A DNA stretch of 60,451 nucleotides, counting the filler, from Jimgerdemannia flammicorona (taxonomy: Eukaryota), in assembly GCA_003990765.1 (NCBI GenBank). It is 3 parts of 3 records of this genome, joined end to end, with 100 filler letters (N's around TTAATTAATTAA, not from the genome) between each part and the next. Parts side by side here need not be neighbours in the genome. Positions count along the whole stretch, not along the records: positions 20,187 to 40,270 come from RBNJ01001766.1; 2 more parts are not named here. One strand, given 5' to 3'. Below the pieces are notes generated by a model. That model made no database searches, was not told the origin of the DNA, and saw only the letters and a program-made list of their open reading frames with translations. The number at the start of each line of letters is the position of its first letter. Position 1 is the stretch's first letter. This document shows, piece after piece, positions 1 through 60,451 of the stretch. The translations under genes were made by a program, and so were the position numbers.

Positions 1-467
1 GAAGCTCCTGTCCTGGTGTGACCAGACTTTACAAACCATTCATCCTGGCAACTGATGCCTCAGCCTTAGGACTTGGATCAATTCTGTCTCAGCAAGATGA
101 CCAGAAGAGGGAGCATGTTATCGAATATGCTAGCAAGGCCACAAATGAAACACAAGTGAACTATGGAGCCACTAAGTTGGAATACCTAGCAGTAGTTTGG
201 GCTGTGGACCACTTCTGACACTATCTCTTGGGAAAGAGATTTGCTCTCATCACTGACCATCAAGCTCTACAATGGTTGTTCAACAAGCCGGAGCTCTCAG
301 AAATCTTCACTAGATGGATCATGTCTCTGCAAGAATATCAGTTCACTATTGTCTACAAGAAAGGTACTAAGAATTCCAATATTGATACCCTGTCAAGAAT
401 CCCGTGAAACCAACAAGAAGGGAAGGAGTCCCCACAAGAGAAGGCTGCTTCCCACTCACCCAAATGA
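1..467 (+). pseudogene. RNase H end of the RT-RNaseH ORF of Gypsy family A
   Basis: One frame from ORF 18..218 through NIDTLSRIP. TGA at 216 and 405 are probably CGA decay; final TGA at 465-467. Confidence 0.85.
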
Positions 468-1947
468 ACCAAGAATTGCACCTCGCCCTTACCTGGAGTC
501 TGCACTATAGAAGCTTCAAGAAAGGAATCCAACCAGCTCACAAGTTGTTTATCCAAAGGAATTTCAAGAAATTCCAAGAAGGCAATGGCGAACTTTGGAG
601 AGTAGAAGGAGAGCAGTATACCCAAGTTCCAAGAGAGGAAGAAATATTGAAGATCCTGACAATAAATTATGACCAAAATGCATACCAAGGAATTGGCGCT
701 ACAATCGCAAGAATCAAGAAGCAATACTGGTGGCCCAAGATGAGAAAACAAATTTCAACATATATTCAACAATGTGATACCTGTCAAAGATACTGACAAA
801 AGCCTACTGACAGAGCACCATTAATACTGATCGCAGCACAGCTGGAGCCTTTCAAAGACTGGAAATAGACATTATTGGACCCCTACCAGTAACCAGCCAA
901 GGAAGACACTACATCCTCACTATCGAAGACCACCTGACAAAATGGCCTGAAGCCTTTGCCATTGAGACTGCCGATGCCCAGACAATTATTGAGATCCTGT
1001 ATGATGAAATTTTCAGCCACCATAGTGTGCCCAAGGAAATCATTATGGACCAAGGCTGAGAATTCGTCAACCAAGCCATGAAGACCTTTGCAAGCAACTT
1101 CAAGATCAAGCTACAACCAACAACAGCCTACTACCCACAGGTAAATAGACTCACTGAACAAATGAACCAGACCATCAAGTGAGGTCTCAGTAGAACCAGA
1201 GATCAACTAAACTGGGATATCTATTTACCAGCAATTCTGTTCAGCATCTGTACCTCTAAGGCAACCACTACCCAATAGACCCCCTTCTATTTGGTGTATG
1301 GCTGAGAAGCACAAGATCCTACTGAACCAGTCCAGCTAGATCTGTCAAAATGAGTCACAGAAGAGATCATCTGGTTATACGACATATGCCAGCAAGCACA
1401 AGGATTTATCGCCAAGGCACAAGAACGACAAAAGAGGTACTATGACCGCAAAGCTGACCTCGAACCCCTGCTCATTGGACAAAAGGTTCTGGTGTATCAT
1501 ACCATCATAGAAGGAAATTGGAGTACCAAGTTTGAACCAAAATGGGAAGGCCCCTATCTCATATACCAAGTATTCTCGAACCACACTTATTAACTCAAGA
1601 CCTTGGATGGAGTTATACTCAAGACCAAGATACACTGCAACCACATAAGACTCTACTACTCAAGAGAAGCAAAACGCATTTGAACAATCCTGTTCACTCT
1701 ATCTGTGTCATCTCCGCCGGAGATACAATGGACGTTTCACTCAGAACTCAAGAAAGCCAATAACATTGGAACCAGACTCAAGCCCATCTACGTGATAGAC
1801 ATTGTTACTAAGAAATTGCCTTGGATTACAAGAAATACTATTTCCGATAGGTTCAAACCCCCAGCCATGACTATAGGAGCCCTCGCCTTAGCCAAGGATG
1901 GCCAGTCCTCACAAATGCACCGACATTCTGCTCATCCCTGGAGTTAA
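464..1947 (+). pseudogene. Separate integrase ORF (MNQEL start) with ~90-aa C-terminal extension
   Basis: ATG 464 is in a different frame from RNase H. A 1-nt deletion near 865 and several nonsense codons; after that shift the integrase frame runs on into ORF 1705..1947. Confidence 0.8.
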
Positions 1948-2214
1948 GACCACCCTACTCTGTGTAACCCTCACTGCTGAGGATGGCTCTAATTTTGCAA
2001 GGGGCAGATGTGACGTATACAATTAACAATGGAGTATCGGTGACTGCTAAGATCAGACAACATAATGGCATAACAATTGAATAGACAGCCTGACCCATTA
2101 GGTGATCACCCCAAAAGGAGCAATGATAATCTGAGCTAAAAGGAAGACTATGTTATTTAAAGAACCATACTCCGCCTCAGGAATCAGTACCAAAGAACAA
2201 ATACCCACCATACA

Positions 2215-3027
2215 ATGCCTCCTATCCACCGCCCCAACCAGACCTCCTGCCGCTCTTCCCCCTTGCCTGGCCCAAAGACTCTAATCCTTGAAGCTATCAA
2301 GAAGGCTATTTAGTGCCCAGACACTTCTGAATATCTGAACTTTTATACTGAGGATCTTAAACACTTCATCAATTACCAGTACATAATGACCCAATAGCTC
2401 AAAGATACCACTGAATGAATGACCCTCTGGTATGATTACGAAATTGGATACCACCTTCATAATGAAACCCAAGAAGGTGACCAGGAAGACCTCATTGCCG
2501 AAATGTTAACCACCAGCCAGCTAATCAAGAGAGCCCTCCGTGTCCACCAAATCTTCCACCATATTCCCTGGGCTATAGCACACTTACAAGGAGTGACTGC
2601 TGGAAGTCTTGCCCGTCTCTCAACTGAAGATGCAGACTGGATAGAATCAGAAGTAGCTGACTCTATTGGTAGTAACTGGGTCACTGTAGGAAGCCAACAA
2701 ACTGAGCCCACTCAACCAGGCTTTCACACCACTCTACTCCGAGACAACTATCAAGATCACCTAATGAGTCTCATGGAAATCTTTGAAGGACCACCCATTA
2801 CCATTACAACATCTGTTGGAGCAACCCCAACTACTCACTACCCTGTCAGCTACAATTTACATCTCATCATTTGGGAACTAAATCAAGAAGTCCCAGAAGT
2901 CTCTACCAATACAGAAACTGAAGGATCTGAGGAAGAAGAAGAGGAGGAACAAAGAATCTACCAATCCTCTATCCACCTTCAAGCAGTCCAAGGGTTGGAA
3001 AATGTCATCGAAGATGATTGGCCATAA
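2215..3027 (+). pseudogene. LTR-encoded accessory ORF (~270 aa, acidic C-terminus), unknown function
   Basis: ATG 2215 is in frame with ORF 2419..3027. Its three internal stops are sense codons (W, Q, R) in the second copy at ~58230-59097. Confidence 0.75.
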
Positions 3028-3196
3028 TTCTACCCCCTCACCTCCTGGCCGGCACTCCCACCCTTTGAAGAATGGGATGAAGAAGTCACAACCCAGCAAG
3101 ATGATTGGATCACTGACGAAGGGTACTTTACCATTCAGTGATCCCATATCCATTTCCTCAGTCCGGTCAGCCAACATTTGTCAGCAAGTCAGCAAT

Positions 3197-3480
3197 ACCC
3201 GTTTTTAGCAATACTACCCACAACATCCATATCCAGCACTAGCACTCATCTTATCCCAATTCGGTGCAAACAATTATCACACCCATTTTCAGCGATACCA
3301 CCCACAACATCCATATCTAGCACTAGCACTCATCTTATCCCAATTCGGCGCAAATAATTGTCACACCCGTTTTCAGTAATACCACCCACAACATTCATAT
3401 TCAGCACTAGCACTCATCTTATCTCAATTTGGTGCAAACAATTGTCGCACCCATATTCAGCAATTGAACCACCACAACAT
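3197..3480 (+). repeat. 84-bp tandem repeat, three units plus a partial, in LTR U3
   Basis: Unit starts at 3197, 3281, 3365 and 3449. Confidence 0.92.
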
Positions 3481-4399
3481 AGTATACCTTAGCCCCCCCC
3501 CCCATAGCTAGCAAATTTGTATAAATAACCCTATATCTTAGAGTGAATAAACCTCAGTCAGTTTGTATTTAAAAGTAAAAAGGATTACAGAGAAACCTCA
3601 CTGCCTCTAAGAGACCGGATAAATTCTGAGAACAAGATAACTAGAGTAACAATTGCTTGAGGTTTGAGTTAAAGAATTTTCTCTTACCATGGAAAATGTT
3701 CAAGATTCGCCACTAAGGAAAGCCACACGAAAAGCTGTTCAGTTCAGTTTAAAGACCCGCTGCTAAAGGAAAGCTGCACAAAAAACTGCCAACTGCCACT
3801 GAGATCCCACCAGCCCAACCATCATACATTTGACCCAACCATCATGCATTCGATCCAACTGCTGTGCATTCAGAACTAACTGCCATTCGAGGTTCAAGAC
3901 CACACATTTGAGATCTACCATTTAAATATTAAGACCCCAGCCAAGGAACCCAAGGATACTTAGCTTAGGAAAGCCAGCACCGTCGTCATTCACCTAACAA
4001 GTCAGATGGACAAGTTCCCCTTTTACCTGCTGCGCCACAAACCGTATACATTCAAGAAGTAATTCGCTACTAGGAAAATTCATCAACCACTAAACAACCG
4101 AGCCTCCACTGTACGAATCGGATGAACCAATCACATGACCATTGACCCACAACCGTCGCAAACGCACTCAGTCATATATCATACGCTCTACCAAGTGGCA
4201 CATTGAGCCATGCTTGAAGCAACTAGGGATACAAACCACACACCACAATATATATAAAAGAAAGAGTAATTATAGTAGATAAATAGAGTATCAGACTAGT
4301 GATTCAGTAGGATCTTCTAATTGATGCAGAGCAGTTAAGTGATAGGTATTACTTTTAGCAACTCTCTTTTTTTTTTTTAATTTTTTTTTTTATTTTTAT

Positions 4400-4980
4400 C
4401 TCTCAGCAGCTCTCAGTAATATATGAGGTTAGACTTTAGTTATTGGGATTATTGAGAGGTCTGAGACTACTCAAATCAGATATCTTTACTATACTTAATT
4501 GGAATAGAGAGCTAATAGAGCAATGTGATCAAGGTCTATAGACTTGAGTAGTAAAATATTAGGGGTCTTCTCTCACTTTATATATAAGTTCTCTACTTAT
4601 CTTATTGAGAAGAATCAGATCCTACTCACTATTCTATTTTTTTTTGAAAGATTTTTCTTTATTTATTATTCTATTTGGAGTGATAGGAGCTTTGTAAATC
4701 AGCTCAAGCATGGCCTTATATATATATTGGGGTTTTGAGCATATGTCTTTAGTTGTGGACATATAGTTACTTTCCCTCTAGTAATAGGAAGAGTATGATA
4801 TATAAAATAAAATATAGACTAATATAAGCCCTACTATACCTAGTATAGTTGAGCTACTAGACAATAGCTAGTTAAAGTTTATGGAGGGGTAGTGCTCAGA
4901 GTGAAGGTAGGGGAGGATTTTCACTATATAGTTTAGATTCTCTTCTAATAAAAATCTACAGAACTTGAGTCTATTAAATA
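4400..4980 (+). mobile_element. Degenerate, 5'-truncated copy of the poly(A) retroelement at 36586-37799
   Basis: AGCCCTACTATACCTAGTATAGTTGAGCTACTAGACAATAGCTAG aligns with AGCCCTACTGTGCCTGGCATGGTCGAGCTACTGGACAATAGCTAG near 37607; same AATAAAAAT end. Left boundary approximate. Confidence 0.75.
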
Positions 4981-5059
4981 TATATATAGTTATACTAAGT
5001 CATGCTAGATAGCTTCTGAATAAAAATACATATCACAGTGGTTAAGTAATGCTGGTTAA

Positions 5060-5215
5060 GTAATAGTTTACTGTGATCTGCATGCTGTGGCTCAATGTTC
5101 AGAGAGTTTGGTATGTTGTTTTCTGCACTTTGCTCATCTCGCTCGTATGTCATCAATCATTTATATCACTCATTCATGACGTTATCACTGTAGTGATGTG
5201 ATCACCGTTCGCGCC
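5060..5215. repeat. Degenerate fragment related to the putative LTR at 39046-39610
   Basis: Colinear shared blocks TGTTCAG..GTTTTCTGCA, CACTC(A/G)TTC(A/G)TGAC and GTGATCACC with 39270-39385. Confidence 0.5.
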
Positions 5216-6244
5216 TCATGTCATTCCTTGAAGTTCGTGAATTCCTTGAAGTTTGTGAAAATCGTTCATTCTATATATAATTCTATTACATCAATATTTT
5301 GATCTACCAATTCTTTAACTATCTTCTTAATAACCAAAAGACATCAAGTTACTCAGCTCTATAGCCACATTAAGCAGCTATCTCATTAGAAAATACTACT
5401 CTAACTGATTTCAGACTGAGTCTAATGCGAAATTGTCGTTGTGATCCATCTGGATATTTGTATATTTGGAGACTAAAGTTAAATTGCATAGCAATCAGAC
5501 CCCCCCTTTCAATGGGTCATAGCCACAACAATGAGCTTATTATTATTATTATTTATACCACCTTTTGCCCTGAAAAAATGGTGAGCGCGCTATAAAAGAA
5601 TGTTACTGTATGGTTTTTAAGGCATTAGCGAGGGCGTAAGGATGCTGGCTTGGTGACGTATGGTTGGTGCCAGAAATTGAAATTGGATGTGGCGTGATTT
5701 TTGGTTTGTTTGTTTTGTTTTTGAACAAATGGGACACTATTTTTCAAAAAGGTACTAATCCTGATAGGCCATTTGAAAAATTGCGCCCCAAATAGGCTGG
5801 AATGAAAAATTCGCCTTATCGGTTGTTTTGACAAGCCTGTGACGAAACTCTCGAGTCGGCCTGTCGGGTTGCCCATTCAATTTTGAACTGGATATTATGA
5901 GAGGCAATATGCAAACAACCCTTCTGCGCTCCTCACGAGCTTTGCCATGCACCAACAATCGTTGCGGCGACCCCTGATTTATGTACCAACGGTGGTATCA
6001 GGAAGATCATTCTCAAGAACAGTCTGGAGTAAATGCAGGCGCCGATAACCAATTAGACGTAAAGCCATAAAAAAATCTGGTGATGTACCTAAAAGGCGAG
6101 ACATGGATAAATTCGGTCTTTGTCACGTTGGCAATCTTTTACTCGCATCATTCGACCTCGAAAGACAGTTATAAAAAGGCTAAACAACACCTAAAGCTCC
6201 TCATGTCTCTCAATTAAAAGAAAAAAAAAAAAAACACTCAAATA

Positions 6245-6955
6245 ATGAACGACAAACCCATCGTTGAAAGTTCCTCCACGCTCAATAACCTCGCCGCCAT
6301 CGAAATGAAGGGCAGCTGCTATAGCTCGCAACCCGTACTCCCGAATCAGTATGCTGTCCGCGCAGGCAACCCTGGCCCGCTGGGCCTCTTCTCCTTCGCC
6401 CTTGTGACGTTTGTCCTCTCGGTCTTCAACGTCGTTTGGCCTGACGCCCCCAACAACGCCCTCATCGTTGGCGGCATCTTCTACGGTGGTATCACCCAAT
6501 TCATCGCCGGCCTCCTTGACTTCCAGCACGGCAACACCTTCTCCGCCACCACCTTCTGCTCCTTCGGCGCCTTCTGGACGGGCCAGGGCTTCCTCATGCT
6601 TCCCATCAACTTCAATGCTGCCTATGCCGGCGACACAGAGATGTGGGCACAGGGTCTTGCCGTCTACCACTTGGGCTGGGTCCTTTTCACCTACATGATG
6701 TTCGGTGCGAGCCTCAAGCTCAAGAAGGGGTCCGTCCTCCTCAGCATCCTGCTATTCCTTGTGGGCACCACCATGCTCATGCTCGCCGTGAACATCTGGA
6801 CAGGCAACACCATCCCCAAGAGAATCGCCGGTGTTACGGGTCTTTTGGCCGCTTTCGGTGCATGGTATGCTGGTCTTGCCGAAATCGTGGTCGAGGATGG
6901 CATGACCTTTCCCGTGGGTGCACATAACACCGTCGTTGTTCATGAGCGCGTGTAA
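6245..6955 (+). CDS. GPR1/FUN34/YaaH (SatP/Ady2) family acetate transporter, single exon, 236 aa
   Basis: GNPGPLGLFSFA signature, YGGITQFIAG, GNTFSATTFCSFGAFW; about six hydrophobic helices. Confidence 0.93.
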   Translation: MNDKPIVESSSTLNNLAAIEMKGSCYSSQPVLPNQYAVRAGNPGPLGLFSFALVTFVLSVFNVVWPDAPNNALIVGGIFYGGITQFIAGLLDFQHGNTFSATTFCSFGAFWTGQGFLMLPINFNAAYAGDTEMWAQGLAVYHLGWVLFTYMMFGASLKLKKGSVLLSILLFLVGTTMLMLAVNIWTGNTIPKRIAGVTGLLAAFGAWYAGLAEIVVEDGMTFPVGAHNTVVVHERV

Positions 6956-7941
6956 TGGTAATATTAGACATCCAAACGCTTTGGCAAGGATATGCCATTG
7001 GGAACATTAATCTCTATAACTTCAATGTAAATATTGCCAATAGTCTTTAGTAGATAGGTCGGCGCCCTCGAAAAATTATCGGTATACTTAGCATTGTAGA
7101 TTGTGCACTGTCTTCTAACGTAAAATAACCCTAAATTTGACAAATATTTTGCACTTCAATCTGCTCTTGGCTCGGTTTAACGACACGGCTCTACAAATTT
7201 CGTCAAAAAAAAAAAAAGGTCAAATCACAGTCAGCAATGGATGAAGGCTACCATGGCTACCAAATGACGCACAAACTTCTATCTGAACCCGACATCACAC
7301 CATCTACCATAATCCACAGGGGCCGATCAGTCGTTTCGGTGGTGCCACTCACACCATGCTCCTCCTATCCCCATCTCTTTGCAGGTACCCCGAATCTCAC
7401 TCCGCGGCTACCCTACAGGGCTGCCGTGCCACGCTCCCCATACATTTCAAACAATCCATTCAAAGTCCCTACACTCCGACACCTCTCCTCCCCCCCAAAC
7501 TTCGATCAGCCCTCTGCCACTTCTCTCTCTTTCCCATGCAAACGCAATGCCTCACGGACTCATGCCGACAGTGAGTCGGTTCCAACTTCCTACGTTGAGT
7601 GGGTATCCTCCAGCCCGCTCGAGTTGCTACCAGATTCGGTCTGGCGCTCGCTGCTAGGACAGTGTGGCAACCAACAAAAAGATGTTTAGTAGAATGTAGG
7701 AGCAGCAACCGTTTGCCTGAACAACGCGCTATTTAATCAATTGGATTCCATTTAAACGTCGCTATAGCCTTGTACAAAAGCCAGAATGGTGGCCATTGAG
7801 TACTGTGAATATTTACATCTAACATATGCTGATCAATTCTAGTTTACTTTGTATCATCTGTCGAGCGTGCTTATGTATCAACAAATTGCAACCCCTGCAC
7901 CACACCACAACCTAACACTAACCCCCATCTCACACAACTCA

Positions 7942-10868
<2,927 letters not shown>

Positions 10869-10951
10869 GGTCGGTATAGTCGGTATGGTCGGTACATCTT
10901 TGCGAAATGCATTTATTTACTATGTGACTGCCTAATTCCCAAAAAATTCTG

Positions 10952-12648
10952 CTAAACACGTCGCACTGGCAAATAAAACGTCAACGCGCCCCATTGCCCG
11001 TTCTGCCCCGCCCCTGCCGCCTCCCTCCCTGCCTCCGAGTCTTGCTGTGCGGCGGTCGCGGCGCCGACGTACACGTAAAAGACTAGCGCGTAGTTCTCGA
11101 TAATGGCTGGGAGGACGAATTGGAAAACACTTAACCGAATTGAATGTGGTTCGCTCGAAATGGGAATCGAACGATGGCACTTACAGCAGATGACATTCTG
11201 CGGCGCCACGTGATAGCTGTATAGGAACTTGACGAAACTCTTGACATCGACGCGCGCGGACGCGAAAGCGTGCTTGTCGCGTAACCGGGTCGGATATCGT
11301 GAGACGTCTATCTGCATGGGGTCTGGTGATGGAAATGTGTGGGCAGCAGAGATAAAAAGGAGATTAGTTGCAGATCGACCAATAAGACGTTGGCCTCCTC
11401 CTATATCTCTTGTACCAATAGTCACCATCACCTCCCAAACACGCATCCCAAACACCCAACTCACCCAGCTCTGGATTATGCAGTCCCTTATAAAACGTCT
11501 CGACCTGCACCAGATCAGTCTCGACGCGGATGGTGAACTCGCCGTCCATGTTGGCTGAGATGATAACATGCTCGCCCAGCACCTTCATCCGCTCCGCGAT
11601 CGTCCGCAGGCTTAGCAGGTTGGGCATCATAATGTAAACCTTTGCGCAGGGATAAGTAAGAGAATGTTAGCGTGGGTCGAAAGAGAGCACTGGACGTGAT
11701 TGTTTTACCTGTGGCGGAGGGCACACTGGCTCCTTCACTGGTTCCATTTGCTGTGGCGATAGAACCTTGACGGGAACATCTTGGACTAGGTCGAGCTTCT
11801 TGCCGCCCCGACTCTGGGCGCCAGGTAGGATACGATGAGAAACAGAAAATTGTTTACACCATTAACTACCTGACATCAAAGGATTGAATCACATCACCAA
11901 CCTCTCCCCCCCCCCCCCCTCTCAGCCCAACCTCCTCACCGACGCGCTCGAGATGACGAACGACAGCGTCGGCGCCCCCTGCTTCTTGGTGAGCTTCATC
12001 GTCACCTCCGTTGCGTTCTGCGCCGATCGCAGCGCCCGCAGTAGGTATTCGACCATAACCTCGAGGTAGATCTCGTTCTCAGCCACACTCTCGATCCGAT
12101 AGTTCGAGAAGATGGAGTGCTGAGGGCGGCGTTGGTGAGGGTTTGTTGTAGTGAGCAACGATATAGATGTTGAGCGTTTATAGATATAGAGAGAGATTAC
12201 GATGCCTTTATCACACGATGAAGGCTCGGTGGACAATGTGTGTCAATGAATGGGTGAATAATCTTACCACGTTCAACTGTCTGTTTGTCGATGGCATATG
12301 TTCGAGATGGTATTCATAAATAAATAAAATCATCTTTCTCTCTCGTGCCCGGTTTCACGCCAACCACATTACGAGGTTGTTTCGAAATACTCACGACCAT
12401 ACTTGTAACCCGCCCTCGCCGTCGGCATTGACGATGAAGTGCACGCGCTCCGGCGTTAGCTTGAGTAAGCACGTCTTGGCAAACTTCTCTACGATCTGCG
12501 CTACCTCTGCTCACGAATGGAAAGGGTAGGAGGTAAGGTCAGACAGATTAGGTACACACGGCACGGAAACACCGGGGATGTGTAAAGGTCAGTGAGCTCA
12601 TGTACTTGCGAGAGCGGTCGGGTTCGATATGTTTGTGCGCATGCGCAT
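10952..12648 (-). CDS. HUS1: Checkpoint clamp (9-1-1) subunit Hus1, multi-exon with a 13-nt micro-exon at 12268-12280
   Basis: MRMRTNI..., KFAKTCLLKLTPERVHFI, IFSNYRIESVAENEIYLE, MKLTKKQGAPTLSF, LVQDVPVKVL, ISANMDGE, ARVDVKSFVKFL, LTFYLP. Confidence 0.9.
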
Positions 12649-12751
12649 GATGTCGAAATGAGCTGAAAATCTGTCGGCGTCGAAATTAATTTATTAATTA
12701 TATCCTGTCCAAGCCACTCGAAAAAATGCCCATCGTCTCCTTTCGCCGTCC
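12649..12751. promoter_or_regulatory. Putative 103-bp bidirectional promoter between HUS1 and DHFR
   Basis: Divergent ATGs at 12648 and 12752; central AT-rich tract flanked by three TCGAAA motifs. Confidence 0.55.
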
Positions 12752-13469
12752 ATGCCTTCCCCCGTCAAGTTCACCCTCATCGTCGCCGCCACACAGGACC
12801 ACGGCATCGGCCGCAACAACAACCTGCCCTGGCGCCTGCCCCCGGACCAGGCTTACTTCAAGCGTGTGACCTGCCGCATCCCTCGCGACGCTACTTCAGC
12901 CGACGACCTGTTGGGCGCTACGAAGCAGAACGCCGTGATCATGGGGAGACTGACGTGGGAGTCGGTGCCAGTGAAGATGAGGCCGTTGACGGGAAGGTTT
13001 AATATTGTGGTGTCGAGAAATCCGGATTATTTGAAGTATGTTGAAACCCGCGCTTGCTTATTATTACTTGTCACACTGGCAATCGAGCAAGCGCGTCTGA
13101 TCCCACCCTCCCCCTAGAGACACCACTTTCCCCCCTGGCTCCGTTCGGATGGCGTCTTCCCTCTCTTCGGCTCTAGCTCTCGTAGACCCCTTACTCCACC
13201 CACGTATCTACATCATCGGCGGCGCGCAGATCTACCGCGACGCCCTAGCTCTCTCCGAGTGCGAGCACGTGCTCCTCACGCGGATTCACACACGCGTCGA
13301 GTGCGACACCTTCTTCCCGGACGTCGGGGCCGATCCGCGGTTCCGCCGCGCGAGCCACCATGAACTCGTGCGGTTCGTCGAGGAGGACTTGCCGGAGGGC
13401 GTGCAGATGCATAAGGGGTTGGAGTATGAGTATATGCTATTTTCGAGGGTCGAGGAGGTGCAGTTGTGA
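12752..13469 (+). CDS. DFR1: Dihydrofolate reductase, two exons (12752-13035, 13118-13469)
   Basis: LIVAA..GIG...LPW, NAVIMGRLTWES, RPLTGRFNIVVSR, IIGGAQIY, CDTFFP; the GT-AG intron 13036-13117 joins the frames. Confidence 0.96.
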
Positions 13470-14846
13470 ACAATGTTAGCAACTTTCCAATAATAATGAA
13501 AGACGCCAGTCCAGGCCAGTATTGCATTCTTAGAAATGAGTGCAACATTCACGACATCTGTGGGTGGAGAGCGTTTCCATGCTGGTTACGTACGTGTGCT
13601 GGACATGTATGCCCCGCAACGTGCACACCTTGCTGTACCGTGAATGGGAAACACACCCGCGACTGCGATCGAGTTGAGTCCGAGGTGGGAAGTGATCCAC
13701 AGTCTAGTATATGCTCTCTGGGTTCACGCGATTTCGCATACTGTTTTTTTTTTTTTTTTTTTTTTTTTTTGGTTTAACTGTCTACAATACAATACATAGT
13801 TGAAATTACCCAAGGTATATATTCCTGTTGTCTTTCAAAGTATCTGAATTCTGATTTTTGTGTTTAGCAATGTAACCCTCCTTCATCACTGCGACAGCGA
13901 CCTTCTCACAATCCTCCTTCATAACCATTTGTGGGTGAGAAGATCATTCAAATAAAGTTGTACCAACAAGCGTAAGCAAGGCATGTTTGCCAGGTTTAAA
14001 ACGCTGTCTCCTATCTCGCGCAACATTATCCTTTCCAGGGCTAAAAGCAAATAGAAAAATGCACCATCACCCCGACCCACACCCTATCCCTTTGGAACCC
14101 TCGAGGACTATAAGTGTTCAAAAAATGACCGCAAAAACGACCATTACAAATACTTTGTGCTGCGGATCATCACAAGAGCAATAGCAGATGCTTCTTGCTG
14201 GGCAAGGTCGGAATGCGGCAACAAACCAAAAAAAAAAAAAAAAAAAAAACTGACCTCGAACGCATCCATGGCGAGCTTCGCGTTGGCTCCGAGCACACGG
14301 TCGTGCGGGTTGGCAAGCAAGTACCAATCATGTTCGAGTTGGCGACCTTGCGTGAATGGTTGGGCAGGGCTTTCGCAAAAGAAACATCCGCTGGTTCTGG
14401 AGAAAGCCTCCGACGTCGGACTTCACTTGATCCAGTAAGAAGCATCTGGAGGTTGCTCTTGTGATGATTCGCTGGTTCGGATGAAGCTGGTTCCGCGTTC
14501 AAAGATAATGTTTCAACTAAGCTGGATCTTCATGACAGCTCACCGTTGACTCATGTCTTGTTTGCCCTTTTCTCCAATGAACTTTCCCTTCAAACATCCT
14601 CCCTCTCCCCCTTCCCAAACTCAACAGACCGCATTCCACCACGACAATAGGAATCATTGACATGTACTCGCGTATCACATTTTTGAAATTGGCAAAAAGA
14701 AGAAAAGAAACTTACTCCTATTACAATACAAGGTACCATCAATTCCGACAACTCGCGAGCCGCATCCACAGGCATTCACTCTCGTTCTTGCTTAACACGC
14801 AATCACCCGCCTCTTCCCTCTCAACCTCCGCCTTCCTACTATGGCA

Positions 14847-16170
14847 CTAACTGATTCCAAAGAACTTAACACCCACGCTCTCGGGGTCGCTCGTCCCCGC
14901 AAAGATCTGCGCCACGCCGCGCCGAACCAGCACGTCGAGCGACTTGAGCAGAACAGATGTGTCAATGCCCTGGAGCTCTGTGTGTGTGTAAAGCAGAGGG
15001 GATGCGGTAAGGAGGGATCGAGTTGCGTTGAGCGAGCGTGGCGGTAGAATGAGCATGGACACGGGAATCGAGGAATGAGAAGAGATCTCACCGGTGCCTT
15101 CCGTGTTGTCTCCATTCGCAATCTCGTATAACGTCAGAATCGAGTTGTTCATGCCATTATCCGAAACCTTCACACAAAAAAGACATAAAGACGGTGAAGA
15201 AGGGAAGTGAGAAAGGGAAGGAGGAAGGAGGAATCAAAACACGCACAAAAATACATTGTGGCATCGAAATCCTTCCCGCCCTCACGTATTTGCCACGTCC
15301 AACCTACCCAGCTACTGATATAATTCGCCCACTCCTCAGGTTTCCGCCAGTAAATGAAGCACTGCGTCTTCTGTAGCTGCCTGCCCGTCGCACCGGCGAC
15401 GTCCCATTCCGCCGTGCCTATCTCATGTGCACCGATGATGGGATTTCGGATTTTGGGGAGGATTGTCAGCGTAATGTGGTGCGGGAAGTTTGGGGTGGAC
15501 TAAGGATCGTCGCTCACCTTGCTTCACCATGTCGTCGATGATTACTTGAAGGGCTTCGAGGGGGAGGCGGCCTGGGTGGAGGCAATGGGTGTTAAAGATG
15601 AGGGAAAGTGAATAGGATCTGATCTCCGGCCATAACATCCCGATTCCGCCACATCAAATACTTTCGTATTCCTTCATCACGATCCGCTTCATCGTGACCC
15701 CACCATACACGGCACTCGCTCCCTCTCCCTATCTTCCCTCGCATCACGCCACACTCACGCTTGATCCTAGGATTCTCAAACAGCTCCGATCCACTCCCGA
15801 CGGTTTCGTTCAGCTCTAGTCGGTACAGCCGGTGATGCCGGTAGTAGGCGAGGATGATGGATGCCCATAGCGAGGATTGGTTCTGCCACGTCGAGAGCGT
15901 CGGCTGAGCTCTACGAAAGTGGGGGAAGTGAGTTGCGGGAGGGGAAAAAGGAGGAGTGCTTGATGAGTTGAAGGTATGGGACGGGGGAAGCCATTGAGAG
16001 GAGCGTTGTTCGTGCTGACGAGAGCACGGCATATAGAACGCCACAGAGTATCTCTCTTTTGCTCTCTCTACCGTTGATAACACTCACGTGAAGAAGGGAG
16101 GGAAATTGTGGATGGAGGGGAAGGTGAAGCCAGTCTTTGTTATGTATCCGGGCTGGGAAAGTGAGGACAT
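14847..16170 (-). CDS. VPS25: ESCRT-II subunit Vps25, multi-exon
   Basis: FTFPSIHNFPPFFT, W..Q...W..II..Y, LFENPRIKR, YWRKPEEWA, NNSILTLYEI, C-terminal GVKFF. Confidence 0.92.
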
Positions 16171-16373
16171 TGCAGTCTGTCTATTGAATGTCCAAAGGAG
16201 AAGCGTACGGGAACGTCACAAGATGCCAGTCACGTGTTGAACTCGACTCAAAGCCACCCAACACGGTAATTTAGCGAAACATGAAATATTGTATAGTTCC
16301 AGATGTCCTATTTACAAGATTAATAGAAAATTACATTTCATCCACCTCCACCTCCTCCTCCTCCTCCTCCTCC

Positions 16374-17544
16374 TCAGTCACTCTTGACCACCACACAAAA
16401 ATTATTCCTTCCGCCGCCTTCCCTCCCCTCCAGCACCTTCTTTCTCCACTCAATTCCCCTCCCACTACCCGCCGCCCCGGACCACTCGAACAGATAGTAT
16501 GCCAGTTTGGTCGAGTGGTGGTGTCGGATGCACCGCACGTAGCCGAGTGATCGCATCATCGCCAAAAGATGCTCATGCGACATGTAGCGCGAGTTGGTGA
16601 CGCAGGGGAGAGGAAGGACTAAATAAAGGAGGCGGGGGGATGGTCGTGGGGTAATCACGGTAGAGGGATGGAGAAAGGAGCGGGGGTGGCGGAGCATTTC
16701 ACCTGCCGTGGGGGTTAGATGGGAAGAGGACGGGATGTCAGTTGAAGACAAATATGTTGTACGGGCATGCGATGATGAGATAAGAATGATATATATATAT
16801 AAGAAACAACAAAGAGAAGTCAATAAAAATGATTCCATACCTCTATCCACCGGATCACCCACAAAATTCACCACCAAACTCAGGCACACGACATCAAATC
16901 TTTCTCCGTCGCCCGCCGGCGGCGCCATCTTGAGGAAATCCTGCTTGCGGATCTCGGGATGCTGCGGGTTGAGGTCAATGGGTGTAGCGCGGATCCACGA
17001 CGAGTATGCAGCGTAGTTTGTAGGCAAGAGGGCGCCGACGTCGAGGAGACGGAATGGGAGAATGTCCTGGTGCCGCGAAAGCGGGATTTCGGTAAGCGAT
17101 GGGTCTGAAATATAATAGAAATCCACGCATAAAGAAGACATTCTAGTGTACCTTATACTTCTCCTTGATCTTCTTCTCCTCCAGCACCCCCACCAACCAC
17201 TTGCTAGAGTCCCCGCCGCGCTGTTTACTCTGCCCAAGCGTGCTGGCCTTCTGGTACCAATCCAGCCCTCCCATCTCTTGCATCTCTGCGCAAATATCGA
17301 TCTCCCTCGCGGTGTCGCCCGCGGCTCGACATTTTGCGAGCTCTTTGTTGAGGACGTGGAAGCGGCGAATCAGACGGGCGGTCTCCTGCGACGATTTCTT
17401 GAAGCGCGCGGGGATGGGGACCGTGGATGTTGCGGAGGCGGCAGCCTTCTTGCGCGTTGCCTGGGTGGTGACGGGGATGAGCTTCCGGCGGTGGCGGTGG
17501 TGCGAGGGTTTGGTGGATTTCCGTTTGGTTGGTATGGTGGTCAT
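16374..17544 (-). CDS. BMT2: 25S rRNA (adenine-N1)-methyltransferase Bmt2, three exons
   Basis: LIRRFHVLNK, GGLDWYQKAS..GQ...RGGDSSKWL, LLDVGAL, IDLNPQ, SLVVNFV, LPLPCVTNSRY, NNFCVV. Confidence 0.9.
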
Positions 17545-17924
17545 GGTGGTGTCGAGCGAGATTTTTTTAGGAGGCGGGTGATCAGGCAAGCCACAATTAA
17601 AAAGTACCTTTTTGTCTCATATATTAACTGTACAACCTCATTAGTTATATAGTTCTCTAGAAGCCTAGAACAGGGTAAAGTGTGATGGCAACAGGGTAAG
17701 AAGAGCACAAGTACATATCAGTCGTAATTAATTGGGTGGACATTAATCATGGTGGAGAAAGCCAACTTTTGTAGCAACGTCACTGGCCCACGTCACAACA
17801 GTACTTTTGTTTATGGTATAAAAGAAGGCCATATGGATTACCCGTGGCGGGCCTTGGAAACTGCCTCACACCCACGTGAAATATCGGAAGTCCTTGGTAA
17901 GCAGCAATATTTATCCCCATCTTG

Positions 17925-19898
17925 ATGCTCCCGCGTCTCCCGCGTCTCCTTCCTCACCACCACGCCCTTCGCCGCTCCATGTCCATCATGCACCCGCTCG
18001 CCTCCCCCGTCAACCTCATCCACAACCAGAAACCTGTCCACATTCCCGTCAAGGACCGCGAGACGGGTCGCGAGACAAAAAAATCCTTGATCGAGTATGT
18101 CAAGGAGACGTGTCCGGACCTTGCGGGAGAGCACGCGCAGTTCGTCCCCACACCGTGGCTGTTCAACGGACACCTGCAAACGGCGTACGCCTCCGCGTTC
18201 AACAAGTCGCAGACGGGATCAGAAGTCATGTATGAGCGGTATGTAGCTTTCTTTATTCGTTTGCGAGTAGTCGTTTTCTCGAGCAATGATATCCGAGATT
18301 CCTGATCCGATCCACCTTTTTATATACCTGCATGATCACCCAGCAAACTGATTGACACCCCCGACGGCGGTCAGATCGCTCTGGACTGGACACCCATCCT
18401 CACTCAGAAGCCCTTCGATGATACCCCGACCCTTGTAGTCCTGCACGGTCTCACAGGCGGCTCGCACGAGTCCTATGTTCGGGGCCTGCTCGAGATCGTC
18501 ACCCGGTCGCCGTACAACTTCCGCGCCGTTGTGGTGAATTTCAGAGGATGTGAGTGTCGTGTGCGCGTGGAGAGTGAATGGTGGTGCGCTGATTGTGCTG
18601 CCAACGTGGATCGATGGAAGGGCCAAGTCAACGCACATATATACAATAGTCATATCTTATTGACAATTTTCCATTCTCTTCCTCCAAAAATACTCTTCTC
18701 CCAGGCGCCGAGTCTAAGCTCGTCACCCCGCAACTCTATTCCGGCGCCTACACGGACGACCTGCGCATCGCCCTCCGTTACATCCGGTCCGAGATTCCCA
18801 ACGCCAAGCTTATGGCCATCGGGTTCTCTCTCGGGTCCAACGTGCTCGTCAAGGTGCGTTGTCGATTTCGGGTGGTGTGTGTGTTGTGGGTCTTGACTTT
18901 GGGTATGATGGTGCGCTTGCGTTGTAACATATGTTCCTATGTTTGGGTGCATGCAGTATCTTGGTGAGGAGGGCGATCGGACACCTTTCATTGCCGGGAT
19001 CTCTGTGGGAAATCCATTCGACTTCCTCTGGTGGGTTACACAGGGCGATACGGATACTTCCATCCTTTATGTTTTGGTTCATCGTGGGGGATCCTGGTAT
19101 CATTGGGAACTAGACAATTTGATGGTTCATTACATTCAATTGAACATGTGCTACTCTCTTCACCTCCCATTTATAACAGCTCGAGCATTCTCCTAGACCG
19201 CACGTGGGTTGGCAAGAATGTGTACTCCCATTCCATGTGCAACAGTCTCAAGGCTTCCTTTGCCAGGTACTTTTTTTTTTTAACGTTCAACTTTTTTTGT
19301 ATCATAATCATCCTACCGCTCTCTAACCCATTGGCCCATCAACTAGACACGCGGATATGCTTCTCAGCAACCCCGAACTCGACTCCACCTCGATCGCGGC
19401 GGCACGCACATTGCGCGAGTTCGACACAGCGGTCACGCGCGTTGTCTTTGGTTACGACACCGTCAACGACTATTACCGCGACGCGTCCTCCTCCCGGTTT
19501 ATCACTCGCGTTCGCGTCCCGCTCCTGTGCCTCAACGCCGTCGACGATCCCATCGCTGCCGGCGAGTGTATCCCGTACGACGAGTGTAGATTCAACCCGA
19601 ATGTCCTTTTGGCTACTACGTCGCAGGGAGGGCATTTGGGTTGGTTTGAGGGGCTGGTTGATCCGAAGAGGTGGTGCATAAAACCGTTGAGCCAGTTTAT
19701 TGCGGCGATGTTGGAGGTAGGTTTTTGGGGAGAGGTGTTGGTAGTGGGTGGGTTAGATGCATTTATCAGCTGAGACTAATATGATTTGTGCATCTCATCC
19801 ATCTTTCTCGAAAGTCCAACCTCGAATCGCCGCCTGTGGACGGTGCCACGAACGGGGCGACGACCGACTCGTCGCTCAAGTCGCAGCTTAGAAATTGA
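17925..19898 (+). CDS. Alpha/beta hydrolase of the EHT1/EEB1/ABHD1-3 family, multi-exon; start codon uncertain
   Basis: PWLFNGHLQT, DGGQIALDW, LHGLTGGSHESYV, NFRGC, GFSLG nucleophile elbow, NAVDDPI, GGHLGWFEG. Confidence 0.9.
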
Positions 19899-20086
19899 GG
19901 ATGGGGTTTAAAACATTGCATCCTAGAAATCTTGTGGATTTAGTGCAGGATTCAGTGTATTATATGGGGCGTGCTGCAACAAAACCAGACAAAGTGAACA
20001 TTTGACGTCACTCGGGTATCATGTTTTCTTTACTTTCGCTTTGTCCGTAAATTTTTTATTATTCTTCCCCACACTCTCTCTACTTC

Positions 20087-20186
20087 NNNNNNNNNNNNNN
20101 NNNNNNNNNNNNNNNNNNNNNNNNNNNNNNTTAATTAATTAANNNNNNNNNNNNNNNNNNNNNNNNNNNNNNNNNNNNNNNNNNNN
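20087..20186. other. Artificial contig spacer N44-TTAATTAATTAA-N44
   Basis: Six-frame stop linker flanked by Ns; identical to 40271-40370. Confidence 0.98.
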
Positions 20187-20295
20187 GGGGAAAAAAAAAA
20201 AAAAGAACCAAGGGGAATAGGGAAGGGGTGGGGCACTGTGTATTATATAGAAGTTAGACAGGCATTTGGTTAATAAAGGATGGAGTCCAAGTGAC

Positions 20296-20338
<43 letters not shown>
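20187..20338 (+). mobile_element. 3' end of a poly(A) non-LTR retroelement inserted in the 5' LTR of Gypsy B copy 1
   Basis: G-rich tract, AATAAA and a ~40-nt A tail, followed directly by LTR U5 sequence matching 26586-26642. Confidence 0.7.
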
Positions 20339-20341
<3 letters not shown>

Positions 20342-22559
20342 TTCAAGATACAGAAATCCGACATACTTTCAAGAGTAAGCATCTGCTACATTACAACTTG
20401 GTGCCCATTGGCTGGTAATTTAAGATGAATCCCTCACTTTCAAGCTGAACAACAAAAAACCATTACTACCCAAGCAACTACACAAAGTGAGCCACAATAT
20501 CCAGACAAAATGGATATGAGACCACCAGTATTCCATGAGTATACCTCAGATGAATCAATCATTACCTTCATTGATGATTTCGAGCAGTATGCCACTGTAA
20601 GGACCCTGACAGCAGTACAGCAAGTAGCCCTCATGCCCTTCAGCCTACAAGGTCCTGCCAGAGCAGCATTCACAGCTACAACCTATATAGGAAATGATGC
20701 TAATGCTATACTGATAGTACAGAAGACCTGGCTTTGAAATATATATTATATAGATGAGATCAAGCAAGCTCTGAAGAATCAGCTCAATACAACATGCCAA
20801 GGAATGAGTGAGGATTCAAACACATTCTATACCAGAATTCGATATCAGATAATCTATATGGATTATGCTGCTGCTATTTGAGATCAAGTAGCTGAAGCAA
20901 CCTTCATAAAAGGAGTTCACCCAGAGATAGCCATGGCCATCCATTCATCACTAGTAGTCTTGGATCTGCTATAGAAGATCACCTATGCTCAGTGATATTG
21001 GACAGCCAGACACCCACAAGACCATACAATAGAAAGAGTCACAGGAGTCAGAATCAAAACACCCAAGGCAACTAGTGTGATCCCTACTATAATGATCAAT
21101 TGAAACACATCTCAGCCAAAAACTACAGAGTAGCAAAAGAACAGTGACCCTATGGAGGAACTTGCCAAGAGGTTCACTGAAATGACTGCTCACCTGAGAG
21201 ATGTGATAAAAGAAATCCAAGGAAGAAACCGCCACCCAGTTCAGAAGTTTGTTGCCATCTCAGATAAGAAGAAAGGTACCTACTATACCTGCAGAGAAGA
21301 AGGCCACTACTCCTATGAATGTATGAGCGAAACCAAGCATAAGGCTCAACCAAGTAATGCTACACAAAACAGAGAGCAGGCCAATACAATTACCTTCGAG
21401 GAAATTGGAGATTCTGATGAAGAAGAATGGGAGGCCTATCTTGCTCAGACTACCAAGAAGGATGTTCACAAGGAACCCTACAAGAGACCACCAGGAAGAC
21501 CCAAGAAGAACCCAGTAGAAAAGCAGATAGAAATGGTTACTGAAAGCCAAGCCAAAGAGATGGACCAAGATATGGAGCTGGAGCAAGCAGTTCAAGATAT
21601 TATCCAAGGAACTACCCTAGCCAGCAAAGGAGAAAAAGAAAAGAAACTTCATAAGACCAAGACTTTCAAGTATGATATCTTCAAGGACCTTAGCCAACAA
21701 AAGGTCAATGCAACCTTTGGTCAGCTCGTAGAAATCCCAACATTTAGACAACAAATGAGGTTTGGACTTGCCAAAACAACCAAGGAGCAAGGATAGAAGA
21801 TAACCAAGACCAATAATATTCAAGAGGACTCAGGAGAAGAAAGTGAAGACAATTGCAAAACCTCTGTCTATGCAATATGCCAAATCAAAGATAGAGTCTT
21901 TGAAGCCATCATTGATACTGGAGTAGGAGGATGTCTTCTCAGCAAGAAAGCAGCAGACTGCCTAGGCTGGGAAGTTGAAGAAGCAACCAAGTTGGTTTTT
22001 ATCACAGCAGATAGTACAAGAGCCACCCATCTGGGAAAGATCTGAGAAGTCTCCATCAAGATTGGAGAAGCAACCATCTCAGTAGATATAATCATAATCA
22101 ATGCCACCAACTATGACATCCTCATCAGCAATCAATAGCTTCACAAAGCCAGGGCAGTAATCAATCTCAATATCCAGAAGATACAAATCACCTACCAGGG
22201 ACAGAAGATACAAATTCCCATCAATGTCAACAAAGGAGTCTTGCCTAACATGGAGGAAGAAGAGAGCGAGCAAGAGGAAGCTTATATAGTGACTACTCTG
22301 AAGAAGAAAGTTGGACAGATGAGTGAAGAAGAATGGTATAAGAAGATCGTAAAAGGCTATATACCACAAGGAGTCTGTTCTCATGGAATCAAGATGTACT
22401 GTATGGAGCATGTCAATGATTGCTACCAGTGCACCATCAGAATCAAGAAAATCCATCAGGAAAGAAGACAGAAAGCTCTTGAAAAACAGGTCAGAGAAGA
22501 GAAGGAGGAGGAAGATGATGAACCACCAGTCCTCCTGGAGAATAGTGATGATGAAGAAG

Positions 22560-22980
22560 AAATTAAGGTCAAGATCTGAAGGACCCACCCTGATGCAGTC
22601 TTGCCAGAATACAAGTCAGAAAATGCAGCTAGAATGGACATCGCCACAGTAGAAGAAGCTGTACTAGAACTCCAAACAACCACCCTACTCACAACTGGAC
22701 TGGAGATAACTATCCCAAAGAATCATGTCAGGATCCTCAAGACAAGAAGCAGCCTGACCAGAAGCGAAATTATGATTGAAGGAGGAGTCATTGATTCTGA
22801 CTATACTAGAGAAATTCTGCTCATTGCTAGGAATCACAATCCTACAATCCCATTCCCGGTCAAGAAGAAGGACCAATTGGCACAGATGTTGATCTTTCCA
22901 ATCCTACAACCAAGGATCATAGAAGTCAAGAATTTGGAGGAAATGAAAAGAGGAAAGAAAAGACTTGGATCCACAGGAAG
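22560..22980 (+). pseudogene. dUTPase domain between protease and RT
   Basis: All five trimeric dUTPase motifs: AARMDI, TRSSL, GGVIDSDYTREI, DQLAQML, RGKKRLGSTG. Confidence 0.92.
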
Positions 22981-24491
22981 AAGAGCATTTACCAGTATCA
23001 AGATCACTGAACTGGAGCATAAGAAGGAGGAAATCACAAACAAGTACAGTTACATCATTGGAAATGAATTCCCACTTAAGGAGGAACTCAAGAAAATACT
23101 CCACGAATTCGAGGATGTCCTCACTATGGATTTCAAGGATATCAAGGGAAAGACCCCACACTACTATCATGAGGTAGATACCAGAGACACCAAACCAATT
23201 TACCAGAAGGCACGACCTGTCCCACCAGCCTACCAAGAATAGCTCAGAGAAGAAATCAAGCAGATGGAAGAAGCTGGTAATATCAAAGAAGCCAGCAGTC
23301 CCTGGTCTTCACCAGTTGTACTAGCTCTGAAAAAAGGAAGCAACCCTGGAGAATTCACCCCAAGACTCTGTGTTGACTACAGAAAGCTCAATGCAGTTAC
23401 CAAGAAGGATTGCCAACCACTGCCCCTCATCAGTGACATCCTTATAACACTGGGAGACAAAGCACAGTACTACAGCACCTTGGACTTATACTCAGGATTC
23501 CACCAAATCGGACTCACAGAGATGGCAAATGAAAAGTCAGCCTTCATCACCCCAGACAGAACCTACATCTACCTACAAATGCTGTTCAAGATGTGCAATA
23601 TACCAGCAAGCTTTTAGCAAATGATGAACAAAATCTTCTGCTATAACATAGGAAGATGGATGATGGTCTATATCAATGACATAATCATCTACAGCAAGAC
23701 ACCTGAGGAATACCTACAGTATATATGGCAGATAATGGAAAGACTGAGAAAGCATGGCCTGTATATCAAGCCCAAGAAATACAAATTTGCAGAAATCAAG
23801 ATCTCTTACCTTGGCCATGTTATCAATTAAGAGAAAACACACATGGACCCTCTCAAGATATAAGTAGTAACAGCATACCCAAGGCCCACTACTGTTACAG
23901 AAGCCCAAGCCTTCATGGAACTTGCCTCTTACTATTGTAGATTTATCAGAGGATTCTTCAATATTGCAGGTCCAATCTATGAACTCAACAAGAAGGACAC
24001 TAAATTCAACTGGACTGCCAGACAACAAAAAGCATTTGATGAACTCAAGGTCAGACTGACCCAGGCACCCATCCTCAGATGACCCAATTGGACCCAAGAG
24101 TTTATCCTTCAGACAGACACAAGTGTACAAGGACTAGGAGTAGTTCTAGCTCAAAAGAAAGACAAAAAAGAGTATATTATTACATACCTAAGCCAAGAAA
24201 CCCAAGGAGCTGAAAAAGAATACAAATCCTACAAGTTAGAATGCCTTGCAGTCATCTGGGCTATAGAAAAGTTCCACTACTATCTGGCTGGAAGACACTT
24301 CACCATTCAGATAGACCACTCAGCTCTCACCTAACTACTGACAACTAGACAACCCAAAGGAATCTATGTCAGATGGATAATGAAGTTACAAGTCTATGAT
24401 GTAACCATTGTATACTACCCTGGAAGAACAAATTCCAATGCAGATGCTCTCTCACGGACACCTTGAAACATCTCCAACCAACAAATCAATT

Positions 24492-25693
24492 ATGAATAAG
24501 GAGCTCTACTACAGAATCATCACATATCTGAGACAGCAAAAGATGCCCCAAAATCTGGAAGAATGGAAACAAATAATTATCAATAGAACATGGAAACAAT
24601 TTGAAACTGATAGACAAACACTAAAGAAAAGAAAACTACTAGTCATACCAGAATATAAGAAGGAGCAAGCAATGAAATCAGTATATAAACTTGGCCATCT
24701 AGGAGGAATGAATATATATGACAAGGCAAGAAGAATGATATGGTGGCCAGGAATGGAGAAAGATATCAGACAATTTGTCAAAACCTGCAACAAATGCCAG
24801 AAACAGAAATAAGACCAATAAAACCAAGCCCCAGGATCAGCACATATAGAACTAGTACTATTTGCCCACATAGCAATGGATGTAATTGGCCCTCTACCCT
24901 TGACCCTGACTGGTAACTGATATATCATTGTCATTGTAGACCTTTTTATGAAGTGGATAGAAGCAGGACCCCTCAAGGAAGCCAATGCACAGTTAATCAC
25001 CAATTTCTTCTACAAAGAAATCATCTGCCAGTTCAAGACTCTAATGCAAGTAACTATAGATAGAGGAACAGAATTTGTAAACCAGTTCTTTGAGGTTCTC
25101 TACAAGAAGTACAAGATCTAGCACATTCAGACTACAGCCTATCACCCTCAAGGAAATGGACAAGCAGAAAGGACCAACAAGACCCTCAAGAATGTTATTG
25201 CCAAGATCTGTAATAACTATGAAAACTGAGATCACTATCTGCCAATAGCATTATCTGCTCTCCAAGATATCAGATCACAAAGTACCCACTTTACCCCTTA
25301 AGAAATGCTGTTCAGAGAAGAAAGTTCTCAAGAAACCCTATCATCCAATGGGGATGCTGTATGGAAACATGTAGATGGAGAAATACAGAGACTACACCAA
25401 ATTAGGAAGAAGGCTGAGGATTACATAACAAAGGCACAGGCACTATAACAGAAGAATGCAGAAAAAACCCACAAACCCCTGGAGATTATCAAGATAGGAG
25501 ACAAAGTCCTGGTGTATCGAAACATAGTAGAAGCCTCATGGTCACAAAAACTGGAGCCCAAGTGGGAAGGATCTTACCTTGTGCAAGATATAAAAGGAAT
25601 CACCTTTTGGCTATGAAAACTCTCAGGCACAATCATCTCCACTACCATCTACCAAAACTGACTCAAGAAGTATCATGACCAGTCAACAAAGTA
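24492..25693 (+). pseudogene. Separate integrase ORF (MNKEL start), family B copy 1
   Basis: LGHLGG...CNKCQK, MDVIGPLP, TAYHPQGNGQAER, PKWEG; +1 frame relative to gag-pol. Confidence 0.85.
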
Positions 25694-26134
25694 ATACTAC
25701 TGCCCTCAGAATTACTAGCACAGCCCAGTGAGCCATTGAAAGACAGTGGTGTTCCACTGAGCCACCAACAATGGAAGAATCCTTTGACAGTATCCAGAGT
25801 ATAGTGCAAACACTTGTCACGAATCTCACATTTCAAGGTCTACCAGAACTGAACTGAGTTCTAGGAATACTTCAAGTTGGGACAGCTACTGAATTCAAGA
25901 CCAAAGATGGGAAAAGACGACTGGATCAGAGAATGTCAGCTCTCCTACACTCAGATCATAATTGCAAAAAGAGTATACAAGTTATTTAAAGATGACAAGT
26001 CAGCCTTAGCCCATTTCTGAGGAGTAACCCCAGGAGACTTTGGATATATCAAGAGACAATATTGGAAGGACATAATGATACAAATCACATAGTATAAGGA
26101 AATACAAATTGTAGAAGCCTGGGAATTTGAGTGA
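25675..26134 (+). pseudogene. Accessory ORF3 of family B (2-nt deletion relative to copy 2)
   Basis: Conserved with 53603-54064; motif AKRVYKLF...ALAHF.GVTPG. Confidence 0.7.
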
Positions 26135-26649
26135 ATAGGATGCTCCTGAGATGAATCACTTATTCAGGAGGAAGATATGATGGCTGATCTGAATTAGTAA
26201 TATGAAACAGAGGAATTAGACATTTGATCATGGTACCTGAATCTGATTTTCAATATAGCTTAGCCTCATAAATAGCAGCCATATTCTACAAAGTGCAGAA
26301 ACTTTAATGTTTATAAAGATTTAGGAGATGTTAGAATCTTCGCAATCAGTAAAATCTTAGCAGATATTAAAAGATTCAATATTTGCAAAATGAGCCATTA
26401 CTTAGCTACCTTATAGTTAGTAAAACTTATATAAATAACCCAGTATCTTAGAGTGAATAAAACCTCAGATCGAAATAGTTCAAAAGCAAAGAGATAGCAA
26501 AGAAACTAGTAAGCCCACAGGCAGATACACTTCGAACTTATCCACCCCTGTATCCCAAGGACTCCGAGGAGTCAGAGAAGATCAAGTATTCAAGATATAG
26601 AAATCCAACATACTTTCAAGAGTAAGTGTCTGCTATGTTACAATATATA

Positions 26650-28909
26650 TATCAAAAAAGAGTAATCTATATGTAATCAATAATATGTATATCAAGTGGT
26701 ACATTATCTGTATATTCTGCTATAATTAGAGAGAATCTCTAGTATATATAATATAAATACTTAAGATATATCAGTAAGATAAGCTTAAAATGGATAATAA
26801 GGAGTAAATCTGTATACAGATTACTGAACTATATACTATTAGACATTAGTTTTTATAATAGATATATGGTAAATAAGGCTTCTCAGTAATCTTTTTAGAA
26901 ATAGATAAAGTGAGTGACCAGTATTCTCAATATAATATATATAGATATCTACAGTCTTATATGAATGGTAACATACTTCAAAAAGAAGTATTTTATTACT
27001 TTCATTGATAATTATACTTGTAAAGTCTATATATACTTCCTTATAGTGAAGAATGAGATATTTAAAAAATTCTGAAAATTTAAGGTAACTGTAGAGAATA
27101 AAATAGAATGTAAGATACAGACCTTATGCTCAGATATATAATAGTAAGAAATATGTCAACAAAGCCTTCAGATACTTGTTGAAGAAGTACAGTATCTAAT
27201 ACTCTATAACAGCCCTATATATATCTGAGCAGAATGGTGTGATAGAGTACTTCAATCAAATAATAGTAAAGATAACTTAAATAATAATAAATATGACCAG
27301 CTTACCATACTCCTTCTGAGCTAAAGTGGTAAATATAGTAGTGTATACCCAAAATTATTATATTTCTTGAGCTCTAAGTAAAGACTCCAGTGGATCCAGC
27401 AGATCTAATAATAATCAATAATCTAGAAATAACAGTGATCTTACCTCTGAAGAATTATAGAGTAGATCTAAGTCAGATATTTCATACCTACAGATATTTG
27501 GAAATAAGGCTTATATCTTGGATAAAAGTAACAATAGAGGCAAATTCAAGCCTAAAGCTGATATATATATATTTCTTGGATATGACAGAGTGATATATAG
27601 ATTATAGAACCTACAAAAACATTATATTATCATCTTGTATAATATTCAATTCAAGGAAACTAAGCAGGAAATTCACATAGAATTTCTATCCCAATCAACC
27701 CAATAGTATAGTCAATAACAACTATATTAACTTCAAAGACAAGCAGAATGATATCTATACTAGTACTAGTACAACTCATATCCATGCCAATGAGGCTATT
27801 AGAGTCGAGAAATATGTAAATTACAAATGAGAATAATAATGAGAATACCTCTCCAAAAGGTAAGAAAAAATATAAATCTAGATTATATAACAAGATAGAA
27901 GTAGATTTAGGAGATTATTGGGATTAGCCTGAAGAATCCTATCATAATAGTAAATGTTATGTGAACTTGCTTATAAGTGTGCTTATATTGTAATAACTGA
28001 TGAACTAGTAAACTATGATAAAGTCATATATTTGGATAATAAGAAAGAATAGAAAAAGACTATAGATGAGAAATATAATTCACTCATCAAGATTACTTTA
28101 CTTAGAATGCTTCTTATGATTAGAGTCAAATATGATGACAAAATTCACTAAATAGATATTAAGATAGTCTTCTTAAATAGTAATGTAGATATAGAGCTAT
28201 ATATATGTCAACTATAAGAATATAAACTATATGACAATAAGCAAAAGAAGCACATATATAAGTTATGTAAAGGTCTTTATAGCATCAAATAAGTGATAAG
28301 ACTGTGGAATTGAAAAATTAACAAATATCTCTTGAGTAATAGATTTAAGCATTACAAGACTAATATATATATATCTGATATATCTCCTCAGGAATAGTAT
28401 ATCTAGAAATTTGGGTCAATGATATTATTCTAATCAGAACAGTAAGTGAGATTAATAATATAAAGGTAATACTATACTAGGAGTTCAAGATGACAGATAT
28501 GAGTAATATATCCTATCTTCTTAGAATATTAATTATATAATAGGTATGAGTATACTATATATCTATTACAAGCCACATATATTTAGACTATACTCAAATA
28601 ATTTGGCATAAGCAAATGTAAATCTGTTGGAAGACATCTATGAGGTTAAAGAAGTCCAATACTATATCTAAAGACAATGATATCACTTATTGATAAGCTG
28701 TGAGATCCCTCATATATCTTATGCTTAGGATGAGATCTAATATATCATATATAGTCAAGAAAGTAGTATAGTACTCATTCTGTTATGAAAATTTACATTA
28801 GATGGCAATTAAGTACATCTTTAGATATATTAAAGATATAGTATACTATGTACTATACTTAAGCAATGATAATAGATCAAGCAGGAGTACTATAAGATTA
28901 TTTGGTATA
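26650..28909 (+). mobile_element. Heavily mutated Ty1/Copia relic (integrase then RT)
   Basis: Decayed motifs: TAPY..EQNGV.E near 27210, IDIKIVFLN (MDVKTAFLN) near 28152, KGLYSIK...LWN near 28270, WVNDI near 28412, AVRSLIYLML near 28697. Integrase precedes RT. Confidence 0.8.
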
Positions 28910-31900
28910 TATAATGGTTCTAGTTTCTTTAAGAGGAAGTAGCTTAATCTGGAAGTTCTAGTTGGCCTAAAGTAGCTCAAAGAGATACTTAAAGGTTCAA
29001 GTATTCTTGAAGAATTTCTAAGAGAAAATATTCTGAGCTTTATTTAGGTTGAGAACAAGAATATTTATATATAGTCTAAAAGAAAGATCTAGCAGGATCT
29101 TGAAAAGAAAGAGAAATATCAAGAAATAGGTTCTTAGCAAATATGACTAATATAGTTCTACAATGTTCCAAAAGGTTCTATAACTAGCTAAGATAAGATA
29201 CTTGGTACCAAGGAAAGACAAGAGTATTCTAGTAGTGTCTGGGTGCTAAGAGAAGGTTTCTAAGCAAGTAGAAGGTAGCAGAACATAGTAGAATGTTTAA
29301 GAAATGACAAGAAAAGACTAACTAAAAGATGCAAAAATATATTAAGACTAAATATAACTGTGAAATTATTACATTTCTCTCTTCTTAAGAACCAATATTC
29401 TTATTGAGTTCTTAGATAATACAAGACTAGATATACTTAACCAAAATTTCTCAAACTTATATCAGTATATTGGCAGAGATTGGCTATTCTTATATAGAGC
29501 AAGAGGGCCTATTATCAGACTAACTAACTAGGAGGGGTTTAAACCTAGCTAGTAGTTTTATTTTGGTGAACTTCTTGTTTATTAAATGTTCTACTGATTT
29601 CAGAGTCCCAAAGTAAACTTCTGATGGATAAGGCACTGGTCATTATTATAGGTTATCAATAATCTAAGAAAGTCACTATAGGAATTGGACAATATATTTT
29701 GCCTTGAAGTCTTGAACTAGATCTTAAGAGTTCTTAAAGTTGACCAGTGGTTTTCAGTAGTATTATATTTAGGATAGCCCATCCACTTGACTAGGTATTC
29801 AGGACAGTAGTAGCAGATTTGTTTGTTGAGGATTTTCTCAGCTTCATACTCAATATGGTCTTTAATTATTACAAGGGTAGATGGCTTAGGAATTCAACCA
29901 GAGTAGGGCAGTAACTAGTTTCAGGTCTTAAGATGTGATATATGAAAGACTGGGTGTACTCCTATGGTTTCAGATAGCTTGAGGTAGTAAGAGGATACAG
30001 AGACTTGTTCAGTAATCTCAAAAGGTCCAATATACTTAGGTTGGAACTTGTTTGAAGGGTAGTTGACTTGAGATTATATCTTGAGGTTCTCAGTAGACAG
30101 TAGGACTTGATCTCTAACAATATAAGTAACATTACAGCATTTCTTATCAGTATACTTGGCTTGATGCTATTGAGCCTTCTGAAGATTCATAGTAGTAATC
30201 TTGAGTAGTTCATCCATTTTGTCTATAAGACTCTTGGTAGTAAGGACTTATATTTAACTGCTTTTCTTGAAAGGGAATAGACTTGTAGGGGTCTTGGAAT
30301 CTTGACTATAGAGTAATCAGAAAGGGAAAAGATCAGTAGATAATTGGATAGCATTATTGTATACAAACTCTGTATAAGTCAAGTAGTAGTCTCAATCATC
30401 TTGCTTATAAGAAACATAGTTTCTAAGTATTTGTTCTAGAGTTCTGTTCATGCACTTGGTTTGTCTATCAGTTTGTAGATAGAAGGCAGTAGATATAGCC
30501 AATTGAGTTCCCAGGGTCTTGAAGAGAGTTTGTCAGAAGTAACTAGTAAACTTGGGGTCACAATTACTGACAATCACTCATAATAGGCCATAGTGATAGA
30601 AGATAGACTTGAAGAAGATTCTTATAATCTCAGGTATAGTAGTATTAGTGGTAGTTGGTTCAGCAACCATAGTCTTGATCAGACAGTCAATAAATATAAT
30701 AATAGTATTAGCACCAGATTGAGTTCATGATAGTTGAGTTATAAAGTCTATGATAACTTACTTGAATTTCTTAGTGAGAATTGGCAGTGGTTGTAGCAAA
30801 CCAACTAGCACTTGGTTGGTAGACTTATTGTGCTGGTATATATCATAGCTAGTAACATAGTTCTTGATTTTCTTGATCATATTTGACCAATAGTAGCAGT
30901 ATTGGATGTTCTTAACAGTCTTCTCAATTCCAAGGTGACCAGTAAGAGGGGAGTCATAGTGTTCTTGCAAAACCTTGTAATGTAGATTCATATTTTTAGG
31001 TAGATAGACTTGGTCTTGATAATAGATCAAGTTATTCTTGACAGTATATATATCTTTGAGCTTGTTCAAAAAAACTCTAGTGGTGACTATGTCTTCTTTA
31101 TAAGCTTGCCTAATTTGGTCTAGAAATTCTGATACCAAAATAACTTATATGATTGTAGTGAGGTCAAGGTGTCTTGATAAGACATCTGGTACTATAAGTG
31201 TCTTGCCAGACTTGTAGATAATTGTTGGATTAAAGGTTTGAAGCTTGAGACTCTACTTGGCTTGTAGACATAACAGAGTAGATTGGATGTTGATGTACTT
31301 GAGAGATTGATAGTCAGTAATGATATCAAACTCAATACCTTTTAGGTAGTATTGCCAGTAATCTAGTGTATATATTATTGCCAGTAGTTCCTTCTTATGA
31401 GTGGCTAGCTTCTGTTTGGCTGGAGCCAACTTGCAGGACTCAAAAGTAATAAGATAGTATCCTTTGTCATTATCTTGTGATAGAACTGCTCTAATGATAA
31501 AATTCAATACATTAGTAGTGATCATGAATTTTAGGCCTTGATCTACATTATTCAGGACTAGAGCATGGGTCAGGTAGTTCTTGAGTTCTTGAAAAGCTTG
31601 TTGACAGAAGAGGTCTCAGGTATAGGGTACATAGTGGTCTGAGTGTGGGATCTTTCTCATGAGATTAGTCAGTGGCTTAGCAATGCCAGAGAAGTTTCTA
31701 ACAAAGTAGTAGTAATAGTCAGCTAGACTAAGAAAGGATCAGAGTTCTGTGAAGTTCAATAAAATGGGCCATTCTTCAATTGCTTCTATCTTATGTATGT
31801 AGGTCTACTTGAATTTCTTATATAGAGACAATATGGCTAAGGTATTTAAATTGTTTCTTGAAAAATTCACACTTCTTGAGCTTAGCATAAAGCTTGTGTT

Positions 31901-34900
31901 TTCATAGGATCTCTAGGACTATTTGAATGTATTTGAGGTGTTCCTCTTTAGTTGTACTAAAGATCAGGATGTTGTCAAGATATACCAATAGAAAAATAAA
32001 TAGTTGGTCCTTGAATATCTCATTCATCAGAGTCTAGAATGTGGCAGGTGTATTAGTGAGACTAAATACTAAGACCAGGAATTCATAGAGTCCAAAGAAG
32101 GTCATGAATACAGTCTTGGGGATATCTTCTGGCTTGATTCAGATCTGATAGTATTCTGACATGAGGTCTAACTTAGTGAAGTACTTGGTATTCTTAAGAG
32201 TATCAAAGATTTGATCAATCAAGAGTAGCAGATAGTGGTTCTTAACAGTAAGCTTGTTGAGTACATAATAGTCTATGCATATTCACAGGGTACTATCCTT
32301 TTTCTTGATGAATAAGACTGATAAGCCATAAGGAGATTTGCTTGGCTAAATAGCTTCTCATGTAAGTAGTTTTTCTAGTTCCTTCTTGACTGCTTCAATT
32401 TCAAGTAGTAATATACAGTATATGTATTTCTTGAGTGGTATAGTTCCTGGGATCAGTTCAATTTCATAATCAACTTCTCATATAGGTAGTAGATCAGGTA
32501 GCTTGTCTGGAAAGATATCCTTGAATTCTTCTAGCAGTAACTTGATACTTTTATTGACTAATAGTCTCTTGTCTTATTTCTTGAGGCAGACCATTATAAT
32601 AAAGATATATATTGTCTTCTTGAGCACTCTCTTATACTATATGACTGATAGTATTATAATCTGGGTCTTGCTCATGGTCTTGTCTGTCTTGATAGTGATG
32701 TTGGCTCTATCTTAAAGTAAGGTGACTTTATTCTTATATCAATTGATGTCTGGGTTGTGTTTTATAAGCCAGGGTTTTCCTAGGATCAGATTATGATCTC
32801 CTAGTGATACAATCTCAAAGTCTACTCATTCTCAATATTTCTAGATCTTAATGAGTAGTTTAGCAGCAATTGACTTAATGGGGTACAGTATACTATCTAT
32901 AGTGACTATACTGTTATTTTGGATATAAGCTTAGTGAGGATCTTGAGGCTTTCAATGAGATTCTGATTGATGAAGTTTCCTATAGCTCTACTGTCTATGA
33001 GTATTTGAACATCTTTTCCTTTGACTAGGTCTTTGAAAATAAGCATAGCTTAAGTTTGATTTTTAGTAAGACTTGCTACTTGATCAGTACTACCAAAATC
33101 TTTTTGATCTCATTTGGTTTTGAAAGTTCTTAGACTTCTGTAATCTTGAGTTGACTGGCTTTTTTTAGGATTATTTGTGCAACTTAGTCTCCTTCCTTGA
33201 CTGTATAGTTTTGATTCTTCTAGTTGATAAGCAGAACTTAAACTTGTCCTTGAAAGTCTGAGTTAATAATACTAGCATCTACATCTAAATAATGTTTGAT
33301 ACTGAGTTCTGATTATAGTGCAATTCTGGCATAATGTCCTTCAGGATATTGAACTGCAATTCCAGTAGGCACCAGAGTTTGGCCCTTAGCTGAAATAGTG
33401 ACTTATTTGACAGAGTGTAGGTTAAGACCAATAGCTCCTTCTGTTTGATATTGAGAGACCTGGGCCTTCAGGTGAAGCTTCTTGATCTTGAGCTTGGATT
33501 GACTAGTAGTAGGGTTGACAGATATATCTTTGGACAATATGGTAACTGGTCTAGAAGGTTTGCTAGTCTTCTTAGGATATTTAATTATAATATGTCCTAT
33601 TTGGTAACAGAAGAAACAGGCTCTAGATTTCTTCAGACAGTTCTTTTCTTCAGAGGTAAGCTTAGTGTTCTTTTTATTTATAGTATCTAAGTCTATTGGT
33701 ACTGGGCCAACTGTCCTTGGTTGGTTTCTGTAGTGGTTCTTGAAGTAGTTCTTCTTGCAGTATTCTGGTTTAAAGCAGTTATCAAAGATGATAATATCAA
33801 ACCTATCAGTGATCCTCATAGCTTCATTAAGACTTTGTGGCTCTTCTAGCTCAATCTTGACTTGTATGTTTCCTTTCAGATCTCAGATATAGCAGTCTAT
33901 CTTTTTATTCTCTATTATTACTGATAGTTCAAGTAGAATTGATAGGAATTGTATATTATAGTTTTATATAGACTTGAGTTACTTGATATTTACTAGCTTA
34001 TCTCTGACTAGCTTAGTAGTATTAGCAGGCTTGAACTGCCTATGAAAAGCTCTCTTGAAAGCTTCTCAATCCTTGATTTATATATATAAGTATATAAATA
34101 TAGTCATAATATGATTGTGCTACCAAATGGCTGCATTCTCTCAGAGAAGTGTGGCAGCAAATTAGACTTGCATATCTTCTTCCATTCTTGTGAGCTCAAA
34201 GTATTAGTCTAATTGGAAGATTCATATATCTGTAGATAGTCCTTCTTAGTGACTATCAAAGACATCTGGCTTGAGTGGCTTAAAACTAACTAGTACTATA
34301 GCAGAATATGATGTACTTATAGTTCTTGTTTTCTGCTGTTCTAGTTATACTTGAAGTACTTGGATTTGGTAAGCCATAATAACAATCATATTCTCTATAT
34401 TGGCTTGTGGTTCTCCTGCTTCTCCAGAGAGGTCTGGCTAGTAGGTTGACTCTTCATAGCTCATTTTAGGTTCATGTGACTAGTTGTGACTGATTTTTGA
34501 ATTTGTATGAGGTTTCTTAATAAGATAAGATATAATGATACTACTGCTACTAAGTATAATAGTTCTAGTTTTTTTAAGAGGAAGCAGCTTAATCTAGAAG
34601 TTCTAATTGATCTAAAGTAGCTTGAAGAGATACTTAAAGATTCAAGTATTCTCAAAGAATTTCTGAGAGAAAATATTCTGAGCTTTATTTAGATAAAGAG
34701 TAAGGATATTTATATATGGTCTGAAAGAAAGATCCAGAAGGATCTTGGAAAGAAAGAGAAATACCAAGAAATAGGTTCTTGATAAAGATGATTAATATGG
34801 TTCTACAATGTTCCAAAAAGGTCTTTAACTAGCTAAGATAAGATGCTTGGCACCAAGAAAGATAAGAGTATTCTAGTAGTATCTAGATGCTGAGAGAAGA

Positions 34901-35017
34901 TTTCTAAGTAAGTAAAAGATAGTAGAACATAACAGAATATTCAAGAAATGATAAAAAAAGACTAACTAAAAGATACAAAAATGTACTAAGACTAAATATA
35001 ACTGTGAAATTATTACA
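28910..35017 (-). mobile_element. Chromovirus-type Ty3/Gypsy (family D), full length but degenerate
   Basis: LTRs 28910-29373 and 34555-35017; minus-strand PPT AAGAAGAGAGAAA next to 29373; gag knuckle CFFCYQIGH, protease LIDS(R)A, RT YLDNILI, RNase H and integrase in one frame, chromodomain EYEAEKIL...EYLVKWMGYP at ~29700-29855. No clear TSD. Confidence 0.92.
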
Positions 35018-36183
35018 ATAGTGCTAAGTGACTTGGAATTATCTAGTTCTCAGAGATTAGATCAAAAGTTCAGGTATCTGAGTTTGTTCTGAGATCTAGT
35101 GGATTTGATCTTCTTAGTCTATGAGTCCTTGGAAAATTCCTAGATATACTATTTCTTATTGACTATTATCAGACTGATATTCTGCAGAATCTTCATCTGA
35201 ATCTCTTTCTTAATAAGATAGTACATCCTTATACTAGCTGGGCCTTTCAAAAAGGATCTCAGTATCTAATTAAATAGATAGGTCTACTTCTTGATTAAAT
35301 ATTTGAGATAGGTGATCTAATTACTCATTCTAATATCTTATAATAGTATTGATATAATATATAGCTAACCAATAGTAGAGAGATGTTCAGATAAAGATAT
35401 AGTAATATGTATATTAGATACAATCTACTCATTAGTATAGTAGAAAAGACTGCTGAGATATATATATTATAGAAATTTCTAAATAGCTACAGTAGTGAAT
35501 TCTAGAGTCTTAATAGTCCCAGTATAATTATAAATAAAAGTATTGAACCTGTAGTAGTTACTTGTATTTTTAAGATCTAAGTAGTAGTTTCTGAAGACCT
35601 TATATAGGTCTTAGTATATTTAATTAATCAGTTGCTGATATAGTCTTTGATCTATATTGTCATAGTACTATCTAGATCTAGTAGCTATTACTAGATTAGC
35701 TCTAGATAGTAGATCTGTTCTTTGATTATCTATGGTTGGTTCTGGGGTTACTTTTGTCTAAGATTGGTCTACTTTACAGAAGTGTATTCTTAATATTATC
35801 TTGGCTTAATAAGTTATTGCTATAGTAACTTCCAAAACTAGTCCAATGTTTCATTATTTTTTACTTTTTATTATTTTAAAAATAGAAAAAAAAAATAGAA
35901 AAAATATGAAACTAAAGTATATTGTAGCCTTATATCAGAAGTTTCCATAGATAATAATTTTGTTATATTTGGTATTATTTTTGCTATTGAAAATAATTTT
36001 TAAAAAAGTCCATACATTGGATGAGTTTTGGAATAACTATCTCAATAAACATATTTTTGTATTACAGATCATCAAAAAATTGCTGTATAAGCTAGAAATT
36101 TTACATGTTTATTCTCTTAACCCCTCTCTATATGTTTATTTTTTTTTTTTTTTTTTTATTTCTTTTTTTATTTTAAAAAAAAA

Positions 36184-37758
36184 ATGAGAAAAATCTTATT
36201 GGATACTTAAAAAAACATCATTGCTCTGCTAAACTCAGGCATGATGATACATTAAATTGCCAAACAGACTGGTGTTAGCAAGACAACTATAATCTGTATT
36301 AAAAAGGAGCATTGCTCTACTATGTCATTGAAAGGAGATCATCCAAAAATATTCTCAGATTGTGACAAATTATAGATTGTTCACCAGGTAACTGGTGGTA
36401 ATGCCAATATAGCCCTTGAGGTTGCAAAACTACTCTAAGAAGATGGCCAAGCAAAAGCCAGTACTCAAATAGTACATTATACTCTGAAGGAAGCTGGTTT
36501 GAAGACTACTATAAAATAAAAGAAACTCCTACTTTTCTACTAGTACATAAAAGCTCAATATGAATTCATATACAAGTATAAAGAGGAGCTCCTTTCTCTG
36601 CTACCTTACTGGTCACAAGGTTTGGTAGGCGACCTTCCGAGTCCCCTTTCCCCTAATATTACCCCTTCTATCTCGGGTTAGTTTGCTGTGCCTGCAGGGG
36701 CATGGTGGAAGGAGGGCAATGGTGATGAGTTGCCCCTTTATCGGTATCGGATTGGTGCTTCCTCTACTTTTTTGCGGATTCTGGTGCCTTCAGCTGCATC
36801 TGGGGTATACCCATTTTGGTGCAGCGCCTTCTTCCTTTTGCTGTCATCAACAAGGAGTTGTCTCGGTATGTCTCAGGCTACATAGGGAGTCGGCCGACCT
36901 TGGGCGTCAAGTGCTCAGTATAGGTTATCTGCAGGTTCTCAGTGCCTGTAGTGGGGCCCTCTGGCTTTGGTGAGCTTCCCGGCAAGCATGGTTCTGGCGT
37001 AGGTGACTGCTTTTCAGGTGTTGTCGGGATGGGAGGGGAGATGGCCATCACAGATAGGCAGAAGAGTGATTACAGTGAACCAGTAGAGTGCCAGGCTGGG
37101 GGCAGTCATTGGGGCTGGAGCAGGTGCTGCTTCGGTGGGGCCTTTTGATTGGTGCAGTGCAGTTAGGTAGTAGGTGTCACTATCGGCTTCTTTTGGTGAT
37201 CAGTTGGGTTGGGCCCCAGTTGTCAGGGGGGGGTCAGGAGGCCCGAGGCTACCTATTTCAGGCATCTTGGCTGCACTTAACTGGAACTGGGAGCTGACAT
37301 GGCAATGTGATCAAGGCCCACAGGCTTGAGTAGTGGGGTATTGGGGGTTTCCTCTCACCTCACGTGTAAGTTCTTTACTCACCTCAACTGAGAGAACCAG
37401 GCCCTACCCACCGTGTTGTGCTTTGATGAGGGTTTTTTCTTTGTCTGTCATTCTCTTTGGGGTGGCAGGGGCTATTCTATTCAGCTCAGGCATGGCCTTG
37501 TACATATGTTGGGTTCTCGGGCATGTGCTTTCGGTCGTTGGTATATGGTTGGGTTTCCCCTGGTGGTAGAGAGAGCATGGTGCGCAGAATGAGGTGCAGG
37601 CTTATTAGCCCTACTGTGCCTGGCATGGTCGAGCTACTGGACAATAGCTAGCCTAGGTTAATGGGGGGGCAGTGCTTGGTGGGTGGTGGGGGAGGGTTTT
37701 GGCCTATATAGTCTAGGTTCCCTTCCAATAAAAATCCATGGGACATGAGTCTGTTAAA

Positions 37759-37804
<46 letters not shown>

Positions 37805-38426
37805 GTATAAAGAGTGGACCATTAATGATTGGAAGTGCATTATATTCTCTGATGAGATCAAAATCAACTGTTTTGGGTCCAACAGTCAATAATAGATATA
37901 GAAATATCAAGATGAACCATTGATAGCAAATTATGTAACACTGACTTTAAAGTTTGAGGATGGTTCCATTATGGTTTGAGGCTGCATAAATTACTATGGC
38001 ACCAGATACACATACAAGATTGAAGAAAAAATGAATGCCAAGCTTTACCAAAGTATCCTTGATGATAAATTAAAGAAATCAATCAAATATTTAAAGATCA
38101 ATCAAAAACAATTGATATTTCAACAAGACAATGACTCAAAGCATATATTGTATATAGCAACAAAATGGTTCAAGGATAACTGCATTCAACTTTTAGACTG
38201 GCTGGCATAGTTCCCAGATCTAAGCCCAATCGAGCACCTGTGGGTATATCTTAAAAGATAGCTCAATTTATATGAGGAACTGCTGAAGGATATACACAAG
38301 CTTTGGGAATGTGTAGAAGAAGAATGGAATGTGATTCCCAGCCAAATATGTAAGGATTTAATCAATGGTATACCAAGATATATTGGTATGGTGTATAAGG
38401 CAAAGGGAGACTATGTAAAGTATTAA
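36184..38426 (+). pseudogene. Tc1 transposase interrupted by a retro-insertion
   Basis: HTH (IAKQTGVSKTTI), IFSDE, FQQDND, PDLSPIEHLW; 34 residues between the second D and E. Confidence 0.9.
36586..37799 (+). mobile_element. Non-LTR retro-insertion (LINE 3' UTR or non-autonomous element) with poly(A) tail and 15-bp TSD
   Basis: TACAAGTATAAAGAG at 36571-36585 and 37800-37814; AATAAA near 37727; ~40 A. Confidence 0.93.
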
Positions 38427-39045
38427 TCAGTATATATTTAGTATTTTTTGAGATAGTTGTTCTAAAACTGGTCCAATGTGCAGATTTTTTTAAAAATTAT
38501 TTTCAATAGCAAAAACAATACCAAATATAACAAAATTATGATCTATGGAAACTTCTGATATAGGGCTATAATATACTTTAGTTTTATATTTTTTCTATTT
38601 TTTTTTTTCTATTTTTAAAATAATAAAAAGTAAAAAATAATAAAACATTAGACTGGTTTTGGAAGTCACTATATATACTAAGTTGTAATAACCCTCTTTT
38701 AATCTATCTCTTATCTGTAGATAATCAGAGTATTGTGGGAAATTAATTAGAAGCTTAGTATATAAGTATATCAAAAAGTCTTCAGTATAAGAAAGTACTC
38801 ACTTAAAAGTAGTTATAGTGATAATATTCTTTCTTTAATATGTAACTATAGCTATAAAGAATTTGTTCTTTATTTGTATACAGACTGAATTTACCTTAGA
38901 ACTCAGGTTCACTAAGAGGTTTTCTTAAGTCTTTAGATTTATATATCAGTCTTTAGTTCTGGCAGAAGTTAGCTAGGCTTCTGAAGTTTGATCAGAAACA
39001 CTAGAGTTACTTAGGTATTATTACTAAAACTCAGGAAAATATATA

Positions 39046-39610
39046 TGTGTGGAGGGGGGACATGATTCTTATATCAAGGACTGAACTAAAATTGCTTTAT
39101 TTTGGATGAGAATGCTGGGGGTATTTATACAAGTAGGCTAAGTAATGGTTTGTAATTTCTGACTAAGTATGAATGACTAATTTGGTCAGGTACCATTACT
39201 AAATGGATTGTTAGGTAAATATATTTCTGTGGTTACTGCAGCTGTTGCTGTGGTTACTATAGCACCGAGTGTTCAGGGATAAGCTGGATATCGTTTTCTG
39301 CATCGTTCGCGTCGTTCACGTCTCACTCCATATGCCACTCGTTCGTGACATCATCACCGTGACATAACCGGGTCACGTGATCACCTGGCAGCTCGCGCAT
39401 CCAGACAGGACGGTGGAGTGCGCGGAGTTCGTGAAGGAGTGGAGCAAGAGTGTGAGCGGAAGTGCGGCGAAGGGCAAAGTCGGTCATTGGGGTTTGGGTA
39501 ATTTTGAATGATGTATATATAAATACAGAGGGCTGGGATTTTCGTCTTATCTCGACAATACTTTCTGTTTGAAAAAGATTTTTTTGGTTCCGGGATCTGA
39601 GGGTTGCACA
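39046..39610 (-). repeat. Putative solo LTR (family C)
   Basis: TGTG...CACA ends; minus-strand CATTACTTAGCC..TTGTATAAATACCCC and AATAAA resemble the family B LTR core. Right boundary uncertain (flanks TATA vs TGCA). Confidence 0.5.
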
Positions 39611-40177
39611 TGCATTTACTTTTGTATTAGTCCCTTTGATTAAGAATATTGTTTATCAGCGAGGTATTTGTATCTCTGAGGATATAATACAGGGGTGCGT
39701 TTACAAGCTCTCGGACTAGGTATTGTTGCTGTGCAGTAAGCTATGTATAAGCGACGAACTATGCACCTTCGTGGACTCCCAAATGCCAACTACCACATCA
39801 AATGACGTCGCGTTTCATTCCGTTGGCCCCAGCTAATACAAACGCATGGGGCAGATTCTGTTCACGACGCTAACGAAGCTACCATCCGACGGCGCGAATG
39901 TCGAGGGAATCACGGTGGTCGTCTTTTTGTAATTGTATAAATGAGAAATGGAGTTCGTGAGTACGTGTCAAGGTAAATTGCGCCAACTTGGACAGAAGGG
40001 GTACGACTGGCACTGGACCGTCCCCGTGGAATACCTTGCCAAGTTCTTGTCTTGCCGTCTTGGGTTGTGTAAGTGAGAAACGGTGCCCCTTCCATCTGTG
40101 GGATTGGGGGGTTGTGAGTAAAACGGAACAGAAAAGAGAGATACAACTACCACTCGACCATCCCCGTGGAATACCTC

Positions 40178-40270
40178 GTCTTGTCGTCTTGCCGTCTTGC
40201 CGTCTTGCCGTCTTGCCGTCTTGCCGTCTTGCCGCTTTGCCGTCTTGCCGTCTTGCCGTCTTGCCGTCTT
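40178..40270 (+). repeat. 8-bp minisatellite (GTCTTGCC)n running to the contig end
   Basis: About 11 near-perfect units. Confidence 0.95.
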
Positions 40271-40370
40271 NNNNNNNNNNNNNNNNNNNNNNNNNNNNNN
40301 NNNNNNNNNNNNNNTTAATTAATTAANNNNNNNNNNNNNNNNNNNNNNNNNNNNNNNNNNNNNNNNNNNN
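40271..40370. other. Artificial contig spacer
   Basis: N44-TTAATTAATTAA-N44. Confidence 0.98.
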
Positions 40371-43300
40371 CTCCCCCAGCCAATGTCCCGGCATCTGCAC
40401 AAATCCCCCAGCTTGCCCTACATTGTAACACTCCTCACAATCAAAATGGCCACCATCCACCAGATGCCCAGTGCGAAAATTCAGCATGACATTCCTCCGC
40501 AGCATTCGCCACCACACCACCCAGTACTTGGGAGGAAGCCATCTCTGCACCTCAGCACTCCAAGACCAGATACCCGCCCAGTCCCACTCCTCACCGATCC
40601 CTGCCCCCTGCCAGCCACTTGGTCTAAGGTCCTGGCCAAGACCCTGCTGACACTCCACCTCATCTCCAAGATTAAATGTTTCAATTGGAGCACCCCCCAG
40701 CAGCAGTCCATCCCATCGCCACATATCAGGCCCCCACACTCCCTCCCCCTCATTGCCTTGCCAGCGCAGACCAATCCGGTGGGTGCCATCCACCACCCCC
40801 CACCAAAAGCCCTTGAACCGCAGCCTCCTACTTCCATTCAGCCCTACCAGAGCGAGCAGATCTCTGGAGGACCCTCGAGGGGAGGTCCTCATCTCCCACA
40901 CCTTCTGCAGCAGCGGCACCCAACTCCCACCCTGTAGTTCAGCAGCTCTTTTCAACCACCAGGCATGTAAGCAGTACAACTTCTTAGGGAAATCTATAAG
41001 GCCAAGACCCCCCCTGACCACTGGTGTTGCAAGAGTATCCCAATCAATCTGGGACCTCCTCCCTGCCCAAATCCAATCTCTTGCTATCTTCGTCAGCCTC
41101 TTCACCACCCAAGCTGGGAAGTCCAGGTGATAGGCCATGTACCACAGCTTGGGGAACCAGTACACATTCAGAATTGACACCCTCCCTGCCAGAGAGATAT
41201 GGTGGCCTCCCCAGCTGTGAAGGGCCTCCCCCCAAATGGTCACCCTGCTCTCCCACCACCCCCATGGCAAGACAGAACCATATACTGAAAGGAAGATGCC
41301 CAGGTATCTCACCACCTCACCCGTGGGGACAATTGTTCCAATGACATCCCCACCCACTAGCCCATTTCCAAGCACCATTGTCTCACACTTATGCCAGTTG
41401 AGCTTCACCCCTGAGTATGCCTCATACCATTCCACTGTCTCCTTAAGAGCCTCGACATCTGCCACAGACCCAAGTCTGACCACCATATCATCAGCAAAGG
41501 CCCCCACCTTCCACACCAGACCATATATAGAGAGCCCTGCCACCTTCTGGCGAATTCTGTCCATCAGTGGCTCTAACAAAAGGGCATAGAGAATAGGGGA
41601 CAGAGGGTCCCCCTGAGGAACTCCTCTATCTAAGGGGAATGCCAGACCTCAGTGACCATTACACATCAGCGCCACTTGACTACTCTCCAGCAGACTCAAC
41701 ATAGAAGTCTGAAATCCTGGTGGAACACCAATTCGGTCCAACATCTTGCCCAGCCAAACCCGTCATACTTGGTCATAGGCCTTCTCCTGGTCCAAAAAGA
41801 CCAACCTTCCATCCAGACCACAAGTCCGGGCCCCTTCAATCACACCATGCACCCATGCAGTCCCATCTCTTATAAGCCTATCTCCAACAAAGCCTCGCTG
41901 CTCCTCCCCCAGCACCTGTTGGACAACTTTCTGCAGTCTTGCAATGATCACCTTAGTCACCATCTTCCTGTCCATATCCAGTAGCATGATTGGTCTCCAA
42001 TTCTTCCAATCTTCCCTCCTCCCCTTGTCTTTGTACAATAAGGCCACCAGTCCGAGGTCCTGCTCTCCAACCCACTCACCACTCTGAAGGACATGGTCAC
42101 AGAGAGCAGCCATCTCACCCAAAATGCCCGGGACCTTCACCATCTTCTTCCAGAAGTCCCATGGCAACCCATCCTCCCCTGGTGCCATTCCAAGCTTAGT
42201 GGCTGCAAGGACACTCTGGATCTCCTCTCCTTGCACCAGTAAGATCAAGTCACCCAGTCCGTCTACTTGCAGCAGTCCCCACTCTTCTAGTGTATCTGCT
42301 ATCACCCCCCCCTCAGCACCCCCTTCTCCCTTGCTCCACAAACCCTGCCATCTCTCCTTCAATACCCCTAAGATTTGTTGTGTGCCATGCACCATGTTGC
42401 CCTCAGCATCTAGGATCCCCTCCCACCTATGTCGCACCCTCCTAGCCTGAAGGAGTCTTGATAGGTACCTAGTAGGCCTCTCACCCTCCTCAAGCCCCTG
42501 CCACCATAGCCTAGCAGCCATACCACGCATATGAGTCTCCTCCTCATCTCTCAGTACCTGCTTCAGCTCCAATATCTCCAACTTAACCCACTCTATCCTC
42601 CAATCCTCCACCCCATCAGAAGCAAGTAGATCTGTCCAATCCATTTGTAGTCTTCTCAGCCTGCCAGAAGCACACCTTGTGCACTCCTTCCTCCACCTCC
42701 CAGCAGCCTTACCAGCTCCCCCCCAATAGACCCTTGCAGCCTCTTTCAGTCTCATCCAATGGACCCCCACCGACAAACCCTCCTGCCTCCAAATAAGAAC
42801 CTTTGCCTGAACATCCTCCACCCATGAGTCCCACAACCCCTTCTTAGCCAGCAGGGAGGAGTTAAGGCACCAATGTCCGGGTCCATCTCCACTCCCCCCA
42901 AACTGCCCCTGCCCCAACAGTCCCTAGTGATCAGACCATGGGCACCACTCCACCCCCAGCATCTTCCAAACATCCAACCCCCAACACTCGGCCATCAGAA
43001 TCCAGTCAATTCTCGTATCTAAGCCATTCACCCAATGTGTGTAGACCCTGGAGTCGCCCCACCTGGATCTGCCCATATCCCCTAGGGAACTCAACTTCTC
43101 CACCTCCTCCCATGCATCCAGACCCCCACTTCTCTCCCCTGCACTCCTCCCTCCATCAGTTCTGTCTAGACGCTGATCCCAAACCATGTTAAAGTCTCCA
43201 CTGAGAACATCAACTCCTTCCTCCAACAGAATACCCTCCTCCAATAGTTCCTCAATCCACACAATCCTCTCTCCCCTAACTGCAGGACAGTAGCAAGAGC

Positions 43301-43607
43301 CAACCCTCACCAGCTCCCACCCCGGCTGCAGCCAATCACCCCAGACCAAATGATCACCCCAGTTCTTGATTCCCTCCAAGTCTCCTCTACCCTTCCTCAC
43401 CAGAATCGCCACTTTTCCAAACCAAGCAGTAGCCCCTCCCCATTCCCTAGTCCACTCCACATGATCACCCTCATCCTCACACCGAACATCCTGTAGTAAA
43501 AAGAGATCAGCCTCCAATCTCTTGAGCCAAGTAAAAATGCTTTTTCGCCTCCCAGATCCCTGCAACCCATTCACATTCAACGATAAAATGTTAGTTGTAC
43601 TGTTCAT
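40371..43607 (-). pseudogene. LINE ORF2: AP endonuclease plus reverse transcriptase
   Basis: ILSLNVNGL, GDFN, RIDW, SDH; KNWRPIMLL, LDQEKAYD, GVPQGDPLSP, AFADD. One frame with a few nonsense codons. Confidence 0.93.
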
Positions 43608-45700
43608 AAGGAATAATGTTGAAAGAGTGATCCCACCATCTACAAGTCCACATTCTGCTCCTCCTGTACCAAGTCCGAGTCATGCTCAGCAGCCAGTTCC
43701 CTTTCCCCAGCATCCTGTACCTCCAGCCCTTTCAGAAGTTCTACCATTGCCCCATCTTCTTTCTCCTCAAAGTCCTCATGATACTCCATGCAAGCCTCCC
43801 ACCAGAACTGCAGACCACGATGCTCAGCCCAACAGTAGGCTGCCCACTCACCCGCAACCACTACCAGCTCTGCCTTCCTTGCCTCATCAACCTCATACCC
43901 CTCCTCCTCCAAGAGGATTGCCAGAATCTCCACCCCCAGCACCTCCATCACCCCATCGCCACGCAGAATACTGCTCAGTGCTCCTCAGGCATTACCTGCA
44001 GGTCCACATCCCCCAATGCCTCAGCTGCAAGGTTATCCATCACCTTGCTCATCCACAGCAAGTTCCCCACCTCCTTCCCTCCCGGAGTCCCCGGCTGCCC
44101 TGCATCCAACATCGTGGTGTCAGCACCTACACTGGCAGCCTCATCCCATGTCTCCTCAGGGACGTCCACCAGCTCATCCTCTCCAACCGCCACCACCTGG
44201 CCCCCTTTCGCCACATCTGGGACACCAAAGGTAACATGCTGGGCCCCCTGCATCTGTATATCCTCCACCACCACTCTCCGCCCCACTGGGCCCCTCCTGA
44301 CTAGAGGGGGGAGAGTGCTATCAGACTCCTCCTCCCAAACTTCAAAAGTACCATCGGCATAGGGATCTCTGCCCAGCACCTTCGCAGCCCATTCCTCTGT
44401 CACCACTGCCTCCTTCCCTCCTTCACCAGCCCATACACTGGCTTTGACGCCTCCAGACTCCTCAGCCCCATCCACCTTCCTCTTCTCCCCTCCTGTCATA
44501 CTTGTCAAGAGCTCCCTCTGCCTCTTGCGGCCCTGGGCCCTCTCCCACTGCTTCTTATCAGTGCGCACATGCTTTCCATTCACAATCTCCAGATGCGTCG
44601 ACTCCTCAAATAGCTTCCAGGCTTTTGTCCTCCTCTCCACAGCCCCACCCAACTCCTCCAGCGCCTCCAACAAGTCCTCCTCCTCTTCTTCACTCCCCTT
44701 CACCCTCGACACCTTACAGACGAATGCCCCCCACATCAGTACCGAGGGCCAGTCACTCATCTTCCCTGTGGCCTCCTTCCCTGCCAGCCAGATCCTGACA
44801 TCGACATTGCCCGTCCTGATTGTAGTCTCCTCCCACACCTGAAATCCAATGTCCACCACATCACCCTACTCCACCATCACCTCCTCCACCCTCTTCCTAG
44901 TCTCCTCCTTAGACACTGTGGGCACCCCCCTCACCAGAAGCTGCACTACCCTGGGGTCCCACCTCAAGCACCGCACCATGGGTACCACTACCTCTCCAAC
45001 CACAACTCCAGTCTTCAGGGCCTCATCCAGTGGGCCCACTTCCTCAAAACCCACCCCCTCATGCCCTTCAAGAACTTCACTGAGGCAGCCCCCACCACTT
45101 GCTTTGAAATCAGCCCCAGAACCATCCTCGCCATCACCACCAAGCCCCGGAAGCACAATGTGACCGTGAACTCCGAAATCGACTTCTTGAGCAATGGGGC
45201 CACCACCAGCCCCATTACACCATCCGCCAGGTCCCCCTCCCGCATCGGGAACCCCTGACCCCCCTGGCCATCAGCCGTCACATCTCTTTTTTTTTCACGA
45301 TTCACTGTCACACCCCCATCAGCAGTCCCACCCCCAGCCACAGCTCCTCCAGACCCTACACTCATACCTCCAACCTGAGGACCACCCCCCCTCTCAAGGC
45401 TCGCCTTGCCCTTCCCCACAGCAGCACCAGCCCTGTCTCCAGCTCTGTCTCCAACTGGCCATCCACTCTCCTTCACCTTGTCAGCAAAGCTGGTGGGACC
45501 AGTCCTTCCCCTGTTACCACCCAATACTGGTCCTCCTCCAGAGCCCTCTCCACCTTTCAACCCTCCAAAGGCCCCCATCCCCAGGCCAAAACCCCTCCCC
45601 ACCTCCTGCCAGCCGAAAGCCCCAGCTCCCCCTGACCCAGTACACCCGTCGGAACTCTTGCTTGAAGACATATTGATAGTACCTTCTCTCCTAGTAGTAT
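40371..45700 (-). mobile_element. LINE (L1/Tx1-like), ORF1 plus APE-RT ORF2; 3' end cut by contig edge
   Basis: ORF2 motifs as listed in the next feature; G-rich ORF1 fragments 43640-45671 with stops and frameshifts. 5' boundary approximate. Confidence 0.9.
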
Positions 45701-47329
45701 CGAAAACTGTTGCTTGAAGTCTTGTGTAATGGGAATTGTACCGGAGAAAGGTATTGGTAATGATATCATCTCTGATAGAGTAGTTATCTAGAAAGAGTGA
45801 TTCTTGGATTACATCTCTCTGTTCATTTACATATGTAATAATATGTTGAAACTATATTACTATTCTACAAAATAGTATTATCTTTCTTATATTCTAGATA
45901 TAGTATTAGTGAGCAGAGAAGAGGTATATTGTCTTTGCTTTTATCAGATTCACTGTTAGTATATCTTTAGTAGTTTATGGTATTATATATTATAGAGTTG
46001 TAGTATACTGTCAGCTATTGTTTTTTTTTGCTTATACTTAGGAGGTAGAGTTATTAGTTCTATCTTAAGAGTTGTAGAGTATATTCTCCAGTCTCTTCAT
46101 TATAGTTGAAGAAGTAGGTATAAATGTGGATTAATACTTATACCAGTGGTCATTATTCCAATAGATCTCATATACAGTTATAAACTATTATAAGTTCATT
46201 GGTAAGGTTGGTATAGTGATCAGAGTTGACAGAGTTAACAGAGATTCTTGACTAGAGATCATATCAGTGTCTCAGAGATTGTTGTCTTCTACTTTATTAT
46301 TATCAAACTAAATTATATTATAGATATCCTTTATGATATATTCAACTTAAGATATTTGTAGGATATAATCATCTGGGTGTAGGAAGGATCTGTTTGTAAT
46401 TTGGACATATTTAATATATTTGTGATTAAGTTCTTATACTATGTCATTGATTTGACTATAGGTCAGGGTAACAACCATTTCAGTAGTAGTAACTCAGAGA
46501 TAGGAAATAAAGATACTATACTTATAAAAGAGTTCATAGTATTTGTGGGTAATGAGTTTCTGATATTAAGACATTTTAGTAATATCTATATCATAGTTAT
46601 AATTAATTATATCTTCTAGAAGATGGCTGATCTGATAGTAGTTTGATATTTGTCTGATTCAGTGAACCTCACTAAGTATGTTTAGAGTATTTTATCAGAC
46701 TTCTACAAAATAGAGAGATACATACTAGACTATTGGATATTTATAAGAAGTAGGGGTGCTGTGGCTTAGTTGATAATAATATTTCAAATTTTAGTATTGA
46801 TATAGTTGTAGACTTCAGTAGTTATAGCTGAGTTTATATTTGAGAGTTATAGTTGTTATTTGTTATGGTTCTCTATTTTGATATACTGTATATTTGATAT
46901 ATATGTTTTCAGTCCTAATTGGTAAAATTCTATTTTTGTAAATCTTATGTTCTGTGACTTTGGTTTGACTCAACTTTGTAATCTGACAGATGATTTCTGA
47001 ATTTATTCTAAGGGTGATATGTGATTTCAGTGGCTTAGAGATTATATACTTATAATCAAAGCTTGTACAGAGTCAATCAAAAGGCTATAAGAAAAACTTC
47101 ATATACTTTTGCCTAAGAATAATCAATCTGCCTCTAGTTCACCTTTATCTGTTATAACTATTACAACTGAAATTATTATAGATTATATATCTCTATCTCT
47201 AAATAGAACATTTTCTTACAGATTAAGTATGAGAAAAAGGAGTATTATCTAAGAAATATTCTACAATATATTGTAGATACTTAGTTAGCTAATCTAATCA
47301 TTATAGATAGTTCTTAGCTAGTTTACAAT

Positions 47330-47537
47330 ATAGACAAAAGTAATTTATATAGCCCAAGATCTATAAGACTGAATTATAGCCTTAAATCAGAGGCTAATAG
47401 CAGAGACCAGTCACTCTGATAGTGGTCTTAAATATTGAAATACTATATCTTATGGCCTTAAATCAGAGGCCAGTCACTAAGATATTGGTCTTAAATTAAC
47501 TAATTATAGGCCAAATATTTATTTCAACTTTACAGTA
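47330..47537. repeat. Possible DNA-transposon terminus with subterminal repeats
   Basis: Repeated GCCTTAAATCAGAGGC and GGTCTTAAAT units ending in TTTACAGT; no partner end found. Confidence 0.3.
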
Positions 47538-47909
47538 ATTGGGAGACTGTTTATATAACAGTACAACAAAATATACTTCTATCTACATTATTATGAGTTC
47601 TTCATTACTGTATCACTATTTGAGGCTTAGTTGTTGATAATTGGGTAATGTTACTTTTTTTTTTTTTTGTCAAAGATTTTTCAGCAAGTAGCCAATTTCC
47701 TTATTGAGGCCATATGAATTCATAAACCCAGCAGTTTATAAGATATAGTTGTAGTCCTCCATCTATGCTATATCAGCTACTATTGACTTTTGTTAGACAA
47801 TTTGATCTGAATCAACTAGGGTCACACCATTGTAAGACACTGAAATGGGGCTTAAGTCCTTATAACTAGTACTTCTATATTTATTAAATATGTACATATC
47901 TCTATATAG

Positions 47910-50900
47910 TGTGATGGTCAATCTGAATTAGTAACATGAATCAGGAGAATTAGACATTTGATTGTAGTACCTGAATTTGATTCCCAAATATAGCTTAGCC
48001 TTACCAATAGTAGTCATATTTCGCCAAGAGCAGAAACTTTAACATTGGCAAAGTTTTGGGAGATGGCAAAATCTTTACAGATGTTAAAAGATTTAATACT
48101 GGTCATACTTAGCTACTTTATAGCTAGTAATCTTATATAAATAACCCAGTATCTTAGAGTGAATTAACCTCAGATCAAAATAGTTTAAAGCAAAGAGAAA
48201 GCAAAGGAACTAGTAAGCCTGTGGGCAGATATACTTTGAACTTACCTATCCCTGCATTCCAAGGACTCTGCAGAGTCAAAGAAGATCAAGTTTTCAAGAT
48301 ACAGAAATCCAATATACTTCCAAGATTAAGTGTCTACTATGTTACAACTTGGTGTCCATTGACTGGTGATTCAAGATGAATCCCTCACTTTCAAGGAGAA
48401 TAACAAATAACTGCCACCACTCAAACAACCATACAAACTGAGTTAAGATATCTAGACAAGATAGATATGAGACCACCAGTATTCTATGAATATATCTCAG
48501 ATAAATCAATCATTACCTTCATTGATGATTTTGAGCAGTATGCCACTGTAAGGACCCTGACAGCAGTACAGCAAGTAGCCCTCATTTTCTTCAGCCTATG
48601 AGGTCTTACCAGAGCAGCATTCACAGCCACAACTTATACAGAAAATGATGCTGATGTCATACTGATAGCACAGAAGACCTGGCTCCAAAACACCTATTAT
48701 ACAGATAAGATCAAGCAAGCTCTGAAGGACCAGCTCAATACAATATACCAAGGAATGAGTAAGGACTCAAATACATTCTATACCAGAATACAATATCAGA
48801 TAATTCTTGCAGATTATGCTAATGCTATCTAAGATTAAGTAGCTGAAGCAACCTTCATAAAAGGAGTCCACCCAGAGATAGCTATGGTCATTTACATATT
48901 ACCAGTAGTTCTGGATCTACCACAAAAGGTCACCTATGCTCAGCAATATTGGATAGCCAGACACTCACAAGACCACACAATGGAAAGAGTCACTAGAGTT
49001 AGAATTGAAGTACCCAAGGCAACTAGTATGACCCCAACCACAATGATCAATTGAAACACACCTCAGCCAAGAGCTACAGAGCAGCAGAGAAACAGCAACC
49101 CTATGGAGGAGCTTGCCAAACAGTTCACTGAAATGACTGCCCACCTAGGAGATATAGTAAAGATAATCAGAAGAAGAGACTGCTGTCTAGTTCAGAAGTT
49201 TGCTGCCACTACAGACAAGAAGAAAGGTATCTGCTACAGCTGCAGAGAGGAAGGCCACTACTCTTATGAATATATGAGTGAAACCAAGTGCAAGGCCCAG
49301 CCAAGCAATACTACTAGAAATAAAGAATAGGCCAACATCATCATATTCGAGGAAATTAGAAAATCAGATGAAGAATGGGAGACCTATCCTACACAGACTA
49401 CCAAAAAGAATATTCATAAGGAATCTTACAAGAGGCCACCAGGAAGACCTAAGAAGAATCTGGTAGAAAAACAAATAGAGACAGCCACAGAATGCCAAGC
49501 TGAAGAAATAGATCTAGATATGGAGCTTGAGTAGGCAGTTCAGGACATCATTCAAGGAACCACTCCAGCCAGTGAAGGAGAAAAGGAGAAGAAGCTCTGC
49601 AAGATCAAGACCTTTAAGTATGATATCTTTAAAGACCTCAGCCAACAAAAGGTCAATGCAACCTTTGGTCAGCTCACAGAAATTTCCACCTTCAGACAGC
49701 AAATGAGATTTGGACTAGTAGAAATAACCAAGGAGCAAGGTTGGAAGATAACTGAGGCCAACAATGTTCAAGAAGACTCTGGAGAAGAAAGTGAAGACAA
49801 CCACAAGACTTCTGCCTATGCAACCTGCCAAATCAAAGACAGAATCTTTGAGGCCATCATTGATACTAGAGCAGGAGGATGTCTCCTTAGCAAAAAAGCA
49901 GCAGACTGTCTAGGTTGGGAAGTTGAAGAAGCAACCAAGTTGGTGTTTGTCACAGCTAATGGTACAAGAGCCACACCTCTGGGAAAAATTTGAGATATTC
50001 CCATTAAGTTGGGAGGAGCAACCATCCCAGTAGATATAATTGTAACCAATATAACCAACTATGAGATCCTCATCAGAAATCAATGGCTTCACAAAGCCAG
50101 AGCAATAATCGACCTCAATACACAAAAGATGCAGATCATCTACTGAGGACAGAAGATATAAATTCCCATTAATGTCAATAAAGAAGTCCTGCCCAATATG
50201 GAGGAAGAAGAGAGTGAACAAGAGGAAGCTTATATGGTAACTACTCAGAAAAAGAAGGTTGGATGGATGAGTGAAGAAGAATGGTACAAGAAGATCATAG
50301 AAGAATATGCACCACAAGGAGTCAGCTCCCATGGGATCAAGATGTACTATATGGAGCATGTCAATGATTGCTACCAGTGTACTAGCAGAATCAGGAATAT
50401 CTACCATAACCATGAAAGAAGACAGAAGGCTCTTGAGGAACAGGCCAAAGAAGAGGAGAAAGAAGATGATGAACCACCAGCCCTCCTGGAGAACAGTGAT
50501 GATGAAGAAGAAATCAAGATCAAGATCCAGAAGATTCACCCCAATGCAGTTCTACCAGAATACAAGTCAGAAAATACAGCTGGAATAGACATTGCCACTA
50601 TAGAAGAAACTGTACTGGAGCCCTAGACAACTACTCTACTTACAACTGGTCTAGAGATAACCATACCAAAGAACTATGTCAGAATCCTCAAGACAAGAAG
50701 CAGTCTGGCTAAAAGTGAAATTACCATTGAAGGAGGAGTCATCAACTTAAACTATACTAGAGAAATACTACTTATTGCTAGGAATCACAACTCTACTATT
50801 CCATTCCCAATTAAGAAGAAGGACCAACTGGCACAAATGTTAATCTTCCCAGTCCTACAACCAAAGATCATAGAGGTCAAGAAGTTGGAGGAAACAGAAA

Positions 50901-53900
50901 GAGGAAGGAAAGGATTTAGATCTACTGGAAGAGGAGTATTTACCAGTACCAAGATCACCAAACTGGACCACAAGAAGGAGGAAACTATAAACAAGCATAG
51001 CTATACTATTGGAAATGAGTTTTCACTCAAAAAGGAACTCAAGAAGATACTCTATAAATTTGAGGATGTCTTTGCCACAGACTTCAAGGATATCAGAAGA
51101 AAGACTCTACACTACTACCATGATATAGACACAGGAGACACCAAACCAATTTATCAGAAGGCAAGACTCATTCTGCCAGCCTACCATGAATGGCTTAGGG
51201 AAGAAATCAAGCAGATAGAAGAAGCTAGTATTATCAAAGAGGCCAGCAGTTCTTGGGCTTCACTAGTTATACTAATCCTGAAGAAAGGAAGCAAGTCAGG
51301 AGAATTTGCCCCAAGACTCTGCACCAATTATAGGAAACTCAACCTAGTCACTAAAAAAGATTACCAACCACTGCCCCTTATCAGTGATATCCTTGTAACC
51401 CTAGGAGATAAAGCACAGTATTACAGCACCTTGGACTTATACTCAGGATTTTATCAAATCAGTCTCACAGAAGCAGCAAGTGAAAAGTCAGCCTTCATCA
51501 CCCCAGATGGAACCTATGTCTATCTGTGAATGCTATTCGGAATGTGTAATACACCAGTAAGCTTCTAGTGAATGATGAACAAAATCTTCTGCTATGATAT
51601 GGGAAGATGGATAATGGTTTATGTAGATGATATAATTATCTACAGCAAGACAGCCAAAGAACATCTGTGACACATCCAGCAGATAATAGAGAAGTTGAGG
51701 AAGCATGGTCTTTACATCAAGCCCAAGAAATACAAGTTCACAGAAATTGAGATCTCCTACCTTAGTCATATCATCAACCAAAATAGAACATATATAGATG
51801 CTCTTAAGATATAAGCAGTAGCAGTATATCCAAGACCCACTATTGTTACTGAAGCCCAAGTCTTCATGGGACTCACCTCCTACTACTGAAGATTTATTAG
51901 AGGATTCTCTAATATTGCAGGTCCAATCTATGAACTCAACAAGAAAGATACTAAGTTTCAATAGACTGGCAGACAGCAACAAGCATTTGACAAGCTCAAG
52001 GTCAGACTGACCCAAGCACCCATCCTTAGAAGACCTGATTGGACTCAAGAATTCATTCTGCAGATAGATGCAAGTACATGAGGACTAGGAGCCATCCTGG
52101 TCTAAAAGAAAGACAAAGTAGAGTATGTCATCACATACCTAAGTCAAGGAATCCAAGGAGCTGAAAAAGAATATAAATCATACAAGTTGGAGTGCCTTGC
52201 AGTCATCTGGGCTGTAGAAAAGTTCCACTACTATCTGGCTGGAAGGCACTTCACTATTCAGATAGACCACTCAGGCCTCATCTGGCTACTGACCACTAGA
52301 CAACCCAAAGGAATCTATGTCAGATAGATCATAAAGTTGCAAGCCTATGACATAACTATTGTGTACTGCCCAGGAAGAACCATTGCCAATGCAGATGTCC
52401 TCTCATAAATACTCCAAAGGACTCTCAACCAATAAACCAATAATAAATAAGAAGTTCTACTACAGAATCATCACATACCTGGGACAGTGAAAGATGCCCC
52501 AACATCTGGAAGAATAGACACAAACAATTATCAATAGAACATAGAAACAATTCGAAATCAATAGAGAAACACTGAAGAAAGGAAAACTACTAGTCATATC
52601 AGAATACAAGAAGAAGCAAGCAATGAAATCAGTACATGAACTCAGCCATCTAGGAGGAACCAACATATATGATAAAGCAAGAAGAACAATATAGTAGTCA
52701 GTAATAGAGGAGGATATCAGACAATTTGTCAGGACCTACAATAAATACCAGAAATAGAAACAAGATCAATATAATCAGACCCCAGGATCAGTACACATAG
52801 AACCAGTACCCTTCACCCACATAGTAATAGATATAATTGGCCCACTACCTCTGACCTTGACCAGCAACTGATATATCATTGTCATTGTAGACCTTTTTAT
52901 GAAATAGATAGAGGCAGGACCCCTCAAAAAAGCCAATGCACAGTCAATTGCTGATTTCTTCCACAAAGAAATCATCTGCCAATTCAAGACTTCAACACAA
53001 GTGACCACAGATAGAGGAACAGAATTTGTGAACCAGTTCCTTAAGATTCTCTACAAAAAGTATAAGATCCAGTATATTTGGACCATAGCATATCATCTCT
53101 AAGAAAATGGACAAGCAGAAAGGACAAACAAGACCCTTAAAAATGTTATTGTCAAAATCTGTAATAACTACAAAAATTGTAATCACTATCTGTCAATAGT
53201 ATTATTGGCTCTCCAGGATATCTGACTAAGAAATGCTGTTCAGAGAAGAAAGTTCTCAAGAAATCCTATTGTCTAATAGAGATGTTATATGGAAATGAGT
53301 GAACACAGAGATATGGAAACTATACTAAATCAGGAAGAAGGCTGAAGATTACATAAATGAGGTGCAGACACTACAGTAGAATAATGTAGAAAAGATTCAC
53401 AAGCCCCTGGAGATTATCAAGATAGGAGACAAAGTCCTGGTGTATTGGAATATAGTAGAAGCTTTATGGTCACAAAAACTAAAGCCTAAGTGGGAAGGAC
53501 CTTACCTTGTACAAGATATAAAAGAGACCACCTTTTGGCTACAAAAACTCTCAGATACAATCATTCCCACTACCATCTACTGAAACTAACTCAAGAAGTA
53601 CCATGAACAGTAAACAAAGTAATGTAGCTGCTCTCAGGATCACAAGTGCTGCCCAATGAGCCATAGAAAGACAATAGTGTTCTACTGAGCCACCCACAAT
53701 AGAGAAATCCTTTGACAGCATCCAGAGTATAGTCCAGACCCACTTGTTATGAATTTCACATTTCAAGACATACCAGAACTGAACTGAGTTTCCGGAATAC
53801 TTCAGGCTAGGACAGCTACTGAATTCAAAGCCAAAGATGGGAAAAGAAGACTGGATTAAGAAATGTCAACTCTCCTATACTCAGATTACAATCACTAAGA

Positions 53901-54506
53901 GAGTGCACAAGTTATTCAAAGATGATGAGCCAGCTCTAGTGCATTTTCAAGAAGTAACCCCAACTGACTTTAGATATATCAAGAGACAACATTGGAAGAA
54001 TATCATGGCACAAATCGTACAGTACAAGGAGATACAAATCATGGAAGCCTGGAAGTTTGAGTGAATAGGATACTTTAGAGATAAATCACCTATTCAGAAG
54101 GAAGTTGTAATGGTTAATCTGAATTAGTAACATGAATCAGAGGAATTAGACATTTGATCACAGTACCTAAATCCAATTTCCAAATATAGCTTAGCCTTAC
54201 CAATAGCAGTCATATTTCACCAAGGGCAGAAACTTTAACATTGGCAAAGTTTTGGGAGATGGTGAAATCTTCACAGATGTTAAAAGATTCAACACTGGCA
54301 GAAAATGACTCATTACTTAGCCACTTTATAGTTAGTAAACTTGTATAAATAACCCAGTATCTTAGAGTAAATAAATCTCAGATTGAAATAGTTCAAAGTA
54401 AAGAAAAAGCAAAGAAACTAGTAAGCCTGTGGGCAGATACACTTTGAACTCACTCAAGATACAGAAATCCAATGTACTTCCAAGGTTAAGCATCTGCTAC
54501 ATTATA
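47910..54506 (+). mobile_element. Ty3/Gypsy family B copy 2, complete with both LTRs and 4-bp TSD
   Basis: LTRs 47910-48346 and 54106-54506; TSD ATAG at 47906-09 and 54507-10; PBS-like TGGTGTCCATTG at 48350; dUTPase ~50512-50930; RT YVDD near 51620; colinear with copy 1. Confidence 0.96.
53603..54064 (+). pseudogene. Accessory ORF3 of family B (154 codons, frame intact, internal stops)
   Basis: ATG 53603 overlaps the integrase end and is in frame with ORF 53837..54064; internal stops are TGA/TAG of the CGA/TGG-decay type. Confidence 0.75.
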
Positions 54507-54529
54507 ATAGATAAGTATTTTCATATCAA

Positions 54530-54995
54530 TGTGGTGAATTTGTATAATCTTCAAAATTTGAAACACCTACTAACTTTACTTTTGACTAGTTCCTTATACT
54601 GATCTTGATTGCTATAAACCAACTGATGAGCTCCTTAAGCAAGAGCAAAACCAGTTATTTCACAAATGTTGAGATTTAATAAATATTGAATTTTGATAAT
54701 TGTTGATATCAAGGATCCATATTTATAAAAAGTAACTTACAGGAAATATAGTCATAACTTAGCTACTTTATAGTTTACAAAATTGTATAAATATCCCCAA
54801 TATCTAGAGTAAATAAATCTCAAATCAAAATAGTTCAAAATAAAGAAAAAGTAAGAGAACTAGTAAGCCTGCAGGCAGATACACTTTTAACTCACACCTC
54901 TGTACCCTGAGGACTCTGTAAGAATCAGAACAAGATCAAGTTTCAAGATACAGAAATCTGCCATACTTCTGAGATTAGGAATTTGCTACATTATA
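54530..54995 (+). repeat. Solo LTR related to family B (same R/U5, different U3)
   Basis: 54755-54995 aligns with the 3' half of the family B LTR (TATAAAT, AATAAA, TAGTAAGCCTG, CAAGATACAGAAATC); left boundary tentative. Confidence 0.7.
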
Positions 54996-55407
54996 CTAAA
55001 TATCACTATTATTTTTAAAGCTCTCACTACTATATTTAAAACTCTTTATTTAGTTTATATATTAGCTAATTATATTCAAAACTAAGTAATAAGTAAAATA
55101 TATAAATGAGCTATCTAAGCTACTATTTTTTAACCAAAAAATAAATTATATCTGATGTTCAAACTTATATCAAATTTCTTTAAAAATATCAATAATACAA
55201 TTAATAAGGTTTTATTTTATTAAATAATAATATTATTAAAATAGATAATAATTATAAAAAATATAAAAAAAAAAAACTAATTATAATCAAAATATTTATC
55301 TCAGCTATATATATCTAAATTTAAGCTATTATCTCCTTAGCTGTTATCTCTCTATTACTATTCTGATCACTATTAGTCTGATAACTATTATTATTAGCCT
55401 AGCTACT

Positions 55408-55718
55408 TAGTATTCTCAAATGAATCAAATTGAGAGTCATAAGAGATTTTTCAATTTGAATAAATTTCAAATTGAATTAAATTCAATCAAATCAAGAGTC
55501 TGATTCAAACTCTATTTTTAGAAATATAATAACTTAATAAAAACATATCCAAATTTAATAACCTTTAGCTTATTAGATTTGTCTTATATAGGAGAATCTA
55601 ATAAACTAAATACTGTTAAATTTTAATATATATTAATTAGTTATTATATTTCAAAAAATAGTTTTTATATCAAATTCCAAATTAAATTAACATTTGATTT
55701 AATTTATTAAAAGCAATA
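55408..55718. mobile_element. Putative hAT-derived MITE
   Basis: Starts TAGTATTCTC, like TAGTGCTCCC at 59648, and shares AATTGAAT/ATTCAA subterminal repeats and an internal block with 59650-59900; imperfect 8-bp flanks. Confidence 0.45.
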
Positions 55719-55729
55719 TAGCTTATACT

Positions 55730-56830
55730 TATTACAGAGTAGTAGAAGAGAGGTAATAGTGATGAGTTGTCTCTTTATTAATATCAGATTAATACTTTCT
55801 CACTTTTTTATAGTTTCTGATATCTCTGGCTATATCTGAGATATATCTATTTTAGTATAGCACCTTCTTTCTTTTGCTATTATTAATAAGATATCATTAT
55901 AGTATATTATTGACTATATAAAAAGTTGGTCAACCTTGGGTGTTAAGTGTTAGTATAAATTACTTTCAGGTTTTTAGTATCTATAATGGAGTCTTCTGAG
56001 CTTTAGCAAGCTTTCCAGTAAGTATAGTTCTGATGTAGATAATTGTTTTTGAGAGTAGAGTTAGATTGAAAGAAAAAATGACTATTACTAATAAGAGAAA
56101 GAATAATAATAGTAAACTAGTTGGGTGCTAGACTAGAGATAGTTATTAGGGTCGAGATGAGTATTATCTCAGTGAGACCTTTTAATTGGCTGACAGAGAG
56201 TAGAGTGATACAGTAGCTAGTATTCTTATTATACTCAACTAGAACTAAGAGTAGACATGACAATGTAATCAAGGCCTGCAGGCTTAGAGAGTAAGATCTT
56301 TCTTATCTAGATAGTATCTGACTAGAACTGAGAGCTGATATAATAATATAATTGAGGCCTATAGACTCAGAGAGTAGATTGGAGTCTTTTTAGGCCTTAG
56401 CTCATATATTAGTCCTTTTGAAGAGATCTTACTATAAGTTCTTTATAAATCTATTTTACTTCTTATTGGTTAGTTAGAGAGTTTTTCTTTTATCTCTGAC
56501 TTTTATTTGAGGTCAGAGAGATTATATTATTCAGTCTTAGTATTACTAGATCTGATATATAAGTATGCTCTTATGGTCCTGGTCTAATGATCCAGCTCTA
56601 GTAAATAGATAAGTTTAGTATATATAGTAGAAGTTAATATATCTGATATGTATAGCTGAGATAATAGAACTACAAGTTCTCTCTATAGCCTAAGAACAAT
56701 AGAAGAATAGTACTTGAGAAGAGATGGAAGAGTTTTAGTCTATATAGTCTAGGTTTCCTTCTAATAAAAATTTGCAGAGACTTGATCTTATTAAATAAAA
56801 TAAAAAAATAAAAAAAAAAATAAAAAAAAT
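55730..56830 (+). mobile_element. Hypermutated copy of the poly(A) retroelement at 36586-37799
   Basis: Colinear from GTGATGAGTTG to AATAAAAAT with an A-rich tail at ~56795-56830. Confidence 0.85.
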
Positions 56831-57102
56831 AGCTATTTAGTTAATTATTACTTTAAAGTAAAAAGATCATCTCTATATAAGTTATTTCAATTATAGATAA
56901 TATATATAGTAAAACTTATCTCATTTTTCTCAAGATCTATTAATATTTAAATCTATATTTCTCTAAAAAGAGACTATATAATAACTCTTATTAATAGAGA
57001 GATATTCTTCTTTGGAGTTAGGGGGAATATCATATTTCTCTTACTGAGTGGGTGTCAATTCTAAATATCTATTAAATACTGAAGCTCTAATATCTAATAT
57101 AT

Positions 57103-59303
57103 TGTTGCGTTAGTTATGTATAATGAACTTTGACTACACAGCTCAATGTGCCACTTGGTGAAGTGTGCAATGTATAACTAAAGGCATTTGGTGATGTTCG
57201 CGGGTTGATGGTCATGTGATAGGTCGTTTGATTCATGCGATAATAGCGGGAAAACAGAGGTTGATGGCTCACTCATCTGTCTTGACTTGTTAGGTTGAAA
57301 GGTTCCTGGCAGTGCTGGCTTTCCTAAGCTAAGTATTCTTGGGTTCCTTGGTTTTCCGGGTCTTGAATCTCGAATGCATGGTCCGAATGGCAGTCCGAAT
57401 GGCGGTCTGGTCTTGAATCCTTGGCTGGGTCTTGGGTCTCGAATGGCAGTCTGAATGGCAGTCCAAATGGTGGTCTGGTCTTGAATCCTTGGCTGGGTCT
57501 CGGGTCTCGAATGGCGGTGGTTGGGTAATGTTCTCTTTCCATGGCAAGAGAAAATTCTTTAACTCAAACTTCCGAGCGATCCATTGCTCTAGGTTGTTAT
57601 CTTGTTCTCAGAATTTATCCGGTCTCTTGGAGGCAGTGAGGTTTCTTGGTAATCCTTTTTACTTTTAAACACAAACTGGCTGAGATTTATTCACTCTAAG
57701 AATATGGGTTATTTATACAAGTTTGCTAGCTATGGGAGAGGGGGCACGACTAAGGCTAAGGTATACTACATTGTGGCGAACTTATGCTATTGGTTTGCAT
57801 GATGTGAGGTGTAGGCTATTGTTTACTATGGATTGGGTTGTAGGGGATAGCAATGCTAGATTCGGACTTGCTGACAAAACGCTGAAAATGGCGGCACTGG
57901 ATAGCAATGCTGAAAACGGTTGTGCTGGGTAGCAACGCTGAATTCGGATGAGCTGACATGATACAATGATTGTTGCCAGAAACAGTTGTGGAGGGTGGCA
58001 ACGCTGAATTCGGATCTGCTGACAAAATGCTGAAAATAGTGGTACTGGGTAGCAACACTGGAAACGGACTTGTTGACAAAAGCTGGGTTCTCATGGCTGA
58101 TGGGCGGTACTCTAGAGAAAATAGTACCCTTCGTCCGTGGCAGGCAAATCTTGCTGGGTTGTGATTTCTTCTTCATCATATCTCTCCTCAAAGAGGGGAA
58201 GCGCCGGCCAAGAGATGAGAGGGTAGAAAGTGGCCAGTCATCTTCAACAACATTCTCCAACCCTTGAACAGCTTGAATGCGGACAGAGGACTGGTAGACT
58301 CTCTGTTGCTCCTCTTCTTCTTCTAAAGGCTCGTCAGTTTCAGTGTCAGAGGGGGTTTCTTCAGGGGCAGGATCTTGAAGTTCTTGGGCCTCCTCTTCAA
58401 AGACAGGAACTTCTTGGGCTTCTTCTTGATTCAGTTCCCAAATGATGAGGTGTGAATTGTGGCTGACAGGGTGGTGGGTGGTTGGGGTAGCTCCAACAGA
58501 TATCTCTATAGTAATGGGCAGTCCTTCAAATATCTCCATAAGACTCATTAGGTGACCTTGATGGTTGTCTCGGAGTGGGGTGGTGTGGAAACCTGGCTGA
58601 GTAGGTTCAGTTTGTTGGCTTCCTATGGTGATGCAGTTGCTGCCAATAGCGTTGACCACTTCAGATTCTATTCAGTCAGCATCTTCAGTTGAAAGGCAGG
58701 AGAGGCTGCCAGCTGTTACTCCTTGCAAGTATGCTATAGTCTAGGGAATATGGTGGAAGATTTGATAGATACGGAGGGCTCTCTTGATTAGCCAGCTGGT
58801 GGTTAACATTTTGGCAATGAGGTCTTCCTGGTCACCTTCTTGAGTCTCATTGCGAAGGCAGTGTCCGATTTCATAGTCATGCCAGAGGGTCATTCGTTCG
58901 GTAGTGTCTTTGAGCTGTTGGGTCATTATATACCGGTAGTTGATGAAGTGTCCAAGGTCCTCAGTGTAGAAGTTCAAGTGTTCGGAAGTATCTGGGCGCC
59001 AGATGGCCTTCTTGATAGCTTCAAAGATCAGGGTCTTTGGGCCAGGCAAAGGGGTAGAGCGGCGGGAGGTCTGGTTGGATCAGCAAATGAGAGGCATTGT
59101 GTGGTAGGTCTTGGTTCTTTGGTGCCGATCCCTGAGGTGGAGTATGGTTTCTTAAATAACGTGGTCTTCATTTTGGCTCGGATTATCTTGCCTTCTTTTG
59201 GGATGGTCACCTAATAGGTCAGGCTGTCTATTTGATTGTCATGCCATTATATCATCTGATCTTAGCAGTCACCAGTACTCTGTTTTCAATTGCGTACGTC
59301 ATA
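57103..59303 (-). mobile_element. Solo LTR of Gypsy family A (2201 bp) carrying the accessory ORF
   Basis: End-to-end homology with 2009-4247; ATAT on both flanks (57099-57102, 59304-59307); no pol sequence recognisable adjacent. Confidence 0.87.
57856..59097 (-). pseudogene. LTR-encoded accessory ORF, copy 2
   Basis: ORFs 58741..59049 and 57856..58659 are in one frame and closely match 2215-3027 up to DDWP; this copy reads on into the U3 repeats. Confidence 0.75.
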
Positions 59304-59647
59304 ATATATATTATCTGGATTTTTCTATATAAGTAGTAAAGAGATTATTGAAGATAACTAAGAATTAGATTTGGATAGAAAGAAGCAGTTAGATTGGTTA
59401 GAAGGTTTTGGTGACTCTAGTTGACAAAGAAGACATTAGTCTAGTAGACTTCCTGAAAGACTGTATTGTCTTTAGGCTTAGAACTATTGAGCTATATAGA
59501 GATAGATGAGTATCTTTAATACAGAGAGTCTAGAAGATATAGTTTTCTTCTAGAGAGTCCTTTGGTGATTTTCTATCTATAGTTAGTCTGAAGGGTAGTA
59601 GGTGTCAATAGTTTAAGAAGTTCTAGTAAGGGGTAATAGATAGTACT

Positions 59648-60400
59648 TAGTGCTCCCAAAAAATCAAATTGAATCAAATTGGACCTAAATTTAATTTAAT
59701 TCAAAAACTTTAAATTGAATTGAGATCCAATTCAAATTGAGGTCCAATTTAATTTGATTTGATTTGAATCAAGGTCTAATTTGATTCAAATTTCAATTCA
59801 AATCTAAATTTTTAAAATTCAATAACTTGATGAAAATATTTAAATTTAATGATCTTTGTTATACTGAATTTGCTCTTGACTATAAATTGAATCAAATGAA
59901 ATTAAGTCACAATTCAAATTGAATTCAAAATTTAATTCAAAGTTCAATTCAAAACTAAATATAGTAATTCAAAACTCATATACAATACAACTCACAATAA
60001 CAATATACTCATATATATATAATTAAGTATATCACAATTAAGTATAGATATGTCTTCTATAGTACTACTTATGGTGGATACTATGACAATAGCTTCAGTA
60101 TCAGATATAGCTTCAATAAGTATAGCTATGATAAGTACAGTCTCAATATAATAGTCCAAGAAAGAAAAAGAAAAAGCAAAAAAAAACTCTAGTATTTGGA
60201 AAGAGTTTACAAAAGAATATATAGAGAATAGAGATATTAGAAGAGTTAAATGTAATTACTATAAAATAACATATAAGTTTATTGGTGTCTCTACAATAAA
60301 TCTACAGATACATTTTGACAAATTTTACAAAAGTTATCAAGCAGGAGTAATAGAATCATTTTTCTCAAAAGTATGATTTTTATATTATTTATTTGCTTTT
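59648..60400 (+). mobile_element. hAT-like transposon left end with decayed BED zinc finger
   Basis: Terminus TAGTGCTCCC, subterminal AATTGAATT repeats, then SSIWKEF...VKCNY(Y)K..Y...ST.NL..H at ~60187-60315. Confidence 0.65.
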
Positions 60401-60451
60401 TTTTTTTTTTTTTTTTTATTTATTTCTTTTTGATTTTTTTTTTTTTTTTTA

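Follow-up and report, generated by a model that had tools for sequence, protein, structure and literature searches.

The window, that is, the whole stretch of DNA analyzed, comprises 60,451 nt from Jimgerdemannia flammicorona (GCA_003990765.1), in which parts of three records are joined by fillers of 100 N and positions 1–20,086 correspond to RBNJ01001765.1. Its features are collected in Table 1. The 5′ end of the window is occupied by pol of a first Ty3/gypsy family (family 1), which is interrupted by stop codons and frameshifts, as revealed by a three-frame reading. Pfam domains follow one another from 5′ to 3′ as RT_RNaseH (E = 1e-34), Integrase_H2C2 (3e-15) and rve (7.9e-12); the integrase is thus located after RNase H, as in Ty3/gypsy elements, and the reverse transcriptase itself falls outside the window. 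The C-terminal tail contains a DGQ..MH motif, which is also present at L001, a homologous locus found in public nucleotide contigs. The polypurine tract, whose sequence occurs only once in the window, is immediately followed by TGTGACG at 2009, and the repeat unit that begins there ends with CCACA at 4247 (CACA at 4244–4247), where the GC content falls from 0.48 to 0.29. A TG...CA repeat with a preceding polypurine tract is likewise a feature of Ty3/gypsy LTRs, and a second copy on the opposite strand has identical ends. This unit represents the 3′ LTR of a dead, broken Ty3/gypsy (Metaviridae) element. The 2.2-kb LTR that an earlier note on this DNA had proposed at 2009–4247 is therefore borne out by the polypurine tract and TG start, the CA end, and the second copy with both ends. 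An Rfam search of positions 1–6000 gave no match.

Table 1. Coordinates of the family-1 and family-2 features in the window
Feature	Position	Strand	Remarks
Family-1 pol, 3′ part	1..1947	+	RNase H, integrase zinc finger, integrase core, C-terminal tail
Polypurine tract AAGGGGCAGA	1999..2008	+	Abuts LTR start; presumed plus-strand primer site
3′ LTR, copy 1	2009..4247	+	2239 nt, TGTG...CACA; similarity to copy 2 from 2009–2011 to 4247
TATA-like TATTTAAAG	2154..2162	+	61 nt 5′ of ATG; candidate gene-specific promoter
Accessory protein gene, copy 1	2215..3141	+	Pseudogene, 309 codons, 4 internal stops, 57-nt in-frame deletion
Tandem array, 84 nt × 3.2	3197..3464	+	TRF, 88% matches; between gene and promoter core
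Promoter core	3504..3557	+	TATAAATA at 3520, AATAAA at 3546; presumed U3/R border
Short accessory ORF, element A	25853..26131	+	In-frame part of the same ORF as in element B
Family-2 element B, full-length	47910..54506	+	LTRs 47910–48346 and 54106–54506; ATAG on both sides
Short accessory ORF, element B	53603..54064	+	About 153 codons, 4 stops; upstream of polypurine tract, outside LTR
LTR copy 2	57103..59303	−	Both ends as in copy 1; ATATAT on either side
Accessory protein gene, copy 2	58112..59097	−	Pseudogene, 3 internal stops, 1-nt deletion near 58226

Location of the gene within the LTR

Copy 2 is embedded in AT-rich DNA (24–25% GC), which is unrelated to the flanks of copy 1. A tblastx comparison of its flanks with the interiors of both elements gave no match at E ≤ 0.01, and no pol or gag remnant adjoins it. 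The GC content changes stepwise at both of its ends, and over the three visible LTR borders of the two copies, it falls from 0.40–0.48 inside to 0.24–0.29 outside. Copy 2 is probably a solo LTR. The ATATAT on either side is a low-complexity sequence in AT-rich DNA and is weak as a target-site duplication; in an empty-site test, the flanks matched only low-complexity runs and one unrelated repeat. The LTR status of the 2.2-kb unit is thus read from two copies, a 3′ LTR and a presumed solo LTR. The location of the gene inside the LTR is supported by these two independent copies with common ends and unrelated flanks, by the polypurine-TG and CA termini, by the GC steps, and by the absence of pol and gag beside copy 2.

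The earlier note had placed the ORF 3′ of the polypurine-TG boundary and 5′ of a TATA box near 3519, and this order was found, with a distance of 379 nt between the end of the gene and the TATA box of the promoter core. The core matches two stretches of family-2 LTRs, 48120–48173 and 54328–54381 (54 nt, 87%, E = 1.6e-12), and also 26413–26468 (56 nt, 86%) and 54770–54822 (54 nt, 81%), again in family-2 LTR stretches; between the two family-1 copies, the region 3471–3700 is 87% identical. As judged only from these motifs and from the family-2 core, the gene would be situated in U3, upstream of the promoter core. The tandem array, just 51% of which is alignable between the copies, may be an enhancer. 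Closer to the gene, the TATA-like sequence at 2154–2162 is a candidate gene-specific promoter; copy 2 contains TATTTAAG at the corresponding place (59158), and L001 contains TATAAAAG 80 nt 5′ of the ATG. The surrounding region (2011–2214) is 82% identical between the copies with 0 indels, and its conservation equals that of the gene. Regarding expression, there would be two options. The gene may be transcribed from the TATA-like promoter near the LTR start (first 200 nt, conserved between the copies), with the AATAAA of the LTR itself ending the transcript, or it may be expressed from a subgenomic RNA spanning the 3′ end of the element transcript.

The accessory gene and its protein family

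The stop codons of copy 1 are located at codons 33 (TAG), 61 (TAG), 68 (TGA) and 271 (TAA), and those of copy 2 at codons 6, 119 and 142, with the 1-nt deletion lying 3′ of a DDWP motif. The family HMM scored copy 1 at 426 bits and copy 2 at 464 bits, and neither this HMM nor similarity searches detected homologues in the window other than the two LTR-borne genes and the family-2 ORFs described below. In the earlier note, the ORF was taken to span 2215–3027 (~270 aa). Its start at 2215 stands, but the length requires revision. The TAA at 3025–3027 is a secondary stop, as P0002, a stop-free homologue in public data, and frame-corrected copy 2 continue through FYPL.SWPALP; the gene therefore extends to 3141 and comprises ~309 codons (325 aa in P0002). 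In the copy alignments, wherever one copy has a stop, the other has a sense codon, in agreement with the earlier note. Upstream of the DDWP motif (2215–3024), the copies differ by a single indel, which spans 57 nt (19 codons) and keeps the frame. It had been regarded as an insertion in the acidic tract of copy 2; as the intact homologues P0002 and P0004 have the long form, it is a deletion in copy 1 instead. Elsewhere in the LTR, the copies are separated by numerous indels of lengths not divisible by three. A read-through fusion with pol was rejected, since 1948–2214 contains six stops in copy 1, four of which are conserved in copy 2. The accessory ORF is in the frame of pol in the window, and the two frames differ in L001.

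Differences between copy 1 and copy 2 are distributed over codon positions 1, 2 and 3 as 43, 22 and 77. Counting by NG86 gave 74 synonymous differences over 172.5 sites and 61 nonsynonymous differences over 619.5 sites, and the resulting dN/dS in the ORF frame is 0.166 (bootstrap 0.108–0.250) vs 0.69 and 1.20 in the other two frames, where the earlier note had named a value near 1 as speaking against its reading. Masking of 67 RIP-like transitions gave 0.158. Because transitions greatly outnumber transversions (119 vs 23), a bias that NG86 does not take into account, these ratios are somewhat lowered; on transversions alone, dN/dS is 0.35 (0.13–0.93). The pattern points clearly to purifying selection on the LTR-borne gene. 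Purifying selection together with the presence of intact homologues elsewhere supports the view that the accessory gene is real and was once selected. Since the copies diverged under purifying selection when the gene was already in the LTR, the arrangement was stable and the protein was of importance to the element.

Three stop-free, full-length homologues are present in public data, namely, P0002 (325 aa, 67% identical), P0006 (342 aa) and the ORF of L001 (291 aa); intact ORFs of 291–342 aa persist at ~30% identity. With 8 matches among 1.84 billion representatives, the longest being 342 aa, the proteins constitute a small orphan family. Searches with P0002 gave 586 pattern matches in metagenome contigs and 119 in viral contigs, none of which was confirmed. 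With P0006 as a query, a search of nucleotide contigs revealed one locus, L001, and a protein database search found P0006 alone. In L001, the gene is located 3′ of a pol tail resembling that of the window (27 nt at 85%, E = 0.022), and its stop codon is directly followed by a 12-nt polypurine run and TGTAAT. The gene of L001 may therefore be internal instead of LTR-borne, which would make it a possible counter-example. Local alignment of the L001 flanks with either LTR start gave no significant score (z of −0.8 to 1.8), the best one being reached by 17 of 300 shuffles. Ty3/gypsy pol adjoins the gene at all three loci with visible context (family 1, family 2 and L001).

The protein is predicted to consist of a helical domain of ~150 residues and a very acidic, disordered, aromatic-rich tail. 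AlphaFold2 was uninformative when first applied to 5 close sequences (pLDDT 35), and a run with 10 sequences gave an all-helical model with pLDDT 70–95 for residues ~20–165 and values under 50 for residues 219–291. The pI of the family proteins is 4.6–4.9, and that of the N-terminal domain, 5.4–6.8, does not suggest DNA binding. No hydrophobic segment was found (maximum 19-residue Kyte-Doolittle mean, 1.07), and an envelope-like or membrane protein was rejected on this basis. The earlier note had looked to structure prediction and profile searches for a known fold, and these yielded the helical domain but no match in PDB, Pfam or BFVD. Specifically, Pfam gave only a sub-threshold hit to FPN1 (E = 0.056) for one of the 10 members, a sequence profile search of PDB gave no matches at E ≤ 10, the ESM Atlas contained no usable match for the family, and Foldseek gave no matches against PDB and BFVD at E ≤ 0.001. 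VIA-align against 48,161 chains gave a best Z of 3.8, with none at or above 5; among the 50 matches listed, ParB/SopB-type HTH entries (3mkw, 3mky, 3vwb, 1zx4 and 1vz0) were aligned over 75–79 residues with Z of 3.0–3.8, values that the tool itself rates as noise level for helical models.

Origin of the LTR-borne gene

A second family of Ty3/gypsy elements in the window (family 2) is represented by elements A and B. Element B contains dUTPase and RVT_1 domains according to Pfam, and its pol is 37–46% identical to family-1 pol. Family-2 LTRs are ~400–440 nt long vs 2239 nt in family 1. The short ORF of element B overlaps the end of pol, and its location is shared by elements A and B. Comparison of A and B gave a dN/dS of 0.13 (0.05–0.28) vs 0.40 and 0.96 for the remaining reading frames, so that the short ORF is likewise under purifying selection, and five stop-free relatives of 98–139 aa with 65–71% identity are present in ENA (P0013–P0017). 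When the LTR-borne family was compared with the family-2 ORF, hhalign gave 79%, and later 85% over 78 columns (E = 5.8e-6; 13% identity), and the HMM of the LTR-borne family detected the family-2 ORFs with i-E values of 0.0014 (element B) and 0.17. The short ORF and the LTR-borne gene are probably remote homologues. The accessory gene is hence element-borne and appears to lie on different sides of the LTR border in different lineages. The earlier note had inferred that the gene moved into the LTR, which is given some support by the probable family-2 homologue outside the LTR; this homologue speaks to the difference in position and not to its direction.

Taken together, the 2.2-kb repeat is likely to be a true LTR whose U3 holds a genuine accessory gene for a protein of ~310–325 aa, an element-borne ORF3 now present as pseudogenes. 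Alternatively, the gene might be an internal ORF3 in front of a shorter, true LTR, in which case copy 2 would be a 5′-truncated fragment starting at the equivalent of 2009 by chance. Such an arrangement is seen in family 2, where the homologous ORF is internal, and would fit the stop codon of L001 with its polypurine run and TGTAAT, and the 2.2-kb unit is known from two copies only. This alternative is nevertheless improbable, considering that copy 2 starts within 2 nt of the polypurine-TG junction and shares the CA end with copy 1, that the GC step coincides exactly with 59303, and that no pol remnant is located 5′ of copy 2. Furthermore, neither copy contains a purine-rich tract followed by TG from 3141 to 3520, and the 200 nt 5′ of the ATG, free of indels, are conserved like the gene.

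An origin as a host gene fragment transduced into the LTR, instead of an accessory gene adapted to the element, is still less probable. The few database matches, none of which exceeds 342 aa, the Ty3/gypsy pol at every locus with visible context, the lack of a homologue elsewhere in the window, and the selection that went on while the gene was in the LTR all stand against it, whereas the failure to match any known retroelement domain and the acidic disordered tail, a common feature among cellular regulators, would be in its favor. That no gene exists, and that the ORF is a chance frame within conserved, non-coding LTR sequence, is very improbable. The stops in both copies, the lack of a known family and the low pLDDT of the first fold would speak for it, but the low dN/dS relative to the control frames, the distribution of differences over codon positions, the intact ORFs at ~30% identity and the confident second AlphaFold2 model for residues 20–165 are contrary to it.

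For the LTR-borne gene favored here, the following scheme may be proposed. The gene would be an element-borne "ORF3," whose usual place, as seen in family 2, is 3′ of pol and 5′ of the polypurine tract. In family 1, this tract precedes the gene, and plus-strand priming at this site would make the gene part of U3, after which reverse transcription would copy the U3-borne gene into both LTRs. The protein may be a soluble trans-acting adaptor or regulator, for example, in element transcription or anti-silencing; this is the weakest step of the scheme. It is possible, although doubtful, that the LTR is a self-contained cassette with its own promoter, gene and polyadenylation signal, which arose by a shift of the primer site across a pre-existing ORF3. 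If this cassette reading is true, every LTR, including the solo LTRs that recombination leaves behind, could continue to supply the family with a factor acting in trans. The locus would then provide a retrotransposon parallel to the entry of genes such as sag and nef into U3, with the states "before" (family 2) and "after" (family 1) in one genome. More generally, a selected protein gene within the LTR of a fungal Ty3/gypsy element would show that LTR-borne accessory genes arise in simple retrotransposons as well, that the LTR border is able to move across a gene, and that solo LTRs may exceed the role of promoters. The unannotated orphan family, which is tied to fungal retroelements and whose confidently predicted helical domain has no known fold match, would be a candidate regulator of element expression or host silencing. 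When genomes are annotated, an ORF within a long LTR should be retained rather than dismissed as noise.

Comparison with known systems

LTRs are commonly regarded as control regions devoid of coding sequence, and genes internal to them figure in textbooks as oddities of a few complex retroviruses. The arrangement known mainly from these viruses is found here in a fungal Ty3/gypsy element. The closest parallel in position is sag of MMTV, a protein gene within a retroelement LTR that is carried in the LTRs of every provirus and reported to be under purifying selection, as is the LTR-borne gene. As in sag, the ORF lies wholly in the LTR and upstream of the LTR promoter, the latter being read from motifs. 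On the other hand, Sag is described as a type II membrane protein, whereas the LTR-borne protein has no hydrophobic segment, and no sequence or fold likeness was found in Pfam, PDB and BFVD. The hosts also differ (a vertebrate retrovirus vs a fungal Ty3/gypsy element), and the known expression routes are those of sag. By analogy, the LTR-borne gene is a positional counterpart of sag and not a member of the same group. HIV/SIV nef and foamy-virus bel2/bet are 3′ accessory genes running past the polypurine tract into U3. These overlap U3 partially, in contrast to the present case, where the whole gene and the 200 nt 5′ of it are within the LTR; the database searches described above gave no similarity to them either.

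Among retrotransposons, orphan element-borne extra genes 3′ of pol form the aORF/ORF3 class (plant aORFs and brtn), which the present gene resembles. The family-2 short ORF fits this class exactly, since it ends before the LTR start, whereas the family-1 gene does not fit, its ATG being located downstream of the polypurine tract. A word search of a review on plant aORFs gave no phrase placing an ORF within an LTR. The fungal example brtn is described as the additional ORF of Botrytis BcGypsy1 (10.1101/2021.04.13.439636). It is antisense according to a paper title, whereas the family-1 gene is in the sense orientation, on the strand of pol; by this description of brtn (Boty/BcGypsy1), the family-1 gene is set apart by orientation and by its LTR location. 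In a literature search that covered few subscription journals, no account of an LTR-internal ORF in a fungal LTR retrotransposon was found. Crapaud of Podospora is described with gag and pol ORFs only (PMC10787394), the "LTR ORFs" of Talaromyces are polyprotein ORFs (PMC12037069), and a Blumeria preprint did not concern the question. The nearest actual relative is the family-2 short ORF, together with P0013–P0017, which would share 78 columns of the helical core, occupies the same neighborhood 3′ of a related pol and is similarly under purifying selection; unlike the LTR-borne gene, it comprises only ~153 codons, has no acidic tail and is located outside the LTR.

The accessory gene as a gene

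Comparison of copy 1 and copy 2, the two 2.2-kb repeats of the broken Ty3/gypsy element (family 1), revealed that the ORF within them, a pseudogene in both, is a real gene; four lines of evidence agree on this. Differences between the copies fall at codon positions 1/2/3 as 43/22/77, and dN/dS by the Nei-Gojobori method, which ignores the strong transition bias (119 transitions vs 23 transversions), is 0.166 in the ORF frame (dN 0.106, dS 0.636; codon bootstrap 0.108-0.250), as against 0.69 and 1.20 in the two other frames of the same bases. As the control frames carry the same bias, this contrast stands. Masking of 67 RIP-like transitions, in line with the CpG/CpA masking that the earlier note had proposed, leaves purifying selection visible (0.158, 0.088-0.252), and transversions alone give 0.35 (0.13-0.93) from few changes. 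CpA-to-TpA types account for 53 of the 119 transitions, a share that fits RIP-like decay. Every stop in either copy is of transition type. As that note had observed, each stands opposite a sense codon in the other copy, and the length difference that it described as in-frame is found again in the alignment, where the sole indel up to the DDWP motif is 57 nt. Its ORF of ~270 aa (2215-3027) keeps its start and loses its end: the TAA at 3025 is secondary, and the gene continues to 3141, judging from the intact database homologue P0002 and from copy 2 once the frame of its tail is corrected. Four stops in the ORF frame upstream of the ATG recur at identical places in both copies, which rules out that the gene merely extends pol by read-through.

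The repeat as an LTR

The selected gene sits within a repeat that has the behaviour of an LTR. Self-comparison of the window revealed exactly one further repeat copy, on the minus strand, and base-by-base alignment set its extent. The start of copy 2 corresponds, to within 2 nt, to the junction of polypurine tract and TG in copy 1, and both copies finish at the same CA (CCACA at 4247 in copy 1). Its flanks, at 24-25% GC, are both unrelated to those of copy 1 by alignment and have no tblastx match (E <= 0.01) to the interiors of the window's two retroelement families. GC steps from 0.48 to 0.29 at 4247, from 0.40 to 0.24 at 59303 and from 0.45 to 0.28 near 57103-57141. ATATAT on either side of copy 2 fits a target-site duplication, weak evidence in such AT-rich DNA. 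The shared polypurine-TG start, the CA end, the unrelated flanks and the GC steps support the 2.2-kb LTR that had been proposed at 2009..4247. The window begins inside pol, which carries stops and frameshifts in a three-frame reading, and holds two copies only; copy 1 is taken to be a 3' LTR, and copy 2 a solo LTR. The gene-in-LTR arrangement is old, since in both copies, which differ by dS 0.64, the gene still begins 200 nt into the LTR.

Features of the window and identity between the two LTR copies of family 1
Feature	Position	Strand	Details
3' part of family-1 pol, broken	1-1947	+	Pfam order RT_RNaseH (E 1e-34), Integrase_H2C2 (3e-15), rve (7.9e-12)
Polypurine tract	1999-2008	+	AAGGGGCAGA, then TGTGACG at 2009
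LTR copy 1	2009-4247	+	
LTR, before gene	2011-2214		82% identity, no indels
LTR, gene up to DDWP	2215-3024		82.5% identity, one indel
LTR, tandem-repeat region	3142-3470		51% identity, 39 gap columns; array of 84 nt x 3.2
LTR, promoter core region	3471-3700		87% identity, 17 gap columns
Candidate promoter core	3504-3557	+	TATAAATA at 3520, AATAAA at 3546
LTR, remainder	3701-4247		59% identity, many gaps; conserved blocks return near 3' end
LTR copy 2	59303-57103	-	
Third, AT-rich repeat family	4456-4978, 36715-37792, 55752-56830		copies ~70% identical
GPR1/FUN34/YaaH acetate-transporter-like gene	6218-6955	+	Pfam E 2e-43
Bmt2 25S rRNA methyltransferase gene	16374-17369	-	Pfam E 3e-46
Negative GC skew region	40001-46000		6 kb at 52-54% GC, skew -0.31 to -0.49
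Family-2 elements	20337-26643, 47910-54506		second is full length (element B)
Putative primer-binding site, element B	48350-48365		TGGTGTCCATTGAC
Region with dUTPase domain, element B	50162-51529		dUTPase Pfam E 1.9e-22
Short family-2 ORF	53603-54064, 25853-26131	+	between pol end and polypurine tract
Partial family-2 LTR	54750-55003		TATA core 54770-54822

Regional alignment revealed patchy conservation between the two LTR copies. The core has counterparts in four LTR stretches of family 2, the second Ty3/gypsy family in the window, whose LTRs are short: two match over 54 nt (87%, E 1.6e-12), one over 56 nt (86%) and one over 54 nt (81%). This match supports the core as a putative promoter and as the boundary between U3 and R. 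On that reading the gene would be part of U3 and end 379 nt before the TATA, which agrees with the earlier placement of the ORF; the assignment to U3 is by motifs.

The third repeat family adjoins both family-1 LTR copies in opposite orientations relative to them; it does not belong to the LTR unit. The host looks fungal, going by the GPR1/FUN34/YaaH and Bmt2 genes nearby. The window alternates ~52% GC stretches with 26-30% GC blocks, and one 6-kb region has a very strongly negative GC skew.

Protein family and a related ORF outside an LTR

The encoded protein has 3 matches in 5.8 billion clustered proteins; P0002, one of these, is intact (325 aa) and shares 67% identity with the query across 96% of its length. 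Among 1.84 billion representatives, a profile search gave 8 matches at E <= 0.001, namely one window-like cluster, three short fragments and four divergent members (149-342 aa, ~30% identity). No match is a fusion with gag or pol, and the longest has 342 aa. Structure prediction, as the note had advised, yielded a confident domain without a fold match: AlphaFold2 with an input of 10 sequences predicts an all-helical domain (residues about 20-165, pLDDT 70-95) followed by a disordered tail, and Pfam, PDB sequences, Atlas clusters, solved structures and predicted viral structures gave no match to the family. ParB/SopB/VirB helix-turn-helix chains are among the best VIA-align rows (Z 3.0-3.8), within noise for helical models.

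Family 2 has two copies in the window; between the pol of this family and that of family 1, identity is 37-46%. The full-length element has LTRs of 437 and 401 nt with ATAG on either side. The HMM of the accessory-protein family matches both copies of the short family-2 ORF at the same place, weakly (i-E 0.0014 and 0.17); profile-profile comparison of the family-1 gene with this ORF gives 79%, and 85% (E 5.8e-6, 78 columns) with five stop-free ENA proteins (98-139 aa) added. A copy-versus-copy dN/dS of 0.13 (0.05-0.28), with control frames at 0.40 and 0.96, shows that the ORF is under purifying selection. Taken together, the HMM, profile and selection evidence indicates that the two lineages probably carry the same kind of gene, family 2 outside its LTR and family 1 within it, the homology being remote.

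In element B, the dUTPase domain lies just before RT, and dUTPase-bearing Metaviridae of fungi have been described previously. The sequence 3 nt past its 5' LTR looks like a primer-binding site. The partial LTR ~250 nt past its 3' LTR may be a solo LTR or a tandem-insertion remnant.

The metagenome contig L001 (1535 nt) encodes an intact 291-aa member. Upstream of this ORF, a short match to the window's pol tail (27 nt, 85%, E 0.022), the best blastn match of the contig in the whole window, lies at the same distance from the ATG as in the window. A 12-nt polypurine run plus TGTAAT directly after the stop codon (L001 1250-1268) hints that this gene, too, may be internal to an element; the contig's flanks have no significant match when aligned to either LTR start. 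The ORF is also flanked by two identical 12-nt stretches in direct orientation (TCAGGCGGAACG-like; L001 170-181 and 1481-1492), with looser similarity in the surrounding bases, and this repeat or the polypurine run could mark the place where an LTR begins or a primer region that was duplicated.

Expression, function and known systems

With the polypurine tract upstream of it, the gene would be copied into both LTRs at reverse transcription. It may be driven by a TATA-like box at 2154; the same motif is present in copy 2, and TATAAAAG occurs in L001 80 nt before the ATG. The transcript may stop at the LTR's own AATAAA, and with both signals each LTR would be a stand-alone gene. Alternatively, the gene may be read from a subgenomic RNA. 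Regarding function, the family proteins are acidic (pI 4.6-4.9), no membrane segment was found in them, and their tails contain 18-31 Asp+Glu vs 4-9 Lys+Arg and 4-16 aromatic residues. Solubility, a helical domain and an acidic tail with aromatic residues together suggest that the protein is an adaptor or activator in trans, which is the weakest step. That it serves the transcription of the element itself is possible, but less likely than other host-interaction roles taken together, to which the rest of the probability falls.

The full-text literature searched, which takes in few subscription journals, yielded no example from fungi of an ORF inside an LTR. A review on plant aORFs (PMC7264820), searched by word, has neither 'in/within/inside the LTR' nor 'LTR region'. 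In its position the gene most resembles MMTV sag, likewise LTR-encoded and described as under purifying selection (PMC11998498); Sag, however, is a type II membrane protein of unrelated sequence. Its descent places the gene among the additional ORFs that LTR retrotransposons carry 3' of pol. One of these is brtn of Botrytis BcGypsy1 (10.1101/2021.04.13.439636), which is antisense according to the title of a paper.

Follow-up and report, generated by a model that had tools for sequence, protein, structure and literature searches.

Stop/start adjacency between RNase H and a separate integrase reading frame in a Gypsy retrotransposon lineage

Gypsy relics in the Jimgerdemannia flammicorona window

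The window, a stretch of 60,451 nucleotides of DNA from Jimgerdemannia flammicorona, the host that one flanking gene also indicates, holds two copies of one Gypsy family (family B), part of a second (family A), and a chromovirus. Family B copy 1 (B1) lies on the plus strand. Its ORF1 relic at 20510..24499, recognised by translation with X at stops, by Pfam and by tblastn to the intact ORF1 of a metagenome relative (locus L001), runs from gag through protease, dUTPase and reverse transcriptase (RT) to RNase H. Translation of 20429-24499 places all of these domains in a single frame with zero frameshifts, and Pfam identifies protease, dUTPase (4.4e-19), RVT_1 and RNase H in that frame, which carries 17 premature in-frame stops ahead of its terminal TAA at 24497-99. 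A preliminary description of this DNA had given family B a single-frame ORF1, which holds in that no frameshift interrupts it, but the description overstated its intactness, as the premature stops include a TGA that it did not mention (24464-24466, plus strand), 28 nt ahead of the integrase ATG, where copy 2 has CAA.

The terminal stop of B1 overlaps the integrase start in ATGAATAA (24492..24499, plus strand), within the junction tATGAATAA; the integrase ATG occupies 24492-94, the ORF1 stop begins at +6, and integrase reads at a +1 offset from RNase H, whose codons are in phase with 24440. The integrase relic (24492..25694, plus strand) consists of 400 codons plus stop, with 9 premature stops and no frameshift, and the integrase of the relative L008 is 79% identical to it. 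At 24530..24549 (plus strand) lies the decayed remnant of a downstream hairpin, with two G-to-A changes in its 5' arm, at the place where intact L008 has a 6-bp G/C stem. A relic of a third conserved frame, ORF3, overlaps the 3' end of integrase (25636..26131, plus strand) and was located by tblastn with the ORF3 of L008, at 66-73% identity in two frames. The 3' LTR at 26178-26643 matches the 5' LTR of copy 2, and the 5' LTR of B1 is mostly N-masked or missing.

Copy 2 (B2), also on the plus strand, has an ORF1 relic in one frame (48476..52450) that ends at TAA 52448-50, an integrase relic (52443..53610) whose start has decayed to ATA (52443-45) and whose frame is shifted by a 23-nt deletion near 53225, and a single-frame ORF3 relic (53567..54061) with 68% identity to the ORF3 of L008. 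Its LTRs, at 47910-48245 and 54106-54453, are 86.5% identical. B1 and B2 share 83% identity and differ by 915 transitions and 148 transversions; the only indels between their ORF1 frames are of 3, 6 and 3 nt, and the junction itself is indel-free.

Family A has already begun at the window start, where the end of its RNase H frame (1..467, plus strand) carries a premature TGA at 405-407 and terminates at TGA 465-467. The ATG of its integrase relic (464..1680, plus strand), at 464-466, overlaps that stop as ATGA and gives integrase a -1 offset from RNase H; a decay frameshift follows near 830-880. A hairpin predicted at 420..453 (plus strand; -16.0 kcal/mol, z -2.7) ends 10 nt ahead of the ATGA. 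The chromovirus, on the minus strand at about 29.7-33.5 kb with an LTR pair at 28910-29373 and 34555-35017, encodes RNase H, integrase and a chromodomain in one frame (29738..31792), as a single tblastn segment to residues 618-1327 of the chromoviral Pol P0136. The three junctions of families A and B, including the offset that B2 shares with B1, thus all lie where the preliminary description had put them, and the chromovirus has the common RNase H-integrase frame that it was said to have. A minus-strand region at 40-46 kb was considered as a comparison chromovirus and rejected, as it is a LINE-like element. Families A and B survive in the window only as dead relics, which are uninformative as to function.

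A split-integrase clade with conserved stop/start adjacency

A protein search with the family B integrase returned 90 matches (E <= 2.4e-42, with 34-74% identity over the best local alignment), 65 of which are full length, taken as at least 389 aa. The first residue is a conserved Met, in the context M[NDE]xx[LIVFMTY], in 59 of these 65, and the Met column is invariant across an alignment of 27 stand-alone integrases. In precomputed Pfam annotation rve and Integrase_H2C2 are listed among the 90 matches and no chromodomain (PF00385) is recorded for any of them, a difference from the chromovirus.

Upstream DNA was available for 28 metagenome loci, two of which (L007 and L045) are decayed copies. 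Integrase lies in a frame other than that of RNase H and has its own ATG at all 28 loci, as at the three window junctions, ATA being found only in window copy B2. None of these in-clade relatives, which are metagenome loci rather than J. flammicorona copies, encodes RNase H and integrase in the same frame. Run on intact relatives, the test set by the preliminary description, a shared frame or an unconserved Met, thus did not refute its reading. Where the RNase H frame is undisrupted (26/28 loci) it stops at -5, -2, +2, +6, +8 or +9 from the ATG, and L007 and L045, although decayed, retain the same local layout. The junctions take the forms ATGA, TRATG (UAAUG among them), ATGAATAR and similar, with AUGAAUAA as one type; the ATGAATAR octamer of B1 also occurs at the junctions of L001, L008, L012 and L015. 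The offset is +1 in L001, L008, L012-15 and family B, and -1 in all others and in family A.

Intact relatives have the same organisation. In six loci the upstream ORF is uninterrupted over 2910 to 5235 nt, reaching 1746 codons at the longest, and the integrase ORFs measure 408-435 aa. All four intact ORF1s that were scanned contain CCHC, PR, dUTPase, RT and RNase H and lack an integrase domain, and the dUTPase (PF00692) sits between PR and RVT_1 in B1 (4e-19) as in four relatives (3e-28 to 2e-33). The open stretch of the integrase frame 5' of its ATG has a median length of 69 nt, with a range of 3-201, approximately the chance expectation, and in L034 just 7 nt are available for any frameshift. 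An intron joining RNase H to integrase was also considered and rejected, since B1 has no GT dinucleotide in 24455-24520 and the RNase H-end motif is only 34 nt from the ATG in four lineages (L001, L008, L015 and family B), a gap that no intron could use to bridge both domains.

In the tree, a branch with support of 100/99 divides the 27 rows of the split clade from the 12 outgroup rows, all of them fused, and fused RNase H-integrase forms are found outside it only; an RT or RNase H motif is present in the integrase frame of 16 of 26 outgroup loci. No fused protein scores above 156 bits, whereas most full-length split integrases reach 300-634 bits, and the approximately 30-48 residues that follow the Met cannot be aligned with fused relatives. 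With 8 labels on the tree (6 for junction types, plus 'unclear' and 'fused'), the minimum is 7 changes and the tree requires 11. Junction type has switched repeatedly inside the clade, and stop/start adjacency has never been lost. Adjacency extends across a monophyletic clade together with the conserved Met, and that integrase forms a separate ORF by design in the clade of families A and B is, in our estimation, very nearly certain.

The small ORF3 that follows integrase overlaps its 3' end, with a first ATG whose position varies between -191 and +53, counted from the integrase stop. This wandering start indicates that gene overlap alone does not yield tight stop/start coupling in these elements. 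ORF3 matched no Pfam family, gave nothing at E <= 0.001 in Foldseek against the PDB, and had generic long-helix matches only in VIA-align (Z <= 5.6).

Predicted junction structure and possible routes to integrase expression

Predicted hairpins are positionally enriched beside the junction. Where the stop lies at or before +2 (n=12), the segment -39..-4 folds beyond shuffles, with a mean of -5.6 kcal/mol versus a background of 0.23 +/- 0.55; where it lies at +6..+9 (n=7), there is no excess at -39..-4 and a hairpin is present at +27..+62 in all seven, with a mean of -5.8. The side on which the hairpin is found tracks the position of the stop, upstream for stops at <= +2 and downstream only for stops at +6..+9, which suggests a link between the structure and the stop codon. 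For one 8-bp helix, 70.5% of cells are paired, compared to 26-45% when slid, a contrast that is inflated because the helix was chosen from the same sequences; some compensatory pairs occur, with 4 of its pairs changed on both sides. The signal is confined to short windows: taken at its full 106 nt, the junction segment has no folding advantage over shuffles in most loci (z -3.7 to +1.9), and RNAalifold on 24 junctions returned 0 consensus pairs and hence no clade-wide structure. The downstream hairpin begins roughly 25-30 nt past the stop, and we know of no element so far beyond a stop codon that acts on the terminating ribosome.

Judged from sequence, integrase in this lineage is probably expressed by termination-coupled reinitiation, a reading to which we assign a probability of roughly 0.6. 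ORF1 would be translated into a gag-protease-dUTPase-RT-RNase H polyprotein without any gag/pol frameshift, and ORF2 into integrase alone. After termination on ORF1, a fraction of 40S subunits would stay on the RNA and restart at the adjoining integrase AUG, with the hairpins beside the junction probably holding the post-termination subunit, so that the output would be free, sub-stoichiometric integrase instead of a Pol-integrase fusion. A wider proposal, to which we give even odds, is that this Gypsy lineage, which occurs in an Endogonales fungus and widely in soil metagenomes, has removed integrase from Pol and makes a free, low-abundance integrase by coupled reinitiation with two interchangeable hairpin solutions, the integrase joining the particle or cDNA in trans. 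The upstream hairpin would be used with a stop at or before the AUG and the downstream hairpin with a stop 6-9 nt past it, and recruitment in trans might proceed via the clade-specific N-terminal 30-48 or so residues.

Three other accounts of the junction can be weighed against coupled reinitiation. That the frame offsets are decay indels in old copies is scarcely credible. B1 is indeed heavily mutated (17 + 9 premature stops), and decay indels do exist in the integrases of family A and B2; however, B1 is otherwise free of frameshifts over about 5.2 kb of coding sequence, it has a common offset with B2 and no junction indel between them, and the intact relatives, with ORF1s and integrases of full length, have the same layout. 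The finding of this layout at all 28 related loci contradicts decay and supports the multi-cistron design first proposed from the window. Programmed frameshifting, -1 in some lineages and +1 at the stop in others, would instead keep integrase within Pol and make the AUG incidental or a back-up, which we regard as unlikely. The +/-1 offsets do resemble those of retroelement gag/pol junctions, and every +1 junction has its stop inside the integrase frame, which formally leaves room for a +1 shift at that codon. Furthermore, X XXY YYZ heptamers are present in the RNase H frame at 7 of 18 -1 junctions (CCCTTTC at -21 in L029, L031, L033 and L037; CCCTTTT and CCCAAAG in L036; CCCAAAC in L016; GGGAAAT in L040), an approximately 25-fold enrichment in the final 60 nt ahead of the ATG (8/460 codon positions, versus 5/7362 in the ORF body), or 17.4 per 1000 codon positions near the ATG compared to 0.7 within the ORF body and 1.1 for the other frames. 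Yet four or five of these 8 heptamers come from one subclade, the heptamer of the L029 group is itself the 3' arm of its upstream hairpin and so may be a by-product, and none of the structures downstream of the 7 heptamer junctions beats shuffles (z -1.3 to +1.2). The heptamer is absent from the other 11 -1 junctions, from all +1 junctions and from families A and B of the window, and frameshifting leaves unexplained the invariant AUG, the pinning of the stop to -5..+9 in both frames, and the 7-nt overlap of L034.

Somewhat less improbable than frameshifting, though still doubtful, is that integrase translation does not depend on ORF1 termination but uses a spliced or subgenomic RNA or internal ribosome entry, and that the contact between the two frames reflects genome compaction. 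Retroviral env and spumavirus pol are expressed from spliced or internally initiated subgenomic RNA, a conserved AUG suits any mechanism of initiation, and the flanking hairpins could just as well be part of a ribosome entry site or of a signal for processing. ORF3 must in any case use some other expression route, as it overlaps integrase without stop/start coupling. However, its start ranges over more than 200 nt, unlike that of integrase, and compaction does not predict a stop within -5..+9 of the AUG at 26 of 26 undisrupted junctions, in about 20 lineages and through repeated changes of type. The correlation between hairpin side and stop position also speaks against independent translation.

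Relation to known coupled cistrons and to other Gypsy elements

Reinitiation after a long ORF is described, in the excerpted text of the review PMC10275272, for a stop and a start no more than about 20 nt apart, and the Gypsy junctions fall within this approximately 20-nt, out-of-frame definition (-5 to +9 nt, 26/26 undisrupted). The preliminary description had drawn an analogy with AUGA termination-reinitiation, and on anatomical grounds the comparison appears apt: as with the TURBS of caliciviruses and influenza B, for which the same excerpt reports a low, fixed downstream fraction, the upstream ORF is long and an out-of-frame stop and start are a few nt apart. The calicivirus part of the analogy fares less well, because UGGGA, the 18S-complementary TURBS motif 1 of caliciviruses and influenza B, is found within 120 nt upstream at only 1 of 28 Gypsy junctions. 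Victoriviruses and hypoviruses offer closer parallels in fungal hosts, the CP/RdRp AUGA of HvV190S and the hypovirus UAAUG being the same overlaps, likewise with no motif 1 in the excerpted account (PMC5972666). According to that account, victoriviruses depend on structure in the 32 nt upstream, a region matched by the hairpin predicted at -39..-4 in Gypsy junctions with a stop at <= +2. These are, however, dsRNA or ssRNA viruses for which the excerpt gives a predicted pseudoknot, whereas the Gypsy junctions were examined for hairpins only.

The non-LTR retrotransposon SART1 also has a two-cistron RNA with overlapping stop and start, and its UAAUG coupling of ORF1 to ORF2 needs downstream structure (Kojima et al. 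2005, as cited in the excerpts of PMC10275272 and PMC5972666), to which the hairpin predicted here at +27..+62 may correspond. As there presented, the SART1 junction lies between a gag-like ORF and pol and coupling has been shown by experiment, whereas the Gypsy case concerns RNase H and integrase and is predicted from sequence.

In other respects the elements resemble canonical Ty3/Gypsy (Metaviridae), to which the window chromovirus belongs, with LTRs, a CCHC gag, the order PR-RT-RNase H-integrase, and the HHCC zinc finger and DDE core of integrase. They differ from it in that canonical integrase is cut from Pol, whereas the clade of families A and B has a separate integrase cistron and gag to RNase H in one ORF, with no frameshift between gag and pol. 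A dUTPase between protease and RT is also reported for basidiomycete PosPlaTy3-5 and for Juno, Vesta and TelKA of bdelloid rotifers, and the rotifer elements likewise carry extra ORF3s of unknown function (excerpts of PMC2864245 and PMC5408684). In those excerpts the pol of dUTPase-bearing Gypsy lineages is described as PR-RT-RNase H-integrase, in elements of one or two ORFs (gag, pol), with no separate integrase ORF mentioned. A literature search that covered few subscription journals or Repbase reports found no separate or stop/start-coupled integrase ORF in LTR retrotransposons.

The integrase of retroviruses and LTR retrotransposons is generally described as a cleavage product of Pol, an arrangement by which packaging is ensured and the proportion of integrase to RT is set. 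A separate integrase cistron that has been kept through many changes of junction and frame suggests that integrase dosage can be set independently, and that integrase, though free, is still able to reach the reverse-transcription complex. As gag to RNase H form a single ORF, integrase is the only protein expected in reduced amount. If the wider proposal is correct, joining in trans would be an assembly route so far undescribed for LTR retroelements, and the junction would be the first of reinitiation type between cistrons of an LTR retrotransposon. It would also add a natural case from a fungal eukaryote of reinitiation after a very long ORF (1300-1750 codons), of which there are, to our knowledge, few eukaryotic examples, all viral apart from SART1/LINE-1. 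The many natural junction variants are well suited to comparative and reporter work, and annotation pipelines that assume a single Pol ORF will mis-score split-integrase elements as broken. As a lead only, the 407-aa integrases that make up one Atlas cluster are mostly from rotifers.

Integrase junctions of the window copies

By domain order and LTRs, families A and B and their relatives are Ty3/Gypsy elements, but their integrase is not encoded within Pol. In family B copy 1, the integrase ATG (24492-94) and the TAA that ends ORF1 (24497-99) lie on the plus strand within tATGAATAA, exactly where the preliminary description had placed them. The frame with the RNase H end motif (...NSNADALSR, codons in phase with 24440) spans ~20510-24499 free of frameshifts, and domains recognized in it by Pfam are protease, dUTPase, RT and RNase H. 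The description of gag to RNase H as a single frame ending at this TAA thus stands, but the frame is not open: it holds 17 premature stops, one of which, TGA 24464-66, close upstream of the ATG and read as CAA in copy 2, had been missed. The integrase follows in the +1 frame (24492-25694, plus strand) without frameshift and with 9 premature stops.

Copy 2 (48288-54450, plus strand) is 83% identical to copy 1; indels between the two ORF1s are in-frame only (3, 6 and 3 nt), with none at the junction. Its decayed start codon, ATA 52443-45, and TAA 52448-50 keep the offset of copy 1, as had been claimed. Pairwise alignment of 20337-26538 with 48288-54450 gave 915 transitions and 148 transversions. 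These differences, 86% of them transitions and spread over both C/T and G/A, and premature stops that are mostly TGA, TAG or TAA, form a pattern that cytosine deamination, or a process like RIP, could have produced. At the expected site of the copy 1 5' LTR are two 44-nt N runs (20087-20130 and 20143-20186), followed by a poly-A run at ~20290-20330, and the limits of this LTR could not be set.

The family A sequence (plus strand) begins within the RNase H domain at the window edge. Its RNase H frame, interrupted by a premature TGA (405-407), terminates at TGA 465-467; this stop shares bases with ATG 464-466 as ATGA, and integrase is in the -1 frame; here too the earlier reading was correct. 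A clear decay frameshift lies within the integrase, near window positions 830-880. A second family A copy (57536-59301, minus strand) comprises the integrase 3' part and downstream sequence at 79-85% identity, and its junction would fall past the window end. The window copies of both families are dead relics.

A separate integrase ORF in intact relatives

The preliminary description had favored a multi-cistron design over decay, and two points that bear on this, whether RNase H and integrase share one open frame and whether the integrase Met is conserved, were examined in relatives of the family B integrase. A protein search with this integrase returned 90 close matches (E <= 2.4e-42, 34-74% best-local-alignment identity), below which identity falls sharply to 28%. 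Among the 65 full-length matches (at least 389 aa), 59 have M[NDE]xx[LIVFMTY] as their first residues, aligned with MNKEL, four have the same Met behind a 7-18 residue extension picked by the gene caller, one begins with it in a divergent motif, and the remaining one has its start farther into the protein. All 27 integrase relatives that were aligned share the Met, bearing out its proposed conservation. When longer proteins were searched, fused RT-RNase H-integrase appeared at no more than 156 bits and 24-36% identity. In a word-free search across 1.84 billion representatives, stand-alone proteins align from the Met (own residues 1-6), and no protein of more than 700 aa aligned before query residue 49, which is 30 residues past the Met.

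Scanning of metagenome contigs yielded 80 loci, 28 of which have an integrase match from residue 1 together with upstream DNA (25 distinct junctions, three locus pairs being identical). In 26 of the 28, the RNase H frame is undisrupted and its stop lies a few nucleotides at most from the integrase ATG. With stops counted relative to the ATG, the -1 frame junctions are ATGA (stop +2, nine loci), TAATG or TGATG (stop -2, seven), stop -5 (one) and ATGGAnnTAG (stop +8, three), and those in the +1 frame are ATGAATAR (stop +6, four) and stop +9 (two). L007 and L045, both decayed and carrying premature stops, retain the local layout (stop +9 and ATGA, respectively). Of these types, +6 is that of family B and ATGA that of family A, and the integrase closest to that of family B is at locus L008 (79% identity). 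In six loci the upstream frame stays open for 2910-5235 nt, and the four intact ORF1s scanned (1281-1746 aa) encode a CCHC knuckle, protease, dUTPase, RT and RNase H, with no integrase domain. Because intact relatives keep both the stop/start contact and the Met, design rather than decay is supported, and we regard a separate integrase as near certain (probability about 0.95).

A maximum-likelihood integrase tree places the 27 split-type rows together, apart from all 12 fused outgroup rows (support 100/99). An RT or RNase H-end motif lies in the integrase frame in 16 of 26 outgroup loci; six, with fewer than 90 codons open upstream, were left without assignment. The split group shows 11 changes (minimum 7) among eight labels, namely six junction types, 'unclear' and 'fused', and both frame offsets arose more than once on the tree. 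Frame and exact overlap are therefore free to vary while the stop/start contact is not, and a fixed contact amid changing junctions is, judging by these sequence comparisons, the signature of constraint on the contact itself.

A third conserved ORF, ORF3 (115-240 aa), begins within the 3' part of the integrase ORF or overlaps its end, mostly in the integrase +1 frame. It is present in 14 relatives, where the copies resemble one another by BLASTP (L009:5951-6652, L001:7129-7704, L029:1315-2004 and 11 other loci), and has window counterparts at 25636-26131 and 53567-54061. No Pfam family matches it, and AlphaFold models it confidently as an all-helical domain (mean pLDDT 80) that has no informative PDB fold match. 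The ORF3 start is uncoupled from the integrase stop.

Probable reinitiation and alternative routes to integrase

Reinitiation after a long ORF is described, in the review sections cited, for a stop and a start that are out of frame and within ~20 nt (PMC10275272), and the anatomy of the integrase junction fits this. Integrase would accordingly be translated from its own AUG by termination-reinitiation after the ORF1 stop, a mechanism we consider moderately probable. The analogy drawn earlier with AUGA-type reinitiation holds for anatomy but not for the calicivirus UGGGA motif, present at 1 of 28 junctions.

Sliding 36-nt windows were folded at 19 loci and compared with shuffles, which gave two sharply placed signals over an even background. 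At the 12 junctions with stops at or before +2, the segment -39..-4 folds 5.6 kcal/mol better than shuffles (background 0.23 +/- 0.55), and 6 of the 12 beat every background window of their own there. The seven junctions with stops at +6 to +9 gave no upstream signal; in every one of them a hairpin lies at +27..+62 (mean -5.8), scoring no higher than the 5th percentile of that junction's background. Stems differ in sequence and register between lineages, and there is no clade-wide consensus RNA structure across junctions. An 8-bp helix in one register is paired in 70.5% of cells, versus 26-45% when slid, with four pairs changed on both sides, though the helix was derived from the sequences on which it was scored and so is favored; the upstream hairpin of the TAATG subclade has two-sided changes in 5 of 11 pairs. 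The window relics agree with this pattern: family A has a predicted hairpin (-16 kcal/mol) ending 10 nt ahead of ATGA, and family B, without an upstream hairpin, has the downstream stem of L008, G-to-A-damaged, at 24530-49. In the portions of PMC5972666 cited, victoriviruses have upstream structure without motif 1 and SART1 has downstream structure, to which the predicted folds of the early-stop and late-stop junctions, respectively, are alike. We infer a role for these hairpins at the integrase junctions.

Some lineages may also make an RNase H-integrase fusion by frameshifting, as the last 60 nt of the RNase H frame ahead of the AUG show a ~25-fold excess of canonical -1 slippery heptamers (8/460 codon positions, versus 5/7362 in the ORF body and 1/920 in other frames). 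These heptamers lie 15-33 nt ahead of the ATG in 7 of 18 -1 junctions (L016, L029, L031, L033, L036, L037 and L040). However, four or five of the eight belong to one subclade, in which the heptamer forms the 3' arm of the hairpin, no structure beating shuffles follows the heptamers, and they are absent from families A and B and from every +1 junction; they may be a hairpin by-product or a second route to integrase. As a general mechanism, fusion by frameshift or splicing is at odds with the AUG, which is invariant even at +1 junctions, although shifting at the stop would skip it there, and with an integrase frame open upstream of the AUG for a median of 69 nt (3-201), about the chance length, and overlapping by 7 nt in L034. 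Splicing between RNase H and integrase is further argued against by four lineages in which just 34 nt separate the RNase H-end motif from the AUG, too few to accommodate an intron. Integrase may instead come from a subgenomic RNA or internal entry; the best argument against this rival is that ORF3 also overlaps its upstream neighbor, yet its first ATG falls at scattered positions, -191 to +53, around the integrase stop. The retrotransposons named in the cited portions of two reviews of reinitiation are all non-LTR, SART1 and LINE-1 (PMC10275272, PMC5972666).

Related elements and neighboring genes

A dUTPase between protease and RT is described for Gypsy lineages of basidiomycetes and bdelloid rotifers, which have gag and pol ORFs (PMC2864245, PMC5408684, parts cited); going by these text descriptions, their integrase lies within pol, whereas that of the split elements is a separate ORF. 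Literature searches, with most subscription journals and Repbase outside their scope, turned up no LTR element whose integrase is its own ORF with coupled stop and start. The split elements would thus combine a known element type with a known translational trick, at a junction for which no earlier description was found.

The window chromovirus (29.7-33.5 kb, minus strand) matches chromoviral Pol, with RNase H, integrase and chromodomain in a single frame, which confirms the earlier account of its RNase H and integrase. On the same strand, 33103-33516 resembles a dUTPase (27% identity to the ORF1 dUTPase region of L001, E 4e-10), and therefore two unrelated Gypsy lineages in the window encode dUTPase. 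The GC-rich block at 40-46 kb was considered as a chromovirus and rejected; it is a LINE-like element (40323-45851, minus strand) with GC of 52-54%, strong C-skew, an endonuclease-type GDFN motif and RT. Its ORFs, of 250-440 codons, are far less decayed than the Gypsy copies, and N runs (40271-40314 and 40327-40370) adjoin it. A host gene at 6245-6952 is GPR1/FUN34/YaaH acetate-transporter-like and 100% identical to a Jimgerdemannia flammicorona NCBI protein, which identifies this Endogonales fungus as the host, and two putative exons at 12698-13469 resemble, by eye, dihydrofolate reductase.

Follow-up and report, generated by a model that had tools for sequence, protein, structure and literature searches.

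Do two retrotransposon families lying in one stretch of fungal DNA carry the same accessory gene on different sides of the polypurine tract (PPT), and what might such a gene do for its element? Extra genes in LTR retrotransposons are, to our knowledge, rare and mostly unexplained. The window, by which we mean the whole stretch of DNA that was analysed, comprises 60,451 nt of Jimgerdemannia flammicorona (GCA_003990765.1) joined from three records, with positions 40,371–60,451 deriving from RBNJ01001767.1. A first-pass annotation had proposed that ORF3 of one family (B) is homologous to an ORF borne in the LTR of the other (A), that both encode a small, helical, conserved accessory protein that is not env-like, and that the position of the gene relative to the PPT has shifted.

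The Pfam domains of family B follow the order zf-CCHC, aspartyl protease, dUTPase, RVT_1 and Integrase_H2C2, which identifies a Ty3/Gypsy element. The RNase H/IN segments of families A and B are 40–50% identical, and their LTRs share similar termini (TGTGAYG) and a TATA/R core (Table 1). As expected of a Gypsy accessory ORF, the ORF follows IN within an LTR element whose pol has the order PR-RT-RH-IN, and it belongs to neither gag nor pol. The limits of the family A LTR are based on two copies only, whose homology begins exactly at the PPT|TG junction while their upstream flanks differ.

Table 1. Positions of the element features and accessory ORFs in the window.
Feature	Position	Strand	Details
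Family A integrase core and C-terminus	886..1674	+	rve E 4.9e-10 (Pfam search); IN stop ~1672-1674; 322-nt spacer, then PPT
Family A PPT GCAAGGGGCAGA	1997..2008	+	Upstream of the ORF
Family A 3' LTR	2009..3695	+	~1.69 kb; starts TGTGACG; holds the ORF, tandem repeats and TATA/R core
TATA-like TTATTTAAAG, candidate internal promoter	2153..2162	+	62 nt upstream of the A ORF ATG; putative
Family A copy 1 LTR-borne ORF (A1)	2215..3141	+	308 codons; internal stops at 2311, 2395, 2416, 3025
84-nt tandem repeats	3197-3480	+	Inside the family A 3' LTR
Core promoter/R segment common to A and B LTRs	3504..3557	+	87% identity over 54 nt with 54328-54381
TATA/R core of family A 3' LTR	3518-3557	+	TATA at 3518
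Family B copy 1 accessory ORF3 (B1)	25675..26135	+	3 stops; frameshift near 25811-25830
Family B copy 1 PPT AGGAGGAAGA	26166..26175	+	Boundary analysis
Family B copy 1 3' LTR	26176-26642		Boundary analysis
Family B copy 2 5' LTR	47910-48346		LTR pair
Family B copy 2 integrase C-terminal region	53332..53613	+	Stop 53611-53613; 11-nt overlap with the ORF3 start, other frame
Family B copy 2 accessory ORF3 (B2)	53603..54064	+	153 codons; 4 in-frame stops (TGA, TAG, TGA, TGA); stop codon 54062-54064
Family B copy 2 PPT AGAAGGAAGT	54096..54105	+	Follows the ORF3 stop by 31 nt
Family B copy 2 3' LTR	54106..54506	+	Starts TGTAATGG; TATA core at 54342
Second family A LTR (solo or 5' LTR)	57536..59303	-	Homology with the first LTR
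Family A copy 2 LTR-borne ORF (A2)	58172..59097	-	Stops at 59082, 58743, 58674; frame change near 58228
Same TATA-like box, family A copy 2	59150-59159	-	From the sequence

All four copies of the ORF in the window (A1, A2, B1 and B2) are broken by stops or frameshifts. The shared motif reads RALRVHQIFHHIPWAIAHLQGVTAG in A1 and ITKRVHKLFKDDEPALVHFQEVTPT in B2, and in B1 it reads IAKRVYKLFKDDKSALAHF followed by a TGA codon, at which the relative P0007 has R, and then GVTPG; 'YEIGYHL' and 'YFRLGQLL' are present before the motifs, and these strings were recovered in the sequence where the first-pass annotation had quoted them. Related proteins retain open frames (P0001, 325 aa; P0013, 342 aa; P0005, 139 aa; metagenome contig L001, 291 aa). 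B2 is 62–71% identical to the open-framed relatives P0005–P0010, and A1 and A2 are, respectively, 67% identical to the intact P0001 and 77% identical to it across residues 1–295. In both copy pairs, differences fall most often at third, then first, then second codon positions (A1 versus A2, 44/23/78, p 1.2e-7; B1 versus B2, 25/16/45, p 4.6e-4). The dUTPase-RT control displayed the same pattern (43/26/98), and the LTR controls did not (13/15/20, p 0.44; 9/10/17, p 0.21). The codon pattern together with the open frames points to protein-coding sequence conserved among element lineages, and we regard it with high confidence as a real gene.

Comparison of the A-type and B-type profiles (9 and 7 sequences) with hhalign yielded 79 ungapped columns at E 1.5e-6 with a score of 45.0, which was reached by none of 200 column shuffles (mean 12.9, sd 2.6, maximum 22.3); a reversed control scored 16.1. 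Leaving out the window's own B copy gave E 4.3e-6, and a run labelled A1 versus A2, counted among the evidence for homology between A and B, gave E 8e-6 over 79 ungapped columns. Pairwise BLASTP values ranged from E 2e-4, for B2 against an A1 fragment, to 0.008. A tblastn search of the window (60 kb, six frames) with seven family proteins matched the four ORF copies and nothing else; at E<0.05, the cross-family matches were exclusively those between B-type queries and the A ORF (P0010, 8.5e-5; P0006, 0.003; P0005, 0.037). MAFFT aligned about 150 N-terminal columns across both families, with a core identity between A and B of ~20–25%. A third type, A′, matches B weakly when taken alone (hhalign E 0.0043, probability 8%) and bridges to A at 99.8% probability. 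The profile comparison, its shuffles, the translated search and the run without the window's B copy agree, and the family A LTR ORF and family B ORF3 are, judged from sequence, very probably homologous, as had been proposed.

The boundary analysis bears directly on where this gene sits. Family B ORF3 begins in a different frame from integrase, 11–20 nt ahead of its stop, and extends to ~30 nt before the PPT, whereas the family A ORF starts 206 nt inside the LTR and the second family A LTR has the same layout as the first. A complete U3 ORF, lying between the 5′ terminus of the LTR and the TATA box, is therefore present in family A and not in family B (Table 1). Because the PPT and the LTR terminus lie upstream of it, the whole gene is part of U3 in family A and is duplicated in every family A LTR. 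We hold with good confidence that the position of the gene relative to the PPT and LTR differs between the families. The boundaries thus bear out the earlier placement of the B gene between integrase, whose end it overlaps, and the PPT, and of the A gene after the PPT. Either the PPT or the gene may have moved: four DNA comparisons of the A U3 start and IN–PPT spacer with the B U3 and ORF3 region, meant to give the change a direction, did not rise above shuffles, the observed score being equalled or exceeded by 52 to 276 of 300.

Profile searches of 1.84 billion representatives returned only 10 proteins at E <= 1e-3, eight of which are of A, A′ or B type, with P0016 and P0017 matching the acidic part only; no free-standing cellular homologue was found among these representatives. 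The family falls into three subgroups, namely A (the window and P0001–P0003), A′ (P0012–P0014 and L001) and B (the window and P0005–P0010), and, as the third ORF next to gag and pol, is common to a small clade of related fungal Ty3/Gypsy elements. None of 546 candidates proved to be a fused or extended version of the A ORF. A metagenome scan with P0001 confirmed none of 586 pattern matches, the scan with query A5 identified the single locus L001, and IMG/VR scans with queries A1, A5 and A8 confirmed none of 37, 73 and 69 pattern matches, respectively. In the ESM Atlas, the best score for P0013 was 0.88, which is under the useful range. The sequencing-run search revealed no RNA run containing the stretch. 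A DNA run, X1, which is labelled as soil metagenome, contains 6% of the stretch's words, and at 85% likeness it contributed 1314 short contig pieces. As these pieces are spread over all 30 bins, related copies of both families occur in this run. Its depth is low over 53768–54081.

The predicted proteins share a helical, soluble N-terminal core of ~150 residues. B-type proteins end directly after this core; the A and A′ proteins continue with a conserved 'NPxLxDNPDQWLQ...FEGPPI' segment and then an acidic tail containing aromatic and hydrophobic residues (pI ~4.1, 18–25% D+E). Two of the four B-type proteins tested are basic (pI 9.2). A first AlphaFold model (A3, P0001) was unusable (pLDDT 39), and a later model was all-helical, with at best moderate confidence (pLDDT 65, pTM 0.58) that was highest at residues 100–160. 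Together with the codon pattern and the open frames of relatives, this model agrees with the earlier description of a small, helical, conserved accessory gene product. None of the 16 members matched a Pfam family at its gathering score, with HTH_Tnp_Mu_2 (PF09039) remaining below the 20.5-bit cut-off; the best E in a PDB sequence profile search was 0.49, fold searches gave no structural match, and neither Pfam nor the fold searches identified a DNA-binding, activator or chromatin-reader domain. The maximum 19-residue Kyte–Doolittle mean was 0.21–1.07 in all eight proteins examined, indicating that they have no transmembrane segment. An env-like ORF3 of the errantivirus or Athila type was rejected on this absence of a hydrophobic segment, the product lengths of 153–342 aa and the lack of an envelope family at threshold (Glycoprotein_B reached E 0.15 in one of the 16 members, far under its cut-off), and the view that the gene is not env-like was upheld.

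Taken as a whole, the explanation that we consider probable is a genuine accessory gene whose product is a trans-acting regulator; the regulator function, as a separate part of this explanation, is a tentative and rather doubtful suggestion. The protein would be made from a subgenomic message, which in family B may be spliced or reinitiated and in family A could start at a TATA-like internal promoter ~60 nt upstream of the ATG and end at the LTR's own poly(A) signal. It might then act in trans on the expression of its own element, as a transactivator or anti-silencing factor, with the acidic tail of A and A′ as the putative effector part and the helical core as the putative targeting part. Because B-type proteins lack the acidic tail, a tail-based activity cannot be the shared function. 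In the metagenome contig, TATAAAAG lies ~80 nt upstream of the ATG of its ORF; the TATA-like boxes of the contig and of family A did not fall into register when MAFFT aligned the sequences preceding the ATG. Such strings occur frequently in AT-rich DNA, which counts against reading them as promoters. A scan for bacterial-type promoters and terminators was set aside as irrelevant to a fungal host. An improbable extension of the regulator proposal is that the family A LTR forms a self-contained gene cassette, with a TATA-like promoter, an ORF of ~300 aa, enhancer-like repeats and its own TATA and poly(A) signal. If so, a Tas/Tax-like activator or a VANC-like anti-silencer could be produced from any LTR, even a solo one, and would act in trans on all of the family's LTRs, a positive-feedback circuit undescribed for fungal retrotransposons, and family B would be the compact version that keeps the gene outside the LTR.

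The most serious competitor, which we nonetheless consider unlikely, accepts a real and homologous gene and assigns it directly to replication rather than transcription, in VLP assembly, nucleic-acid chaperoning, nuclear import or integration-site targeting in place of a missing chromodomain. Both integrases do terminate directly behind their SH3-like C-terminal domain and match no chromodomain, integrase and the gene adjoin or overlap in B, and the B-type proteins lack the acidic tail and are in part basic, all of which would suit such a role. Neither a nucleic-acid-binding nor a chromatin-reader domain was found, however, and in A the PPT and LTR terminus stand between pol and the gene, as would fit a product that is expressed separately. 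A closer tie to pol is proposed by the reading of family B ORF3 as a C-terminal extension of Pol reached by programmed frameshifting at the end of integrase. The ORF3 frame is indeed open for ~24 codons upstream of its ATG and overlaps the integrase end, but the ATG occupies the same position in B1 and B2, P0005, P0008 and P0010 also start there, and in A and A′ the gene begins at a conserved start of its own (MPP/MPA), which is separated from the integrase stop by 540 nt that include stops in all frames and the PPT; we judge this reading very improbable. An integrase C-terminal extension or chromodomain was likewise dismissed on the absence of a profile match, the differing frame in B and the same separation in A, and the 16 members included no match to a Pol or chromo family in Pfam. 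Neither such a match nor a non-significant A–B profile comparison, the two outcomes that would have counted against the earlier proposal, was observed.

The origin of the two positions could also be explained by two captures of the same host or foreign gene, once into U3 (family A) and once into the interval from integrase to the PPT (family B), without any shift of a boundary. The DNA comparisons around the gene, which detected no similarity between A and B above shuffles, favour this, as does an ORF identity well under that of pol. Against it, the searched representatives contain no cellular homologue standing free of an element, accessory genes usually evolve faster than pol, and both genes share the sense strand and the pol-to-TATA interval, so that two captures appear quite improbable. 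Least plausible of all, and extremely unlikely, is a chance similarity between unrelated degenerate frames that are not genes: the modest pairwise BLASTP values and the stops in every window copy would allow it, but column shuffling never reproduced the profile score, the coding substitution pattern is significant, the frames are open in relatives, and A′ connects firmly to A. A genuine accessory gene, which may encode a trans-acting regulator, is the reading that we retain.

The gene defines a new orphan accessory-gene family, which we liken, by description only, to the additional ORFs described in PMC2864245. Being conserved in three element lineages, it is likely needed by the elements. Its copies will remain 'hypothetical protein' in annotation pipelines because no Pfam model covers them, and P0001 is so named in one source. 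The contrast between B, with the gene before the PPT, and A, with the gene inside U3, suggests how easily an LTR boundary may move relative to a gene. With the A layout an element carries the gene twice and each solo LTR carries it once, in parallel with the U3 ORF of MMTV. If the protein regulates transcription or silencing of the element, it would offer a handle on element expansion in large fungal genomes.

No published description of the family was found outside subscription journals and Repbase, since the literature on LTR-borne ORFs, 'LTR ORF' and fungal ORF3 gave none: LTR-borne ORFs in retrotransposons amounted essentially to MMTV, the 'LTR ORF' of a Talaromyces paper proved to denote pol ORFs, and the searches on fungal ORF3 returned nothing specific. 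Among known systems, the VANC anti-silencing proteins of plant VANDAL DNA transposons may offer a functional analogy, as fast-evolving accessory proteins encoded by an element, and the tandem repeats of the family A 3′ LTR could be corresponding targets; VANC, however, belongs to another transposon class and has no homology to the fungal protein. Foamy-virus Tas (Bel1) has an internal promoter. Should the regulator proposal be right, Tas and HTLV Tax would resemble the fungal gene in lying at the 3′ end towards or into U3, in a candidate promoter of its own and in having an acidic tail at the C-terminus of a protein with a helical N-terminal part. This likeness comes from sequence features, there is no homology, and the B-type protein has no tail. 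The MMTV Sag protein is a type II membrane glycoprotein, whereas the fungal protein has no hydrophobic segment. The sag gene ('LTR ORF') is a complete coding ORF in U3 and hence present in both provirus LTRs (PMC2118998), as in family A; it differs in host and element class, and searches of Pfam, PDB sequences and folds with the fungal protein gave no match that would relate it to Sag. ORF3s are also reported from bdelloid rotifer elements (PMC5408684). The nearest likeness by description is to the additional ORFs of Gypsy elements (add. ORF, aORF or ORF3), which in a 2010 paper are noted for fungal elements just as an 'additional ORF of unknown function' (PMC2864245), and which share a sense-strand location between pol and the LTR promoter, a lineage-restricted occurrence and no known domain. 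In comparison with those accounts, a single gene is here traced through three subgroups, in one of which it lies wholly inside the LTR.

The ORF under study, carried by both Ty3/Gypsy LTR retrotransposon families of the window (A and B), is a conserved sense-strand accessory gene that is neither env nor Pol. Self-comparison and boundary reading revealed two copies of the family B element, with 82% identity across 6.2 kb, and family A is represented by two LTRs. Since the upstream flank of the second A LTR is unrelated to the internal sequence of A copy 1, the repeat truly starts at the junction between the polypurine tract (PPT) and TGTGACG. Along B, Pfam identified zf-CCHC, aspartyl protease, dUTPase, RVT_1 and Integrase_H2C2 domains, and rve was identified in A. 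The dUTPase domain of B lies between the protease and RT (PF00692; E 2.8e-20 at 22580-23242 and 3.3e-16 at 50627-50930), an arrangement that PMC2864245 describes for some basidiomycete Gypsy elements, e.g. PosPlaTy3-5. In B copy 1, most of the 5′ LTR is missing: two 44-N runs and a stretch ending in AATAAA and a ~40-nt poly(A), which directly abuts the last ~60 nt of the LTR, take its place at 20087-20400, suggestive of either a retroposed insertion or a gap in the assembly. A partial B LTR, 77-86% identical to the other LTRs, lies ~250 nt past the 3′ LTR of copy 2.

Coordinates of elements, ORF copies, host genes and repeats
Feature	Position	Strand	Remarks
A copy 1, 3′ end of element	1-2008 (internal part); 2009-3695 (LTR)		runs off window start
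A copy 1 ORF	2215-3141
Second A LTR	59303-57536		inverted
Second A LTR ORF	59097-58172	-
B copy 1	~20337 to 26642		5′ LTR obscured by N runs and poly(A) tract
B copy 1 ORF3	25675-26135
B copy 2	47910 to 54506		LTRs 47910-48346 and 54106-54506
B copy 2 ORF3	53603-54064
Partial B LTR	54750-55003
Gpr1/Fun34/YaaH family protein	6218-6955	+	E 2e-43
Hus1-like, weak match	10952-11584	-	E 3.7e-4, under its cut-off
Bmt2 25S rRNA methyltransferase	16374-17369	-	E 3e-46
Non-LTR (LINE-like) retrotransposon	40323-45851	-	Exo_endo_phos endonuclease and RVT_1
464-nt direct repeat pair	28910-29373; 34555-35017		88% identity, 5645 nt apart
Further repeat family	4456-4978; 36715-37792; 55752-56829

The host genes between the elements (Gpr1/Fun34/YaaH and Bmt2) are fungal, and the Atlas clusters closest to the former are from Ascomycota and Basidiomycota. 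The block of the LINE-like element, bounded by two 44-N runs at 40271-40370, has 52-54% GC and a strong negative GC skew (-0.31 to -0.49). A third element in an advanced state of decay probably had the 464-nt repeats, located in a region of 29% GC, as its LTRs.

Direct reading of the sequence located all four ORF copies where the first-pass annotation had placed them, and the peptides it quoted are correct. All four are degenerate, with four in-frame stops in B copy 2, three stops and a frameshift in B copy 1, four internal stops in A copy 1, and three stops and a frame change in the second A LTR. Relatives display R, W or Q at the stop positions of B copy 2, consistent with C-to-T or G-to-A decay, and transitions account for ~85% of the inter-copy differences (120 vs 25 transversions in the A ORF; 70 vs 16 in B ORF3).

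The proposed homology between the A and B ORFs is supported by pairwise and profile alignments. BLASTP aligned them with E 2e-4 and 0.008, and profile-profile comparison gave E 8e-6, or 4.3e-6 with the B copy of the window omitted. When A was combined with A′, a more distant subgroup, hhalign against B reached E 1.5e-6 (probability 90%, score 45.0); column shuffling of the B profile never yielded more than 22.3 in 200 trials, and a reversed profile reached 16.1. The alignment always comprised the identical 79 ungapped columns (A 72-150, B 63-141), and its register was unchanged in the weak match of A′ alone to B (E 0.0043, probability 8%). MAFFT carries the correspondence to the N-terminus, where F(E/D)(A/S)I(K/Q) is followed by HF and the core. 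The sole cross-family matches in a six-frame tblastn of the whole window link the two ORFs. On these alignments, we accept the two ORFs as homologous.

The elements themselves are sister families, with 40-50% identity between A and B in RNase H and integrase, similar LTR termini (TGTGACG and TGTGATG) and a common 54-nt TATA/R core of 87% identity. As had been noted, the placement of the ORF relative to the PPT differs between them. In B, whose LTR is ~0.44 kb, the ATG precedes the integrase stop in another frame, by 11 nt in copy 2 and 20 nt in copy 1, and 31 nt separate the end of the ORF from the PPT. In A, whose LTR is ~1.69 kb, a 322-nt spacer leads from the integrase stop near 1674 to the PPT (1997-2008), after which the LTR begins (2009); inside it come, in this order, the ORF, tandem repeats of 84 nt (3197-3480) and the TATA core (3518). 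Positioned between LTR terminus and TATA core, the A gene is thus wholly within U3. L001, a metagenome contig of 1535 nt, resembles A, with ~340 nt from a short conserved pre-PPT motif to the ATG, in this one contig whose LTR limits are unreadable. Local comparison of A with B found no DNA similarity that would date one arrangement before the other or show which of the two, PPT or gene, changed place. The array of A copy 1 comprises ~3.4 tandem copies at 87-89% identity, and the second A LTR carries a different, 148-nt-spaced repeat in its place (57837-58067); enhancer or binding-site arrays are possible.

Intact relatives were found in protein databases. Of 77 candidates from a word-indexed protein search, three were A-type, one of them P0001, an intact 325-aa 'hypothetical protein'; in the B-type search all five candidates were B-type, at most 139 aa, with no stops over the positions broken in the window, and a longer or fused form was found in 0 of 546 candidates. 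The combined profile matched only 10 of 1.84 billion representative proteins in a HMMER scan (E <= 1e-3), among them the A′ proteins (P0012-P0014, 214-342 aa; hhalign probability 99.8% against A) and two, P0016 and P0017, whose match is restricted to the acidic part. L001 encodes an intact 291-aa A′-type ORF, flanked by a 28-nt direct repeat (170-197 and 1481-1508, 86% identity), a candidate LTR feature or binding site. Differences between the two window copies at codon positions 1/2/3 were 44/23/78 in A and 25/16/45 in B, with 43/26/98 in a pol control; this coding pattern was absent from non-coding LTR controls. Protein-level constraint therefore acted on the ORF during the divergence of the families. 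A DNA run labelled soil metagenome, compared with 50000-59400, contains 1314 short contig pieces 85-99% like both element families, covering 30 of 30 bins, and ~90% of their differences from the window elements are transitions.

Pfam assigned a family at threshold to none of the 16 members. The only repeated sub-threshold name, HTH_Tnp_Mu_2, appeared in two of them, outside the shared core and at 13.7-14.8 bits, short of the cut-off of 20.5. Neither sequence relatives in the PDB nor a hydrophobic segment were found. AlphaFold with 16 sequences predicted an all-helical model (pLDDT 65, pTM 0.58, best at residues 100-160), for which Foldseek and VIA-align returned nothing over the background expected for helical models. 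The A and A′ proteins have, in addition, a conserved motif in their middle part and a tail that is acidic (pI ~4.1) and contains W/F/L residues; those of B type stop directly after the core. The earlier observation is confirmed and its interpretation, a helical accessory protein unlike env, supported in part: the conserved accessory gene and its non-env nature stand, and the helical fold is that of a predicted model.

Expression would proceed from a subgenomic RNA. In both A LTRs, a TATA-like box precedes the ATG by 62 nt, and L001 has TATAAAAG ~80 nt upstream of its ATG; in B, a CTRAC...AG string, 10 nt ahead of the ATG in a stretch that also codes for integrase, is a candidate branch point and acceptor. 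The protein might act in trans in a regulatory role, which we put forward as a tentative possibility, and direct participation in the replication cycle is slightly less probable.

LTR retrotransposons with an additional ORF are already known. PMC2864245 describes an 'add. ORF' of unknown function, as well as a dUTPase between PR and RT, in fungal Gypsy elements; the 'add. ORF' elements surveyed there might include a member of the present family. Within the literature covered, to which subscription journals and Repbase did not belong, neither the A/B protein family nor an LTR-borne ORF in a fungal element was found described. The gene represents a new orphan family of accessory genes, unusual in that one lineage places it in U3, and the best-known complete ORF in U3 is MMTV sag, which the family A ORF resembles in lying wholly within U3.
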